The notes under the pieces were generated by a model. It ran no database searches, was not told the DNA's origin, and was given only the letters and a program-made list of their open reading frames with translations. From the NCBI RefSeq assembly GCF_028368995.1, contig NZ_JAQNDL010000003.1, positions 1,824,001-1,888,000 of the forward strand: a DNA stretch of 64,000 bases. Direction: 5' to 3'. Within the stretch, counting starts at the first letter, position 1, and each line of letters begins with the position of its first letter. Position numbers and translations under genes: made by a program. Positions 1 to 64,000 of the stretch are shown here, in pieces. The DNA comes from Nannocystis bainbridge. Lineage in GTDB: Bacteria; Myxococcota_A; Polyangia; Nannocystales; Nannocystaceae.

Positions 1-765
1 CTCCGCGGTCTTCGGCGTCGTGAGGAGGCCGAACACGAACGGCGGGTAGAGCCGCTCCGGATCTTCGCCCGTGACGATCGGCGGGAACAGGTTGCGCTCG
101 TGAGCGAAGACGATCCGATCGCGCTTGGGTGCCAGCGCCGCGAATCCCAGGGCGGCCGCGGCGGCTCCGCCGGTGATTCCGAGGACTGCGGGGCCGTCGG
201 AGTCGGTCCGGCGCAGCTCCCACAGGCCCGCGCCCAGGGCCGCGATGGCGCTGACGGCGGTGGACGCGATCGTCAGCGACATCTGCTGCTTGCGGGTGCG
301 GCGCTCGAGCTCGAGCAGCACCGTCTCGACCTGCTCGTCGTAGCAGTCGGCCTCGAACAGCAACGAGTCGAGCTCGATCTCCAGCGCCGCGATCCGCGTC
401 ACCACATACAGCCGCGCCGCGAGCAGCTCGAGCGGTCGCTCGGCCGGCGTCGCCTGGGCCCGCAGCAGCTCGATCAAGCTCCGCTCCAGCCCGGCGGCCC
501 GCGCGACCCGGCGCACGTCCGCGGGCACGCCCGCCAGCTCGGCGAGCAGCGCCGGATCGTCGACGGCCTCGTCGAGGCGCATGTAGCCGACGCCCCGCCG
601 TCCCGCCGTCGTCCGGCGACAATCGGCGTTCGCGAACGGGTCGACCACGAACGCCGAGCGCGGCGGCCGAGCGGGCAGCGAGCGGCTGACGAGGGTGGCG
701 CAGCCGCTCGCCGCCAGAGCCGTCAGCAGCGCTCGCGTCGCCAGCGAGGTGGGCTTCCCGATCAC
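1..765 (-). CDS. Putative lipoprotein, hypothetical (runs off window start)
   Basis: Translated by hand: GTG at 765 preceded by GGGA; VIGKPTSLATRALLTALAASGC lipobox-like N-terminus; open frame with a hydrophobic pair (LTIASTAVSAIAALGAGL...VLGITGGAAAAALGFAAL) to position 1. Confidence 0.65.
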   Translation of the reverse strand, partial: MIGKPTSLATRALLTALAASGCATLVSRSLPARPPRSAFVVDPFANADCRRTTAGRRGVGYMRLDEAVDDPALLAELAGVPADVRRVARAAGLERSLIELLRAQATPAERPLELLAARLYVVTRIAALEIELDSLLFEADCYDEQVETVLLELERRTRKQQMSLTIASTAVSAIAALGAGLWELRRTDSDGPAVLGITGGAAAAALGFAALAPKRDRIVFAHERNLFPPIVTGEDPERLYPPFVFGLLTTPKTAE

Positions 766-814
766 TCCCTGCACTTATTAGCGCGCTTACGCCGGCCCCG
801 CGAACCGGCGCACC

Positions 815-1606
815 TCACGGGCAGAGCTTGTTCAGCTCCGGGCAGTAGTTGGCCACGACCTCGCCGGCGATGTCCCAGCCGTCGGCCTTCAACGCGATCG
901 TGAACGAGACGTGGGCGTCGGGCACGATCGGCGTCACCTCCGGGTCGCACCACAGCGTGTCCTCGGAGCCGCTGTCATACTCGGAGATCGTGATCTCGCC
1001 CGTGATGTTCGCGGACTGGCCGCCGAAGTGCGCCCACACCTCTGCAGGGCCGGTGCCGAGGAAGTCGGAGGGCCACATGCCCATGTAGTTGCTGACTGCG
1101 ATCTCCAGGTGGTCGACGCCCTGGATCTCGAAGATTGGCGCCTCCACGCCGGATGCCTCGGGATACAAGTAAAGGAACCGCTGGCCGCCGCATTCGCCGC
1201 CCGAGATGCTGTAGACGGCCCACGGCAGGGCTCTCGTGCCGACTGGCGTCTGGGCCTGCACGCTCGACGTCGGCTCCTCCGGAGCGACGCAGCACGGCGC
1301 CGCCTCCCCGGTCGTGCCGCCTTCGGTGGCCGTCGATTCCCCGCTCGAGCTGTCGCCCGTCGTCGAGGTCACCGACGTCGTGCCGGTGGTCGACGACTCT
1401 GCGCCCGTGCTGTCGGTCGTCGTCGAGATCTCGGTGGTCGGCGTGCCGGTGGTCGGCGCCTCGGTGGTGCTCGTCGAAGGGCTCGGCGTGTCCGTCGACG
1501 AAGCGCTGGTGCTCGATGGATCGGGGTCTGTCGCGGTCGAGCCGCCCTGCGGCGCCTCCGGTCCGCACGCCGCCATCAACCACCAGCTCATCGTGAGTCG
1601 CTGCAT
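815..1606 (-). CDS. Ser/Thr-rich-linker lipoprotein, hypothetical
   Basis: 3' part of ORF 815..2419; MQRLTMSWWLMAAC, long S/T/G-rich linker, Cys-containing C-terminal domain; start could be 1606, 1615 or 1624. Confidence 0.7.
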   Translation of the reverse strand: MQRLTMSWWLMAACGPEAPQGGSTATDPDPSSTSASSTDTPSPSTSTTEAPTTGTPTTEISTTTDSTGAESSTTGTTSVTSTTGDSSSGESTATEGGTTGEAAPCCVAPEEPTSSVQAQTPVGTRALPWAVYSISGGECGGQRFLYLYPEASGVEAPIFEIQGVDHLEIAVSNYMGMWPSDFLGTGPAEVWAHFGGQSANITGEITISEYDSGSEDTLWCDPEVTPIVPDAHVSFTIALKADGWDIAGEVVANYCPELNKLCP

Positions 1607-2032
1607 CCGTCGCATCCGCCCCATCCTAGCATTCGCGACGGGCTCGCGCGGGGGAACTGGCGCAGGCCTCGTACCTCGCTCGCCGCGAGGCCCGCGCGCA
1701 CTGTCTCGCTCGACGGATTCGAGCCGGCCTGGCCATCGCCGTCCCGACGGCTCGCGCTTCATTCGGTGGGTCTTTGGCGCGTGATGCAGGCCGCGGGCCG
1801 CCGCGAGGTCGGCCCGCCAAGCAGTTGCGCGCGCGCCGGTCGACGCGCGCGCGAGTTCGTCACTCTCGCCCTGCCGGCACCCGCAGTCGCGCCCCCTCCT
1901 CCCTCGCCATTTTCCCTCCTGGCTCGCCCACGACGCAGAATTTAGCCAATTTATGTCGACCTCGCCAGCCCGCGGAACTACCGGGGAGCAAGGCCGCGAA
2001 GCGAGCGGCTGCGAATCACGGAGAACCACACC

Positions 2033-2425
2033 ATGACGACCTACAAGAAGATGAAGTGCTACAACCTCATGACCGGCGATTTCGTGGGCTATCTGGGCAC
2101 CCACGACAACTACCTCACGTTGACCGACGCCGACGGCGCGGCCACTTTCGTGTGGTCGTCGGAGGGCGCGGACCTCTACCTCGAGAAGGAGACCACGCCG
2201 AACGATCGCTACCTCGGCCTCGCCGAGCGGGACTATGCCGGCTGGGGCCTCAAGGGCGGCTGGCGCAACCCCGTCATCTTCAACAGCGACGGCTCGATCT
2301 CGCTCAAGGACGAGCCGCGGCGCAAGCTGTACGGCCCGATCTCCAAGATCTCCGCCAACTACATCGCCTTCACCGAAGCCGGTGACAGCAACCAGAACAT
2401 CCTGAAGTTCGAGCTGCAATCCTGA
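2033..2425 (+). CDS. Hypothetical protein, 130 aa
   Basis: GGAGA RBS upstream, strong GC3 codon bias, globular composition. Confidence 0.8.
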   Translation: MTTYKKMKCYNLMTGDFVGYLGTHDNYLTLTDADGAATFVWSSEGADLYLEKETTPNDRYLGLAERDYAGWGLKGGWRNPVIFNSDGSISLKDEPRRKLYGPISKISANYIAFTEAGDSNQNILKFELQS

Positions 2426-2534
2426 GCCCTGGCGAGGCGCGCGAGCGAGGTGTGCCGCCTCACCTCGCTCGCCGCCCTCGCGCGTCCCGGACCCGGAGCT
2501 GCGCAGTACGATACCTGTGACCGGAGGCTGAGCC

Positions 2535-3332
2535 GTGACGGATTACAAGATCACCCTCACCAACAATTCCCCCGTCGACCTCTACGCGTTCGAGGTCACG
2601 CCTGCCGGCTCCGAAGTCACGCTGAATTGTCCGCCGGGGTCGACCTTCGTCAAGATCCCCGCGGGCGCCAGCGGCGTGCACATCGCCGGCTTCAATCCCC
2701 CGCACACCGACTCCTGGGGGTGGATCGGCGTCGGTCTGGCCGACGGGGACCGCGCCTATCAGGTGTACTGCGAGCGCACCTACGACGGTTACCATCGCTA
2801 CGCGGAGTTCGGCCGCTACGACCCCGGCAACACCGAGCAGGACTCCAACAAGTCGCCGCTGCCCGGCGGCGTCGCGCGGTCCAGCGTCACCGACGAATCC
2901 TACGACTACGTGTTCGACGGCAGCACCGTCGCCTACGAGCTCGCGTTGGGTCCCTGGCCCGAGGTCGACGGCTTCGTCTGGCAGTCCTATGCTTTCGCCG
3001 ACAGCTCGTGGATGCCGCTGCTGGCGTCGCTCTCGACCCGGGCGGCCCCGAGCCAGACCTCCTGCGGAATAGAGGTCGACAGCGCCACCACCACCCTCGA
3101 TCTGACCATCCGCAACGCCACCGGTCGACCGTTCATCGTCGACGTCGTCCAGGACGATACACGGCGGTGGTCCGAGACCGTGCTCGTCTCGATCACCATC
3201 CGCGTGCCGCTGCAGCTGGCCACCGGCGCCAGCTCGGTGATTCACATCACCGGCAACTACCTCGACGGCGAGTCGATCCCGCCGCTCTCGCTCCCCGATC
3301 CGGTCTTCACGATCAAGCGCAAGGGCGGCTGA
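2535..3332 (+). CDS. Hypothetical protein, 265 aa, beta-rich
   Basis: GGAGG RBS before GTG; GC3-biased codons. Confidence 0.8.
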   Translation: MTDYKITLTNNSPVDLYAFEVTPAGSEVTLNCPPGSTFVKIPAGASGVHIAGFNPPHTDSWGWIGVGLADGDRAYQVYCERTYDGYHRYAEFGRYDPGNTEQDSNKSPLPGGVARSSVTDESYDYVFDGSTVAYELALGPWPEVDGFVWQSYAFADSSWMPLLASLSTRAAPSQTSCGIEVDSATTTLDLTIRNATGRPFIVDVVQDDTRRWSETVLVSITIRVPLQLATGASSVIHITGNYLDGESIPPLSLPDPVFTIKRKGG

Positions 3333-6229
3333 TCCATCGCCTGCCACGCGTCGATCTGCGCCACCGGCTCGCGCATCTCGCGGGCCGCGTAGTCCGTGCG
3401 CGCCTCGCGGGCCAGCTGTCGCGCCCGCGGTGAACGACGCCCCTCGGCCGCCGCCAGCGCGCGTGCCAGCGAGAACTTCAGATCGGCGGTCTCCAGCGGC
3501 TCCGCGCCGCTCGCCAGCTGCAGCGCCAGCGCGCGCTCGAGATCGCCGATCGCCTGCCGGGGCAGCCCCTCGGCCAGCGCGACCTGACCGCGGCCCTTGA
3601 GCGGCAGCGCCAGGCTCGGATCGTCGACCGCCACCGTCGACTGGTAGATCACCAGCGCGCGCTCGAAGCTGATGCGCGCCTCGTTCATGCGACCCAGCGC
3701 GAGCTCTGATTCACCGAGGTTGCTGTGGAGGCGAGCCACCAGCGCGTGCGTCGGCCCGAGCACGCGCTCGCGGATCTGCAGCGCCGCCCGATACGCCGCG
3801 ATCGAGGCCGCGAGGTCGCGGGTGAAGAAGCACAGCACGCCGCGCGCCTCGTGCAGCTCGGCGAGCAGCTCGTGCGCCGGCCCCAGCGCGCGCACGTGGA
3901 CGGCGAGCACGGCGTCGAGCCGCGCGAGGCCGGCCGCGAACGCGCCCGCGAGCATGTCGAGCCGGACCCGCACGAACTCGATCCGCGAAAGGCTCAGCGA
4001 GTCGGCGCCGAAGGCCGCGCGCGCGATGGCCCCGGCCGCGTCGAGATGCGCGCGCGCGCTTGCGAGGTCGCCGGTGTCGATGGCGAGCAGCGCGAGGTCG
4101 AACAGGTGATCGCCGGCCGCCGGCGAATCCTCGCCCCAGCGGCCCCGCGCGGCCCCGAGGCCCGCTTCCAGCACCGCCCGCGCCTCGTCCTGGCGGCCGA
4201 GCTGGGCCAGCATCCCGGCGATGTTCAGCCCCTGCGACTCGACGCGCGCGTCGTCGCCGAGCCGCCGCGCCGCCTCGCGGACCTGCTCGTGCACCGCCAG
4301 CGCCTCCGCGAAGCGCCCGGCCTGCGCCAGCTGCCGCGCCCCGGCCACGCGCAGCGCCAGGCCCCGCGCGTCCGCCGGGCGACCGAGCCGCCGCAGCGCC
4401 GCGTCGGCCTCGTCGATGAGCCACTGCTCGAGCTCGGGCCTGGACCAGCGCCCGCTCGCCGCCTCGGCCGCCTCGACCCGCAGCGTCGCCGCGAGCTCGT
4501 CGAGCCGCCCAGCCTCCGCCTCGCGCGCGACCGCGACGAGCTGCGGGACCCCGCGCGTGGTCTGCTCGCGCAGCAGATCGAGCCGCGCCGGGAATGCCTC
4601 GAGCTCGAGCCGCAGCGGCCCATATCTCGCACCAACAGCCTCGGCCGCAAAATCATCGACGCTCGCCTGCGCCCGCGCGAGCGCCCCGGCGGCCGCCAGC
4701 GCGCCGGCCCGCGCCAGCACGTCGTAGCCGCGCAGGACCGCCTCGCGCCCCGGCTCGTCCGCCGGCATCGGCTCGATCTGCGCCAGCCGCTCCGGATCGT
4801 CGCAGTCGCTCAGCGCTGGCAAGCTCGCCAACAATGCGGGCGCCCGCCCGGCCAGCGGCTCGTCGCCGCCCGCGGCCAGCAAGGTGTCGATCACCACCTG
4901 CACGCGCCGGCGCTTGCGCTCGAGACACGCATTGCGCAGGTCCAGCGCCGTGTCGGATTGCACCCCCTCGATACGCGTCGCCACGCACGCGGCCCGCCGC
5001 GCCTCCTGCCATTCACGCGCCCACCCGTCGAAGCCCGTGATCAATGTCGACACCGTGGTCTGCGCAAAGGCCAGCGAGCTCTCTTCTAAAAAACGCCCGC
5101 GCAGCGCATTGCGGCGCGCATCGTCCCAGGTGCCCACGAGCGCCTCCGGGTCGGCCGCGCACGCCGGCGGAGGTTCGGGCGCGACCCACTGCGACGCCGC
5201 GGCCCCGGCCACCAGCGCCCCCAGAGTCGCTCCGCCCAGCGCCAGACCGAGCCGGCGCCGCGGCCCGTCGACGACGGCCTCGAGCTCGGCCAGGAAATCA
5301 CCGAGCGATCTGAAGCGCCCCCGCGGATCGGCCGCGAGCCCGCGCGACAGGGCGCGGCTGAGCCGCGGCGACACCCCCTCGATCGTCGCCCGCTCGCCCA
5401 CCGCCGGCCGCCTCCCGGCGAGTGACTCCCAGATCGCCACGCACAGCGCGTACTGATCGGCCGCCGCGTCGACCTCGCGCCCCGCGAGCTGCTCGGGCGC
5501 GGCGTAGGCCCGCGTGCCCACGAACCCGGCGCTGCGCGGCGTCGCCTCGCCGCTCGCGCTGCTCTCCTGCGTGAGAGTGGACGCGTCCGAATCGCCGTGC
5601 AGCGTGTGCACCAGCCCGAAGTCGATCAGCCGCGCCCGACCGTCGTCCCCGATCAGCACGTTGCTGGGCTTGACGTCGCGGTGCACCAGCCCGGCCGCGT
5701 GCACCGCGACCAGCCCGCGCCCCACCGCGATCCAGTGCTTCAAGATCGCCGTCGACGTGGGCCGCGGCGTGCGCGTGAGATAGTCGCGCATCGTCGTGCC
5801 AGGCACGTACTCCATGGCGATCCACACCCGCGCGTCCGTCAATCCGGCCTCGAACACCGTGATGATGTTGGGATGCGCGAGCCGGGCCAGGCTCCGCGCC
5901 TCTCGCAGCGCCCGCTCGCGCTGACTCGCAGGCACGTCGCGGGTGTCGATGAGCTTGACGGCGACAGTGCGCTCGAGCTGCGGATCGAACCCGCGATAGA
6001 CGACACCCATGCCGCCCTCGCCGATCCGCTCGCGCAGCTCGAAGCGACCGAAGCGCGGCGCCCCGGCCTGCTGCCCGAACATCGCGGTCAGCAGCCGCGC
6101 CCGCACCAGCTCGGCGTCGACGCTGTCAGGCAGCATCAGCCCGGCCGGCTCTTGATCCGCGTCCGTCATCACTCGACTAACCAGCTCCGCCGCGCTCGCT
6201 TCGCCGGGCATCGGCCCCGAGTATGTCAT
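3257..6229 (-). CDS. Ser/Thr protein kinase with C-terminal TPR repeats
   Basis: GEGGMGVV, VAVK, HRDVKPSN, DFG and GTRAYAAPEQ motifs; TM segment; kinesin-light-chain-type TPRs. Confidence 0.92.
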   Translation of the reverse strand: MTYSGPMPGEASAAELVSRVMTDADQEPAGLMLPDSVDAELVRARLLTAMFGQQAGAPRFGRFELRERIGEGGMGVVYRGFDPQLERTVAVKLIDTRDVPASQRERALREARSLARLAHPNIITVFEAGLTDARVWIAMEYVPGTTMRDYLTRTPRPTSTAILKHWIAVGRGLVAVHAAGLVHRDVKPSNVLIGDDGRARLIDFGLVHTLHGDSDASTLTQESSASGEATPRSAGFVGTRAYAAPEQLAGREVDAAADQYALCVAIWESLAGRRPAVGERATIEGVSPRLSRALSRGLAADPRGRFRSLGDFLAELEAVVDGPRRRLGLALGGATLGALVAGAAASQWVAPEPPPACAADPEALVGTWDDARRNALRGRFLEESSLAFAQTTVSTLITGFDGWAREWQEARRAACVATRIEGVQSDTALDLRNACLERKRRRVQVVIDTLLAAGGDEPLAGRAPALLASLPALSDCDDPERLAQIEPMPADEPGREAVLRGYDVLARAGALAAAGALARAQASVDDFAAEAVGARYGPLRLELEAFPARLDLLREQTTRGVPQLVAVAREAEAGRLDELAATLRVEAAEAASGRWSRPELEQWLIDEADAALRRLGRPADARGLALRVAGARQLAQAGRFAEALAVHEQVREAARRLGDDARVESQGLNIAGMLAQLGRQDEARAVLEAGLGAARGRWGEDSPAAGDHLFDLALLAIDTGDLASARAHLDAAGAIARAAFGADSLSLSRIEFVRVRLDMLAGAFAAGLARLDAVLAVHVRALGPAHELLAELHEARGVLCFFTRDLAASIAAYRAALQIRERVLGPTHALVARLHSNLGESELALGRMNEARISFERALVIYQSTVAVDDPSLALPLKGRGQVALAEGLPRQAIGDLERALALQLASGAEPLETADLKFSLARALAAAEGRRSPRARQLAREARTDYAAREMREPVAQIDAWQAMDQPPLRLIVKTGSGSESGGIDSPSR

Positions 6230-6361
6230 TTCATCACGAGCGCGACCCGCGAGTCAGCCCTCGTTCGGATCTGCGCACAGCCACGCCGGCGAGCGACACC
6301 GCGTGATAAGGTCGAACCGGGCCCCGGCGCCCGCCGCCGCTGCGCGACGACCCCGCTCTCC

Positions 6362-6949
6362 ATGCCCCGTTCGTTCCTCGAACTGATGCGCGACCTGGGC
6401 GCGCGGCTCAGCGGCCGACCCGTGCCGCAACGCTGGAAGCGAGATCGGTCGCGCGACCACCTGGACGACTACCGCATCCTCTGGCGCCTCGAGGGCGAGC
6501 CCTGCGAGGTGTACCTGTTCGGGCGCTGGGCCGGGTACAGCCATCCGGTGGTGCCTTGCGACCCACTCACCTTCGAGCGGTCCCTGCATGCCCGCTCGCT
6601 GTGCCGCGCCTACGTGCGCGAACTCGGCGGCGAGCCGCTCATGGTCCGATTCGCCTGCCATGCCGCGCACGACCGAGAGCTCGCCACACCGACCGATCGG
6701 GTGCCCGGCTGCTATGCCCTCGAGGGCTCCGACGACGATGCGCCGCGACCAGGAGCGCCGCTCGATCGGAGCGCCGCGGCGATGTCGGACCGCTTGCTCC
6801 TCGTCAAGCAGGGACCGCCCGGCGGGCCGGCGACCGCGATCTCGCGTACCCTGAATTGGGTCTATTCGTTCGAGTACGAGTACGACGGCACCGGCGCCCT
6901 GCAGGCGACCTTCGCCGTGAAGCAGAGCGGCCGCCACAAGCTCCCGTGA
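6362..6949 (+). CDS. Hypothetical protein, 195 aa
   Basis: 3' part of ORF 5597..6949 from ATG 6362 (MPRSFLELMRD...); a homologous fragment occurs at 14881. Confidence 0.65.
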   Translation: MPRSFLELMRDLGARLSGRPVPQRWKRDRSRDHLDDYRILWRLEGEPCEVYLFGRWAGYSHPVVPCDPLTFERSLHARSLCRAYVRELGGEPLMVRFACHAAHDRELATPTDRVPGCYALEGSDDDAPRPGAPLDRSAAAMSDRLLLVKQGPPGGPATAISRTLNWVYSFEYEYDGTGALQATFAVKQSGRHKLP

Positions 6950-7130
6950 GCGCGCCGCTGCCCGAGCAAGACGATCTCGGCCGTGGCCGGACGCGTACGA
7001 ATGCGACCGGTGGCCAGAGTCATCCCCTGGCGACAATCATCGCCGCGACCGGGAGCCGGGGCCGACCTGCGCGGGCGCGGAGGCCGGCATTACATGTCCA
7101 TGAGGACATGTCTCAAGAGACTGCCGCGTA

Positions 7131-8702
7131 TCAACGGCCGTACACGCACAGCTTGGCGATGAAGAAGTACTCCGGCCGCGTCTTGACCACCGCGATATAG
7201 CGGTAGGGCGTCGGGTCGTCGATCTCGGCCATGAACACGTCGCGGAACGGCCGCGGCCGCGGCCCCTGGACCGCCAGGACCACGTGACCGTGGCTCATGT
7301 CGGGGTTGTTCGAGGCCAGGATCGCGAAATTTTGCCGCGTCTCCGGCTGGTCGCCGTCCTGGCGCGTGACCAGGTCGATGCGGCCCAGGGCGCGGGCTTC
7401 GCCGAGGTCGACTTGCCAGAAGCTCGCGTTGTCGCCGCCCACGGGCGACCAGCCGCCGGACGCGATCGGGCCGCCGTCGTTGGCCTTGTTCGCCGTGTAC
7501 TCCGGGCTGTACACCGACGACGCGACCGCCGGCTTGCCCGCAGCGAGGTCGGTCGGCCGGGCGTACGCGTGCAGCTTGGCGATGAAGAAGTACTCGTCGA
7601 CGGTCTTGACCGCCCGGATATAGCGATAGGGCGTCGGGTCGAGCACCTGCAGGTTGAAGATGCCCTTGTTCGGCCCTGCCTCGCCGTCGAGGCCGCCGAG
7701 GACCACGTGGCCGTGGCTCATGTCGGGGTTGTTCGAGGCCCAGATCTGGAAGTTCCGGCGCGTCTCGGGCTGATCGCCGTCCTGCCGCGAGACCAACTGG
7801 ATCGCGTTGAGCGAGGTGGGCTGGCCGAGGTCGACCTGCCAGAACGGCCGCCTGTCCTCGCCGGTCGGCGACCACCCGCCGGAGGCGGCCGAGCCGCCGT
7901 CGTTGGCCCGCTGCGGCGGGTAGTCGGCGCTGTACTGCGACGAGCCGTAGGCGGGCTTGCCGGCGGCGACATCGATGAGCGTCGGCTTGCCCGCGTTCGT
8001 GTCGAGCTGGACGGCCGCCGGATCGCTCGGTGCCAGCACCGACCAGAAGGTCGTGAACGTCGAGAGACCCATGCTCACCAGGCCCGCGCCCGCGCCGACC
8101 AGCGCGACCACCCCGCCGGCGACCGTCGCGCCCGCGGCCAGGGACCCGGTCGCCGCCCCGGCCACGACTCCTGCGATTCCCCCGATCCCCGCCAGGACGA
8201 CGCCGCTCAGGACCACGACGCCGCCGGCGATGCCGAGGCCGAGCAACACCGCGTCCTTGTGGCTCAGCCCCTGCCGCCATTTGCGCCGCAGCGCCACCTT
8301 GCCCCGCGAATCGAGCCACAGCTCCCAGCCCGACCAGTTGATGCCCTGCGCGTTGCCCTGCGTCCCGGCCTCGACCCATGCGACCAGCTCGCCCCCGGCG
8401 TTGAAGTGATGCACGTAGTCCCACGCCGTCTCGGGCCGGGCGTAGATCTTGAATCGATGCTCGATGCGCTTGCCGTTGAACTCGGCGATCACCAGGAGGT
8501 GCTGGTCGCGGGCGTTGTCCCACGGGATCATCAGGTCCTGGTATTCGCGCTCCTCGCCGCGCGGGATCACGATCGACGTGTCGCGCTGCACCTCGTGGCC
8601 GGTCGCCTTGTCCTTGGGGCGCTGATCGAAGTCATGCAATTGAAACGTCAAGGTCCCGGTCGGGTGATCGTTGACGACATTCTCGATGAAACAAATGGCC
8701 AT
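7131..8702 (-). CDS. Protein with hydrophobic hairpin and two tandem discoidin (F5/8 type C-like) domains
   Basis: Two repeats of AAGKP..SS.YS....ANDGG...WSP....FWQVDLG...RYIR; GAGGAG RBS. Confidence 0.85.
   Translation of the reverse strand: MAICFIENVVNDHPTGTLTFQLHDFDQRPKDKATGHEVQRDTSIVIPRGEEREYQDLMIPWDNARDQHLLVIAEFNGKRIEHRFKIYARPETAWDYVHHFNAGGELVAWVEAGTQGNAQGINWSGWELWLDSRGKVALRRKWRQGLSHKDAVLLGLGIAGGVVVLSGVVLAGIGGIAGVVAGAATGSLAAGATVAGGVVALVGAGAGLVSMGLSTFTTFWSVLAPSDPAAVQLDTNAGKPTLIDVAAGKPAYGSSQYSADYPPQRANDGGSAASGGWSPTGEDRRPFWQVDLGQPTSLNAIQLVSRQDGDQPETRRNFQIWASNNPDMSHGHVVLGGLDGEAGPNKGIFNLQVLDPTPYRYIRAVKTVDEYFFIAKLHAYARPTDLAAGKPAVASSVYSPEYTANKANDGGPIASGGWSPVGGDNASFWQVDLGEARALGRIDLVTRQDGDQPETRQNFAILASNNPDMSHGHVVLAVQGPRPRPFRDVFMAEIDDPTPYRYIAVVKTRPEYFFIAKLCVYGR
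7137..7968 (-). repeat. Intragenic tandem duplication of the discoidin domain (offset 423 nt = 141 codons)
   Basis: CAGCTTGGCGATGAAGAAGTACTC at 7149 and 7572; other long identical blocks at the same offset. Confidence 0.85.
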
Positions 8703-8771
8703 GGTTGCTCCTCGCGGCCGTCAAGCTAGGAGCAGTCGTCGCGGGCGCCTATCCCTCGATCGGCGTAGGTC

Positions 8772-10232
8772 TCACCCGGTCCCGCGCGCGGATCCACGAC
8801 GCGCGGCCACGTCCGCCAGCGCCCGGGCGATGCGCGCGACCGCGTCGTCGGGGCCGAAGGTGCGGAGAAACTGCGAGGGCGAGAACGCCGGCGCGATCGT
8901 CAGCAGCGCGCGGCCGTGGTCGGCGGCGCGCTCGTGCTCGTCCATCCACCAGGCGGCGGCGATCGCCAGCACGAGCGCGAACGGATAGCGCGGCTTGATC
9001 GCCACCGCCTGCTCCGCGGCCGCCAGCGCCTCGCGGTACTCGCCGCGCACGAATTGAGCCGCCGCGAGCCCGGCGACGAAGGCCCCCGGCCCGAGCCGAC
9101 AGGCCTGACGCATGCGCAGCAGCCCCTCGTCGACCTGCCCGGTGATGAGCAGCACCTGCCCGAGCAGCGCCTGCGCCGACGCGAAGCTGGGGTTGTGACC
9201 GATCGCTCGCTGCAGCGAGACCACCGCGAGGTCGTGCTGGCCGCGCGCCTGCTGATAGCGACCGACGAGGTAGTGGCCCTCGGCCATGTGCGGCGACAAT
9301 TCGATGCACCGCTCGGCGCACGCCGCGAGCCGGTCGAGCGCCGGCGACTCCGGACCCCATTGATTCAAGATCGCGTCATAGGCGGCGAGCCCGAGCCCGT
9401 AGTGCGCCAGCACCAGCGTCGGCTCGCGCGCCAGCGCAGCCGCGAATTCGCCCTGGGCGCGGGCGTTGGCCGCCCGCTCGCGGGCCGCGTGCAGCGAAAA
9501 GGCGCGGTGCGCCAGCTCCCACGCCGGCAGGCCGACCGGCTGCGAGTCGGGCGCGAGACCGGCGTGCACGCTGGCGATCAGCAGCGGGTACGCCGCGGCG
9601 ACGATGCGCTGACAGATCTCGTCCTGCACCTCGAACAGCGCGTCGCGCGGGAAATCATAGGTTTCGGCCCACAGGCAGTGACCGTTCGCAGTATCGGCGA
9701 CGCAGGCCGTGATGCGCCAGACGGCGCCCGCCGAGCGCAGCTTGGCGTCGACGAGGAACCGCGCCCCGAGCCGCTCCCCCAGCGCCTGGGCGTCGCAGGC
9801 GAGCGCGCGACTGCCTCGAGTCGAGGCGCTGGCGATCACCGGGAACCAGCACCAGCGAGAGAACAGGACCACGAGGTCGTGGCTGATGCCGGCGGCGATG
9901 TCGGCGGCGCGTGGATCGGCGTCGAGGGCCACGAGCGGCAGCACCGCGATCGCCGGCCGCAGCAAGACGCGAGCGATCCGCTCGGTCGTCGCGCTCCACT
10001 CGAGATAGACCGTCGCTGCCTCGGTGCGATTGCTGACCTCGAGCCGGGCCAGCACCGCGGCCACGTGCGTGCGGACCGTCTCGCCCGAGATCCCGAGGAC
10101 CTGACCGATCTCGGGGTTGGTGAGCCCGCGCGCGACCAACTGCAGCACCTCGCGCTGCCGCGGCGACAGCACCACGTCGAGGCTCTGCGAGCGCTCCGGG
10201 CCGGCCCCCGTCCTGTCGCTCCGCGAGTTCAC
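8772..10232 (-). CDS. LuxR-type HTH regulator with TolB-like/TPR C-terminal region
   Basis: LSPRQREVLQLVARGLTNPEIGQVLGISGETVRTHV LuxR HTH; PAIAVLPL...LWAETYD TolB-like segment; TPRs. Confidence 0.88.
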   Translation of the reverse strand: MNSRSDRTGAGPERSQSLDVVLSPRQREVLQLVARGLTNPEIGQVLGISGETVRTHVAAVLARLEVSNRTEAATVYLEWSATTERIARVLLRPAIAVLPLVALDADPRAADIAAGISHDLVVLFSRWCWFPVIASASTRGSRALACDAQALGERLGARFLVDAKLRSAGAVWRITACVADTANGHCLWAETYDFPRDALFEVQDEICQRIVAAAYPLLIASVHAGLAPDSQPVGLPAWELAHRAFSLHAARERAANARAQGEFAAALAREPTLVLAHYGLGLAAYDAILNQWGPESPALDRLAACAERCIELSPHMAEGHYLVGRYQQARGQHDLAVVSLQRAIGHNPSFASAQALLGQVLLITGQVDEGLLRMRQACRLGPGAFVAGLAAAQFVRGEYREALAAAEQAVAIKPRYPFALVLAIAAAWWMDEHERAADHGRALLTIAPAFSPSQFLRTFGPDDAVARIARALADVAARRGSARGTG

Positions 10233-10583
10233 GACTCACAGCAGTCCGGCACCGAGGCCCTCGCCGCCGCGCCCTCGCCCCTGCCTGCGAGCGACGCACA
10301 CGACCTCCAGCTCTCGCCACCGAGCGCGAACATGCCGTCAATGTATCGCGGCCCGCCGCGGCGAGGAAACCGGCCGCGCGGTCGCCGTGACGAGGCGCGC
10401 GCCGTTTCGCCAGGCTCGCCCACGCGCGGCCCGGCGAGCTCCTGCGAGCGAATCTGGGCCGCGCCTCCACGGTCGAGGCGATGGTCACCGTCGCGCGGAA
10501 CTTGAGCGCCTTCACCAGCGCTCCAAGACAGGGGTGAGCCCGCGCGTCCGGAGGAGATCATGCATCACGGTGCACGCATCTGA

Positions 10584-10830
10584 CAGTGATACTCGGTGGA
10601 AGTGACCGGATGCTATGCGAGCGGCTCGACTTCAAGATCCTGTTCCGCGGGCCCCTCGAAGCGGCATCCATGATGAACGAGCGCACCGATCCAACGCGAA
10701 GCCGACACCGTCGCCGCCGACATGGATTACGACACGCACACCCTCGTCGAGGGCTGTCGCAAGGTCGGCCTGGCGCCGCATCTCTCCTTGAATCCGGGCC
10801 GAAGTGCGGCCACCGACAGCCGCTTCCAGA
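10584..10830 (+). pseudogene. IS5-family transposase remnant (internally deleted, frameshifted)
   Basis: SDRMLCERLDFKILFR resembles IS5 SERQLMEQLDYNLLFRW; in another frame TVAADMDYDTHTLVEGCRKVGLAPH resembles TLGADKGYD...LR...TPH. Confidence 0.7.
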
Positions 10831-10980
10831 TCGAGGCTCCGAGGACCTCGATAACAATCAGGGCACTAAACATTGTTATGGGCCGCAGATGGCGAGCATC
10901 CCGAGAGATGGAACGAACGCCGCCCGGATGGTTGCGCCCACAAACCCCCTCGGGTGATACTGCGCGAGGATGACCCGCGC

Positions 10981-12432
10981 ATGTCACAACCTTTGAGCGT
11001 CGTCGAGCTCGAGAACCTCCTCGGCCCGCACCTGCACATGGCCCAAGCGGGCCTCGCTCCGCCGCTGCTGCTCACTGATCGGTACGAGGTCCAGAAGATC
11101 GTGGGCAAGGGCGCGCGCGGCCTCGTCTGCAAAGGCCGCGACGTCCGGCTCGACCGCGACGTCGCCGTCAAGCTGTACCCTGCCGACCCGGCTCTCATCC
11201 GCGAAGTCGAGGCCGAAGCCAAGGCGCTGGCTCGCCTGCGCCACCCCAACATCATCGGCGTGTACGACGCCGGTCAGGCCGAGTTCCTGCTCGGAGAGCA
11301 CTCCGTGTCCTGCCTGCTGCTCGCCATGGAGTTCGTCGAGGGCGCCAACGCACGCGTGTGGCTGCAGCGTGCGGAGCGGCGCCCGCGAGAGATTGTCGCC
11401 CTGTTCCTCGCCGCCGGTGACGGCCTCGCCGCCGCCCATGCGGCCGCCACCGTGCACCGCGACATCAAGCCCGAGAACATCATGGTCGACGCCCACGGTG
11501 TCCCGCGCGTCGTCGATTTCGGCCTCGCCCGGGCAGCATCCGCCAGCCCTAGCGCGCCTGCCGGCCCCGGCCATACCCAATTCGGAACGATTACGGGCAC
11601 CCTCGAGTACATGGCTCCCGAGGCCCGTAGCGGCCTCGCCGACGAGAATAGCGATCAGTTCTCGTTCGCCGTCGCTCTGTGGGAGGCCCTGACCGGTCGC
11701 CTCCCCTACGATCCCCACCGCGGCGAATGGCGCCTCGCCGACAGCCCCGACTTCCACGGCGCCGAGCTGCTGCCCCGCCGGCTGGCGGCCCCGTTGCGCC
11801 GCGCCCTCAGCCACAGCGCCGGCAAGCGGCACCGCGACCTCGCCGCTCTGCTCGACGCCCTCCGACGGGCCCAGGCCCGCCGCATCACCTGGCTGGTGTG
11901 GAGCGCCGCCGCGACGGTCGCCGTGCTCGTAGTGATCTGGCAGGCGAGCCCCGCGAGCGCCGACCCCGAGCCCGCACGTCCGCCCACCACCACCGTTGCC
12001 AGCATCGACCCGCCCGCTCCTGTCCCCACCTCCGCCCCGGTCCCCGCCGTCGCGCGCGAGGCCTTCCTCGCCTACCTCGCCACCATCCGCGCCTATAACC
12101 GCCACGACGCGGACGCCTACTTCTCCGGTTTCCTCTCGCCGATGGACTGCTTCTACAGCGTCGCCGGAGCCTACGTCCGCGCTCGTCGTAAGAAGCTCGC
12201 CGGCTACATCGAGGTCAGCGAGTCCGACCTCGAGCTCATCTCGACCGACGGCGCCGGCACCGTGACCTTCTGCGAGCGCGGCCAGTTCGACTACGAGAGC
12301 GGCCGCGGCCGGGTCCGCCACGGCAAGGCGATCGTGATGCGCAAGGTCGACGGTGCCTGGAAGATCGCGGTCGAAACCACCCGCAAGCACACCGAGTGCT
12401 TCGTGTCCCCGTGCGCTCCGCGCGACGGCTGA
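10981..12432 (+). CDS. Membrane Ser/Thr protein kinase with C-terminal NTF2/SnoaL-like domain
   Basis: GKGARGLV, VAVK, HRDIKPEN, DFG, GTLEYMAPE; TM ITWLVWSAAATVAVLVVIW; C-terminal AYNRHDADAY...MRKVDGAWKI. Confidence 0.88.
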   Translation: MSQPLSVVELENLLGPHLHMAQAGLAPPLLLTDRYEVQKIVGKGARGLVCKGRDVRLDRDVAVKLYPADPALIREVEAEAKALARLRHPNIIGVYDAGQAEFLLGEHSVSCLLLAMEFVEGANARVWLQRAERRPREIVALFLAAGDGLAAAHAAATVHRDIKPENIMVDAHGVPRVVDFGLARAASASPSAPAGPGHTQFGTITGTLEYMAPEARSGLADENSDQFSFAVALWEALTGRLPYDPHRGEWRLADSPDFHGAELLPRRLAAPLRRALSHSAGKRHRDLAALLDALRRAQARRITWLVWSAAATVAVLVVIWQASPASADPEPARPPTTTVASIDPPAPVPTSAPVPAVAREAFLAYLATIRAYNRHDADAYFSGFLSPMDCFYSVAGAYVRARRKKLAGYIEVSESDLELISTDGAGTVTFCERGQFDYESGRGRVRHGKAIVMRKVDGAWKIAVETTRKHTECFVSPCAPRDG

Positions 12433-12530
12433 AACCCTCGCGGACAGCGTTCATTCGGCTTTTTTTGCGATCCGTGAGCCGTTCGCCGCCGGTTTTCCCA
12501 CTATGGCGGACAGGAAGGCAAGCGAAGCCG

Positions 12531-13070
12531 ATGACCACCACCTCGACCATGACTCTGCACGCCCGCGTCGCCCGCGACCATTGGGCCCGGCTCAAGAGCT
12601 ACTTCCGTAGCAAGGTCCCCGAGCCCGACTGCTACGACCTCGTCCAGCAGACCCTCGCCGAGCTCGTGAATTGCGACCTCGCGGCCGTCCGGAACATGAA
12701 AGCGTACGTCATGCGCGTGGCCCACAACGTGCTCATCGCTTACATCAACGAGCACAAGGCCAAGATGGTCGCTTTCGACAGCGATGTGCACAGCGTGATG
12801 AGCCCGCAGACCTCATTCAGCGCCCGCCTCGACAAGCGCAACCGCATCCTCAACGCCCTGCGCTCGCTCCCCCTCGCCCAGCAGGAGGCCGTCGAGCTGC
12901 GCCTGTGCGTGGGCCTCGAGCTGACCGAGATCGCCGAGGTGATGGAGCGCGGCCTCGCCACCGTCAAGCGCTACATCGAGGCTGGCACCGAGGAGCTGCG
13001 CACGTCGCTGCGTGGCATCGTGCCCGGTGACCCCGCCGACGCCGTCGCTGACGCCTACCGCGCCAGCTAG
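12531..13070 (+). CDS. ECF-type RNA polymerase sigma factor
   Basis: Region 2 (YDLVQQT...AYVMRVAHN) and region 4 (LRSLPLAQQEAVELR...LTEIAEVMERGLATVK). Confidence 0.85.
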   Translation: MTTTSTMTLHARVARDHWARLKSYFRSKVPEPDCYDLVQQTLAELVNCDLAAVRNMKAYVMRVAHNVLIAYINEHKAKMVAFDSDVHSVMSPQTSFSARLDKRNRILNALRSLPLAQQEAVELRLCVGLELTEIAEVMERGLATVKRYIEAGTEELRTSLRGIVPGDPADAVADAYRAS

Positions 13071-13188
13071 TCAGCCTGGGCCGCACGTGCGCGGCCCCCC
13101 TCCATAGCAACAACCACCATCACATCGCTCCGTCCGACGCTCCTGTCGGACGAGCGCTGGCACAGCCATGAAAAGGAGCCGCCCCGCC

Positions 13189-14022
13189 ATGCCCATCGAG
13201 GGACCGATCAGCGTCAACTATCACCTGTACAAACCATGCAACTACCACTGTCAGTTCTGCTTCGCGACTTTCACCGACATCGAGGGCTCTCTGGATATCG
13301 CGGCGCAGCACCGTCTGCTGCGTCGTCTGCGTGAAGCCGGGTGCGAGAAGATCAACTTCGCCGGCGGCGAGCCGACCCTCTACCGCGGCCTCGGCGAGCT
13401 CCTGCACGCCGCCCGCGACCTCGGCTTCGTCACCGCCATCATCACAAATGGCGCCCGCCTCGCCGCATTATTGGACTCTCACAGCGACGACATCGACTGG
13501 GTCGGCCTCTCGATCGACTCCGCCGTCGAGGGGGTCCAGGCCAGCCTCGGCCGCGGCCGCGGCGACCACGTGGCCACCAGCCGCCGGCTCGCCCTCGCCG
13601 TCCACGACGCCGGCATCAAGCTCAAGCTCAACACCGTCGTCACCGCGCGCACCTGGCAGGAGGATATGCGCCCGCTGATCCGCGACCTCCGGCCGCATCG
13701 CTGGAAGGTGTTCCAGGTCCTGCCCGTCGGCGGCCAGAACGACAACAAGGTCGATTCTCTTCTGATCTCTCCCGCCCAGTTCGCCAGCTTCGTCGCGCGC
13801 CATACCGACCTGCCCGCGCGGCTCGCTCCCGTCGTCGAGGACAACGCGGCCATGACCGGCAGCTACGCGATGATCGACCCGCTCGGCCGCTTCTTCAGCA
13901 ACGTCGCCGGCCACCACACCTACAGCCGCCCAATCCTCGACGTCGGCGTAGCGACCGCCCTCCAGGAGTCACGTTTCATGCCACATCGCCTCATCCGTCG
14001 CGGGGGGGTATACTCATGGTAA
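13189..14022 (+). CDS. pVip: Prokaryotic viperin (antiviral radical SAM protein)
   Basis: SVNYHLYKPCNYHCQFCF (CxxxCxxC), KINFAGGEP, IITNG, GLSIDS, KLNTVV, RWKVFQVL, SYAMIDPLGRF match viperin/RSAD2 motifs; AAGGAG RBS 10 nt upstream. Confidence 0.93.
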   Translation: MPIEGPISVNYHLYKPCNYHCQFCFATFTDIEGSLDIAAQHRLLRRLREAGCEKINFAGGEPTLYRGLGELLHAARDLGFVTAIITNGARLAALLDSHSDDIDWVGLSIDSAVEGVQASLGRGRGDHVATSRRLALAVHDAGIKLKLNTVVTARTWQEDMRPLIRDLRPHRWKVFQVLPVGGQNDNKVDSLLISPAQFASFVARHTDLPARLAPVVEDNAAMTGSYAMIDPLGRFFSNVAGHHTYSRPILDVGVATALQESRFMPHRLIRRGGVYSW

Positions 14023-14588
14023 GCGCGACCCGAAACCCGCTCTACCTGTGCCTTTGCGGCCTGTCCGGTGCCGGCAAGGATACCGTCGGCGACCACCTCG
14101 AGCGCGCCCACGGCTTTCACCGCGTCGCCATCGCCGATCCGCTCAAGCGCCACGTCCAACAGCTGTTCGACCTCAGCGAGGATCAGTTGTGGGGCGAGCA
14201 GCGCAACACCCCGCACGCCCGCCTCGGCCGGACCCCGCGTGAGCTCTACCAGCTGTTCGGCGACATGTGCCGCGGCCTCGACCCCGAGATCTGGATCCGG
14301 CTGTGGTGCGACGCCGTGCGCACCGCCCTCGCCGGCGGTCACAGCGTCATCTGTACCGACCTGCGCACGCTGCCCGAGCTGCAGGCCGCGCGGGCCCGGG
14401 GCGCCCGCGTCTGGCGGGTCCTCCGGCCCGGCGCCGGCGCACCCGGCCGCGCCGGCGAGCACCCCACCGAACGCGCCCTCGCCGAGCTCGCCGACGACCA
14501 GTTCGACCGCTGCATCCGCAACGACGGCGACCTCGGTCACCTCCACCGTACCATCGCGTCGGCCCTCGCCGCCGAGGAGCTCACGTGA
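14016..14588 (+). CDS. (Deoxy)nucleoside monophosphate kinase, phage dNMP-kinase-like
   Basis: GLSGAGKDT P-loop, ADPLK, PRELYQLFG, TDLR, HPTE, IRNDG; overlaps viperin stop. Confidence 0.85.
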   Translation: MVSATRNPLYLCLCGLSGAGKDTVGDHLERAHGFHRVAIADPLKRHVQQLFDLSEDQLWGEQRNTPHARLGRTPRELYQLFGDMCRGLDPEIWIRLWCDAVRTALAGGHSVICTDLRTLPELQAARARGARVWRVLRPGAGAPGRAGEHPTERALAELADDQFDRCIRNDGDLGHLHRTIASALAAEELT

Positions 14589-14866
14589 CCCGCCTTGCCG
14601 ACACGGACCCCATCTCGCTCGCCAGCCTACCGCACCGCGGCATGGTGCAGCGAGCCCGCGATATCCTGCACCGAATCGCAGCGGGCGAGCCCTACGTCCG
14701 CTTCCATGGCAAGCGCCTACGCCACGACCGGACCCGCATCAGCGTCCCGCTCGGCCGGCACTACCGGCTTATCTTCCTCGACGACGGCGCCCGCCTGCGT
14801 CCGATCGCCTGCATGTCTCACTCCGCCTACAACGGCACGAAACCCGGCGCCCGCCGCCACTCCTGA
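14585..14866 (+). CDS. Small basic RelE/ParE-like protein, 93 aa
   Basis: GTGA overlap with kinase stop; GKRL...ISVPLGRHYRLIF...MSHSAYN resembles RelE/ParE-fold toxins. Confidence 0.65.
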   Translation: MTRLADTDPISLASLPHRGMVQRARDILHRIAAGEPYVRFHGKRLRHDRTRISVPLGRHYRLIFLDDGARLRPIACMSHSAYNGTKPGARRHS

Positions 14867-14880
14867 TCGCTAGCGACTCG

Positions 14881-14965
14881 ATGCCGGACCGCCTGCTCCT
14901 CGTCAAGCAAGGATATCCCGGCGGGCCGCCGACATCGATCCCGCACGAGCTGAAATGGGCATACT
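14881..14965 (+). pseudogene. Fragment paralogous to the C-terminus of CDS 6362..6949
   Basis: MPDRLLLVKQGYPGGPPTSI vs MSDRLLLVKQGPPGGPATAI at 6782, also similar at DNA level. Confidence 0.7.
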
Positions 14966-15463
14966 GGTGCACCGCGTCCTCAGGCGCCAGGTTGATCGGC
15001 CGCTTGTTGAGCACGCAGCCGTCGTTCGTCGAGGCCATGCCTGCTTTCATCCCTGGATCGGCACATTCAATATAGCGTTTGATGGACCTTCCCGATTCGC
15101 AGGGACGGCCCGTGGAATAATGTGCCAGCTCAATCGCCGAGTGCGCCCAGCGAACACCGGCGCACTCATCGTCCGCGCTCGGGAGCGTACCCGCTCGTGT
15201 CATCGCAGGGCCGACGGGGGTTCCGATCGGCGGCGAACACATACATGGCACGACGGCAGAGCCGCGTCGGGTTCTCTTGACATACAGTCGCGTCTGGTGG
15301 ACAAGTGACTCCGATGATCGGAGGGCCGACGTTGCTATGATGCGGGCGCTGGACGCACCTGCCTCATGGCGTGGGAGGCTCTGCCGAATATGAGTTCGGG
15401 GATTCGTCGCCAGGCGCCCCCGCAGCGAGAGCTCGCAGTCACGCCCGCGCAAGGGAGGACCAG

Positions 15464-16639
15464 GTGCTGAGTCACGAGAAGATGTTCCAGGCCTCCGCGG
15501 GGCTTCTGGCCGCCGTGGACACGAACGGCCACTTCCGCGCCCTGAACCCGACATGGGAGCGGATCCTCGGCTGGTCCCTCGACGAGCTGAAGAGCAGGCC
15601 GTTCATCGAGTTCGTCCATCCGAGCGACCGCGAGATCACCCTCGCCGAGGTGGCCCGCCTCCTCCAGGGCGACACGGTCGAGCGGTTCGACAACCGCTAC
15701 CTGTGCAAGGACGGCTCGTACAGGTGGCTCGCCTGGACCGCGCGGGTGGACACCGGCGACGAGCCGTCGGAGCAGCTCATTTATGCGTCGGCGATCGACG
15801 TGACGAGCGACCGCGAGCGGCCGTCGCAGCTCGATCCCACGCTGCAGGACGCCAAGGTCTACGAGAAGCTGTTCCGGGTCTCGGTGGGCCTCCTCGTCAC
15901 CCTGAACTCGAACGGGTACTTCCTCCACGCCAACCCGGCGTGGGGCCGGCTCCTCGGCTGGAGCCCCGACGAGATGACCGCCAAGCCGTTCATCGAGTTC
16001 GTCCACCCCGACGACCGCGAGGCGACCGCCGCCGAGGCCGCAGCCCTGTTCGAGGGCAAGATGACGATTCGCTTCGACAACCGCTATCAGTGCAAGGACG
16101 GCACATACAAGTGGCTCGCCTGGACCGCCTACCTGGATCCGAACGAGGACGAAGCGACCCGGCTCGTCTACGGCACGGCCCATGACGTCACCCCGTACAA
16201 GGAGCTGCTCGGCGAGTTCGAGCGCACGCTCGCACGGCTCCGCGACACGATGGAGGCGATGTCGACGCCGTTCATCCCGATCACCGAGCGGATCGTGGTC
16301 ATGCCGCTCGTGGGCCAGATGGACACCGACCGAATCCACCAGGTGATGACCGTCGCGCTCGAAGGCGTCCAGTCGACCCACGCTCAGGTGGTCATCCTCG
16401 ATGTGACGGGCCTGCGCGACCTCGACACCCTCGTCGCGCGCGCGCTGCTCGACACCGCCAAGGCGCTGCAACTGCTCGGTACAAAGACGATCCTTACCGG
16501 AATCCGACCCTCCCTGGCGCAGACGCTCGTCGGTCTCGGGCTCGACCTGGGTAGCATCATTACCAAGGGGACCCTCCAGAGCGCGATCGCGTCGGCGCTG
16601 AAGAATGAAGTGAGCTCGGGCAAGCCCAAGCCCTTCTGA
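15464..16639 (+). CDS. PAS-PAS-STAS protein (RsbR-like)
   Basis: Two near-identical PAS repeats (offset 387 nt; PFIEFVHP.DRE..., RFDNRY.CKDG.Y.WLAW) plus STAS (MSTPFIPI...ILDVTG...TGIRP); GGAGG RBS before GTG 15464. Confidence 0.9.
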   Translation: MLSHEKMFQASAGLLAAVDTNGHFRALNPTWERILGWSLDELKSRPFIEFVHPSDREITLAEVARLLQGDTVERFDNRYLCKDGSYRWLAWTARVDTGDEPSEQLIYASAIDVTSDRERPSQLDPTLQDAKVYEKLFRVSVGLLVTLNSNGYFLHANPAWGRLLGWSPDEMTAKPFIEFVHPDDREATAAEAAALFEGKMTIRFDNRYQCKDGTYKWLAWTAYLDPNEDEATRLVYGTAHDVTPYKELLGEFERTLARLRDTMEAMSTPFIPITERIVVMPLVGQMDTDRIHQVMTVALEGVQSTHAQVVILDVTGLRDLDTLVARALLDTAKALQLLGTKTILTGIRPSLAQTLVGLGLDLGSIITKGTLQSAIASALKNEVSSGKPKPF

Positions 16640-16901
16640 TCGCGTCGTTCGTGCGCGACAAGCACAGAAGTCACCTCAGGAGCACCTCATCAATTCCTGG
16701 ATACGGGTGCTCGTGAAACACGCACCGCTTGCCCCGATCGTCGAGGGTGGTGACGCCAGCCACCTCGCCACGAGAATCATCAGACCACGAGCACGAGGTC
16801 GATCGTCGCCCCGGCAGCTCCATTGCGATCCACGCTTTGGAGCCGCCGGGGAGACGCGCTCCCGAGCACTCGTGCGTGCCCGGAAGCGCCGATCTAACTG
16901 C

Positions 16902-16918
16902 TCCTACTGCTCGAAGCA
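16902..16918. repeat. 17-bp core TCCTACTGCTCGAAGCA, putative att core, left copy
   Basis: Identical to 23312..23328; lies 65 nt beyond the 3' end of the integrase remnant. Confidence 0.75.
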
Positions 16919-16983
16919 GTGAAGTTTATCTAGAATTATTAGTTCATTTCAACGATTTAGCGGAGAGCGATATTGCGCCTCCA

Positions 16984-17364
16984 CTAGCTCTCAAGCGCCT
17001 TAAGCGCACGCGAGGTAGCGCCGCGGCGGTCGATGTACCGGCTCGCGGTCCCGAGGTCCTTGTGCCGGAGGTGGGTGGCGACGGCCGCTACGCCGCCACC
17101 ACCATCGGCGATCCGGGTGCCGCAGGTCTTGCGGAGGACACGGGTGCCGCGCCAGGGCAGACCGGCCAGCTTCACCAGGGCCATCATCCACGCATTCATG
17201 TTGTGCTCCTTGAAATGACTCCCCTTGTTGTCGAAGACGAAGGGGCCCGTCCGCGGGTGCGTCTCGAGAGCTTGGGCCAGGCGCTTCGTGATGCCGATGT
17301 TGTCCTCAGTCCTGCCCTTCGGGGCATCGAGCTTGCCCCGGACGACATTGTGGCGGATGACCAT
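16984..17364 (-). pseudogene. Tyrosine recombinase/integrase, C-terminal fragment only
   Basis: DAPKG (catalytic K), TRVLRKT (HxLR box), HLRH, TASRY (catalytic Y); in-frame stop ~50 nt upstream, so no N-terminal half. Confidence 0.8.
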
Positions 17365-17846
17365 CTCAGCGCGCCATTCGGGAATGGCGAAAGCTCGGAT
17401 TATTCGTCGGGATCAAGACGACGAAGAAGGGCGGAAGCGGCGGGGTTCGAATCTTGTGGGCGGCCTCGGCAGCGGACAGGGTGGCTGAGATCGTGAAACT
17501 CAAGGGCGAGGGCTGGGGTAACGATGCGCTGCGCGAGAAATTCGAGGTAGAGGCGCAGGCATAGCAGAACCGCTAACCGCCATCGGGGCTGGAACGTGGC
17601 GGATGGAAGATAGAAGAGAGCAGGGCAAGTGTGATCGCTATCCACCGACAAACTCAAGCAGGGCTTGGCCAGCATCGAGGCCGACGGTGATCGCGAGCGC
17701 AAGGCCCTCTTGCAGCGGACGGGTCATGCCTCCCTTTTCGCCCGTCGGGGAGCCTCTTCGGATCGTCCGGCCGAATTCACCAGCAGCCGCGACTTCGGAA
17801 GGCACTCATCGAGAGCGCCCAGCTTGTGGATACGCCGGCAGGACCG

Positions 17847-18206
17847 ATGGTGACGATAAAACCAGAGGCGGACACGATCCGGCGTGTTGTGGAGTTTACT
17901 GCCCGTGCGATCTACTTCCACGAGCAGGCACGCAAGAAGCGCTGGCCTGGTAGATGCGTGGTCTCCTGCCCTCGTTTCATACTCGACGATCTTTCACCCG
18001 CGCCAGAAGCGGAGTACACCGCGAGAATCATGGGCGCTCTCAGTGAGCTCCAGCGGAGAAATCATCCAGGCTACGAATGGCGTGGCCCGCATCTGGAGAT
18101 CTTCGCCTATCAACTGCACGACATCGACGAGCACGTAGCGATGAGAATGATCTTCTATGGTGCGTTCGAGTTCTTAGCCGTGTCCAAGCCAGAGGGAAGA
18201 GGTTGA
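17847..18206 (+). CDS. Hypothetical protein, probably 5'-truncated
   Basis: Lower-GC ORF with protein-like composition (TIRRVVEFTARAIYFHE...RMIFYGAFEFLA). Confidence 0.4.
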   Translation: MVTIKPEADTIRRVVEFTARAIYFHEQARKKRWPGRCVVSCPRFILDDLSPAPEAEYTARIMGALSELQRRNHPGYEWRGPHLEIFAYQLHDIDEHVAMRMIFYGAFEFLAVSKPEGRG

Positions 18207-18635
18207 GAAATCCGCCGCGGCGAGACGGCACCGTGGGGAAGTGGAGGTGAAGCGTATGGTTAGGGGAAGGTGGACGGGACATGCCCCCTTACACTCCTGC
18301 GCCGACTCGGACCCGGCTCGTCAGGGTCATGTGGAACTTCTCGGCGAGCGCCGTGATCGGTCCCCGGACTGACCGTTTTGGAGACGGCTCGGAAGCGACC
18401 CAAGCACCCCGTGAAGAAGGCCGCGTAGCAGTACCTATGCGAGCTTTGGGGACTCCCGTAGCGAGTGGCGTGGTCGCCATCGTGGCGACCACGCACGGCG
18501 CGCTCGGGGCGGGGCGATCACGCATTTCGCCGGCTCGTTCGCCAAGAACCCCGGTCCGTCTGACAGAAAGCCCGGCTCGTCGGTTCGTGCTCACGCGCGA
18601 GTTGCCAGGCACCAGATTTGGCAACGGAGATCCCG

Positions 18636-19115
18636 ATGAGCACCGAGAACAGCGAACAAGTCCTGGACTATCCCCTTCGCGCCCATGGCCCGCTGGAGCC
18701 GCCCGAGGAGTGGGCCAAGCTGCGCCAGAGTTGCCCCATCGCGCACGTGCGCCTGCCCAGCGGGGACAGCGCGGTGCTGCTCACCCGCTACGGCGACGTG
18801 CGGCAGATGATGTCCGACCCGCGCTTCACGCGGCAGCTCGGCGGCAAGGAGGGCGCGGCCCGGATCACCGAGGAGGGGGGCGGCGTGTTCGACAGCGAGT
18901 TCGAGGGCGGGGAGCCCACGTCGCTGTCCGACCTGCTGGCCGCGCTCGGCTTCCCCTTGCCGGTGTGGGTGATCTGCGAGCTGCTCGCAGGGCGGGCCCT
19001 GCCGCACCATGTCGTCGACGAGCTGCTCGGCCATCGCCTCGATTTGCGGCTGCATCGCGGAGACCCGCCGGGCCGTGAACGACTTGGCGAGCAGCCGGCG
19101 GCACCGCTCATGCCC
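18636..19115 (+). pseudogene. Cytochrome P450 N-terminal remnant with an internally inverted segment
   Basis: Forward: LRQSCPIAHVRLPSG...LLTRYGDVR...DPRF...FPLPVWVICELL; minus strand 18990..19115: HERCRRLLAKSFTARRVSAMQPQIEAMAEQLVDDM. Confidence 0.8.
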
Positions 19116-19141
19116 CTCTCAGCGCGCTCAGCGACCTGTCG

Positions 19142-20245
19142 GTGGAGCCGCTGGGGCTGGCGCTCGACGGACAGATCTCCGAGTTCGGGCCCGCGAACTT
19201 CGACGTCACCGCGCCGCTGGTGCTCTGCGACGACGGCGCCGGCCCGCTCCCCAACGACTGCTGCGAGGCGCCGATCGACGACCTGGAGGGCAAGATCATC
19301 CTCGTCGACCGGGGCGCGTGCGTCTTCGAGATTCAGGCCAATCGCCCCTTCGGCAAGGGCGCGGTCGGGGTGCTGATCGCCGACGTCGTCGCGGCCGACG
19401 AGCCGATCGTGCCGCTCGACGACCTCACGGCCCTGAACCCGAACATCCCGAATCTCGGCCTCACCCTCGCCGACGGCGACGCGCTCAAGGCCGCCCTCGC
19501 GGGTCCCGAGCTCACCGTGCACATGGCGGCGAAGGCGGGCCCAACCCGTGACGCGGCCTTCGATTCCCAGATGATCGCGCACGAGTTCAGTCACTATATT
19601 AACAACCGCCTCGGCGACGCGGGCGGTCCGAGCTACCTCGTGATGGGCGAGGGGTGGGGCGACTTCAACGCCATGCTGATGAGCATCCGCGAGGGCGACG
19701 ACCTCCACGGCACCCTCAACTACGCGGCGTGGGGCTCGATCGACCCGGTCCAGTTCTGGAACGGGCGCCAGTACGTCTATTCGACCGACTTCGCCGTCAA
19801 CCCGCTGACGTTCCGCCACATCGGCGACGACGTGCAGCTGCCCGCGGGCCCGCTGTTCAGCCCGAACGGCCTGGCCAACAGCCAGCAGCACAACGCGGGC
19901 CAGGTGGGGGGGGAGATGCTATGGGACAGCTATGTCGCGCTGCAGGAGCTCCACACCGACGACCTCGGGTTCGAGGCCGTGCGGTGCGACGAGGACGGCA
20001 TCCTCGACGACGAGGAGACCGGTCGCGTCGCGTTCGAGGTCTACAACAGCGGCGCCGTGAAGATCGCCGCCGGAGCGACGGTCGAGATCGTCGATCCGCC
20101 GCCGGGCCTGGTGTTCCCCGACGGCCCCGTCGTCACCCTGCCCGAGCTCGCGCCGCAGCAGACGAGCGCGCATACGATCACCGTCACGCTGGACCCCAGC
20201 ATCACCGAGCCGACGCGGGCGGCGCTGCGCGTGCGACTGACCACC
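19142..20245 (+). pseudogene. M36 (fungalysin-like) metallopeptidase with PA domain, truncated and deleted
   Basis: PA domain GKIILVDRGACVF; IAHEFSHY and MGEGWGDF; no signal or propeptide, abrupt junctions. Confidence 0.75.
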
Positions 20246-20288
20246 CGGCGGGTGCGAGGGGCCGAGCCGGCGGTGTGGGCGCGCGAGC

Positions 20289-20591
20289 CCGCTCTATCCC
20301 GACGGGGACCCGCGCGCCGCCGCCCTGCTGGCCGCGGCCGCCGAACACGCGCCGCGCAGCCCGCGGGTCCGCGCGATCCAGGCGATCGTCGACGCCATGC
20401 GCGACGCCGGCCGCGAGCACCCGAACTTCGACGTCGGCCTGGTCGCCCTCGGCGCCGCGCTCGGCCTGCCCCCGCGCACCACCGTCGCCATCTTCGCCGT
20501 CGGCCGCGCCGCCGGCTGGCTGGCCCACGCCTTCGAGCAACGCGCCGCCGGCTTCCTCCTGCGCCCGCGCGCCCGCTACGTCGGGCCCTGA
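20289..20591 (+). pseudogene. Citrate synthase-like protein, C-terminal fragment
   Basis: PLYPDGDPRA...PNFDVGLVAL...FAVGRAAGWLAHAFEQ...LLRPRARYVG. Confidence 0.8.
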
Positions 20592-20613
20592 TTTACAACA
20601 TGCCCAAAAGGTA

Positions 20614-20629
20614 ATGTTTATATAAACAT
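20614..20629. promoter_or_regulatory. Perfect 16-bp AT-rich palindrome ATGTTTATATAAACAT
   Basis: Directly visible; function unknown. Confidence 0.4.
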
Positions 20630-21052
20630 GTTCTAAAACGCATGTCCTTCGCGACATGCTGGCGCTCGGGTGCAAGACGCGGCCCCCCGGACGATGACGC
20701 TGGCCCGACCCTGCCGAGATCGAAGCAAGCCTGCTCGCGCGCGAGAGGCGGCAGTACAGCTCCCCGGTGAGACGACGACGACGTGGCGGTCCGTATCGCC
20801 TCGATGCGCGCCGCTCGAAAGCTCACTTCGCCGCGCGCGGGCCCGGTTGTGCCCGCGAGGCCGTCGCGGCTACGCTCGGGCCCCGAGGAGCCGACGCAGG
20901 GCATCGAGTGCAACGCCGACCTCTGCGTCTGCCTCCTGGACGACGTCGACGTCGGCCAGTGCCCGTCGGACGGCGTGTGCATGGACGGCGGCGCCATCTT
21001 CGACAAGATGGCGAGCTGCTGCGACTTCGGCTGAGGCCGCGCGCGCGTCCCG

Positions 21053-22165
21053 TCACGCGCGGCGCTTCTGCTCGCCGAGTCGGGCGATGCAGTGCTGCAG
21101 CGCGTCGCGCAGCCGACCGTGGACGGTCACGTACGACAGGTCGACGCCGAGGGACACCATCGTCTGCGCGATCATCGGATGAATGCCGGTGACGACCCCC
21201 TCGGCGCCGAGCAGACCGATCGCGCGGATCATCGCAATCAAATGGCTGGCCGTGCCGGTGTCGACGACCTCGACGCCGGTGAGGTCGAGGATGGCGAAGC
21301 GGACCCGCAGGCGGCCGACCGCCTGCAGCAGGCTGTCCATGATCTCGGCGGTGCGCACGCTGTCGACGAGGCCGAGGATCGGCACGGTGATGATGCCGTC
21401 CCAGACCTCGATGATCGGGGTCGAGAGCTCGCGGATCACCTCCTGCTGCTTCTCGATCAGGTCGAGCTTGGCCTGCAGCTCGGCCTCGCGGCCGCGCGCC
21501 TCCGTCATGTCGAGCGAGACGGCGACCAGCGCGGCCTCGCCCGGACCGGCGTCCGCGACCGGGATGTACCAGTTCCTCCACGGCACCCCGAGCACCTCGA
21601 CCTCCTCGCCGAGGCACGCCTCGCCCGCGAGCGCGCGCCGCACCCGGCCGTGGCCCGGGTGATCGCCGAACGCCTCGAAGATGCTCAGACCGACGAATTG
21701 CTGCGAGCGGAGCCCGGCCGCGCGCATGCCCTTGCCGTCCTGAAACAGATAGACCCCGTCCCGATCGAGCGCCCACACTGCGGTCTCGAGGTTCTCGATG
21801 ATCACGCCGAGCATCTTCTCGGCCAGCGCCGCGCGGCGATGGGCGGCGACCCGCTCGCTGACGTCGTGGCCGTGGATCGTCGCGCCGGTCGCCTCGGCGT
21901 CGCCCGACAATTGCCACCACGCCTCGAACTGCAGCGCTCGTTCGCCGCGAGCCACCGCCAGCACCTGCGGCGTCTCGTTGTCCGCGACCAGCAGGCCGGA
22001 CCAGCTGCCGGCGACCAGCGGCACGACCTCGCCGAGGTCCCGCCCCAGCACGTCCGCCTCCGTGGCCCCGAACACCTGCTCGGCGCGACGGCTCCAGCCG
22101 GTCACCCGCAGGACATCGTCCACTTCGATCACCACGTGCGGGGCGCGCTTGCTTCGTGCATCCAT
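21053..22165 (-). CDS. PAS-STAS protein (RsbR-like)
   Basis: PAS domains, then ELSTPIIEVW...VPILGLVDS.R...ILDLTGVEVVDT...VTGIHP; alternative start 22183. Confidence 0.88.
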   Translation of the reverse strand: MDARSKRAPHVVIEVDDVLRVTGWSRRAEQVFGATEADVLGRDLGEVVPLVAGSWSGLLVADNETPQVLAVARGERALQFEAWWQLSGDAEATGATIHGHDVSERVAAHRRAALAEKMLGVIIENLETAVWALDRDGVYLFQDGKGMRAAGLRSQQFVGLSIFEAFGDHPGHGRVRRALAGEACLGEEVEVLGVPWRNWYIPVADAGPGEAALVAVSLDMTEARGREAELQAKLDLIEKQQEVIRELSTPIIEVWDGIITVPILGLVDSVRTAEIMDSLLQAVGRLRVRFAILDLTGVEVVDTGTASHLIAMIRAIGLLGAEGVVTGIHPMIAQTMVSLGVDLSYVTVHGRLRDALQHCIARLGEQKRRA

Positions 22166-23149
22166 CGCCCCGTTTCTTATCATGCGCAGGAAACCCCGCG
22201 GCGACCGACAGGACCCCGTTTAAACGGTGTCCCGGATTTCCCGCACACACCGCCTCGCGGTCGTGGCACCCCGCCGCCCCCGGCCCCACATCGGCGGTGA
22301 AGTCTGTGTCGCCGTGCAACGCTCGGCTCGCCGATGCAGACAGCTCGCCTTCGCCCGCCCGTGGCGCCTGGCGAAAAGGACATGTCCACAACCACCGTAG
22401 ATTCATGACATGTCCCTTCGGCCATCCTCACCCCGGCCGGAGACCTGCGCGAAGATGTCCTGATCGCCCCACGGTCAGCGCGGCAATTCCTCGCCGCAGC
22501 GCCGCAGCAGCGCGTCCGCCGGTGGCGTGCGAGTTTGTGGCTCGGCATCAGACGTTCCGGATCAAGGTGCTTGTGGACAAGGAACCGCCAGAGGGCGAGC
22601 GAGCTCCATCCTCGGCCGCTTGATCAAGTTCTTCCAGACACTCGTTGAGCTTCTCGGGGATGTCGGTGGCGGGGGGCGTGCTCCCCGCGGTCGTCGAGGA
22701 CGTCTTGGTCGACGACACACCCGCGGGAGCTTCCTGGACGTGGGTACTGCTGTGCTTCCCGGCGTCGTTGTGGTCAGAGCTGCCGTGCCTCCACGGCTCG
22801 GCAGAACAGGAATCTGGCCGAGCGGGGGTGCAACGAGGGCAGGCTGGTTCGTCAGATGGCGCAGGAGCGGCCCCCAATCCCGGGGCAACCTATAGTGTGT
22901 GAACGGCTTGAGGATTGCGGGGACTGTGGACCGGCCTGACGTCTGGCAGCTCGTTGTCGACCTGCGCAACGCGGGGATCGACGCCCGGTCCGATCACAAC
23001 GTCCCTGCGCCGCATGAGGGCTGGCCCCGGTGAATGGCATTCTCGCGCTCAATGGCGCGCAGAGCGGATCTAAACCACACGCACCGTATTGGCGATGTCG
23101 TCCGCGTACTGATTCCAGACCCTCGGTCGGACCTTGGACACCTGGTCGC

Positions 23150-23492
23150 TGTCGCGCAGACCTGGAGCGTCTCCACCAGCTCTCCAAGACACAGGTCGAA
23201 GCCCGCGAGTCCTGGGGACTCGCGGGCTCTCAAGTGTCAGCAGGATTTCTGTGCCAGGACGCGGGCTTGGGGCGAAAGGCGAGCGCGATCAGGTGGTTGG
23301 CAAAGTCCGTGTCCTACTGCTCGAAGCACTAATCAGCGGACTTTCTCAACCCTTTGATCGCACTCGCAATTTCGCCAAAGCCCGCGTAGATGTTCAAGAA
23401 TTGGCTCCTGTCTCGAGAGCCCGCGAGTCCCCAAGGCTCGCGGGCTTCGACCTGTGTCGTGGAGACGTCGGGGAGACGCTCCAGGTCCACGC
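23150..23492. repeat. Long imperfect inverted repeat (~155-bp arms) centred on the 17-bp core at 23312..23328
   Basis: Left arm GACCTGGAGCGTCTCC...ACACAGGTCGAAGCCCGCGAG...AAAGTCCG matches the reverse complement of 23337..23490; each arm holds an AGCCCGCGAG/CTCGCGGGCT hairpin. Confidence 0.85.
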
Positions 23493-23515
23493 AAAGCCGC
23501 TCGGGCTGTCGGCAC

Positions 23516-24685
23516 TCATCCAGCCGGGGCCCGGATCGTCTCCGCAAGCCTGTCGAGAGCGCCCTCGACCTCGCTCCAGGGCGCGCCGAGATCGAGCCCC
23601 TGTGTGGCGATCGCGTTGGCTCGATCATGCGTTAGGTGCTCCTGGATCCCCGCCGGGCGATCGGGAAACACCAACATCGCTCGTTGGACGCCGTAGCGAC
23701 GCGCGTAGGCGAGGGCTTGAAAGGCGTCGTCCGACGCTGGCGCGCCACCGCGCCGGAGCTTGTACTTGGCGTCGATCACAGCCATCGCCTGGTCGTCGCG
23801 ATACACGACGATGTCCGGCCGGATCTCTATCACCGCCGCCGTGTCCAGGCTGGTCCGTTCTTGCAGCGAGACCCGCCACGGCGGCCCCAGGCGCGCGCGG
23901 AGCGACGCCGACACGAAGCGCTCGAACAGCGGGGCCATCTCCACCACGAAGCTCGCGCCGGGCGCAGCGCCGTCGCCCAGCCCGAGCGCCGTGCCCTCGA
24001 GGATCAGCCGGCACAACGCGTGCACAGGCCGATACGGCTCGGTGAAGCGGTCATAGCGAAACTGGGCGATCTCGGGGGGGCGCAGCCGTGAGAGCGGTAA
24101 AGAGGCGAGGCGGTGACGCAGCTGCGACAGACGAACGGCGAGCGCCGGGCTGCGGCTGCGGCAGATCTCGGTGGTCTGCCTCAGTACGCCGTTAAACAGG
24201 GTATCGAACGTGTATTCCTCGTGACGGCAGCTGAGCTCCGTGACGAGCGCTTCGGGACGGCGCAGGTGGACCGGGAGGTCGAGGCGGCCGCGCAACGCGG
24301 CTAGCCGCTCGTGATGTTCGACGTAGTCACGCCGTAGACCGGCGGCGACGAGGGCCTCGGCGCGGCTCACGAACGCAGCGACGAGCAGGTCAGGCAGCGC
24401 GCCCTCGCCGAGCGTGGTTACGGGTTCAAGCAGGCGAGGCAACTCGGAGGCGGCGGCGAGCATCCGACACAGGTTGGCCACGGGGTACTTCGGGAGCAGC
24501 TCCAGCGTACCCTCGTGCAGCTCCAGGCGCCCGACGACGCCCTTGGGGCTCACGATCCACCGGCCTCCCGCGGCCGGGCGGACATCGACGAGGCGACCCA
24601 ACTCGGCTAGGCGGCGCAGGGAGCTCTCCGAAAGCAACAGCGGCGCGCTGGGCGTCCATTCACGCAACCGAGCCAGCGTGCTCAT
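23516..24685 (-). CDS. mcrC: McrC-family restriction nuclease subunit
   Basis: LELLPK, GLRRDY, RGRLD, MAPLFERFV, IRPDIV...IDAKYK PD-(D/E)xK motif, FQALAYA. Confidence 0.9.
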   Translation of the reverse strand: MSTLARLREWTPSAPLLLSESSLRRLAELGRLVDVRPAAGGRWIVSPKGVVGRLELHEGTLELLPKYPVANLCRMLAAASELPRLLEPVTTLGEGALPDLLVAAFVSRAEALVAAGLRRDYVEHHERLAALRGRLDLPVHLRRPEALVTELSCRHEEYTFDTLFNGVLRQTTEICRSRSPALAVRLSQLRHRLASLPLSRLRPPEIAQFRYDRFTEPYRPVHALCRLILEGTALGLGDGAAPGASFVVEMAPLFERFVSASLRARLGPPWRVSLQERTSLDTAAVIEIRPDIVVYRDDQAMAVIDAKYKLRRGGAPASDDAFQALAYARRYGVQRAMLVFPDRPAGIQEHLTHDRANAIATQGLDLGAPWSEVEGALDRLAETIRAPAG

Positions 24686-24695
24686 CGCCCGCGCC

Positions 24696-26771
24696 CTATA
24701 ACCCACTGACCAGGCGCGGCTCTACGAAGGCCTCGTAGTCGAACGCGCGGTGCAATTCTTCGCGCCCGTGCAGCAGCTCCTCGACCAGGGGGACGACGCT
24801 CGCGCGCCAGATCAACGCCAGGGCGTCCTCATCGAGACCAGGCCGCATAAAGTGACTGTGTCCGATCAGGCGCTCACGGCTCACTCCGTGGCGCCTAAGC
24901 TCTAGATTGAGCGCCCGCATCACGGCCGCGACGGACTTCATGCGCGGCGCGTGACGATCGAGCCAGCGCTCGAGCCGTTCGGGCTCGGGCTCGAGCTTGA
25001 AGAAGTGGAAGCGCCTCCGCAGCGCCATGTCCAGCGGGGCGATCGATTGGTCCGCGGTGTTCATGGTGCCCAAGAGCACGAGGTTATGCGGCACCCGCAA
25101 GACGCGCCGCGACTGCGACAGCGTGACGGGCTCGCCGCGCCGCTCAAGGGCGAACAGCAGCTCTCCGAAGATGCGGGGGAGGTTGCCGCGGTTGATCTCG
25201 TCGATCACGAGCACGTGCTCTCGCCCGAGATCGCTAGCCGCGCGCTCACAGAAGTTCAGGAACACGCCCGGGACCACCGGATAGGTCATCTGCCCGCCTA
25301 CGGGGGTCGGGCGGATGCCTTCGATGAAATCCTCGTAGCCGTAGCTGGGATGGAATTGCACGACCTCGATCCGTGAGCGGTCGCCGCCGCTGCGCAGGCG
25401 GGCGAGGCGCTCGGCGATCCATGTCTTCCCCGTACCGGGGGGGCCGCAGAGCATGAGCTGTGACCGGTCATGCAGGAGGCGCTCCAGATCTGTCAGGTCG
25501 GCGTCCTCAAACAGGGTCTCGGCCAAAAACTGCGCGCGGTCGTAGGCTTCGGAGCCCGGGGGCGTCGGGGACTCGGCGTCGTCCGGCGTCGGGTCGGGCG
25601 AATCGACGTACTCCGGGTGGTCGGCGAAGTAAGCGACGATGTCCAGCCCGACGACCGGTAACTCGTGCTCCACGACGAGGGCCCGCAAGCGCTCGCACGC
25701 GCGGATGTACGAGGGGCCGTCAGTCGGCGCGACGCCGGTCAGGCGCACGTAGCCGCGGGCCAGCATGCCCGACTGCGCGGGGAACCAGCGCTCGGGAGCC
25801 TTGCAGTGCAGCACCATGGTCGGGAACGACATCCCGGCGTTGGACAGCGGGGAGTCCCTGCGCAGACGGTCGATGGTCGCGGCCGCGTCCGCGTCCGACT
25901 CGCAGGCCCACAAGGTATCGATCCAGTGGTTGGCTGCCTCGGCTTGGTCGACGATCCGGTTGCGCGAATGACCGCCCATCGCTTGGCCGAAGCGGGTCAT
26001 GCGCTCGCGCCCATTCTCGAGGTCGGTGTTGAAAAGGCGCATCAGCTGGATCAGGTCCTCGGCGGACAACGAGCGCCTGTTGGCCGCGATGAGCTGCCGA
26101 GCCTCGGCCAGCGCCCGCTGCCGGACTTTGATTCGCGCGGGCGGAAGGTCTCGTCGAGCGCGTGCGATCACTGCCGTGATGTCCGGCTCCTCGCGGCGTC
26201 GAGTAGCCGGACGCGGCAGCGAGCGCCCGAGCTCCGTCTCGAGAGCGCCGAGGAAGCCAGGCGAGTGCGAGCGGTAGAACGAGGTGTCGCGTGACGCCGC
26301 CGCGGCGATGAACGCCTGCGAGGCCGCGCGGACCCGGGGCCACAGCGCCGCGACGTCCTCGGCCGGGAGGTAGAGCACCGCCGCCGGGCCGGTGGATTTG
26401 AAGGTCCACGTCCCCTTGAGGCGAGGCCCGAGCGCGGTCCGCGTCTCGTCATCGAGCCTGGCCGGATCGACCAAGAGAAACAACATCTCGTGCAAGATCA
26501 CCCCCACATACACCAAGCCGACGTTGAGGGTTACGCGCTCCGTGAAGAGGGTGACGGCCCACTTGCGGTCCCCGTGTCCGTGAGCCGGTTCGATGAGCTC
26601 GGCGAACACTCGCAGGACCTCGATCCTCGACTCGGGATGCGGCAGCAGCCGCGCGACGATCTCGGTCGCCGCCGACGGGTCGTCGCGGTCCTTCGGGCTG
26701 GCGCTCGCGCGCTCGTGCTCCGCGACGGCCCCTGCGATGCGAGCTTCGAGCTCCGTCTCCATGGCAGTCAT
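24696..26771 (-). CDS. mcrB: McrB-family AAA+ GTPase
   Basis: GPPGTGKT, VQFHPSYGYEDFIEG, IDEINRGN, GTMNTAD, ALRRRF, IGHSHF; start 26771 or 26762. Confidence 0.92.
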   Translation of the reverse strand: MTAMETELEARIAGAVAEHERASASPKDRDDPSAATEIVARLLPHPESRIEVLRVFAELIEPAHGHGDRKWAVTLFTERVTLNVGLVYVGVILHEMLFLLVDPARLDDETRTALGPRLKGTWTFKSTGPAAVLYLPAEDVAALWPRVRAASQAFIAAAASRDTSFYRSHSPGFLGALETELGRSLPRPATRRREEPDITAVIARARRDLPPARIKVRQRALAEARQLIAANRRSLSAEDLIQLMRLFNTDLENGRERMTRFGQAMGGHSRNRIVDQAEAANHWIDTLWACESDADAAATIDRLRRDSPLSNAGMSFPTMVLHCKAPERWFPAQSGMLARGYVRLTGVAPTDGPSYIRACERLRALVVEHELPVVGLDIVAYFADHPEYVDSPDPTPDDAESPTPPGSEAYDRAQFLAETLFEDADLTDLERLLHDRSQLMLCGPPGTGKTWIAERLARLRSGGDRSRIEVVQFHPSYGYEDFIEGIRPTPVGGQMTYPVVPGVFLNFCERAASDLGREHVLVIDEINRGNLPRIFGELLFALERRGEPVTLSQSRRVLRVPHNLVLLGTMNTADQSIAPLDMALRRRFHFFKLEPEPERLERWLDRHAPRMKSVAAVMRALNLELRRHGVSRERLIGHSHFMRPGLDEDALALIWRASVVPLVEELLHGREELHRAFDYEAFVEPRLVSGL

Positions 26772-27057
26772 GATTAGCCGATGCGAAGCCCGGCCGTATA
26801 TCAGGGCCGAAGGGCTGAGCGCTTCCGCGCGGCGCTCGCCGATGCGCGAACCTGGGCTCTTGCAGAAGTGCCCGGCCCTGTGAGCCCCGCCCGACCATGG
26901 CCGAGGCCGACCTCCGCGGCGGCACTGTCCCGCGGCGAGGGCTGATCGTCCCGAGCGACCCGAACTCGCCTGGTCATTCGGGGGGCGAATGCCGGGGCGA
27001 GAGACCCCCCCGATGAAGATCGCGTCAGAGCGCGACGCGAGGAGTGGTAGAGTCGGT

Positions 27058-30000
27058 ATGGAGATCGAGGTGAGCGCGGAGCTTTCGTTCCCCTGGACGC
27101 AGCAGAACGGCCTGGCGGCGATCCTGGACGACGGCCAGTTGTGGGCCATGGTGCTCACGTTCGGCACCGCTCCGCAGCGCGTCCAGGACCTGCGCAAGGG
27201 CCTGAAGCAGTTGATGAAGCGTATCCGGCGCGGACGCATTGACGTCTCGGACGACGCGAGCTTCGGTCGCGCGATCGCCATGTCGCTTCGCTCCGCCCGC
27301 GATCGCCAGCGCCTCACCGACGAGATGTCGCGGGCCCACGCCGGGTCGCTGACCGACTTTCTCGGACGTCAACTGCTGGCGTGGCTGCTGTCGGACGCGC
27401 ACCGCCACGACATGCTCGGGGCGATCGGCGATGAGCCGGCGCAGGTTGAGCAGGTCCTGCGCGCCGGGTCTATGGATGCCCGGCTGTGGCCCGTCGCCTG
27501 CTTCGCGGCCGCGCGGGCGCTGCTCGAGCCCTCGCGCGGGCGCGACTGGGCCGACGCGCTGCTCGCGGCGCATCCGCAGTTCGCGAAGTTCGTCGCGGCG
27601 GGGCAATCCGACGAGGACGGCGATGTCGGCGATGCCGCAGTCGATGATCCTCCGATCCAGGAGCCGGCGGTGCCGGCGGCGAGCGAGCCGGTCGAGGAGC
27701 GCGACGAGCGAGTGGAGGCGCTGCAGCGGCTGCTGCAGCGGTACAGCGAGTGGACGACGCGGATGTCGCCGGCGGAGCTCGAGCGCGCGCTCGAGTTGCT
27801 CGCCGGACTCGCCGAGGGCCCGCGCAGCGCCTTGCGCGACCTCGAGGCGGCCAGACAACGTTTGCAGAGGCAGATCGACGATCTGCCCGACCACCCGATT
27901 CTGCAGCTGCTGCGGCACGAGCTCCCCGGCGCGACAACGCAGCAGAGCTCGCTCGCCGCGCTGCGGGTGGGAATCGAGCGGCGCGCGGCGGCGCTCGCCA
28001 ACGTGCGGCAGGCTGCCGACCGTATCGAGGTGCTGTGCGAGCGCCTCGCCGTCGAGCCGGAGTGGCCGACGATCCCGGGCGGCGTGCTCGACAGTCCGAT
28101 CGACGAGCGGATCGCGGCACTCGAGCGGATCCTCGACGAGCTCGGCGGCGAACTACAGGCGAGGCTCGCGCGGGTCGACGCCGAGGAAGAGGCCGCCGAC
28201 AGGTTGCTGTCCGAGTGGTCGCAGCTCGACCGCGGCGGCGAGCTGGCGCTCGATCTCGACGCCGAGCTCGCGCCGGCCCTGCACCTGTTGTTGCAGGGAT
28301 GCTTGCGTACTCACCGACGCGAGCGGCTCGCGCCGCTCGTCGCCGATCGGAGGCTTCTGGTCGTGCTGTTCGCCGTGCTGGCGGCACGCGACCGCCCGGC
28401 GGCGTGCTCGTTGCTCGTCGAGCTGGCGCACGGGCTTCGCGCGGAGCTAGTCGCGCCGCTGCTCGCAGCGCTCGATGACGCCACTCTCCACGAACTCGCG
28501 GCTGATCCGAAGCTGCCGGTCGAACTCGGCGAGCGGCTGTTCTCGCTGGCGCTGACCTCGGGGCGCGGCGATCTGCTCGCGGAGCTCGCGCCGCACTTCC
28601 ACGGCGAGCCGGCGATCACTGAACTGTTCCACGCGGTGCGCTTGCAGGCGCGCACGCGCGACCTCGCCGACATCGCGCGGCGGCTGGTGCAGCTCGCCCA
28701 TGAGGTGTCGAAAGCCGCCAGCGATGATTCGCAGCAGCGGGTGCGCGAGCTGAAGCAGAACGTGATCGATCGATTGACGCTGCCACCGGGGATGACGCGG
28801 CTGCATCAGGAGCTGCGGGGATACGCGCAGCAGATCGTGCGTCGGGCGTTGAAGGTCGATGTCGAGGGCGACCATGCGGCGGCGGCGCTGACGGCGTTCA
28901 CGCGAATCGGCACGCTCGACCACATGGTCCAAGTGGCGATCGATCAGCTCGATCCGGTGTCGGTGCGCAACCTCACCGAGATCCACCGCAAGAACACGCG
29001 TACGTTCCTCGCGGAGATCGAGCGCGACCTGCGGGCGTGGGTGACCGCGGCGACGCCCGCACCGGGCGATTCGTTGGCACCGGCGGTGCGCGGGCTGGCG
29101 GCCGCCGGGCGCCCGCGCGGCGAGGCGTTTCTCGGAGCGCTGCGGCGTCTGGGCGACGAGCCAACGATCCAGGCGCTGCTCGCCGGACCAGAGCTTGCCG
29201 ACCCCGAGGGCGAGATCGAACCTGTCCATACAGCCAGCTTTATCGCGCTGTGCGACGGCCGGCCGGTAACGGCCGAGCTGTATGTCGCCGACCGCCTGCG
29301 GGTCGTGCTCGGGCGCGGGCCGGGGAGCAGCGCTGAGGCGGTCGACGAGCTGCTGCGCCGGCGCGTGCTGCACGCAGCTCGACTGGCGGCGGGCGACGAT
29401 CCGGAGCTCCTGCGACGGGTCGACGCATCGGCCCAGCAGCGGCGCGAGGGGATCTTGCGCGAGCACGAGGGGTCGCTCGCCGAGGCCCGCGGCAGCGCAC
29501 CGGACAGCGAGGAGATCGCCGTCCGCCTGCAGCTGTTCGAGGAGGCGCTAGGCGCCGAGGACTTCGAGAACGCCGAGTCGCTGGTGCGCGAGCTCGCCGA
29601 CGATCTGCAGCGGCACCGGCTGCTGCAAGATCCCGAGCGGCGCTACGCGCTCGACTTCCTGCGCGACGCCGGCGGGTCGCCGGCGATCGACGAGCCGCTC
29701 GAGCAGCTGCAAGCGCGTGTCGGTGCGGTGCGGACCGCCAATGCGAGCCGGCGGATGCACATCGACTTCTTGCTGCACGCCTGTGACGACCCAGCCCTCG
29801 GCGCCGCGGTGCAGCCTCACTTCGCCCCGCTGGCGCGCCGGCTCGACCGGCTCTCGCACTGGCCGTCGGACAAGCTGGCGGAGAAGCTGGCCGACTCGAT
29901 CCACGAGGTGAGCCGCTATCTGTTGACGCAGGTGACCTATCGAGCCGAACAACCGGAGACCGTCGATCATTTGCTCGAGGCGCTGCCGCGCTACGTCACA

Positions 30001-32667
30001 GACCGGCTGCAGACGCTAGTCGATGAGCGCGCGGCCGACCCGCTCGCTGAGCTGGTCGGTCTAATCCGCGCGTACCACCAGCCGAGCCGGATCCTGCAGT
30101 TCGTCGCGCCGCCGCGCCTGCCGAGCGTCGAGGCGGTTCGACCGGCCGCCCGCGCGCCACGGCAGGCCGTGTCGATCCAACGCGAGTCGGGCGGCGACGA
30201 GCTCGCGGCGCACATCCGGCGCTACCTCGCGCGCCTCGTCGAGCAGACGCCCGATCCGCGGGCGGATGGGCCGCGCACGGTCGACGAGGCGGTGCGCGCG
30301 AAGGACTGGCCAGCGCTGCGCCGGATCGCTGCCGGGCTTGTGCGCGCGCACGGCAGCGCGCCCGGGCAGAGCTCGCGGCTTCCGGTCGCCGAGGGGGTGT
30401 TCGCGTTCGCGCGCGCCCGCGAGAGCCTTACCGACCGCCCGACACCCGATGTCACGCTGATCTACGAGGTCGTCGCAGTGTTCTGGGCCAAGAGCGACCT
30501 GCAGCAGTTCGACCTCGCAGGCGAACTCGACCTGTTGATCGTCGAGGCGCTCGACGACTCCGCGAAGCGGAGCGGCGCCGACCTCGGGGCGCGCGGCGCC
30601 GCGCTGATCGCCGAGGTCGTCGCGGCGCGTCGCGACGACCCGAAGTACGCGTGGTCCGTCGAGCTGATGTGGGCGGCGGCCCAGGTGCAGGACCGCGACG
30701 TCCCGGCGAGCGCGCGGATCGCCGAGACGCTGTGGGAGCTGCTCAAGCCCCAGAACAACCCGAATCCACGCGCCGACCTGCTGCACTGGCTGTACCGGCT
30801 GCGCTGCGAGGAGGCGCTGCGGCAGCTCGCCAACCAGTCGCCGAACCCGAGCTTCGCGGTGCAGTGCATCCACGCGTTCACGCGGGCGGAGTCGGACCCG
30901 GACGTGCGGGCGCGTGCGCTGCAGATGTCGGCGGCTTTCCGCGAGCAGACGGCGCGGCGCAAGAACCGGCAGCCGTGGATCTTGTTGTTCTTGCGGCTCG
31001 AGTCGACGAGCGCGCAGGTCGACGTCGACGTGGCGCCGGTCGAGGTACAGGCGCTCGACCGCGTCGTGCAGGATCGCCACGGCGAGTTCGACCTCGCGGT
31101 GCTCGTCGAAGCGCGGCTGTCGGCCGACCCACCAGAGGCGCTCGCGTTGCGCTTCTTCGACGAGCCCGTGATCGAGCTGATCAGCGGCGACGACGACCTG
31201 CTGACCGCGCGGACGATTCACGCCAGGCTGCCGCTGCCGCCGCGGATCCGCGGCGGCGATCTGCTCGCCGTGCCGTTCACGATCACCGGGCGCACGTTCG
31301 GCGGGCGGACGTTCGAGGCGCGCGGGTCGCTCGACCTCGAGCTCGCGGGCGAGGCGACGAATCCGGTGCGCCGCGAGGAGGTCCTCGGCGCCTGGCCTGG
31401 CGCATCGGGCAGGCCGGTCCAGCACGACGAGGGCTTCTTCGGCCGCGAGGACGAGATCCGCCAGATTGATCTGCGGCTGCGCAGCGACCGTGGGCAGGGC
31501 AGCTTGATGCTGTTCGGCCAGCGCCGGGTCGGCAAGACATCGCTGCTGCTCGAGATGGTGCGGCTCTTGCCGCCGCGGCCAGGGCACGTCGCGGGGGTGT
31601 TCCTCGACGTGTCGAACCTCGACCTGCCGGACAACATGTCGATGTCGCAGCGGTTCTTCGCGGCGATCGTGCACGCGCTCGGAGACCCGCGCAACGCGGC
31701 GGTGCGCGAGCAGCTGGACGTCGAGGAGCGCAACATCCACCGGCTGTTCCGCGGCATCGACGCGTCGCTGTCGCTGTACACCGCACTGCACTCGCTTCGC
31801 GACCGCCTGCGCGAGCGATCGGGCGAGCGGATCTGCCGGCTCGCGTTCTTCGTCGACGAGTTCGACCGCTTCGTCGAGCCGCTGCTGCTCGGACACGAGG
31901 AGCAGGTCGACCGCATGATGTGGGACCTACGGCAGATCGTGCAGCAGTCGCGCGACATCTCGCTCGTGCTAGCCGGCTCGGGCTTGCAGAAGATGTTGAC
32001 GCGCGACTACAGCCGGCCGCTGCACGGCAGCATCGACCAGATCGAGATCCGGCCGTTCGTCTGGGAGCGCGACCGCGAAGCGATCCTCGCCACATTCCTG
32101 CCGGAGTCGATCCGCGGGCGGCTGTGCCGGCCCGAGAACATCGACGCCGTCGCCCGCCACGCGGCAACTTTGTGCGGTGGCCACCCGTACTTTCTCGCGT
32201 TGGTCGGCCAGGCGGCGGGGCTGTCGGCCGACGGGCGCAGCGTCAACGTCCCGGTTGTTAACGACGCCGCGCGCCGGCTGATCGCCTCGAGCCTGCCCGA
32301 GCTCGTTCGGATCGACGAGCAGGTGTTTTACTCGCATATCTTCGACACGCTCAAGCGCGTGCCGGTGCGCGAGCGGTTGCTAGCGCAGATCCTACTCGTG
32401 CACATCGCGGTGCGTACCACCGAGACCGACCGCTGGCTCAACCTCGGTGACGCGCTCGAGGTGCCCGACCTGCTGCGGATCACCCGCGAGGCCGACCGCG
32501 AGCGCGCGCTACGGCTGCTCCTCGACGAGGGGGCGGTCGCGCAGGATCCAGCGCAACGGGTGCGAATCACCGTGCCTGTCACGGCGCTCGCGCTGCGACG
32601 CGGTGCGGCGCGCCTACGTCACGAGGCGCTCCAGCGGCTCTCCGCGTCGACTGGCGGACCGTCATGA
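27058..32667 (+). CDS. Very large (~1870 aa) helical protein with C-terminal STAND-like P-loop ATPase
   Basis: FFGREDEI, FGQRRVGKTSLL (Walker A), FFVDEFD (Walker B), LVLAGS, CGGHPYF (GxP); N-terminal ~1450 aa not recognised. Confidence 0.85.
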   Translation: MEIEVSAELSFPWTQQNGLAAILDDGQLWAMVLTFGTAPQRVQDLRKGLKQLMKRIRRGRIDVSDDASFGRAIAMSLRSARDRQRLTDEMSRAHAGSLTDFLGRQLLAWLLSDAHRHDMLGAIGDEPAQVEQVLRAGSMDARLWPVACFAAARALLEPSRGRDWADALLAAHPQFAKFVAAGQSDEDGDVGDAAVDDPPIQEPAVPAASEPVEERDERVEALQRLLQRYSEWTTRMSPAELERALELLAGLAEGPRSALRDLEAARQRLQRQIDDLPDHPILQLLRHELPGATTQQSSLAALRVGIERRAAALANVRQAADRIEVLCERLAVEPEWPTIPGGVLDSPIDERIAALERILDELGGELQARLARVDAEEEAADRLLSEWSQLDRGGELALDLDAELAPALHLLLQGCLRTHRRERLAPLVADRRLLVVLFAVLAARDRPAACSLLVELAHGLRAELVAPLLAALDDATLHELAADPKLPVELGERLFSLALTSGRGDLLAELAPHFHGEPAITELFHAVRLQARTRDLADIARRLVQLAHEVSKAASDDSQQRVRELKQNVIDRLTLPPGMTRLHQELRGYAQQIVRRALKVDVEGDHAAAALTAFTRIGTLDHMVQVAIDQLDPVSVRNLTEIHRKNTRTFLAEIERDLRAWVTAATPAPGDSLAPAVRGLAAAGRPRGEAFLGALRRLGDEPTIQALLAGPELADPEGEIEPVHTASFIALCDGRPVTAELYVADRLRVVLGRGPGSSAEAVDELLRRRVLHAARLAAGDDPELLRRVDASAQQRREGILREHEGSLAEARGSAPDSEEIAVRLQLFEEALGAEDFENAESLVRELADDLQRHRLLQDPERRYALDFLRDAGGSPAIDEPLEQLQARVGAVRTANASRRMHIDFLLHACDDPALGAAVQPHFAPLARRLDRLSHWPSDKLAEKLADSIHEVSRYLLTQVTYRAEQPETVDHLLEALPRYVTDRLQTLVDERAADPLAELVGLIRAYHQPSRILQFVAPPRLPSVEAVRPAARAPRQAVSIQRESGGDELAAHIRRYLARLVEQTPDPRADGPRTVDEAVRAKDWPALRRIAAGLVRAHGSAPGQSSRLPVAEGVFAFARARESLTDRPTPDVTLIYEVVAVFWAKSDLQQFDLAGELDLLIVEALDDSAKRSGADLGARGAALIAEVVAARRDDPKYAWSVELMWAAAQVQDRDVPASARIAETLWELLKPQNNPNPRADLLHWLYRLRCEEALRQLANQSPNPSFAVQCIHAFTRAESDPDVRARALQMSAAFREQTARRKNRQPWILLFLRLESTSAQVDVDVAPVEVQALDRVVQDRHGEFDLAVLVEARLSADPPEALALRFFDEPVIELISGDDDLLTARTIHARLPLPPRIRGGDLLAVPFTITGRTFGGRTFEARGSLDLELAGEATNPVRREEVLGAWPGASGRPVQHDEGFFGREDEIRQIDLRLRSDRGQGSLMLFGQRRVGKTSLLLEMVRLLPPRPGHVAGVFLDVSNLDLPDNMSMSQRFFAAIVHALGDPRNAAVREQLDVEERNIHRLFRGIDASLSLYTALHSLRDRLRERSGERICRLAFFVDEFDRFVEPLLLGHEEQVDRMMWDLRQIVQQSRDISLVLAGSGLQKMLTRDYSRPLHGSIDQIEIRPFVWERDREAILATFLPESIRGRLCRPENIDAVARHAATLCGGHPYFLALVGQAAGLSADGRSVNVPVVNDAARRLIASSLPELVRIDEQVFYSHIFDTLKRVPVRERLLAQILLVHIAVRTTETDRWLNLGDALEVPDLLRITREADRERALRLLLDEGAVAQDPAQRVRITVPVTALALRRGAARLRHEALQRLSASTGGPS

Positions 32668-34562
32668 CCATAATCCAGACCCTCGACCTCGAACCTCTCG
32701 TCGCTGACGTCGTCGCTGACGTCCTGCACTCGACCGCGCCGGGCAGCGTCAATGTCGTCGTGCCGCCGGGCTTCGGCGACCGCATCGTTGGTTCGGCGAT
32801 CGTCGAGCGGCTGCGCGAGGCCGCCGGTGGAGTGCCGGTCGCCGAGCTGACGATGGACGAGATCCCCGACGTCCGCACGTTCATCGCCCGCCTCGCCGCC
32901 GGGCTGTGTCGCCCGTTTGCGGCCGACGCCGCCGACTCCGACCTCGCGCTCAAGAGCTTGCTGCGTGCCGGCGAGCACCCAGCGATCTACGTTCTGCGCC
33001 GCTTCCACTGCACGCTCGACACGCTACCGCCGTGGATGCTCGCGTGCCTGCGTACCGCCGAGGAGGACAACCTCGCGCGCGCCGTGGTGATGGCCCCGGC
33101 CTCGCACCGCCGGCTCAAGCGACGGTGGGAGAAGAAAGGCCACCCCATGATCGCCAGCGACTACGGGAACAGCCATGACAAGCGGATCGTCCGCCTGCGT
33201 GGCGCAGCTGCGATCGCCACGCTACGCCCAAAGTCGGTGCCGCCCCACGTGTATGCGTACGCGCTCAAGCTGACCGGCGGTTATCCCGAAGTGCTGGCGC
33301 GGGTGCTTGGCGCGTGGGAGCGCGGAGGCGCTTCGATCAAGCTCGACCGCGTCTTGCAGCAGAAGCTGTGCGCGGAGGCGCTCGCCGGGCTCGTGCGGTT
33401 CGCCGAGTGGCTCGACCACGATGACGACGCGTTCTTTCAAGGCAAGGTGATCGACGTGTATCACCGCTTCGACCGCGACGACGCGGTCGAAGCGGTGCGG
33501 CAGCACGAGTTGCACGAGCTGATCCTCGACGGCGACGAGCTGCGGGCCGGGTCGCTCGGGCCGGCCGCGCTCCAGTGTCAGCGCGAGGCGCTGCTGCGCG
33601 AGGACCCGAACGGTCAGCGGCGGGCGCGGGTGCGCGCGCGGCAGCTGTATCTTCGTGCTGACTACTCAGAGGTGCTGCGGCTGCTCGCCGACGAACCGCG
33701 GCCGGCCGCGGCGACCGAGCTGCTGCGCCACCACGCGACGATCATGCACCTCCTCACCGACGTCGAACCGGGCCTTGACACCGACTGGCCGGCGCTGCTC
33801 AAGGCGATCGGCGAGGCGCAGCGCTGGCTCGATCGCAACGCCGAGGTCGATGAGACCGGCCAGCTGCGCCGCCGGTACGCCGACCTGTCGCAGATCGCGC
33901 GGACCATCCACGGCATTTCCGACGTGCGCATCGTCGACCGCCTCGGCGAGCCGGTCGCCGACGACGGCTTCGACCACGACCGCGTCCGCGCGGCGCTGTT
34001 CCTGCTGACGCTCCACTTCGACGGCGCCAACCGGCGCCGCGGCCCCGCCGGCGCGCTGCGCGACGGGCTCGCGCTGCCCGAACAGCTGCTGCGCGTGTGG
34101 GCACGCTGGCAGCTCGGGCTGGACTACTACCGCGCGCCGGTGCTCGACCCGGCGATCGTCGCCGCGTTGACGCAGGTGTGGGACAAGCCCGACAGCCCGC
34201 TGAAGCTGCCGACCGTCGGCGAGTCCTTCCCCAGCTTGTGGAGCTTCGCGCTGTACGCCGGCGCGCTGCTCGACGCGCGCGCGCTCGGCGAGCGCGCGCC
34301 CGAACGCAGCGCGCAGGAACTGATGAAGTCGCTGCAGTTCCTGGTCGCCCGCAACGACCCAGCACATGCACTGGCGACCGCGAAACGTGCCCTTCGGGAC
34401 AGGTACCTCGAGCTGTGCGACCGCTGGCTCACCGCGGTTTTCGCCGTTGCACCCGCCGTCGGCGACCTCACCCGCGGTGAGCTACTGCGGATCCTCCTAC
34501 CGCTGCCGCTGCTCGAGGATGGGTCGCTCGACTGGTCGCCGGCCGTCAGCGACGGCCGCTAA
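32664..34562 (+). CDS. Degenerate STAND-like domain with putative C-terminal HEPN domain
   Basis: ATGA overlap with upstream gene; VVVPPGFGD and YVLRRFH at Walker A/B-like positions, LTGGYP; C-terminal ARNDPAH (RNxxxH) at 34350..34367. Confidence 0.7.
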   Translation: MTIIQTLDLEPLVADVVADVLHSTAPGSVNVVVPPGFGDRIVGSAIVERLREAAGGVPVAELTMDEIPDVRTFIARLAAGLCRPFAADAADSDLALKSLLRAGEHPAIYVLRRFHCTLDTLPPWMLACLRTAEEDNLARAVVMAPASHRRLKRRWEKKGHPMIASDYGNSHDKRIVRLRGAAAIATLRPKSVPPHVYAYALKLTGGYPEVLARVLGAWERGGASIKLDRVLQQKLCAEALAGLVRFAEWLDHDDDAFFQGKVIDVYHRFDRDDAVEAVRQHELHELILDGDELRAGSLGPAALQCQREALLREDPNGQRRARVRARQLYLRADYSEVLRLLADEPRPAAATELLRHHATIMHLLTDVEPGLDTDWPALLKAIGEAQRWLDRNAEVDETGQLRRRYADLSQIARTIHGISDVRIVDRLGEPVADDGFDHDRVRAALFLLTLHFDGANRRRGPAGALRDGLALPEQLLRVWARWQLGLDYYRAPVLDPAIVAALTQVWDKPDSPLKLPTVGESFPSLWSFALYAGALLDARALGERAPERSAQELMKSLQFLVARNDPAHALATAKRALRDRYLELCDRWLTAVFAVAPAVGDLTRGELLRILLPLPLLEDGSLDWSPAVSDGR

Positions 34563-34636
34563 ACGATGCACTTCGCGCGGAGGGAGATGTCAGACAGCAT
34601 CGCGTGGTGAGTCGGGGTTGGTTGCTTCGCGGCTCG

Positions 34637-35147
34637 TCATGTTGCCTTGCTCTCCAGTTGCGCCCAGAGGGCGCCGATGACTTCGCGGCCGCCGAGTTGG
34701 TCGCCGACGAAGGTCTCCAGCAGCTCCCATTCGGGCTGGTGGGCACGGGCCTTGACGAGCTCGTCCCAGGTGTCGAAGTCCTGCACTGCAGTTGCGAAGA
34801 TCAGGCCGACGCCGACCCGCATAGCCTCCTCCTTCATCATCTCGCTACGTTCCTCGTCCTGGTACTGCTCCTCCGTAACATGGAAGAAGGCGTAAGAATG
34901 GGTCGAGAAGCGCCGATGCACCGACGCTTCGTGGATCCCGCGCATGTCGAAATTAGAAGACAGCTTGGCCTCGAAGGTGATGACCTCGAGGATGTCATGG
35001 TTGATGAGCGGAAAATGCTTGATTCCAATAACGACGGCGTCGGGGCGGCTCCACTTGCCGGTCTTCTTGCAGGAGGCGAGTGTTGCCGATGCTCCGGCCG
35101 GTGGGGACGAGATGGAGGAAAGCTTGTTGCTCGGGGGTCAGGGCCAT
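34637..35147 (-). pseudogene. PD-(D/E)xK restriction-endonuclease-like gene, internally deleted and frameshifted
   Basis: ATG 35147 MALTPEQQAFLHLVPTGRSIGNTRLL, then frame change to KTGKWSRPDAVV...VITFEAK...EASVHRRFSTHSY; 511 nt is not a multiple of 3. Confidence 0.65.
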
Positions 35148-35162
35148 GGTGCGGGTTTCGAG

Positions 35163-37940
35163 TCAGGGGAGGTTGTAACGGGCATCGATCGAAAGTTGTG
35201 GTTCTTCGGCGCCTGCCCCAGCATCCCTTCCCAGCCGATCATGGAGCGCAAGCAGGAGCTCGGCGTCGAGGGCGGCGTAGCGGAGTTGCTCTTTGGAAAG
35301 GGGGCGGCGGCCCCACTCGGAGGTCTGTGCGGATTTGTCGACCTGGAGGCCGAGCTCGCGCTCGCAGACCACGGCAAGGCTGTGTCCGCCGAGGATCTTC
35401 GATCCTCGGACACGGCGGGATACCTCCATGGTGTCGAAGACGCCCTGGAGCGGGACACCGACCCGGCCGAGGACGCGGCGCTCGAAGCGGGCGTTGTGGA
35501 TGACCTTGCGGGGGCGCGGGGCGTCGAAGACGGCTTGCAGGGGGCCGAGCTCGCCGACAGCGAAGGGGTCGATCAGGTATGTCCGGGTTCGGGTGGCAAC
35601 CTGGATGAGGCAGAGGGTGCCGAAGTCGAGCGCCGTCTCGACATCGAGGCCAAGCACCTCCTCGGTGCGGAGCACGTCGCAGACGGTGCGCAGGGCGGCG
35701 GGCGTGTCGACCCAATGAACTTCGTTTTTGGGGGCGACGCTCGTCGGTTCGGTGGGAAGCCGCAGCTCGAGCGCGATGGGGCGACTCGGTTCGATGTCCA
35801 CCAGGCGGGCGCCAAGCGGTCGTGTGAGCGCGCGAGCGCCTTCAACGGTGATGCCACCGAGGAACTGGAGTGCCCCCGCGAGGTCGAGCAGCCGCTCGGC
35901 GAGGAGACGGTCCTCGGCGTCCTCGGGCAGGCAGGGCTGGAACTTACTGACTATGCCGCGGGCCATGCCGCGGGCGGCGTTGGCGGCGGTCCTCTCCCAA
36001 TTGACCTCGGCGAGCTCGCGCACTGCTTCGCGCGCGAGGGCGAGCGGGAGGTCTTTACAGCGCATGGAGAGATTGCCTGCGACCCAGCGCTTGCCGGACT
36101 TCGCCTCGAGGCCGGCGGCGAGGAGTCGGTTGACGGCGCCGCCGGCGAAGGTATGCCAAAGGACGCCGTCGGGCAGTTCTTCGAGCGGAGCGCTGCCCTC
36201 GGCGAGGATACCGGCGTAGGAACCGCGGAGCATCTGCAGTTCCTGGGCCGCCGCTTTCGTGAGCCAGGCGTCCTCCTCGCCCGCGCGCGCGAGCACGTCG
36301 CGCATCGCCTGGCAGAGCTGCATCGATAGCGTGCCTGGGAGCCCGAGCCAGCTCGGGACACGGCCGTGCTCGGCCGGCCGGACGTGCAAGACTCCCTTGG
36401 ACCAGTCGACCGAGCCGACCTCCCACGCGCGCCCCGAGAGCCGGAAGCACAGCGGCCCCTGCTGGTGGTCGTGCATCGAGACGAAGAGCGCCTGGATATA
36501 GCCGACGTCGTCCTTGCCATGCTGGATGCGCATCACCGGCGGGGCGGTGAATACGGCATAAAGCTCGAAGAAGTTACGGCGGCCGTAGAGCTTCTCGCCG
36601 CGCTGGCCGAGCGACAGCAGGCCGTCCGATTCGTAGAGGATGTCGCGCTGGAGCATCGTGTCGACGAGCTCGTGTAGGCGCTCTGGGTGGACGCTCGAGA
36701 ACGGATAGGCGGCTTCGATCCACGGCAGCAGCTGGTGGCGCGAGATGCCGCCCTCCTGCAGGACGAGCGCCATCACCTGATGCGCGAGCACGTGCATCGC
36801 TTGCGACGCGGGCTTCACGTCCTCGACCCAGCCCGATTGGGCGAGGCGCAACAGCGCGACCGACTGCAGGAGGGACTCTGGGCTCAGGCAGAAGAAGGTA
36901 CAGTTGGCGCGGGTGTTGGCACGGCGGCCGGTGCGCCCGAGGCGCTGGAGGAACGAGGCGACCGAGCCCGGGGCGTCGACCTGAATCACCTGATCGAGGT
37001 CGCCCACGTCGATCCCGAGCTCCATCGTCGACGTGCAGACGATCGCGGTGTTCTGACCGCGGGCGAACTGCTCCTCGGCGAGCGCCCGGTCGGCACGGCT
37101 GACGGAGCTGTGATGAATGAACACCTCGACGCCTGAGCCGCCGAGGGCCTGGGCCACGCGCTCGGCCTTCGAGCGGCTCTCGACGAACACGAGGCTCTTC
37201 TTGTCGCGAGCGATCTGGGCGATGCCGAGGGCGGCGTGGCCGATGTCCTCGCAGTGCTCGACGCGGAGCTGCCGCTCGGCCGGGGGGCGCGGCGGGTCGA
37301 CGAGCCGGAACGGGCGCCGGCTCGAGCCCTGGAGCCACTCGCCTATCACGAGCGGATTGCCGACCGTCGCGGACAGGCCGATCCGCTGGATGTCGCGCCC
37401 GCAGAACGCGCCGAGGCGCTCGAGCAGGGCGGCTAGGTGAGCGCCGCGGTCGTCGCCGGCGAAGGCGTGAACCTCGTCGATCACGACGGCGGACAGGCCC
37501 CGGAAGAGCGCGCGGGCGTCGGTGCGCTCGCTGATCATCATCACCTCGAGCGACTCGGGAGTCGTCATCAAGATGTGCGCGGGGGCGTCACGGAAGCGGT
37601 GCTTGCGAGCGTCGCCAACGTCGCCGTGCCACTTGAAGACCTCGAGGCCGACCATGCGCGCGTAGCTGGTGAGCCGCTCCTCCTGATTGTTGAGGAGAGC
37701 GCGGATCGGGCACACGTACAGGACCGAGACGGGTTGGAGGTTCTCGCTGAGGATCCGCGAGAGCAGCGGGAAGATCGCCGCTTCGGTCTTGCCGCCGGCG
37801 GTCGGGGCGAGCACCACCGCGTTGCAGCCGTCGAGCACGGCGTCAATCGTCAGTTCCTGGACCGGGCGCAGCGAGCGCCAGCCGAGATCGTGGACGATCG
37901 CGTGCTGGAGGTGAGGATGAAGGCGGTCGATGCCGGGCAT
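35163..37940 (-). CDS. brxHI: BREX type 2 Lhr-like SF2 helicase BrxHI fused to a DEDD 3'-5' exonuclease domain
   Basis: APTAGGKT, TTPESLE, DEVH, LSAT, TSTMELGID, QRLGRTGR; C-terminal GLDVET, HNARFE, YAALD; last intact gene of the pgl operon. Confidence 0.85.
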   Translation of the reverse strand: MPGIDRLHPHLQHAIVHDLGWRSLRPVQELTIDAVLDGCNAVVLAPTAGGKTEAAIFPLLSRILSENLQPVSVLYVCPIRALLNNQEERLTSYARMVGLEVFKWHGDVGDARKHRFRDAPAHILMTTPESLEVMMISERTDARALFRGLSAVVIDEVHAFAGDDRGAHLAALLERLGAFCGRDIQRIGLSATVGNPLVIGEWLQGSSRRPFRLVDPPRPPAERQLRVEHCEDIGHAALGIAQIARDKKSLVFVESRSKAERVAQALGGSGVEVFIHHSSVSRADRALAEEQFARGQNTAIVCTSTMELGIDVGDLDQVIQVDAPGSVASFLQRLGRTGRRANTRANCTFFCLSPESLLQSVALLRLAQSGWVEDVKPASQAMHVLAHQVMALVLQEGGISRHQLLPWIEAAYPFSSVHPERLHELVDTMLQRDILYESDGLLSLGQRGEKLYGRRNFFELYAVFTAPPVMRIQHGKDDVGYIQALFVSMHDHQQGPLCFRLSGRAWEVGSVDWSKGVLHVRPAEHGRVPSWLGLPGTLSMQLCQAMRDVLARAGEEDAWLTKAAAQELQMLRGSYAGILAEGSAPLEELPDGVLWHTFAGGAVNRLLAAGLEAKSGKRWVAGNLSMRCKDLPLALAREAVRELAEVNWERTAANAARGMARGIVSKFQPCLPEDAEDRLLAERLLDLAGALQFLGGITVEGARALTRPLGARLVDIEPSRPIALELRLPTEPTSVAPKNEVHWVDTPAALRTVCDVLRTEEVLGLDVETALDFGTLCLIQVATRTRTYLIDPFAVGELGPLQAVFDAPRPRKVIHNARFERRVLGRVGVPLQGVFDTMEVSRRVRGSKILGGHSLAVVCERELGLQVDKSAQTSEWGRRPLSKEQLRYAALDAELLLALHDRLGRDAGAGAEEPQLSIDARYNLP

Positions 37941-37943
37941 CAG

Positions 37944-40907
37944 CTATTGGACATCCTGTGATCGGGCTGACGAACCAGGACCAGGCTCATCGTCGGTCCT
38001 GGCGTCAGAGGTAGCGCTTCCCTGGGCTTGCTGGTCGTGGACCTTCATATTGTTGTGTGTGGGCGCTTCAAACGAATCGCCGATCGATCTAATTGCCGAC
38101 AGTGGAATAAAGCCGTCGGGCCATCGTGTGAAAGTGTCGAATCTTACCCGAGCGAGGTCTACGTGAAGGTGGAACACACCTGCGAGACTCGCGCCTTCGA
38201 AATTCACACCTTCGAGATTCGCGCCAAAGAGATTTGCTTCTTCAAGGTCGGCGCCTGCGAAATTTGCCTTCTGCAAGTCCGCGTTGGCAAAATTCGCATC
38301 AAAGAGGGTTGCGTTACAGAACTTTGCGCCATACAGGTTTGCGTCTTCGAGATCTGCATAAACGAGGTCCGCCTCACAAAGATCCGCACGAAGGAGGTCG
38401 GCTCGAATAAACGACACACTGTTGAGATTCGCCCCGTAGAAACTTGCCAGTCTGAGGTTCGCACCCGCGAGATGCGCACCCTTGAGATTTGCCCCCCTGA
38501 AATTTGTCCCTTCAAGGCTTGCACCGTCAAGATTCGCGCCTTCGAGGTGCGCGCCTTCGAAATTCGAGCCTTGGCCGACGAGGCCAAGAAGCAGCGACCC
38601 CGGTTTCACAATGACAACAGGAGCAAAAAACATCGGAGGTTTCTTTCTTACGATCGTCCACCATGTCGAAATCGTCAAGAGCACCGAGCCGTCTCCGATA
38701 TCGAAACACTCGTCAAGGCGCTGGGCGAGATGACAGCCGATGGCGAGGGCTGCTTGCCGCACCAGTGTCCGCTGGTCATTGCGGAATGTAGGTCGACCAT
38801 CGCTCGTGCGGACCGCTTCGTCTTCAACGGTCGCTCGGGCCCAGTCGAGAAGGCGTCGACGATCTTGTTCTCCCCACATGTCGAGACGCTCGCGCAGGAA
38901 TAATAAGACCCTCGAATCGCTCTCCACGAGCGGGGCACCGGAGATGCCCTCCTCAAGTGCATCAAAATTGTGGCGGCCGGCAGTGAGTAATCGCCGTAAC
39001 TGCCGCTCCCAGAACCGCGCGGCCGCGAACTCCAGGAACGAACGGTGACCGAAGAAAAATTGTGGACTTCCGCCAGCAAATTGCGCCTGCATGCCAAGCA
39101 AGAGTCCGATCCGCACCTGCTCGAGTGTTGACTCAGAGATGCCCAGATCGTTCTCGAGCACAGCCAAGATATGCCAGCGTGACAGGGCCAGACCTGAAAA
39201 TTCACGCCGCATCGCCTCCCAGGCAACTCGATCCATTAGCAACCGAATTGCTTCAATGGCGGAACGTCGGCCCCCCTCCTCACCCTTCCACGGTGGCAAC
39301 TCGCCCCGGCTGACCAAGGTCTCACGCGCTCGCTCGGCTGCTTCCTTGATCTGAGGGTGGACTTCGCCGCTGCGCTGGTATTTGCCGGTCGCCAGCGTAT
39401 CAAAAAACGCTTCGTAGATCTGGACCTGGGGTATAATTCCCTCCTTCCGCGCATAGGTCGGCCACGTCAGCACAAGCATGAAAAGGAGAATCGGAATTTG
39501 TGCGAGGTCGGTAAGACCGTGCAATGCGATATTCTCGCGGGTAGGTCCTGCGTTCGGCCAGGCCCACAGCCACTCATCTATCTGCCTCTCGTCAAACCTC
39601 TGAAGCTTGACGTGCGGAATCACGTGTTCTCTGCTTTTGGCGTCAAGTTGAGACAACGCCTCGGGCCGCGAGAAAACAATGAAGCGCTGTTCGTCTGAGG
39701 CATAATCGAAGAGTTCCCGGAGCAAGTTTCGTGCTTGCTCCGTGTTCATCGCTAATTCGTCCAGGCCGTCCAGAAGGATCACGGCGTGTCCCTCCCGTGG
39801 TGGCGCAAACGCAGGATCGTCAACTCTTAGCGAAACCCCGATCGCTTCCGCGCTACGCTTAAGCGCGCGTCGGATAACGTCGTCCAGACTTTGATGGGCT
39901 ATCGAGCTATCGGCGCAGCGGACATAAATTGGAAAAACCCGCTGACAACTTGGATCAATACTATTAGGATCGAGATACGCTGAAGCCCAACGCCATGCCA
40001 GCGTCCGAGCTGTCAATGATTTGCCCATTCCAAAATCGGCGCTAACACACACAACCTTATGTTGGCACAGCAACTCCGCGAGCAACGTGAGCACTGGTCC
40101 AGTGCGGGTCCCTTTGCCCAAATCATATTTAGCATTCGGTTCGACATACGACTGCTCGAGCGGCAGATCAGGAATTCCCTCTGAGGTGTCCACTCCGGCG
40201 AACACGTGCTTGTGCCGCCATGCGGCTATGTCGGTCACCAAGAGCCGGCGCAATGCTTCGCCGCGCGGCAGGCCGTCAGTCAGTAGGGTGCGCAGTTCAG
40301 CGTTGCCGCCGCGGGCCAACACCTCGCGGAAGGCGCGCGTGAAAGCGCGCTCGAACGTTTGTACGTCGCCATCTTGTTCGCGCGGCAGCAGCGGGGGGGC
40401 GTCAACGGTGACCGCGGGGTCGGTGAAGGCCGCCCACAGAGCTTGGTACATCGGGCTCGCAGTCGGCGTCTCCAGCCAGGTATCACGCGGCAGCGGAGAT
40501 GGAGTGGCGCGTCCCAGCAGGTCCAGCGCGAACTTGATCGCAGCTTCGACCTCTTGCAGGCGACCGCGTACCCAGGTGGGGGCAAACCATTTGCCCCACT
40601 TGTTCGGGCGGCCAGCCATTTCGCCGCTTCCGCCCCAGTACACCGCGAGCGCCTCCCCGAAACATGCTACGTGAATGGCCCACAGGTGTACGGCTTGCTC
40701 GGGCCGAGCGGACGCCGGCGCGAGAGATTTGAAGAGGTCGCTGGCCTTTCCGATTACGTCCGCGCCGAGCCCGAGCAGTTTCGTCAGCCAGCCGAGCCGA
40801 TCCTGGGTGGGGAACGTGGTCCAGCCGTCCCAGACGGACAATTTGCAGCCGCTTTCCAGCAGCTTGATCGACGACGTGACTAGCGCGAGCGTTACGGGGT
40901 CGGCCAC
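37944..40907 (-). CDS. NACHT NTPase with C-terminal pentapeptide repeats
   Basis: ADFGMGKS, ILLDGLDE, IVFSRP, PILLFML, FGHRSFLEF; A(N/D)LxG pentapeptide run; visibly lower GC. Confidence 0.88.
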   Translation of the reverse strand: MADPVTLALVTSSIKLLESGCKLSVWDGWTTFPTQDRLGWLTKLLGLGADVIGKASDLFKSLAPASARPEQAVHLWAIHVACFGEALAVYWGGSGEMAGRPNKWGKWFAPTWVRGRLQEVEAAIKFALDLLGRATPSPLPRDTWLETPTASPMYQALWAAFTDPAVTVDAPPLLPREQDGDVQTFERAFTRAFREVLARGGNAELRTLLTDGLPRGEALRRLLVTDIAAWRHKHVFAGVDTSEGIPDLPLEQSYVEPNAKYDLGKGTRTGPVLTLLAELLCQHKVVCVSADFGMGKSLTARTLAWRWASAYLDPNSIDPSCQRVFPIYVRCADSSIAHQSLDDVIRRALKRSAEAIGVSLRVDDPAFAPPREGHAVILLDGLDELAMNTEQARNLLRELFDYASDEQRFIVFSRPEALSQLDAKSREHVIPHVKLQRFDERQIDEWLWAWPNAGPTRENIALHGLTDLAQIPILLFMLVLTWPTYARKEGIIPQVQIYEAFFDTLATGKYQRSGEVHPQIKEAAERARETLVSRGELPPWKGEEGGRRSAIEAIRLLMDRVAWEAMRREFSGLALSRWHILAVLENDLGISESTLEQVRIGLLLGMQAQFAGGSPQFFFGHRSFLEFAAARFWERQLRRLLTAGRHNFDALEEGISGAPLVESDSRVLLFLRERLDMWGEQDRRRLLDWARATVEDEAVRTSDGRPTFRNDQRTLVRQAALAIGCHLAQRLDECFDIGDGSVLLTISTWWTIVRKKPPMFFAPVVIVKPGSLLLGLVGQGSNFEGAHLEGANLDGASLEGTNFRGANLKGAHLAGANLRLASFYGANLNSVSFIRADLLRADLCEADLVYADLEDANLYGAKFCNATLFDANFANADLQKANFAGADLEEANLFGANLEGVNFEGASLAGVFHLHVDLARVRFDTFTRWPDGFIPLSAIRSIGDSFEAPTHNNMKVHDQQAQGSATSDARTDDEPGPGSSARSQDVQ

Positions 40908-40910
40908 GGA

Positions 40911-42275
40911 CTATCCCTCAAGTCGGCGCGTTCTCGGCGCCGGGGCGGACTGTTGCTCCTTGGGCGCTTCGGCTTCGGGGGCCTCCGGAGGTTCGAACGA
41001 ACGGCCGTGCTTCGCGGCCAGCTCCTCCGGCGTCAGCTTGCCGTCGTCGAGCTCTAGCTTGTAGTGCGCGGCGGGGGCGTATTGCTCGTGGAGGTCGACG
41101 CGATCCATCACGTCGATCAGCTCGCGCAGGAACAGCCGCGGCGCGAGGGCGACCTTGCCGCCGAAGCCGGCGGTGATCTGTGTGACAAGGGCGCCGAGGA
41201 AGCGGTCGTCCACCTTGGCAGCGACGCGGTCGGCGTGCTTCGCGGGGTACAGGTCGCGCACGCAGCGGCCGACGGTCAGCAGGCGCTCCGGCGTGAACGG
41301 CAGCAGGCGTACCTGGGTCGCTCGGAGGTTGTCCCATTGCGGGTCGTCGCCGAAGTTGACCTGGACGCGTTGGTATAGCGGAGCGAGAGCCTTGAGGCCC
41401 TTGTAGCCCTCGAAGAAGTCGCGGGTGCCGGTGACGACCAGGTACAGGCCCGGGAGTTCCTCCTTGGCGAGCATGTCCATGAGCTGCCGGAGGGCGTTGA
41501 GCGACTTCTCGCGGGTCTGCGCGTTCATGCGCTGAATCGTCTCGACCTCGTCGAGGACGACGACCAGGCCATCGTAGCCGGACTGGCGCAGAAGCTGCAG
41601 CAGGCCGGCGAGGAAGGTCAGCGACGCCTGACCGTCGACCTTGCCCTTGGTACCGGCGGCACGGAGGACCGAACGGTCGGTGTGCGGCTGGCCCGCGAGC
41701 CAGGCGAGCAGACCCTGCGCGGTCGAGAAGTCCCCCTCATGGGTCGCGCGGTGGTAGGCGCGGAGGATCTGGGCGAACGCAGGGTTGCGCCGCGAGAGGT
41801 CGGCGAGTTTGTCCTCGAGGCGCTGCTCGGTCGCGTCGGCGAAGTTGGGGTCGTCCTCGGTCATGCCGCGCAGGCGCATGACCTCCTCGCCGATCTGGTA
41901 CAGCCAGCCCTCGACGACGGCCTGGAAGGCGTTGGGGCCGTCGGCCGCGGTCTCGAGCCGCTCGATCAGGCGGCGGTAAACGGTCTCCAAGTGGTGCAGC
42001 GGGGTGTCATTGATCGAGATCTGGACCTCGGCGGTCGCAAATCGGCGCTCGCGCGCCTTCGCGCATAGGTAGCGGGCGGCGAAAGTCTTGCCGGTGCCGT
42101 ACTCGCCACGGATCCACTTGGCGAGGCCCTTACCGGTGGCGACGAAGTCGAGCTCTTCATTGACCGCGCCGAGCAACTTCTCGAGGCCGGTAGCGAAATG
42201 TCCGAGGCCCTGGGCGGGCACGAGGCCGCTGCGCAGGGCGTTGACGATCGTCGCCGACTCGTTGACTGCGGGCAT
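40911..42275 (-). CDS. brxD: BREX ATP-binding protein BrxD
   Basis: ALRSGLVP, GEYGTGKT, VVVLDEVET, PRLFLRELI; directly after pglZ. Confidence 0.9.
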   Translation of the reverse strand: MPAVNESATIVNALRSGLVPAQGLGHFATGLEKLLGAVNEELDFVATGKGLAKWIRGEYGTGKTFAARYLCAKARERRFATAEVQISINDTPLHHLETVYRRLIERLETAADGPNAFQAVVEGWLYQIGEEVMRLRGMTEDDPNFADATEQRLEDKLADLSRRNPAFAQILRAYHRATHEGDFSTAQGLLAWLAGQPHTDRSVLRAAGTKGKVDGQASLTFLAGLLQLLRQSGYDGLVVVLDEVETIQRMNAQTREKSLNALRQLMDMLAKEELPGLYLVVTGTRDFFEGYKGLKALAPLYQRVQVNFGDDPQWDNLRATQVRLLPFTPERLLTVGRCVRDLYPAKHADRVAAKVDDRFLGALVTQITAGFGGKVALAPRLFLRELIDVMDRVDLHEQYAPAAHYKLELDDGKLTPEELAAKHGRSFEPPEAPEAEAPKEQQSAPAPRTRRLEG

Positions 42276-44848
42276 CAGCGGTCCTTTCCTTGATAACGAT
42301 ACATGGTCTCACCGCTCGGCAGCTTCTCGTCGGTGAATAGCGTGTGGCCCGAAGCGTGGAGGGCTCGCTTGAGCGTGACCATCAGGCCGTTGAGGCGGCC
42401 GGGGTTCTTGCGCAGGCGCTCGGCGAGCTCGCTCGCGCGGGCCGAGCCGTTCTCGCGCAGGAGGACGAGGACGGACTTCTCGTCGTTGCCGAGCTTGGCC
42501 AGGAGCTCGGGCGGGAGGGGCAGCGCGTCGGCCCGCTCGGCGGGGTTGAAGAGGGTGAGCTGTGGTTTGGGCGCGGTCGGCAGCTTGTCCGAGGGCGTCT
42601 CGATCGGCAGCTCGACGGGGCGCGGCGGCGGGACGGGCTCGACGACCGAGCCCTGACCGAACCACCACGCGGGCTCGTCGGCGTGGAGGCCGTCGCGCTC
42701 GAGCCAGGCGAGGGGGACGACCATCTCCTCGAGGCTGCACCCGCCGTGGAAGCCGACCTGCGGGGAGCCGAGGTAGGCGCCGCTGCGCCATGCGAACGCG
42801 CGCCGCTCGGGCGGGCCCCCGAGGCCCCCGAGGTCGATCTCGATGAAGCTGTCCGGCGCGGCGTTCTTGCCGAGCGGGAGGAAGCGCGGCGCCCCTTTCC
42901 CGGCGCCGACCCGCAGCTTGTTTTCGACGTAGGGGCTGTGGCCGTGGTCGGCGGTGACGAGGATCTTCCGCCGCGACTTGAGGGCGACCTGCAAGCTCGG
43001 TTTGAAGGCGCTGATGTCCTCGGGCGAGAGGCGCACGGTCGAACCGGTGTTGACGGAGCCGATCTGGTCGTCGACGGCGTTGAACACCGCGGCGACGACG
43101 TCGAGCGACTCGTCGGCGAGCGCAGCGAGCAGCGCCTGCCCTCCGTCGGCGAGGTCGGCCTTGAGGAACAGACGGCGGTTGCGCCGCTCGAGGGCCTTGT
43201 TTTGGTTGAAGCGGGCCTTGTCGGTCTTCGCCTCTTGCTCGTCGCGGAAGACGGTCTCGGCGGCCAGCGGGTCCTGCGGGAGCTCTCCGAGGAAGATCGC
43301 GCCGCGCGCGTGGCTGGTGATGGTCGGCAGCGGCGAGAGCGCAGGAATGCCGGCGACACGGCCGTCCGCGTCGGGGCGGATCCCGATCGGGAAGGTGTTG
43401 TCCTGCGAGAGCGCGTGCAGGAGCTCGAGGAAGACGGGGTAGCTGCAACCGTCGAGCACGACGAGGAAGAGGCGCGCCCCGGGATCCTGCTGCCATACGG
43501 GGGCCACGGTGCGCTTCCACAGGCGATGCAGCGGCGTCAGCCCGGTGTGGTGCAGCGCGGCCTCGTAGCCAGCCGCCAGGGCCGCCGCGAACTGCTGGTT
43601 CTCCCGCTCGCGGCGCGCATAGGCGGCGGTGAGGACTGACTTTGCCTCGGCGTGGTGCGCGGCGCTGCTGGCGAGGGCGCGGCGGAGCTGCAGGATCGCC
43701 AGATCGGCGAACGCGCCGTTGCGCTGGTAGTCCTGCACCTGGGCGAGGATGTCGGTCGACGGCGTGAACGGCTGGTCGAGGTAGCGCGAGAGGCGGCCCA
43801 TCGCCACGAGGACGGCCAGGCTGACGCGGTTGATGTTCGCGGAGCGATGGGCCGTGAGCCAGGAGATTTCCGCGAGGCTGATCGCCTTGCCGTCCGCGGC
43901 CTGCTTGGCGAGCGCGTGACAGCGGCTGGCGAACGCGAGCGGCAGCACGTGGCTGGTCTGGAGCTGCGCCGGAAGGAGACACTCGCGGCCGATCCGGTCG
44001 GCCTCGTCGAGGAGCGGCGTCGCCAGGTCGCCGAGGATCGCCAGCGTGTCCTCGGCGAGGCGGGTCAGCACGCGGCGCAGGATCCGGCGGTCCATCTCGA
44101 GCGGGGGTTCGGTCGCCGCCTGCCACAGCGGGCCCCAGACCGGCTTGCCGAGCTCCGGCACCTCGACGGTCAAGATCGCGCCGTGGATGACGAGTTGACG
44201 CAGGCGGCGCTCGGGCTGGGCGAGCGCCCACGAGAGCAGCCGGCCGTCGTCGCCGTGCATGGTCAGCAACGCGTCGCGCACGAGCTGGCTGACGCCAAGC
44301 GACCACTGCGGCGGCTCCTGCACCCACGCAGCGAGCAGTTGCGCCGGTGTCTGGGTGCGGACGCGCTCGCCGACGCTGACGTCGACCAGCATCTCGGTCA
44401 ACAGCCGCCGGTCGATCACGGTCGGCAGGGTCCGGTGGCTCATCATCACGCCGAGCTTGTGGACATGCTCGAGCGCGAGCTTCTGCATGTACGGCGCGTC
44501 GGCGCCGACGACGCGGACGCCGAGGTGCGCCTCGAGCACGTCGTTGATCGTGAGCGCGTGGACTCGTTGATCCTGGGCGCGTCGCAGGATGTCCGGCGCC
44601 TTCTGGATCTGGAGCGCGACCGCCTCGGGCATCACGGCGATCAGCGGCGCTCCCTTGGCCCTCCAGAGCAGGTGTCGCAGGCCGAGCTCGGTGGCGATGC
44701 GGTGGACGCGATAGACGCCCTTGGGCGTCGTCATTTGCTCGGGCAGGTTCTCGAGGCCCTCACTGTCGATGACGAGCAAGAAGCCCTTCTCGTTGGCGCC
44801 GCCTGACTTTTCGAGCAGGCCACGCAGGAGCAGGTGAGCCGCGCTCAC
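42275..44848 (-). CDS. pglZ: BREX type 2 PglZ (alkaline phosphatase fold)
   Basis: LVVLDGCS, LPTITSHAR, NAVDD, VTADHGH, FHGGCSLEEMVVP. Confidence 0.9.
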   Translation of the reverse strand: MSAAHLLLRGLLEKSGGANEKGFLLVIDSEGLENLPEQMTTPKGVYRVHRIATELGLRHLLWRAKGAPLIAVMPEAVALQIQKAPDILRRAQDQRVHALTINDVLEAHLGVRVVGADAPYMQKLALEHVHKLGVMMSHRTLPTVIDRRLLTEMLVDVSVGERVRTQTPAQLLAAWVQEPPQWSLGVSQLVRDALLTMHGDDGRLLSWALAQPERRLRQLVIHGAILTVEVPELGKPVWGPLWQAATEPPLEMDRRILRRVLTRLAEDTLAILGDLATPLLDEADRIGRECLLPAQLQTSHVLPLAFASRCHALAKQAADGKAISLAEISWLTAHRSANINRVSLAVLVAMGRLSRYLDQPFTPSTDILAQVQDYQRNGAFADLAILQLRRALASSAAHHAEAKSVLTAAYARRERENQQFAAALAAGYEAALHHTGLTPLHRLWKRTVAPVWQQDPGARLFLVVLDGCSYPVFLELLHALSQDNTFPIGIRPDADGRVAGIPALSPLPTITSHARGAIFLGELPQDPLAAETVFRDEQEAKTDKARFNQNKALERRNRRLFLKADLADGGQALLAALADESLDVVAAVFNAVDDQIGSVNTGSTVRLSPEDISAFKPSLQVALKSRRKILVTADHGHSPYVENKLRVGAGKGAPRFLPLGKNAAPDSFIEIDLGGLGGPPERRAFAWRSGAYLGSPQVGFHGGCSLEEMVVPLAWLERDGLHADEPAWWFGQGSVVEPVPPPRPVELPIETPSDKLPTAPKPQLTLFNPAERADALPLPPELLAKLGNDEKSVLVLLRENGSARASELAERLRKNPGRLNGLMVTLKRALHASGHTLFTDEKLPSGETMYRYQGKDR

Positions 44849-47800
44849 TCGGCATCCTCCTCACGTGCGAGGACGATCTGAATGCTCGCCTCGCTCTGGT
44901 TTGCCAGCGCCCGCCGCACCTGGGCGAGGAACGATGAGACGGCGTCGGGGTCGCCGGGGTTGAGGCGCTGCTTGAGGAGGATCTTGGCTTTCGTCGGCTC
45001 GGGTTGCGGCGGAGGCGGCGGCGGCGGTTTCGGTGTGATCGGCGGCTGGGCGATCAGGCGGTGGACGAGCTCCTGCGCGCGCTGGTTCCAGCCGAGGATC
45101 CACGTCTTCGTGATTGGCTGCTCGGCTTCGGCGGCGGCGATCCGGGCGTCGAGGGCGGCGAGGTGATCGCTGACTTCGACGCCGAGCGCCGGGTGATTGG
45201 CGCCCGCCTTCAGAGCGTCGCGTGCGTGTTCGTTGATCTCGACGAGCGCGTCGCGCAGAGCTTCGCACTGCTGAACGACGGCGCGGAGTCGGTCCGACGG
45301 GTCATCGGGCCACTGAGCGAGCAGCTCGCTCAGGACCTTGTGGCTGTCGGTGGTCGCCTGGGCGAGCGGGGCGAGCCGTGTGTTGGCAGCCGCGAGGTCC
45401 TCGAGGCGGGCGCCGGACTCGATACCGAGGTTGATCAGGCGCTGATGGAGGGCCTGCAGGACCGTGCGCCGGGCCTGCCCCTGCTGCTTGAGCGCGAGGG
45501 CGAAGCGATCCTGCGCCTGCAGCGAGCGGTGAGCGGGCGGGCGCTTGACTGCGAAGAGGTGGTCGCCGAGGTCGCGCAGTCGATGCCACTCGGCGGCGCC
45601 GACGAGCTTGCCGCGCTGCAGCCGCACGCGCGTGGTCGGCGGCATCCCGATCTTGACGTCGATCGGATCGCCGGTCAGCTCCTCAAGCGCCCGGTGGTCG
45701 CGCTGGCACAGGAAGCTGAGAAAGAGGTCGATGACGGGCGGCTGGAAGCCATAGGTGTCCCTGAGGTACTCGGCGACCGGGGCCCAGGAGACCGAGTCGT
45801 GGTCGGCGCGCTGGAGGACATCCTTGATGTAGCGCGAGTCGAGGCGCAGCGACGCCTTGGTCTGGCCGAGGTTGACGAGCTCGAGCGGCTTGCCGATCTT
45901 CTCGAGGATCTTGCCCTTGCTCTCGTCGTAGGGGACGGAGACGTTGGTCTCGCCGGCGGCGATCATCCATTCGAGCAAGCCGTCCAGTTCGGCCTTCTTG
46001 GGCTCCATGTCGAAGACCGGGTGCTGCGTATACCTGCGATCCATGAGCAGGGTGGCGATGCGCTTCAGGTTCTCGTGCAGCGTCTCGTACGGGCGGCTGC
46101 CGTCGATGTCGGAGATCAGGGCGAAGAACTCACCGTGGCGGATGTAGACCTCGACGAGCAGGGCGTCGATCTGGCCGGCGAGGTTGTTCGCCCGGATCTC
46201 CGCCTGCTCGATGATCTTCTTGCGATCCTGGGGACCGTAGGTCTCGAGCAATTCGGCCTGGCCGACCTCGGAGAGCAGGAAGCGGACGGCGGCGAGCTCG
46301 GTGAGGACGGCGAGCTCGCTGGTGCTCATGTGCCGGGGCAGCCAGCAGACCGTGTGCAGAAGACCCTGCTTCTTGCGCACGTTCGTGGCGCGCATGCGGT
46401 CCTCGTCGACGCTATGTCCGGGGTCGTCCCACGGGTAGTCGACGAGGATCTTGAACGTGCCCGGCGGCGGGTCGAAGTCCTCGTAGGACATTTCGCGCAC
46501 GTTGCCGAGCTTGAGCCGGCCGCGGCGGGGGGTCTTGCGCCACTGGAGATCCCAGTCGCCCTCGGTGGAGCCCTCCTCGAAGCCCTTGAGCTTGTCGACG
46601 CCGAGGGCCTTCTTGAGGGCGGCCCACAGAATCTTGAAGCGCTGCTGCGGGCTGTCGACCTTCGAGCGGGCGCGGGTGAGGACGTCGGTGAGGCTGACTC
46701 GGCCGAGCACGTAACGCACGAGCGCGGACTTGCCCTGGCCGGCGATCTGGAGGTCGGGCAGGCTCTTCGACAGCGCGAGCAGGTCGGTCTCGGCGATCAG
46801 GACCAGCCCGCGGGGGGTGTCGCCGACGACGTCGGCGGAGTTGAACTGGACGAGGCGCTCGATGGTCAGGCCGCCCTGCTTGAGTCGCGGCGAGACCTCG
46901 GCGAGGAGGACCGTCTTGACGAACTGGTCGAGCGCGCGCTGGCGCTCCTCGTTGAGTTCGGGGTTTTCGCGGGCCAGCGCCTGGATCGCAGGGGCGAGTC
47001 GAAGGTAGTACTGATGATGGATGTCCTGCATCAGCTCGGCCTTCTTGCTGGCCTCGACGCCGGACTCGGGGAAGATGGCGGCGAAGGCGGAGCCGACCGG
47101 GAGGAACTCGCCGAGCTTCAGGTCCGGGTAGTGCAGGACGAGCAGCTCGTACAGCAGGCGCAGCGCCGAGCGCTCGCGCTGCATCAGCGAGGACACGTCG
47201 ACCAGCATCTCGATCAGCGCCGGGTGGAACGGGTAGACGTCCTTGAGGTATTCGATGTCGCCGCCGGCCAGCAGCAGCGGCAGCGCCTTCTGGTGGCGCT
47301 CGACGAGGCTGCCGACGGCCCTGGCGATCGCGGCCGGGTCGCGGGGACGGAGGACGCGGCCCTTGACGATGTGGCGCAGCTCGACGTCGCGGAGCTCGGT
47401 GACCTCGAAGCGCTTAGCGTGGTGGTCGAGGTGCTCGTGGATCTTGCTCTCGTCGACGAGGTCGGGGAAGAACTCGCTCAGCTTGCGCTGGCGGGCGACG
47501 AACACGAACATCGGCGCGGGTCGCTGGCCGGTGTTGTGGTCGACGATCACGTTGAGGTTGTTGATCTCCTGGACGAACTCCTGGCCCGACTTCTCGGCGA
47601 GCCACAGCAGGAACTCGTCGAGCATCAGGACGACGCCGCCGAAGCCCTGCGCGCGGGCATGCTCGGTCATGCGCCGCAGGCCGTCGCTCCAGCGCGGGTC
47701 GATGCCGGCGGACGCGGGATCGCGGCCCTTGTGCTTGATCCAGGCCAGGGCGAAGCGCTCGCGCCCCGCGGGCGAGCCAGCGGCGAGCGCCTCGAAGTCC

Positions 47801-48384
47801 TCGCGCCCGCCGATGATCGAGGCGGTCTCGAGGCGCTTCCAGACGATGTCGCCGTACTCCTGGGCCTCGCGGCGGACCTCCTCGAAGATCGTGTCGACGT
47901 TGAGGAAGTTGAACGGCGCCATGCCGCGGCGCTTGAGGGCCTGGTTGAAGCCCTCGTAGACCGCGCGGTCGAGGCTGGTGGTCCGGCCGCGGACCGACAG
48001 CATGTGGATCCGGACGACGAGCAGATTGGCCCGCGGCAACCACTCCTCGTGCGCCCGCTGGCCGGCGAGCAGCGGGCGGAACTTGTCCCAGGCCGGCGCA
48101 GCGCCCTCGATCAGCAGCGAGAGCATCGTCATGAAGTGCGACTTGCCGCTGCCGAAGCTGCCGTGGATGAAGCGCCCATACTCCTCGCCGCGGTCGAAGA
48201 CCTGCTTCATGTCAGTGAGGATCCGCGGGAGCTCCTTCTCGACCGCGGGGGTGATCACGTAGTCGTCGACGAGCTTCTTGACCTCGTCGGAGTCGGGCGC
48301 GGCCTCGCGCAGCTTGATGACGAAGCCCATCGCCCGGATGTCCTCCGGACTCGGGAGATCATAGGCGTCACGGATCGTGGTCAT
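44845..48384 (-). CDS. pglY: BREX type 2 ATPase PglY
   Basis: IHGSFGSGKSHFM, LMLDEFLLWL, FVARQR, YPFHPALI, LQRERSAL-type motif. Confidence 0.9.
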   Translation of the reverse strand: MTTIRDAYDLPSPEDIRAMGFVIKLREAAPDSDEVKKLVDDYVITPAVEKELPRILTDMKQVFDRGEEYGRFIHGSFGSGKSHFMTMLSLLIEGAAPAWDKFRPLLAGQRAHEEWLPRANLLVVRIHMLSVRGRTTSLDRAVYEGFNQALKRRGMAPFNFLNVDTIFEEVRREAQEYGDIVWKRLETASIIGGREDFEALAAGSPAGRERFALAWIKHKGRDPASAGIDPRWSDGLRRMTEHARAQGFGGVVLMLDEFLLWLAEKSGQEFVQEINNLNVIVDHNTGQRPAPMFVFVARQRKLSEFFPDLVDESKIHEHLDHHAKRFEVTELRDVELRHIVKGRVLRPRDPAAIARAVGSLVERHQKALPLLLAGGDIEYLKDVYPFHPALIEMLVDVSSLMQRERSALRLLYELLVLHYPDLKLGEFLPVGSAFAAIFPESGVEASKKAELMQDIHHQYYLRLAPAIQALARENPELNEERQRALDQFVKTVLLAEVSPRLKQGGLTIERLVQFNSADVVGDTPRGLVLIAETDLLALSKSLPDLQIAGQGKSALVRYVLGRVSLTDVLTRARSKVDSPQQRFKILWAALKKALGVDKLKGFEEGSTEGDWDLQWRKTPRRGRLKLGNVREMSYEDFDPPPGTFKILVDYPWDDPGHSVDEDRMRATNVRKKQGLLHTVCWLPRHMSTSELAVLTELAAVRFLLSEVGQAELLETYGPQDRKKIIEQAEIRANNLAGQIDALLVEVYIRHGEFFALISDIDGSRPYETLHENLKRIATLLMDRRYTQHPVFDMEPKKAELDGLLEWMIAAGETNVSVPYDESKGKILEKIGKPLELVNLGQTKASLRLDSRYIKDVLQRADHDSVSWAPVAEYLRDTYGFQPPVIDLFLSFLCQRDHRALEELTGDPIDVKIGMPPTTRVRLQRGKLVGAAEWHRLRDLGDHLFAVKRPPAHRSLQAQDRFALALKQQGQARRTVLQALHQRLINLGIESGARLEDLAAANTRLAPLAQATTDSHKVLSELLAQWPDDPSDRLRAVVQQCEALRDALVEINEHARDALKAGANHPALGVEVSDHLAALDARIAAAEAEQPITKTWILGWNQRAQELVHRLIAQPPITPKPPPPPPPQPEPTKAKILLKQRLNPGDPDAVSSFLAQVRRALANQSEASIQIVLAREEDAE

Positions 48385-51300
48385 GCGTCGTCCTCTTCGT
48401 CCTGCTTGGCCTTGCGGGCGCGTGCGACGGTCTTCTTGGGAGGCTTGGGGGGCGGGAAACGCTTGCGCCAGTCCTCGAGCATCTCGCGGCTCGGGCCAGT
48501 CGGACCGACGAGGGCCTGCAGTTCGGCTTTCAAGCGGGCGGCTGCCTGGCCGTCTTCGCGGGCGACCTCGGGGAGCAGACGCCAGGCGCTGTCGAGCAGG
48601 GCGATGCGGTCGGCGAGGGATACACCGGCATCCTCACGATCCTCGTCGATAGCGAGGATGGCCTTGAGGCGCTGCAGCGGGGTCCAGCCGGCCCAGCCGT
48701 AGAGAGTTCCGGCATCAGTGGAGCCATGGACTTCGGTGAACGCGATGTATCGTTCGCGTGGCACGTCGAGCTTGCCGCGAAGCTCAAAGATCCGACGCGT
48801 GTTGAAATCTGGCTGGGCGTAGGTCGGGGGGACCGCGGGTGTCACCCTTTCGCCCGCGTCTTCACGGCGTTGATCCTCCCAGGTCTGCTCCCAGGCTTGA
48901 TGCTTTACGAGACCTGACTTGCTGTATCGATGGAACGGATGGTTAGGCACTGCATCATCTGTAAGCAACTCCAAAACAAGTCGATCGTGACTATAATCGC
49001 AACGTGCCGTCATGAGTTCAGCAAGCATCGAGAAGCGGGGCTCCTCTTGCAGGTCCGCGGCGATACGCCCGAGATCGAAAGGAACGTTCCGCTTGCGAGC
49101 TGCAAATTCGACCAGATCGCTCAGCAAGAGGCGGAGTCGGTCACCGAGGCGATCAGCGAAGGTCTCGACCCTTCCGGCCAGATGTTTCGGAGTCAACAGC
49201 CATCGCCGCTTATAGCTCTCATGTTCAATCAACGCGAGCGCTGGCGAGCGCTCGACGGCAAGCATCCTCTCTGTCCAGACTTTGGCGATACGCTCGTCTA
49301 GATCCGAAGGTAAATCTTTCATGAGCAACTGCCCGTCGACCCCATACGCCCTTCCTGACCGAGCTTGAAGGACTTCGAACGGACGAGCCCCGAGGGGCGC
49401 CCCCGAAGTCCGTTCAATGTGATCCGGAGAAATCCTCGGAAGGTTCTCGACGAGACCATATAGATGGTACACGGACCAGTCGATCTCCTCCTGCAGGACA
49501 ATCTGCTGACGCAAAATCTGACTCTCGCGCGATTCTGCCTCCTCAAGGAGGGCCCGAATTTCATGGCTCGGAAAGGGTTCAAGAGTTCGAATGTCAGGAA
49601 GTGCAGCAATCAGCACGCCAGCGCGCTCGGCTGCGAGTTTGTCCAACCGCCGAGCACATTCTAGCAATACTTCTCGACAAGGCCCCACATCCGGGAAAGG
49701 GAACTCCTGAAGACCGGTTACCGTAAAGTCGTAGGCAATCTTCGCGGCATCAGACTGCCATTTTCCTGCGGACGTTCCGCCCCCCTTGTTGTGGAAGACC
49801 TGCTTCATCCAGAAGCAACCCGCAGACGAATTCAGCACGCCAAGCGCCGAATAATACTCGGCCTCCGTCGCAGCGCGAGGGAGCTTTATCACCGGCGCGC
49901 TTCGATTAAATGCCTTGCCGCCACGATCGAGGATAAAGTGATTATGAGTCGCAATGAAAGCAAATGCGATAGCCAGGGGGGTCCGGAAGCGCTCCTTCGT
50001 TATTTGGCCGTGATCCCACCACGGGCGCCCTGCAGTTCGGAAAGTGTCGCCTCCGAAGACCGCCCTCTCTTCGAGTAGCCTGCGAAAGCGCCAAAGGAAT
50101 CGTTCCACGCCAGTATTTTCAGGCAATGGCCGAAGCTCAAGGTCATCGTTATACGGAAAAATAACCGCAGGACCGCCAATGATGGTCCAATCCCGCAGCA
50201 TATCTCCGTTTCCGAATAGCTTAAGCCAACTCGAATCACACCCGTGCCGCTCAAAGGTCGAAAACTCTTGGACAAACACTTCATCCTGCTTAGTAATGCA
50301 CATGTAACCGATGGACTCAACCTGATCAGCAAGGCGCCCGAGCGAACGGCTTTCAATTCGAACTTTTAGCTCAGCCGCGCCTCCTCCGCCAAGGCTCCAA
50401 GGATGCTTCGAGAGTGTTGCACGCGGCACAGCAGACACGCTCACAAAGTCATTTTCGAATCCGACTCGACACCATCCCTCCTCAATGGAGGACCACACCA
50501 ACGCCTTCGCTGGCTCCGCAGGAATCCCGCTCTCGCCGCGCTTGCTCATGACAACGCGTACGTCTTCACCGAAAGCGCGACTATTTCTAGCGAAGAGCAA
50601 CACGGTCGGGGTGCCGTGGCCGGGGATAAATGCCTGCGAAGTATCGACGACAAGCGTCAGGTCGAGGTTGCTCAGGATCTTCTCAATGAGCGGCTCACCG
50701 AACTCCCGTTTCATGAAATTATTACTGGTTATGATCCCGACGAATCCCTCTTTTTCGGCGAGTTGAAAGGAGCGCTCAGTGAACGGCGAACCCAGCGAAT
50801 ACTCCCGGTAGGCTGAAACGTAGCGCTGTGCCTTTCCAATTTTCTCGCGGTGATACGCCTTGCTCGCCGGGTCTCGCTCGGTGATGTAGGGCGGGTTCGC
50901 CACTACGGCATGGAATTTCGCCGTCAGCACCGGGCGGAGGGCAGCGCGCACATCGGCGCGCGTAAACGTCGGGCGCGGCTTCTCTGCGGACTTTGCGCTC
51001 TCGAAGAGGCCGAATTGCTCGCTCGGCTTGCTCTCATCGCGTTCGACTTGCTCGAGCCCGTCGGCCCAGTATACGTGGGGATGGAACTTCGCGGCGTCAG
51101 CGAGCGCCGTCACGCCCGCGAGTTCGGCGGCGGTCATCACGAGGCGAGCGCGTGCGAGAGCGCAGGCGTAGTCGTTGAGGTCCATGCCGACCACGCGGCC
51201 GAGGGCATGGAGGGCGAGTTGCTCGCGCGACCAGTCCTTGTGCTGCACCGCGGTGGCCTCGAAGATGCGCTTGAGGCCGTCGATCAAAAAGTGTCCGGAG

Positions 51301-51974
51301 CCGCAAGCGGGGTCGAGCAGCCGGACCTGGTCGGCGCCGAAGGTCTCGATCGCCGGGGTCAGCGTCCGGTCGAGGATGAAGGAGCGGACGAAATCGGGGG
51401 TCTGGCACAGGGCGAACCTGTCCTTTACGACAGGGTCGAGCTCCTGGTACAGGTCGCCCATCAGCTCGCCCTCGAAGCGCTCCTCGGCGAAGCTCCACTG
51501 GGCGGCGGTGTCGGCGTCGCGATGACGCCAGAAGGCGATCAGCGCGCGCGAGCGCTCGTCCGAGGGCAGCGCGAGCTCGGCGGGCTGGACGCTGAACAGC
51601 TCCGGCAGGCCGCCATTCGGGCTGGCGAGGTCGTGGTAGATCCAGCCCAGGAAGGCGGTCTCGCCGAGGTTGGGGGCGAGGCGCTCGAAGAGTTGCTGGG
51701 CTTCGGGGTCGAGGAGGCGGCCGGGCGCGAGCAGGCCGCGGTCCTCGAGCACGCGGACGTAGACCGACTTGAGCACCCACAGGACGGCGGCGCGGCGCGA
51801 CAGGAGGTCGGTCCAGACGTCGAAGTCCTCGCCGACGCGTTCGTCGGTGTGGAGCTGGCGGGCGCGCTCGCGGGTGGGCCCGGGCTCGCGCATCCTGGCC
51901 CGGAGGTCGGCGGCGATAGCGGCGACGTGTTCGCGGAGGGCGGCGGTCAGGCGGGCGCGGTCGGCTTGCTTCAT
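48381..51974 (-). CDS. pglX: BREX type 2 adenine methyltransferase PglX
   Basis: DLYQEL...LCQTPDFV, LDPACGSGHFL, VANPPY, NNFMKREFG, RGKLDVPRERYI; ATGA overlaps on both sides. Confidence 0.93.
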   Translation of the reverse strand: MKQADRARLTAALREHVAAIAADLRARMREPGPTRERARQLHTDERVGEDFDVWTDLLSRRAAVLWVLKSVYVRVLEDRGLLAPGRLLDPEAQQLFERLAPNLGETAFLGWIYHDLASPNGGLPELFSVQPAELALPSDERSRALIAFWRHRDADTAAQWSFAEERFEGELMGDLYQELDPVVKDRFALCQTPDFVRSFILDRTLTPAIETFGADQVRLLDPACGSGHFLIDGLKRIFEATAVQHKDWSREQLALHALGRVVGMDLNDYACALARARLVMTAAELAGVTALADAAKFHPHVYWADGLEQVERDESKPSEQFGLFESAKSAEKPRPTFTRADVRAALRPVLTAKFHAVVANPPYITERDPASKAYHREKIGKAQRYVSAYREYSLGSPFTERSFQLAEKEGFVGIITSNNFMKREFGEPLIEKILSNLDLTLVVDTSQAFIPGHGTPTVLLFARNSRAFGEDVRVVMSKRGESGIPAEPAKALVWSSIEEGWCRVGFENDFVSVSAVPRATLSKHPWSLGGGGAAELKVRIESRSLGRLADQVESIGYMCITKQDEVFVQEFSTFERHGCDSSWLKLFGNGDMLRDWTIIGGPAVIFPYNDDLELRPLPENTGVERFLWRFRRLLEERAVFGGDTFRTAGRPWWDHGQITKERFRTPLAIAFAFIATHNHFILDRGGKAFNRSAPVIKLPRAATEAEYYSALGVLNSSAGCFWMKQVFHNKGGGTSAGKWQSDAAKIAYDFTVTGLQEFPFPDVGPCREVLLECARRLDKLAAERAGVLIAALPDIRTLEPFPSHEIRALLEEAESRESQILRQQIVLQEEIDWSVYHLYGLVENLPRISPDHIERTSGAPLGARPFEVLQARSGRAYGVDGQLLMKDLPSDLDERIAKVWTERMLAVERSPALALIEHESYKRRWLLTPKHLAGRVETFADRLGDRLRLLLSDLVEFAARKRNVPFDLGRIAADLQEEPRFSMLAELMTARCDYSHDRLVLELLTDDAVPNHPFHRYSKSGLVKHQAWEQTWEDQRREDAGERVTPAVPPTYAQPDFNTRRIFELRGKLDVPRERYIAFTEVHGSTDAGTLYGWAGWTPLQRLKAILAIDEDREDAGVSLADRIALLDSAWRLLPEVAREDGQAAARLKAELQALVGPTGPSREMLEDWRKRFPPPKPPKKTVARARKAKQDEEDDA

Positions 51975-54900
51975 GGTGAGAGCGGATGGAGGAGCGGGAG
52001 CGTGGCACCCTCGAGGTGCCACATGGCGGGGCCTTCGTTGAAGCGCGGCTGGCGGTTGTGGATCACGCCGGGGACGATGAGCACCCAGAAGCCACGGCTG
52101 CCGGAGAGGGTCTCATCGTACAGGCGGCGCGGGAGATCAAGCGCCTCGCACAGGCCGAGCAGCGCCGTGTCGCCGAGGACGAGGATCCGCCCGGGTTCGC
52201 CGTGCTCGTCGAGCAGGCGGAACAGGGTCTCCTCGGCGGCGTCGGTCAGCGCGCCGCGCTGGGCGGCGAAGCGCTCGGCGCGCTCAAGCATCGACAACGA
52301 GGCGCCGTGGTCGGCGAAGAAGGCGTCATCGAACGAGATCCAGGCGCCGCCGATCGCCGCGGCGACGGAGCGGCCGATCTCGGCGTGACGCTCAGGCGGG
52401 GTGACGAGCATGCGGAAGCCGCGTGACTTCGATGCGTCGCGGAGCATGTCGCGCACGACCTCCTCGGGGCCGCGCTCGGCGCGGAGGAGCGGCGGCAGCG
52501 CGTCGGGCGCGAGCGCGGGCGTGGCGACGACCGAAGCTGTCTTTCCGGGCAGGATCATCTCGCCCTGCACCTGGCACTCGAGGCCGTGGAGGAGGCCGAG
52601 CAGGTGGTCGGGGTCGGGGTACGGGGTGTCCTTGCCGAAGGTCCGCCGGACCTGCCGCTCGAGGTCGTCGAAGGCGATCGGCTCGCGGGCCTGGTCGAGC
52701 ACGAAGCCGATGCTCTGCCGCGGCTCGAGCGGGCCGATGAACAGGTGGCCGGTCTCGGCGAGCTGCGCGTCGTCGCAGAGGCGGACGCCGAGTTCGCTCG
52801 GGTCGCCGTCGTAGTGCGGGAGCAGGCCGGTGAGGGTCCGGCGGGCGGCGTCGGGCTCGATCGGCGGCCACTGTCCGGCGATCCGCAGGACCTCGCCGGC
52901 GAAGGCGCGCAGGGTTTCGCGGTCGAACAGCGGTCGGGCGACGAGCGGCTGGTCGGCGCCGTCGATCTCGAAGCAGTGGATCCGGCCGGCGGAGACGCGG
53001 GCGAGCAGGCGCACGATGCCAGCGCCCGAGACGACGCCGGCGGGCCACTCCTCCTCGAAGCGCGCGCCGAGCTCGTCGAGCCGGGCGATCCCGCCGAAGC
53101 CGTCCAGGACGGTGTCGAGCGCGGTGCTCAGGTCGGCGAGGATGGAGAGGTCGAGGCGCTCGAGGCCCTTCGCCAGCTCGACGCTGACGTTCGGCTGGCT
53201 GCGGGCGAGGTCGCCGGCAATGTCGCTCTGGGCCTCGGGCGCGCCGGTGATGCCGATTGCGCGCTCGACGATGATGCGCTGAATGTCGCTTAGCGTGCGC
53301 GCGGCGAGCTCCCACAGGCGATCGAGGGTGTGCGCGCCGTCCTCGCTGCCGGCACTGTGATCCCGGAATTGGTGGAGCGCCTCGACGACCTTGGCGAGCC
53401 GCGTCGGGCCGATCCCTGGGACCTGGAGCAGCTCGGAGCGGGTCAGCAAGGCGACGGCGCCGACAGTCGGGAGCTGGGCCTGTTCGAGGGCGCTCCGCAG
53501 GGCCGGCGGCAGCGGGAGCTTGTGGACCGGCTCCGGCGAGTCGATGAGGTCGGGGACGAGCGGCGGGTCGACGCGGATCGGCGCGGCGGTGGCGACGATG
53601 CCGCGAGCCCGCAGGGTTTCCTGGAAGGCGAGGATGTCGTTGGCGGTCTTGGTGCCGATCGTGTGGATCTTGCGCACGTGGGCCGGCGAGAGCGCGAGGA
53701 GCTCGCCGGTCGTGTGGACCTGGTTACGCGCGAGGATGTTGATCGCGCGGCGCGGGAGGCCGGTCAGCCGGAGGGGCGTGGTCGCGTCGATGTCCGCCGG
53801 TGGTGCGACGACGGCCTCGGGGACCGAGAGATCGTCGCCGAGGGCGACGAGCAGGGCGTCGCGCATCGTACGAGCGGACGGGTAACGCTTCTCCGGGACG
53901 GGATCGAGGGCCTTCTCGAAGAATTTGGCGAGGCCGGGCGGGTCGATGTCCTCGGCGCGCATGGCCGGCGCCTGCCCCGGCTCGGGGACCTTGCCCTCGA
54001 AGGCGTGGCGGCCGGCATAGAGCTCGAACAGGCACAGCGCGGCGGCGAAGCGGTCGGTCGAATGCGTCCAGCGGGCGCTGCTCGGGTCGCGGTAGAGCGC
54101 GGTGCCGCCGTAGGGCGCTTCCTCGGGGACGGCCGCGAGGCTGAAGTCGATGATCGTCAGGCGGCCGTCGTTGACGAGCAGGTTGTCGGGCTTGAGGTCC
54201 TTGTGCGTGACGCCCTGTTGCTCGAGATAGTCGAGGCCGGCGAGCAAGTCCTCGGCGAGGCGTCGCTGGGTGTTCGGCTCGAGCGAGGGGTGCGCGGCGA
54301 GCCACTGGCGCAGGTTCTCGTTGCCGACCCGCTCCATGATCAGGGTCAGCCGACCCTCGACCATCTTCGTCAGGTCGATGACCTTGACGATGTTGGCGTG
54401 GTCGAGGCGGGAGAGCACCTGATACTCCCCACGCAACGCCTCCTCGGCGGCGTCCTCCGGGCGGGAGATCTTGAGGGCGCGAGTGCGGCCGCTAACGAGG
54501 TGGCGCGCGGCGTAGACGACCGACATGCCGCCCTGGCCGAGACGCCGGTCGATCTCGTAGTCCGTGCCGACCCGCGTGCCTTGTTCGAGGTTCTCGGGGT
54601 CGAGTGCGGCGCGGCGCTCGGGTGGCATGCCCGGGAGGACGCGTTTCTCGGGCTCGCGGCCAAAGCGCACGGCGACGATTGCCTGCGCGAGCGAGGGATA
54701 GCGATCGGTCGGGCGCATCTCGAGCATGCGCCCGACGGCTTCGTCAAGGCTGAGCGGAATCTGCCGGGCCATGTCGCGCACGCGCCGCATCAGGCGGCGG
54801 GCGGCCATGAGGTGCCGGGTGCTTTCGAACAGCGGCTTGCCCGTCAGCAGGAGCGCCAACAGGGCGCCGAGGCTGAACTGGTCCGACGCCGGCTCGGCGC

Positions 54901-56056
54901 TGCTGAAGGCGTTGATAACCTCGGGGGCGGCGAAGATCAGGCGATCGTCGCTGATGCTCGTGACGGCGATCGAGGTGTCAACCGTAAGCTGCTTGGCGAG
55001 GTCGAAGCCGGTGATGCGGATCTGTCTCGGGTCGGAAAGGTCCTCGACGAAAATCACATCGGGGCGGAGCAGCCGGTGGACGACGCCCTGGCAGTGGGCC
55101 TCCTCGAGGGTCTCGGCGAGTCGGATCCACAAGTTTGTGCGCGCAGGCAGGTCGGCCTTTTTGTGCTTGCCGCGCGCCTCAGGACCGTAGCGCTCGAGCC
55201 AGGTCGTCAGCGTGATCCCCGGGAAGTTCTCGAGGGGAAGTACGATGCCGGCCTCGTCGGTGAAGGGCGGATCGGCGGTCAGGATCCCGTCGCTGCGGCC
55301 GAGCCGGCCGAGGACCTGGGCCTCCCAGCGGGCGCGCTCGATGACACGCTCGCGCTGAGGTTCGGTAGCGAGCGGAGGAATGCTGTAGATCCGCAGCACA
55401 CGCTCGGCGGCGGAGAGGGTGTTGCGGCCCAGGAGCTCGGTATACGTGTCGTGGTGATCGAGCGTGTCGACGATCTCGTACTCACGGACGCGCCGAACTG
55501 GCCTCGGGCCACTCTGCTGGACGCCGGTGAACAGCCGGAGGATGTCGGCCTCGGCCGGCGCGGTCGGGGTCTGCGTTCTGCCCCCGCTCAAGCGCTCGAT
55601 CAGCGCGGGGTCCTGTAGCGCGGCGAGGATCGTCTTCTTTGTGTGGATCCGGCTCTGGCTCGCCGGGCCACGCACGCCGCAGTCGGTCGTCGCCGACAGG
55701 AAGACGAGGCCCTCGACCCAGAGCTGCCCGGCCTGGTGGCTCTCGCGCTTGAGCTGGCTCTTGAGCGCCTGGGCGGTGATCCGGTTGAGGCGCAGCGGGC
55801 TCGGGATCGGGTGCGGGATGTACCAGTCGTGGTCGGTGCCCTCGATCCGGCCGCGGTAAGACTTGATCTCGACGACGAAGACGGCGTGCGGGGCAACCAC
55901 GACGGCGTCGAGCTCGTAGATGACGCCGCCGCGCTCGACCAGCCAGGCGTTGCCATAGACGGTGTACTCGGCGGGCAGGCCGTCGACGAGGAAGCGCAGG
56001 GCCTGCCGCTCCGGGTCGTGCGCCGATTCGCCGATCGGGATGAACTTCGCGGGCAT
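51971..56056 (-). CDS. pglW: BREX type 2 PglW (NERD + two kinase-fold domains + alpha-CTD-like HhH repeats)
   Basis: NERD ELDAVV...VEIKSY; first kinase degenerate (VHRLLRP); second GQGGMSVV, HKDLKPDN, DFS; HhH IHTIGTKT and VPGIGPTR. Confidence 0.9.
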   Translation of the reverse strand: MPAKFIPIGESAHDPERQALRFLVDGLPAEYTVYGNAWLVERGGVIYELDAVVVAPHAVFVVEIKSYRGRIEGTDHDWYIPHPIPSPLRLNRITAQALKSQLKRESHQAGQLWVEGLVFLSATTDCGVRGPASQSRIHTKKTILAALQDPALIERLSGGRTQTPTAPAEADILRLFTGVQQSGPRPVRRVREYEIVDTLDHHDTYTELLGRNTLSAAERVLRIYSIPPLATEPQRERVIERARWEAQVLGRLGRSDGILTADPPFTDEAGIVLPLENFPGITLTTWLERYGPEARGKHKKADLPARTNLWIRLAETLEEAHCQGVVHRLLRPDVIFVEDLSDPRQIRITGFDLAKQLTVDTSIAVTSISDDRLIFAAPEVINAFSSAEPASDQFSLGALLALLLTGKPLFESTRHLMAARRLMRRVRDMARQIPLSLDEAVGRMLEMRPTDRYPSLAQAIVAVRFGREPEKRVLPGMPPERRAALDPENLEQGTRVGTDYEIDRRLGQGGMSVVYAARHLVSGRTRALKISRPEDAAEEALRGEYQVLSRLDHANIVKVIDLTKMVEGRLTLIMERVGNENLRQWLAAHPSLEPNTQRRLAEDLLAGLDYLEQQGVTHKDLKPDNLLVNDGRLTIIDFSLAAVPEEAPYGGTALYRDPSSARWTHSTDRFAAALCLFELYAGRHAFEGKVPEPGQAPAMRAEDIDPPGLAKFFEKALDPVPEKRYPSARTMRDALLVALGDDLSVPEAVVAPPADIDATTPLRLTGLPRRAINILARNQVHTTGELLALSPAHVRKIHTIGTKTANDILAFQETLRARGIVATAAPIRVDPPLVPDLIDSPEPVHKLPLPPALRSALEQAQLPTVGAVALLTRSELLQVPGIGPTRLAKVVEALHQFRDHSAGSEDGAHTLDRLWELAARTLSDIQRIIVERAIGITGAPEAQSDIAGDLARSQPNVSVELAKGLERLDLSILADLSTALDTVLDGFGGIARLDELGARFEEEWPAGVVSGAGIVRLLARVSAGRIHCFEIDGADQPLVARPLFDRETLRAFAGEVLRIAGQWPPIEPDAARRTLTGLLPHYDGDPSELGVRLCDDAQLAETGHLFIGPLEPRQSIGFVLDQAREPIAFDDLERQVRRTFGKDTPYPDPDHLLGLLHGLECQVQGEMILPGKTASVVATPALAPDALPPLLRAERGPEEVVRDMLRDASKSRGFRMLVTPPERHAEIGRSVAAAIGGAWISFDDAFFADHGASLSMLERAERFAAQRGALTDAAEETLFRLLDEHGEPGRILVLGDTALLGLCEALDLPRRLYDETLSGSRGFWVLIVPGVIHNRQPRFNEGPAMWHLEGATLPLLHPLSP

Positions 56057-56059
56057 CGA

Positions 56060-56806
56060 TTACACCAAAAGGACCTTGGCGGTGGAGAACCAGGAAGCGA
56101 GCTGGTTCTCGTACTGGTAGAGACCGCCCTTGTCCGGGTGCAGGCCGACGACAAAATCGAAGTTGCGCTGGCGCAGCGGCGTGTCCGGCTGGAAGTCGCC
56201 CGGCTCGCCCCTGATGACGAAGTCGGTGTGCGGGGCGCCGAGGTCGAGCGCGACGATGCCGGCGAGCGTGAACTCCTGCCAGGAGCCGCAGGCGACGACG
56301 AAGTTGCCCTGGAGCGTGACGTCGCCTTGTGTCGAGACGATGTGGTGCGCGAGCTGGCCGCCGGTGCCCGGGAGCTCGAGGACCTTGTGGTGCGACTTGA
56401 CGACGTGTAGCTCGGAGCGTGCCAAGCGCGTCGGCAGGCCGAGGAGTTTGGCCTGCTCGGTGATGTAGTCGGCGCTCGGGGTCTTGAGGTCGGCGGTCTG
56501 GAGGGCCCCGAGCCATCCAGCGGCGACCGCCGCGGGGAGCTGCGGGAGCCTGAAAGAGCCGCCGACCGCGGCGGGGTCGAACGGGACGCGGTGCAGGACC
56601 GCGGCGTCCTCGAAGACCAACGCGACGAGGTCGGTGGCGGTCAGCCGGCCGCGGAAGCGGTTCCAGGTGGCGAGGCCAGGTTCGGTGACACGCGCAGCAC
56701 GCCGCCCGGCGGCCTCGTCGCGTGCGAGCGCGTGCAGGAGCGCGGCCGACCAGATGCCGGTGGCGCGCTGTTCGGAAGGGAGGCCGGCGAGGTCGAACGA
56801 CGCCAT
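56060..56806 (-). CDS. Hypothetical protein leading the BREX operon
   Basis: GC3-biased ORF ending 3 nt before the pglW start; start 56806 (MASFDL) or 56878. Confidence 0.8.
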   Translation of the reverse strand: MASFDLAGLPSEQRATGIWSAALLHALARDEAAGRRAARVTEPGLATWNRFRGRLTATDLVALVFEDAAVLHRVPFDPAAVGGSFRLPQLPAAVAAGWLGALQTADLKTPSADYITEQAKLLGLPTRLARSELHVVKSHHKVLELPGTGGQLAHHIVSTQGDVTLQGNFVVACGSWQEFTLAGIVALDLGAPHTDFVIRGEPGDFQPDTPLRQRNFDFVVGLHPDKGGLYQYENQLASWFSTAKVLLV

Positions 56807-56943
56807 CAGCAGGTACCTGTCGGCGCTGTCGCGCGGGTGTCCGGGAAGGTCTCCGGGGGCATGGGGCCACAGTCTCACTCAGGCGGGCGCCAGCGTCTAG
56901 GGATGCGAACGTTGTTTTTCGAGACCGACGACATGAGAAGGCT

Positions 56944-56999
56944 GCGACGAGCACGGCGAGCAAGAGCTGCGCCGGGGCCCGCCCACCCGTGCTCGTCGC
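56944..56999. terminator. Stem-loop downstream of the M23 gene
   Basis: 13-bp inverted repeat GCGACGAGCACGG / CCGTGCTCGTCGC starting 2 nt after the stop; long loop and no adjacent U-tract. Confidence 0.45.
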
Positions 57000-57001
57000 C
57001 G

Positions 57002-60000
57002 TCAGATCGTCACCTCCGTCATTGGCTGCCGGGCGTCGAGGTCGAGCTTGTGGCTCCCGAGCACGAGCTTGTACTCGCCGCGGTCGATCCGGAAGGCCGT
57101 CTTCCCGGAGACATCGGTGGTGAATGTATGCTGGAGCTTGCCCTTCTTGTTGAACACGGCGCCAGCGGTGCGCACGCCCCCGTCGTCGTAATAGACGACG
57201 ACGTCGCTCCACGGGCGCGGGACCGTGACCCTCGCCTTCGCTTGCTTCTTGCCGTCGTACTTGATGAACTCGTTGATCTCGACGCGATCCTCCGCGTCGG
57301 CCGGCTCCTTCGGGTAGACGATGTGCAGGTGATATTCGCCGGCCTGCAGATCGTCGAACACCGCCGTCGACTTCTTGCCGACCCGGAGCTCCCCGAATTC
57401 GCGGTCCAGGTTCGGCCCCTGGATCGTGACTGCGGCGCCCACGGCCGCGCCGCCGATCGCCTTGCGCACCCACACGGTGAGCTGGCCGCGCGTCTCTGGT
57501 TGGCCCTCGAGCTGGGTCTCGAGCAAAACCTCTCGGTCCCAGTAGCCCCCGACGTGGGTCGGTTGTCCGACTCCCTCGACCTCCTGCAGGTAGACCTCAT
57601 AATCGCCGACCGGGAGCTTGTCGAAGCGGGCCACGCCGCCCTTGTCGGTCTCCTGCCAGTCGCCGACGCCCTCCTCGTTCGACACGACGACGGTCACGGT
57701 CTGCTTCGGTGGCATCCCGTTGGCGCCGACGACGTGGACGATGAGCTTGCCGTACGTCGCCGGGTCCAGCGGTTTGGCCGGCGGTTCGGATCCCGGCTCC
57801 GGCGCCGGCGGCGGCTTCATGCTGTCGAGGATCTCCTGATAGACGCGGAAGAACTCGATCGGGTTGTAGTGCCAGACGTGGTTTACGTCGGGCAGCACGT
57901 CGCGGGCCCGGTCCCACCATTGATAGGGCTCGAGCGCCTCTGTCAGGCCCATGGTGTTGAATTGTAGCTCGTCGAGCCGGGCGAGCGTCTGGTCGAGGTC
58001 GAGGTTCCACTCGCTGCGGAATCGGCACGCGGTGCGCCGGAGCGGGCGGCAGTCCTCGCTCTGATAGAACATGAAGATCTCGGGCGCGGTCACGATCTTG
58101 TCGGGCACGAGGTCGACTCGCTCCATCAGCGTCGCCGGGAGGTCGGCGTGGAGGTCGTCGTCCTCATCGTCGATTACGTCCCAGCCAGAGAGCAGGAGCT
58201 CCTCGGAGAAGACCTCCCAGTGGATCTCTTGGCGGAATCCGTCCTCGCCGGCCTCGTTGAAGCTGGCGGCGCGGCCGGACTTCCACAGCGGCTCGCCTCC
58301 CGTGACCCGGATGTCGAGGCCCGACACGACCTCCGCGAGCCCGAACCGGTCGAGTTTCGCCACCGCGGCCGCGAACGCCGGGTCGATCGCGTCGGCCTTC
58401 TTGGCGCTTGCCGGCGCGGCCTGATCCTGGGCGGCGAGCTCGAACGCGGTCTTGCGCAGGAACTCGTCGGTCTTCCCGCCCCTCGACACGATCCCGTCGC
58501 AGTTCGCGGGCTTGGTCGGCCACGGGTGCTCGGCCTGAAACGCCTTGATCGCCGCGTCGAGGTCGAGATCCGCGACGCCCGTCGGCTCGCTGCGCGTCTT
58601 CAGGAAGCCGAGGGTGATCAGGCGCCGCTCGACCCATTCGATGTCGGCCGTATTGGTCGACCCGAGCGCCACGTCGTGCTTGATCCGGTGCGATTCGGCC
58701 TCCTCGCGGTCGCGCAGGTCCTCCTTCGGCGCCTCCTCCTCGACTGGAGCCTCCGTGGGCGCGTCGGTCGCCAGCTTGACCTTCTCGATCCACTTGATGT
58801 CGGCCGCGAGCGCCTCCTTGAGCGTGAGCGGCTGGAGGTGCATGAGGAGGACATAAATCGTGCGGTTGGGATCGGTGGCGGGCTTCTGCGGCTCCGCCGG
58901 CGCGTCGCTCGCCCCCTCGGGAGGGAAGAGGTGGCTCCACGTGTGGCCCGGGATGTCGATGACACCGTCCGGCCACTTCTCCGGGTATTTCTTGTAGGGG
59001 TTGGGGATCGTCCGCTGAAACGCCTTGATCGCGTCGCCGAGCGCGGGCTCGACCTCGCCGTCGCTCAGCCGGGCGGGATCCTCAGGGGTGTAGTGTCCGA
59101 GCTCGTGCAGCCGCGCCTTGGCCCTGTTGACCGCCGCGGGATCGGTGACCTTGCACCCGACCGCGATCTTGCCGCTATAGGTCTTCGCCGGCTGCGGGCC
59201 CGGCTTCGGCGCGTCGGGGCCCTGCTGCATGCGCTCGTAGACCGACTGCGGGACCTCGTGGCGGATCAGGATGAAGCTCGTGTGCCCGAAGGTCCAGGTG
59301 CCGGACGTCTCGGTCGGCGCGAGCCGGACGGCGACGATCGTGCCGTCGCAGGGGGCGTGGATCAGGCTGCCCTCGGCAGCCGGCAGATGCACGCCGCCGT
59401 GCCAGAAGTTGTTCGCCCCCAACGGGTAGTAGCCGCCGTAGGACTCGACCTCGACCTGGTAGTGACGACGCTCGGTGACCTCTGCGTCGAGCTTCTCGCC
59501 CAGGGGCTCGAAGACTTGCCGGGGCCCCCAGGGGCCGAGTTGCTCGAGAACTTCGAGGGGATCGCGCCGCGGGCTCTCCTTCGTGTTCCCGAGCTCGCGC
59601 TCCCAGGACTCCCCGCCGACGACTCGGTGGTGCTTCGGGCTCCCCGTCTTGGGGTCTCTCGGTGAATCAATGACCTCGAAGTGAAGGTGGGGCGCGCCTG
59701 CCTTTCCGGTGTTGCCGACCCTGGCGATGATTTGCCCCTCTACGACCTCGTCGCCCAGCTTGACCGTGATGGACCCTTTCTCGCAATGCGCGTACCAGAA
59801 CAGGCGCTCGCCATCTCGGTCGTAGATCGCCACGGAGGTCCCGTAGCCGCTGGACTTGTCGTTCCACTCCTGGGTATGCACGACTTTCCCGTTCGTGACG
59901 GACACGATCGGCATGCCCGCCGCGCCTTCCTTCCCCGGGAAGCTCTTGACCCCCGGCGCGAGCCACCCGAGGTCGATGCCCTGGTGGAAATGAAAGTACT

Positions 60001-60253
60001 TGTCGCTGAGCTTGCGCGGATAGAGGAACGCTCCCCCCTCGCACCCGTTGCCCCCCTTGTTGGGGCACGTGAACTTGACCCCCTTCGTCTGGATCGCGCG
60101 GTACTTGTTGCGGCAGGTGCTGCCGACGAGCTTGTTCGGGTCGAGCGTCGCCGGGTCGAGGTCGATGCACGGCAAGGGCCGCTTCATCACGGTCCCCGGC
60201 ACCGGGTTGCGATAGATGACCCTTTTCGGCGGCATAGTGGTCTCCCCCGTCAC
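57002..60253 (-). CDS. M23 peptidase / peptidoglycan-binding multidomain protein, probable T6SS effector
   Basis: HQGID, YAH and PHLHFE M23 motifs; second M23-like WHGGVH; two PG-binding repeats (AIKAFQ...DG); VWHYNP; downstream of vgrG. Confidence 0.8.
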   Translation of the reverse strand: MTGETTMPPKRVIYRNPVPGTVMKRPLPCIDLDPATLDPNKLVGSTCRNKYRAIQTKGVKFTCPNKGGNGCEGGAFLYPRKLSDKYFHFHQGIDLGWLAPGVKSFPGKEGAAGMPIVSVTNGKVVHTQEWNDKSSGYGTSVAIYDRDGERLFWYAHCEKGSITVKLGDEVVEGQIIARVGNTGKAGAPHLHFEVIDSPRDPKTGSPKHHRVVGGESWERELGNTKESPRRDPLEVLEQLGPWGPRQVFEPLGEKLDAEVTERRHYQVEVESYGGYYPLGANNFWHGGVHLPAAEGSLIHAPCDGTIVAVRLAPTETSGTWTFGHTSFILIRHEVPQSVYERMQQGPDAPKPGPQPAKTYSGKIAVGCKVTDPAAVNRAKARLHELGHYTPEDPARLSDGEVEPALGDAIKAFQRTIPNPYKKYPEKWPDGVIDIPGHTWSHLFPPEGASDAPAEPQKPATDPNRTIYVLLMHLQPLTLKEALAADIKWIEKVKLATDAPTEAPVEEEAPKEDLRDREEAESHRIKHDVALGSTNTADIEWVERRLITLGFLKTRSEPTGVADLDLDAAIKAFQAEHPWPTKPANCDGIVSRGGKTDEFLRKTAFELAAQDQAAPASAKKADAIDPAFAAAVAKLDRFGLAEVVSGLDIRVTGGEPLWKSGRAASFNEAGEDGFRQEIHWEVFSEELLLSGWDVIDDEDDDLHADLPATLMERVDLVPDKIVTAPEIFMFYQSEDCRPLRRTACRFRSEWNLDLDQTLARLDELQFNTMGLTEALEPYQWWDRARDVLPDVNHVWHYNPIEFFRVYQEILDSMKPPPAPEPGSEPPAKPLDPATYGKLIVHVVGANGMPPKQTVTVVVSNEEGVGDWQETDKGGVARFDKLPVGDYEVYLQEVEGVGQPTHVGGYWDREVLLETQLEGQPETRGQLTVWVRKAIGGAAVGAAVTIQGPNLDREFGELRVGKKSTAVFDDLQAGEYHLHIVYPKEPADAEDRVEINEFIKYDGKKQAKARVTVPRPWSDVVVYYDDGGVRTAGAVFNKKGKLQHTFTTDVSGKTAFRIDRGEYKLVLGSHKLDLDARQPMTEVTI

Positions 60254-60254
60254 C

Positions 60255-61610
60255 TCAGCCCCGCGCCGGGGCGGCGCTCACTTCGCGCGCGCAGCGGAAC
60301 CCGCGCCCCTCGCGCTGCCTTCTCTTCTCGCAGCCCCGAGGCAAAAACGGCGGAAACCAGGCGTCGTCCCACCCCGACCCGCGAATCACTACGTTGTCTG
60401 GGCAATCGCTCTCGTCGGACCGTCCGGGCACGTCCGCGTGAATTGCGAGCTCGCCGACGTTGGTCATCATGTCGCATAGCCCCTGCTCTGTATTGTCATC
60501 CGGGAAGCTACAGACGCTCTTCGTGTCCTTCCCCGAGAAGGATTTGGAGCGATCACAAACCAGCTCTCGATCGAGCCCGCCGCCCCAGGAGCAGGCGAAC
60601 TCGGGTTTTCGGCTCCTGGCTGCAAACTCCCACTCGACGTCAGTCGGGAGACGCTTCCCCACCCATTCGCAGTATTTCTTCGCCTCCCAGCCCGCGACGC
60701 AATTCGCCGGGTAATTCTCACGACCCGGCTTCGGCGTGTGCAGGCCTTGAGAGAACTCGACGTTGCACAAATGGCGATTCGCGCTGCTCGGCAACCGAGT
60801 GCCCCCTGAGAGCACGGGTTCGTTACCGCAGAACCCGGCCTTGTAGCACGCGTGGTACTGCTCCGCCGTGACCTCGGTGCGGTCGATGTCAAAGGTCTCG
60901 ACGTCCACCTCGTAGGTCTTGATCTCCGGCCACCCCTCGATGTGCTCGAGGTTTCCGACCTCTGTTTGAAAGTTCGGGTTGTAGTGATCGGGCCCCGGCG
61001 GCCCGATGCGGAAGTGGCCGCCGGCGATCCGCACCATGTCGGGCCCGGGCGCCAGGCTCAGCTCGCGGACGAACGACTTGCCGGCCTCGAACTCGATGTC
61101 CTCCACGAAGCCCCCAAGGCCCTCGGGAGCGACGACCCGCAGGCGCAGCTTGCACGCCGGGATCGCGGTCGGCTGGGCGGCCGCGCCCGGCACCTCCCAG
61201 TCCCCGAGGAATACGGCCGGGTTCGCGGGCTTCCGCTCGGGCGTCCTGGCGATTACGGTCAGCTGCGCGACCTTCAGTCCCGCGAACTGCGGCGCGCTCA
61301 CGGTGGTGAGCGCGCCGGCCGCGGCCTCCACCGTGGCGCTCGCCTTCCCGCACGGGCCGTCGATCTCGAGCGTGTGCTTGCCCGGCGCGACGACGAGCGG
61401 CTCCTGCGACGTCTTCCCCCGCGGCTTGCCGTCGACGCTGACGGCGAGCCCGGGCGGAACGTCGAGCGCCAGGCGGGTCTCGGCGGAGCCCGTCGGCCCG
61501 GCGGTGCCGGACTTCGCCTCACCGGTCGACCCCGCGTCCGAGCGTTGCACGCAACCTCCCAGGGTCAGGAGGGCGAGGAGAATGGGCGTTCGAGCGTTGA
61601 AATCATGCAT
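60255..61610 (-). CDS. Lipoprotein with PEGA-like and formylglycine-generating-enzyme (FGE/SUMF1) domains
   Basis: LLALLTLGGC lipobox; FDIDRTEVT, KRLPTDVEWEFAAR, GLCDMMTNVGE, RGFRCA. Confidence 0.85.
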   Translation of the reverse strand: MHDFNARTPILLALLTLGGCVQRSDAGSTGEAKSGTAGPTGSAETRLALDVPPGLAVSVDGKPRGKTSQEPLVVAPGKHTLEIDGPCGKASATVEAAAGALTTVSAPQFAGLKVAQLTVIARTPERKPANPAVFLGDWEVPGAAAQPTAIPACKLRLRVVAPEGLGGFVEDIEFEAGKSFVRELSLAPGPDMVRIAGGHFRIGPPGPDHYNPNFQTEVGNLEHIEGWPEIKTYEVDVETFDIDRTEVTAEQYHACYKAGFCGNEPVLSGGTRLPSSANRHLCNVEFSQGLHTPKPGRENYPANCVAGWEAKKYCEWVGKRLPTDVEWEFAARSRKPEFACSWGGGLDRELVCDRSKSFSGKDTKSVCSFPDDNTEQGLCDMMTNVGELAIHADVPGRSDESDCPDNVVIRGSGWDDAWFPPFLPRGCEKRRQREGRGFRCAREVSAAPARG

Positions 61611-61850
61611 GCCTGACCTCCTGGTGCGTCGTGCGCGGGATGGATCGCTTGTGTCGATCGCCAGAACCGGAAATAGTGGCCGCGATGCCGGAGCCGCAAG
61701 ACGCAGAGCCCAGCGAAGATTCGCACGAGCCCGAGCCCACGGAACCCCGGCTCATCGGGACCTTCGCGGCAGCCCGCTCGGACCGCGAGCGGGAAACGTT
61801 CAACACGCTCGAGGTCGGGCCGCGCTGGACGTTCTCTTCCTGACCTCGCT

Positions 61851-62474
61851 TCAGCACCCGTGGGCCTCCTGCAGGGCGGCGATCGTCGGCCCGTCCAGCG
61901 CCCCCGTCACCTCGAGGCCGCGCAACGCCTGAAACCGGCGCAGGGCCCGCTGGAAGCCATCGTCCGGCGTCGAGGGCTCAGCGCCGTACAGGCCGAGGCT
62001 TCGCAGGCGCTGGGCGGCGCCTCGCCAGTGGTCCGCGGGTTCGAGGTGCCCCACCTTGAACTCGTACTTCTCGCCACGCTCCGGGAGCACCAGCGTCGCC
62101 CACGTCACGTCAGCCGGGAGCGCGACCTCGAGGCGTCCCTCGTCGTCCGCCGTGCCCTCGAGCGTCAGGCCGCCCATCGTAAGCGCATAGGGCTCGCTCG
62201 CCAGGGGGTTGCCGTTGCGCTGGAGTCGCAGGCGAAACATCGCCCTGGGACGCTTCACGCGGAAGCAGTGCGCGCCGTCGACTCCGACCTCGAAGGTGCG
62301 CGGACCTGGCTCGGGCAGCGAGACCTCGTCGCCGGGCGCGAGGACGTTGGGATCGCGCCTGGCCTCTCGCAGGGGGTCGTTGCCCGGGTCGTTCCAGATC
62401 CTGTCGAGAGGAAGCCAGGTGCGCTCGGCGAGGGAGCTGATGCACTCGCCTGGCTTGATCTTGTGGGTCGGCAT
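61851..62474 (-). CDS. LysM-like / peptidoglycan-binding domain protein, vgrG-associated
   Basis: HKIKPGECISSLA...DPNVLAPGD; ALRRFQ...GLEVTGALD. Confidence 0.85.
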   Translation of the reverse strand: MPTHKIKPGECISSLAERTWLPLDRIWNDPGNDPLREARRDPNVLAPGDEVSLPEPGPRTFEVGVDGAHCFRVKRPRAMFRLRLQRNGNPLASEPYALTMGGLTLEGTADDEGRLEVALPADVTWATLVLPERGEKYEFKVGHLEPADHWRGAAQRLRSLGLYGAEPSTPDDGFQRALRRFQALRGLEVTGALDGPTIAALQEAHGC

Positions 62475-62492
62475 GAGTGAATGCTCGGGTGG

Positions 62493-63095
62493 TCATCCAG
62501 CGACAGCGGCGTCACGCGGGCCCGGCCTCGCCACCAGCTCGCAGACGCTGCCGTCGAGGTCCGGAAAGGACACACGGCAGATACCGGCCGGAAGACGAGT
62601 GATTCGCGCCGATCCGAGCGAATCGGTGTAGCCGCGATGCTGTTGCCCGCCGGGGTCGATGATGAGATAGCGCTGACCGGGGATCACCGCATCGTCGTCA
62701 TCGACGAGGCGGATCTCGATCCAGTGGGTCGCGTCGACGGACGGCTCCAGCAAGCGATCGTCGTCATCGTTTTCCGGTCGCTCTGCGCGCCGCACCGACG
62801 AACAACCCCACTGCCGCGGCGGGTCGACACGGACCAGGACGAGCCGACCGGAGTCGATGGCCGCGACGAGCCGCGCGACCACCTCGCGGTCTCCTCGCGG
62901 CGACGCCACGGACGCGAACTCAGCGGCGAGGAGGCGCAGCGTCCTCGCGTCGAGCGCGTCAGCGAAAAGCGGCGCGAGCAGAGCCGACGCTCGCGGACCA
63001 CGGGCCGTAAGGCGCGGCGCGTCCGCAGGGACCGCACTCGCAGCCACGAGCATGAAGCTCTCGCCTTGGCTGCGGAACGGTCGGTGAAGCGGCAT
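62493..63095 (-). CDS. Hypothetical vgrG-associated protein
   Basis: HWIEIRLVDDDD..IPGQRY...GYTDSLGSARI...CRVSFPDLD transthyretin-like C-terminus; start uncertain. Confidence 0.75.
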   Translation of the reverse strand: MPLHRPFRSQGESFMLVAASAVPADAPRLTARGPRASALLAPLFADALDARTLRLLAAEFASVASPRGDREVVARLVAAIDSGRLVLVRVDPPRQWGCSSVRRAERPENDDDDRLLEPSVDATHWIEIRLVDDDDAVIPGQRYLIIDPGGQQHRGYTDSLGSARITRLPAGICRVSFPDLDGSVCELVARPGPRDAAVAG

Positions 63096-63224
63096 ATCGT
63101 GAAGCTAGCGGGTTCTGACGGGTGTGCCAAGCGGCGGAGCGCGCCGCCGCACGCGAGCTCGGGACGAGCATCGGGGCGGAAGAAAACGCGGCTTGTCTGG
63201 GTTCGCGCTCACCGCCCCGGCCTC

Positions 63225-64000
63225 TCAGTTGAGCTTGATCTTCGACCCCTTGATCGCGACCTCGCCGCTCGCCTTGACGCTCAGCTTCTTGGCCTGGATC
63301 GTGACCTCGCCGTTCTTCTTCATCGTGATCGTCGCGTCGCCGCACTGCAGTACGAGCTTGTCGGCGGCGACGACCGCCGCGTTCTTGCCCGAGGCGAGGT
63401 TGATGTTCTGGCCCGCGGTGACGTTGACGTGCTTGCCGGCGCTGAGCGCGATGTTCTCGCCCGCGCTCTCGGTGATGTTCTCGACCGCGCTGACGCTCTT
63501 GCCGCCGCCGACCTGCTCGGAGCTGTCCTTTCCGACAGCCACGAACTTGATGAGGCCGACTTCCTCCAGCTTGGCCAGGCCGACCGACTCGTTCATCGCG
63601 CCGATGACCGAGATCTGGTACGCCCCTCCGACCTCGAGCACGCTGGCGAGCGCGACCGACTCGTGCTTGGTCGCGCCGATCGTCTCGGTCGAGCTGCCCG
63701 CGACGGCATGAGACGCGTCGCCGCCGACGCTCTCGATCAGGTTGGCGCCGACCGACAGGTTCATGGTCCGGCCAATCGCCTCCGTGTGATCGTTGCCGAC
63801 GCGGACCCGCTTGTCCTTGGCGATCGACTCCTCGTGATCGCCGCCGATCACCTCGCTGCGGTCGTGGCCGACCTGGAGCGCGACGTCGTGGCCGATCTGC
63901 TGCGACTTGTCGTGCTCGACGACGATGTTCCAGTCCTTCTGGCCGTGGAGGTAGATTTCCTCTCTCCCCTTGGCGTCCTCGAAGCGGAGCTCGTTCGACC
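63225..64000 (-). CDS. vgrG: Type VI secretion spike protein VgrG, 3' part (runs off window end)
   Basis: Manual translation SNELRFEDAKGREEIYLHGQKDW, then gp5-like repeats ending CGDATITMKKNGEV...KGSKIKLN. Confidence 0.92.
   Translation of the reverse strand, partial: SNELRFEDAKGREEIYLHGQKDWNIVVEHDKSQQIGHDVALQVGHDRSEVIGGDHEESIAKDKRVRVGNDHTEAIGRTMNLSVGANLIESVGGDASHAVAGSSTETIGATKHESVALASVLEVGGAYQISVIGAMNESVGLAKLEEVGLIKFVAVGKDSSEQVGGGKSVSAVENITESAGENIALSAGKHVNVTAGQNINLASGKNAAVVAADKLVLQCGDATITMKKNGEVTIQAKKLSVKASGEVAIKGSKIKLN

Follow-up and report, generated by a model that had tools for sequence, protein, structure and literature searches.

The window analyzed here, a stretch of 64,000 nucleotides from Nannocystis bainbridge, contains a compact operon of three genes encoding a predicted prokaryotic viperin (pVip), a nucleotide kinase and a small protein of the ParE_like family, referred to below as gene 3. 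Two regulatory-type genes lie upstream on the same strand. The features of the region are as follows.

10873-12432, plus strand: predicted Hanks-type Ser/Thr protein kinase, 519-aa open reading frame with a C-terminal non-kinase region (Pkinase, 1.7e-33)
12531-13070, plus strand: predicted ECF-type sigma-70 factor (Sigma70_r4_2, 1.5e-8; Sigma70_ECF, 5.6e-5)
13189-14022, plus strand: predicted pVip, 277 aa
14016-14588, plus strand: predicted DNMK-type kinase, 190 aa
14585-14866, plus strand: gene 3, 93 aa, ParE_like

The pVip gene starts at the ATG at 13189, with an AAGGAG motif 9 nt upstream. The kinase ATG overlaps the pVip TAA stop codon as ATGGTAA, and the GTG of gene 3 overlaps the kinase TGA as GTGA, a 4-nt overlap; coordinates and junctions bear out to the base an initial annotation that described three genes joined by stop/start overlaps. 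The trio is found in identical order and with overlapping junctions in Nannocystis sp. RBIL2 (locus L013; 92, 92 and 92% amino acid identity for pVip, kinase and gene 3, respectively) and in a metagenome contig (L093; 82, 78 and 78%), which also keeps the same pVip start. Because both the order and the overlapping junctions recur in these two loci, the arrangement is more than chance. Purifying selection acts on all three genes, with pairwise dN/dS at 0.19-0.23 in pVip, 0.24-0.41 in the kinase gene and 0.20-0.23 in gene 3, and they are kept as a translationally coupled unit. A three-chain complex prediction for the pVip, kinase and gene 3 products returned run scores of 0.33, 0.01 and 0.00, which say nothing either way on binding. 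Scans of positions 12300-15500 identified no promoter-like sites and one terminator-like site, located on the minus strand inside pVip and no better than those in shuffled sequences. Scanning the window for tRNAs and Rfam families yielded no matches and therefore no attachment-site clue. Among sequencing runs, no RNA run is listed with the locus, and the best DNA run contains 0.41 of the sampled words.

The product of the first gene is, on profile and motif evidence, a true prokaryotic viperin, a predicted radical SAM enzyme. It scores 277.3 bits against the NCBIfam equivalog model for antiviral viperin (NF038283, cut-off 180), matches the PADLOC model PDLC02904 (3.5e-84) and Radical_SAM (1.9e-16), and carries the radical SAM CxxxCxxC motif as CNYHCQFC at residues 17-24, with C17, C21 and C24 invariant across 29 pVips. 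Viperin is among the few antiviral enzymes common to bacteria and humans.

The Ser/Thr kinase and the ECF sigma factor are conserved upstream of the operon. In L093, a full-length homologue of the Ser/Thr kinase (82% amino acid identity) occupies the same position and a sigma homologue (72%) lies directly upstream of pVip; in L013, only the C-terminal part of the kinase is present, and ~1.2 kb without alignment to the window lies between a sigma homologue (90%) and pVip. Matches of the Ser/Thr kinase to PADLOC PD-T4-6 models (up to 1.2e-55) reflect generic kinase-domain similarity. The sigma factor scores 43.4 bits against TIGR02937 (cut-off 42.9), and its open reading frame opens at GTG 12396; the start is uncertain, ATG 12531 being the probable one. 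Homologues of the two genes were found at none of the other pVip loci.

The kinase and its association with viperins

The kinase had been said to resemble the T4 gp1 type, a reading borne out by matches to PF21448 (DNMK; 50.3 bits, cut-off 27.1), to PHROG 139 (phrog_139; 5.9e-39, residues 7-184) and to phage T4 gp1 itself (PDB 1DEK; 1.6e-5), with which the P-loop and the C-terminal half align. The P-loop reads GLSGAGKDT, and G15, G20 and K21 are invariant. Searches against the PADLOC models, VakA included, and against Pfam Thymidylate_kin gave no match. These profile results identify the protein as a putative kinase of the T4 gp1/DNMK type, and not of the CMPK2/thymidylate-kinase type. T4 gp1, a characterised member of the family, acts on dNMPs; the kinase described here differs from it in being host-encoded, ~50 residues shorter and part of a pVip-dedicated clade.

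Such a kinase beside a viperin is less unusual than the initial annotation had held. Matches to the kinase profile occur in 10 of 401 genomes of the phylum, the best eight of them all linked to pVip, and in the phylum this clade is almost always found beside or fused to pVip. A DNMK-type kinase lies directly 3' of pVip in 7 of 29 other pVip loci, six of which are single fused open reading frames of 471-596 aa combining Radical_SAM and DNMK domains. The DNMK-type kinase is thus a recurrent and often fused pVip partner.

Bernheim and colleagues reportedly described, in 2021, prokaryotic viperins with associated nucleotide kinases, and many pVips adjoin kinases according to Shomar et al. (10.1101/2023.09.13.557418). 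Like the locus in the window, pVip/VakA systems pair a true pVip with a same-strand P-loop nucleotide kinase, include kinase fusions and presumably supply substrate for ddhNTP synthesis, but their kinase is of the CMPK2/thymidylate-kinase type, whereas that described here is of the DNMK/T4 gp1 type. The PADLOC VakA and PDC-M51B models match the TMK-type pVip partners of loci L105, L116 and L118 and gave no match to the DNMK-type fusions of L097 and L106. Domain order differs as well, the kinase being C-terminal to viperin in the fusions reported here, whereas the PADLOC fusion model has ~180 positions N-terminal to its viperin part.

Family, fold and distribution of gene 3

Gene 3 matches PF24732 (ParE_like) at 81.4 bits (cut-off 24.4; 4.9e-23). 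The top Foldseek matches of its AF2 model (pLDDT 84.8) are all RelE/ParE-superfamily toxins, and VIA placed the same model closest to RelE (3bpq; Z 9.1, rmsd 2.4 Å over 78 aligned residues, residues 8-87), followed by YafQ (Z 8.3), HigB (8.1) and YoeB (7.8), with RelE/ParE-superfamily toxins or domains accounting for 49 of the 50 matches listed. The model predicts a RelE/ParE (BECR) fold. Seven positions (K43, R44, R49, R61, H79, Y82 and N83) show at least 90% conservation across 41 family members and do not vary among the six proteins of the pVip clade; R61, H79 and Y82 may correspond to catalytic residues of RelE, YafQ and YoeB.

Gene 3 resembles the RelE, YafQ, HigB, YoeB and ParE toxins in fold (Z 6-9), small size and conserved basic, His and Tyr positions, and differs from type II toxins in having no cognate antitoxin gene and no sequence-level match to solved members, a PDB sequence search with the family profile returning nothing at E values up to 10. 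No antitoxin gene adjoins it: the conserved block stops 3 nt past the gene 3 stop codon, and the 5' neighbours are the kinase and pVip genes. Two open reading frames downstream (14955-15308 and 14769-15554) match no Pfam family. The earlier description of the third gene as RelE/ParE-like and lacking an antitoxin is thereby upheld.

Most relatives of gene 3 are two-domain proteins, many of them cyanobacterial, in which a zinc-binding DUF7682 domain (PF24730) precedes a ParE_like domain (PF24732) with 46-58% identity to gene 3. Examples include proteins of 126 aa from Microcystis and Crocosphaera as well as proteins of Enhygromyxa. Gene 3 shares their ParE_like domain and lacks the zinc-binding one, beginning at a DPISL motif; the frame upstream overlaps the kinase gene and is devoid of the CGH...CHxC motif. 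That frame is open back to 14267, and a longer gene 3 was rejected on the grounds that the additional stretch overlaps the kinase gene and is Arg/Pro-rich, and that relatives start at the ATGA overlap. A search of the window's own genome for PF24730 returned no matches and was weak, its control also giving none. In a quick family tree (159 rows, 89 columns, most forks open), gene 3 and its eight nearest relatives without the zinc domain form a 9-row clade (SH-aLRT 92), presence of the zinc domain switches at least seven times, and no derivation of gene 3 from the Enhygromyxa copies can be read. By domain content, gene 3 represents a single-domain derivative, the usual form of the family being DUF7682 + ParE_like. 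A literature search identified no paper mentioning PF24730 or PF24732.

Whether gene 3 is conserved next to pVips received a divided answer: the RelE-type fold stood, and conservation held only in a narrow clade. Among 80 homologue loci, found with a 10-row alignment as query, a single one (L013) places the gene beside pVip, to which the metagenome contig L093 can be added, and PF24732 was absent within 1.5 kb of all 29 other pVip loci sampled from the phylum. A 91-aa open reading frame following an Acinetobacter plasmid pVip was considered as a relative and rejected, as it does not belong to PF24732. Three further gene 3 relatives lie on contigs that match those of kinase relatives in size, and other homologues are carried, among hypothetical genes, by conjugative and mobilizable plasmids. 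At the five cyanobacterial and three Enhygromyxa loci inspected, the relative stands alone, with no conserved small partner, in ordinary chromosomal surroundings without defence context; these loci include diatom-endosymbiont genomes, one of them reduced. Such ordinary surroundings argue against the family being a strong poison and leave room for a non-catalytic role.

RelE-superfamily partners of DNMK-type viperins

A second RelE-superfamily domain, DUF4258 (PF14076), accompanies three of the seven other DNMK-type pVip loci. In L106, a single 596-aa open reading frame joins Radical_SAM, DNMK and DUF4258 (36.7 bits, cut-off 25); L097 encodes DUF4258 in a separate gene that overlaps the beginning of its pVip-DNMK fusion, and L098 carries a homologue of that gene. 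In L097 and L098 the domain is positioned upstream of pVip, not downstream. No DUF4258-type domain was detected in the DNA examined for the remaining four loci, and a word-indexed search of limited reach for further viperin-kinase-DUF4258 fusions returned the query alone. BECR-fold toxins take ranks 2-31 among 48,161 chains compared with the DUF4258 model (Z 4.0-5.7), and PF14076 is counted among the RelE/ParE-superfamily families by Gerdes (2025). Profile comparison between the PF24732 gene 3 family and DUF4258 detected no similarity, and the two therefore represent independent recruitments.

The presence of a RelE-like gene near pVip, likewise taken at first to be unusual, has published precedent. 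According to Gerdes (mBio 2024, PMC10865869), RelE and HicA genes adjoin pVips, and the small RelE-fold genes, which have no antitoxin, are proposed to enhance defence. As presented there, the pVip-RelE pairs resemble the locus in the window in combining a small, antitoxin-less RelE-fold gene with pVip, and a by-eye comparison with the gammaproteobacterial RelEs (Table S1, sheet 16 of PMC10865869) revealed ...YRL(V/L)V... and ...(S/T)H..(F/Y)(D/N)... motifs in common with gene 3. The same source depicts two-gene pairs without a kinase, from Vibrio, Aliivibrio, Marinomonas and Marinobacterium, whereas in the Myxococcota locus a DNMK kinase sits between pVip and gene 3. Both pVip-kinase and pVip-RelE pairs are thus already published, and the locus varies on these.

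Functional interpretation

We favour, at roughly even odds (about 0.5), the reading that the locus is a genuine kinase-associated pVip antiviral operon of a Nannocystaceae chromosome, with an accessory third gene of proposed RNase role. Following established knowledge of viperin and CMPK2, pVip would act on at least one NTP to yield chain terminators of the 3'-deoxy-3',4'-didehydro-NTP type, and the kinase would phosphorylate nucleoside monophosphates, keeping up the substrate supply. More tentatively, gene 3 may be no classical toxin-antitoxin toxin and instead belong to the viperin-kinase pair as an integral accessory. It would most likely be a RelE/YafQ-like RNase, active under certain conditions, that adds a translation or RNA block to the transcription block imposed by ddhNTPs. 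The neighbouring Ser/Thr kinase and sigma factor may control expression of the operon. The initial annotation had put forward a second layer of defence, or provision of substrate for a non-canonical ddh-nucleotide, as candidate roles. Vertebrate viperin (RSAD2) and CMPK2 likewise form a linked and inducible pair of viperin and kinase, with induction here presumably acting through the Ser/Thr kinase and sigma factor; the vertebrate kinase belongs to another family, and the pair is not known to have a RelE-like partner. For the action of gene 3, a model is offered by Cami1 (PDB 8phj/8phb), also a RelE-fold, antitoxin-less effector within an immune system. Cami1 is a CRISPR-ancillary, cA4-activated, RelE-like, ribosome-dependent RNase; gene 3 differs in having no known sensor domain or signalling nucleotide, and the structural match is at Z 6.0 only.

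Gene 3 could instead be non-toxic and serve as a regulatory subunit or an adaptor. Its RelE fold would then bind RNA or ribosomes, either to sense infection or to position viperin and kinase, with no second effector involved; we regard this as possible, if somewhat improbable. The single viperin-kinase-RelE-superfamily polypeptide of L106 is easier to reconcile with a subunit than with a free toxin, and both the conserved block without an antitoxin gene and the standalone two-domain form in five cyanobacterial loci, including a reduced diatom-endosymbiont genome, point the same way. However, gene 3 strongly conserves the basic, His and Tyr residues that characterise catalytic RNases of the RelE type, and its best structural matches are active mRNases.

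The absence of pVip from 79 of the 80 homologue loci, and of gene 3 from all 29 other pVip loci, would also be expected of an orphan toxin or toxin-antitoxin remnant that hitch-hikes behind a mobile defence cassette and is functionally unconnected with viperin. The plasmid-borne homologues and the flanks of the trio, which differ among the window, L013 and L093, fit the same account. We nevertheless consider it unlikely, given that three lineages retain the 4-nt overlap with the kinase at amino acid identities as low as ~78%, that the dN/dS of gene 3 equals that of pVip, that the contigs of the three further gene 3 relatives size-match those of kinase relatives, and that an unrelated RelE-superfamily domain was recruited independently to the same viperin-kinase type.

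We find it harder still to credit that the operon serves a regulated small-molecule pathway instead of phage defence, in which a ddh- or deoxy-type nucleoside would be made under sigma control, the kinase pointing to deoxynucleotide substrates and gene 3 to self-protection or RNA processing. The dNMP activity of T4 gp1, the dedicated Ser/Thr kinase and sigma pair upstream and the lack of a defence gene adjoining the operon within the window itself are in keeping with such a pathway. Against it, the viperin scores well above the cut-off of the antiviral equivalog model, the block in L013 abuts a 1595-aa HIT-PLD-ResIII helicase-S24 protein typical of defence islands, and other pVips of the phylum sample adjoin BrxL, a CHAT protease and a restriction-type nuclease. 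A substrate chain in which RNA broken down by a RelE-like RNase supplies the kinase, and the kinase in turn supplies viperin, would suit the order and coupling of three predicted nucleotide- or RNA-related activities but is very improbable, as RelE-type endonucleases leave cleaved mRNA and not 5'-mononucleotides.

Going beyond the favoured reading of a kinase-associated antiviral operon, we tentatively raise the idea, which we hold to be rather less than probable, that DNMK-type viperin systems constitute an undescribed three-part class. Such a class would combine a viperin with its own T4 gp1-like kinase and with a BECR module that has no antitoxin and couples RNA cleavage, or the sensing of ribosomes, to the synthesis of ddh-nucleotides, with the Nannocystis type switched on via an ECF sigma factor controlled by the Ser/Thr kinase. 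If true, it would amount to an inducible two-armed response, directed at both transcription and translation and resembling the way in which interferon-induced viperin/CMPK2 works alongside RNase L. More boldly still, the dNMP-type kinase would mark deoxynucleotides as substrates, and the product would then be a DNA chain terminator.

The accessory genes of bacterial viperins have barely been studied, and the trio suggests an unstudied accessory arm of viperin-based defence. Viperins appear to have a second kinase partner, a phage-type clade that is often fused and is unmodelled in PADLOC 2.0, and antitoxin-less RelE-fold proteins accompany the DNMK-type viperins in two unrelated forms. This recurrence turns the published pVip-RelE adjacency into a testable hypothesis, namely that the RelE-fold protein is an integral RNA-targeting or sensing subunit. 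The DUF7682 + ParE_like family in turn prompts one to ask how cells tolerate a RelE-fold protein that has no antidote, and the conserved Ser/Thr kinase and ECF sigma pair could provide a means of controlling viperin expression in bacteria.

The viperin operon and its surroundings

The initial annotation had described an operon of viperin, phage-type dNMP kinase and an orphan RelE/ParE-like gene; the three plus-strand genes with overlapping stop and start codons were confirmed, and the interpretation placed on them is supported in part.

Features of the operon and of the region downstream
13189-14022, plus strand: prokaryotic viperin (pVip), 277 aa
14016-14588, plus strand: kinase, 190 aa
14585-14866, plus strand: gene 3, 93 aa
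16984-17364, minus strand: phage-integrase fragment, 126-aa ORF matching only the C-terminal part of the family (6.8e-7), 2 kb downstream of the operon

The viperin scores 277.3 bits against the NCBIfam antiviral-viperin equivalog NF038283 (cut-off 180), matches the PADLOC pVip models (3.5e-84) and carries the cluster motif CNYHCQFC, whose cysteines are invariant among 29 aligned pVips. Its start at 13189, preceded by AAGGAG at a distance of 9 nt, is common to the window and to a more distant relative on a metagenome contig (L093). The viperin TAA is overlapped by the kinase ATG (ATGGTAA), and the kinase TGA by the gene 3 GTG (GTGA). Inspection of sequence and alignment revealed two short inverted repeats in the stretch that separates the sigma factor gene from pVip (13078-13097 and 13131-13150), both also present in Nannocystis sp. 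RBIL2 (L013).

Comparison of the window with L013 by blastn returned only two aligned blocks, 11828-13071 and 13067-14869, which are separated by about 1.2 kb in L013; homology stops 3 nt past the gene 3 stop. The first block covers an ECF-type sigma factor and, before it, the final part of a Hanks-type Ser/Thr kinase. In L093 the Ser/Thr kinase is complete (82%) and is followed by the sigma factor (72%) and then by the trio, an order matching that of the window. The Ser/Thr kinase, the sigma factor and the trio of pVip, kinase and gene 3 thus make up a conserved unit of five genes. Its flanks differ in each of the three genomes. In L013 the block abuts a convergent minus-strand gene (6371-11158) for a 1595-aa protein with HIT, PLD-like, ResIII/helicase and S24 peptidase domains, which looks like a defence-island gene. 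The integrase fragment in the window is probably a remnant. G+C content is 0.56-0.57 at 38001-40000 and 49001-51000, against about 0.69 elsewhere in the window. No homologues of the window's Ser/Thr kinase or sigma factor were found at other viperin loci; sigma-70 region-4 proteins lie directly upstream of pVip at two of them (L106:32-961 and L107:105-1358), neither being related to the sigma factor of the window.

A phage-type kinase as viperin partner

The kinase was correctly described as phage-type, resembling T4 Dnmk: it matches Pfam DNMK (PF21448; 50.3 bits, cut-off 27.1) and, over residues 7-184, PHROG 139, "deoxynucleoside monophosphate kinase" (5.9e-39), and T4 Dnmk (1DEK, 1.6e-5) is its sole match among solved structures. 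The P-loop GLSGAGKDT and several Arg and Asp positions are invariant across 28 relatives.

The association of this kinase with viperins was examined in 401 genomes drawn evenly from the window's phylum, 39 of which contain a viperin above cut-off. Among the best 30 of the matches in these genomes, 29 are loci other than the window's own, and a kinase of the window's type directly follows viperin in seven of these 29, six times as a C-terminal fusion in one ORF of 471-596 aa. In the converse test, the kinase profile matched 10 of the 401 genomes at E <= 1e-8; its eight strongest matches (E <= 3e-55, the window's genome counted) all adjoin or fuse to a viperin, and the two weaker ones (L141 and L142, 1e-35 and 1e-37) have no adjoining viperin. 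The phage-type kinase is thus a dedicated, recurrent partner of viperin. No PADLOC model matches the window's kinase, and the PADLOC models VakA and PDC-M51B likewise fail to match the DNMK parts of the fusions at pVip loci L097 and L106. Both models do match the thymidylate-kinase-type partners of three other pVips in the phylum, so that within this one phylum pVips are partnered by two different kinase families.

pVips with a fused or downstream thymidylate-kinase-type kinase (match PADLOC VakA)
L116:814-2349, minus strand
L118:862-2322, minus strand
L105:878-1468, minus strand

An ORF of 88-98 aa, another recurrent small viperin partner, comes after the kinase-less pVips closest to that of the window (55-61% identity), and its start codon often overlaps the pVip stop. 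This ORF resembles DUF2325 only weakly (33.0 bits, cut-off 33.6).

ORFs of 88-98 aa following pVip (also detected by tblastn at L110 and L120)
L117:2310-2576
L119:2310-2606
L121:1223-1489, minus strand

Gene 3 and a second RelE-superfamily module

The RelE/ParE fold proposed for gene 3 is borne out by prediction: the protein matches Pfam ParE_like (PF24732; 81.4 bits, cut-off 24.4), and an AlphaFold2 model built on a 41-sequence alignment reached a mean pLDDT of 84.8. The top Foldseek matches in the PDB were all RelE/ParE-superfamily toxins, with weak E-values (best 2.3e-2) and probabilities of 0.98-1.0; re-alignment of these candidates, over model residues 8-87, gave Z 9.1 to Methanocaldococcus jannaschii RelE (rmsd 2.4 A over 78 residues), 8.3 to YafQ, 8.1 to HigB, 7.8 to YoeB and 6.8 to ParE2. 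For catalysis, RelE, YafQ and YoeB depend on a central-strand Arg together with a His and a Tyr close to the C-terminus. Positions conserved across the gene 3 family are K43, R44, R49, S53, P55, R61, H79, Y82 and N83, with R61 invariant, and the six viperin-linked proteins retain all nine.

Searching 1.84 billion representative proteins with HMMER yielded 201 relatives of gene 3 at E <= 1e-3 (35 at E <= 1e-10). About half of the tabulated family sequences (74/159) bear an N-terminal CGH...CHxC zinc knuckle, identified as Pfam DUF7682 (PF24730), and the DUF7682 + ParE_like pair was confirmed in Microcystis, Enhygromyxa and a Burkholderia plasmid. Gene 3 itself has no zinc knuckle, the open frame upstream being the kinase gene out of frame. 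Ahead of a distant PF24732 member (87 aa) in another genome of the class (L002:1180-1710), an ORF of 86 aa occupies the typical antitoxin position, and part of the family may therefore still form classical toxin-antitoxin pairs. In other genomes of the phylum (L005-L011), several weak PF24732 matches (24-30 bits) fall inside open frames of 500-930 aa, which may be genuine multidomain proteins or artefacts of high GC.

In 185,579 species genomes, a pattern scan hit 139 stretches, and gene 3 relatives are encoded by 95 of these. Among the best 80, examined for up to 6 kb on each side, only one has a viperin or DNMK-type kinase nearby, that of Nannocystis sp. RBIL2 (gene 3 identity 94%); the remainder are mostly cyanobacterial. 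In the five cyanobacterial loci inspected the DUF7682 + ParE_like gene (126 aa) stands alone, and in three of them (L020, L036 and L052, about 5870-7500), one from the endosymbiont of Epithemia, a diatom, the ORF downstream is by eye cysteine desulfurase-like (MQIYLDYSATTPP...), a hint that the family may belong to a housekeeping context. Three inspected Enhygromyxa loci show ordinary chromosomal surroundings. At the 29 other viperin loci of the phylum sample, neither tblastn nor a six-frame family HMM found a gene 3 relative within 1.5 kb of viperin. A metagenome scan returned two relatives, one at its contig's end and the other in L093, where the trio is complete (82/78/78% identity). The 4-nt kinase/gene 3 overlap is retained as ATGA in L013 and L093, and gene 3 dN/dS (0.20-0.23) equals that of viperin. 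For three further close gene 3 relatives, P0005, P0007 and P0008 (the last being the L093 protein), the longest contig has exactly the length recorded for kinase relatives P0163, P0167 and P0166, respectively, which suggests that they share contigs. Conservation next to pVips, on which the initial annotation had staked its reading, thus has a split outcome: it holds in L013 and L093 but fails at 79 of the 80 best homologue loci and at all 29 other pVip loci of the phylum sample. With trio, overlap and dN/dS kept, gene 3 is a real, selected operon member, yet only within a Nannocystis-like clade.

A Pfam scan of 109 ORFs around the 29 other viperins revealed a second module, DUF4258 (PF14076), a family of unknown function placed among the BECR-fold RelE/ParE-superfamily families by Gerdes (mBio 2025). 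At L097, the stop of a DUF4258 gene overlaps the start of a viperin-DNMK fusion, and L098 has a homologue at the same position (44% identity), both upstream, not downstream, of the viperin-kinase; L106 is a single 596-aa ORF combining Radical_SAM, DNMK and DUF4258 (36.7 bits, cut-off 25), a triple fusion seen once in a search whose reach was limited. For the L097 domain, modelled from only three sequences, pLDDT was 73.6. When this model was searched unfiltered against 48,161 chains, ranks 2-31 were BECR-fold toxins, including RelE, ParE, BrnT, colicins D and E5, CdiA-CT and Cami1, with modest Z (4.0-5.7) that alone is not decisive. Profile comparison found no similarity between DUF4258 and the gene 3 family, so the two modules are of independent origin, and a RelE-fold module is paired with the viperin-kinase unit at three of the seven other DNMK-type loci as well as in the Nannocystis-type cassette. 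No antitoxin gene was found at the DUF4258-bearing loci or at the Nannocystis-type cassette, in keeping with the orphan status first ascribed to gene 3.

Relation to known systems and proposed function

The linkage of viperins and kinases is already known; a preprint (Shomar et al.) places a kinase near 12% of bacterial viperins. RelE and HicA genes adjoining viperins have also been reported (Gerdes, mBio 2024), and the two-gene pVip-RelE pairs in sheet 16 of its Table S1 come from Marinomonas, Vibrio, Aliivibrio and Marinobacterium; their RelEs, compared by eye, have the YRLxV and (S/T)Hxx(F/Y)(D/N) motifs in common with gene 3. In a literature search, neither DUF7682, PF24732, PF24730 nor "ParE-like toxin domain" turned up in any paper, and among the papers listed none was seen to tie a viperin to a DNMK-type kinase; where one review discusses dNMP kinases, it does so for a different system, and the kinase table of Shomar et al. 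might list this clade. We did not find in print the DNMK-type clade as a viperin partner that can be fused C-terminally, RelE-fold partners recurring beside DNMK-type viperins (up to the triple fusion), the derivation of gene 3 from the DUF7682 + ParE_like family, or a Ser/Thr kinase conserved together with the sigma factor.

Gene 3 may be an integral accessory of the operon, most likely a conditionally active RNase of the RelE/YafQ type. This reading draws on its conservation, its coupling to the kinase, the selection on it, the basic, His and Tyr positions of its family that it retains and the lack of an antitoxin, shared with DUF4258, as well as on the recruitment, even by fusion, of an independent RelE-fold domain to the viperin-kinase unit. 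The fusion also favours the main alternative, a non-toxic sensor or adaptor subunit, as does the standalone, unpartnered occurrence of the family in the inspected cyanobacterial loci. Hitch-hiking is disfavoured by the coupling and selection of gene 3 and by the parallel recruitment of another RelE-fold domain.

Synteny suggests that the Ser/Thr kinase and sigma factor might control the operon. From established viperin biology, the viperin would produce ddhNTP chain terminators, the phage-type kinase would raise its substrate supply, as CMPK2 does, and, more tentatively, gene 3 would add a conditional RNase activity.
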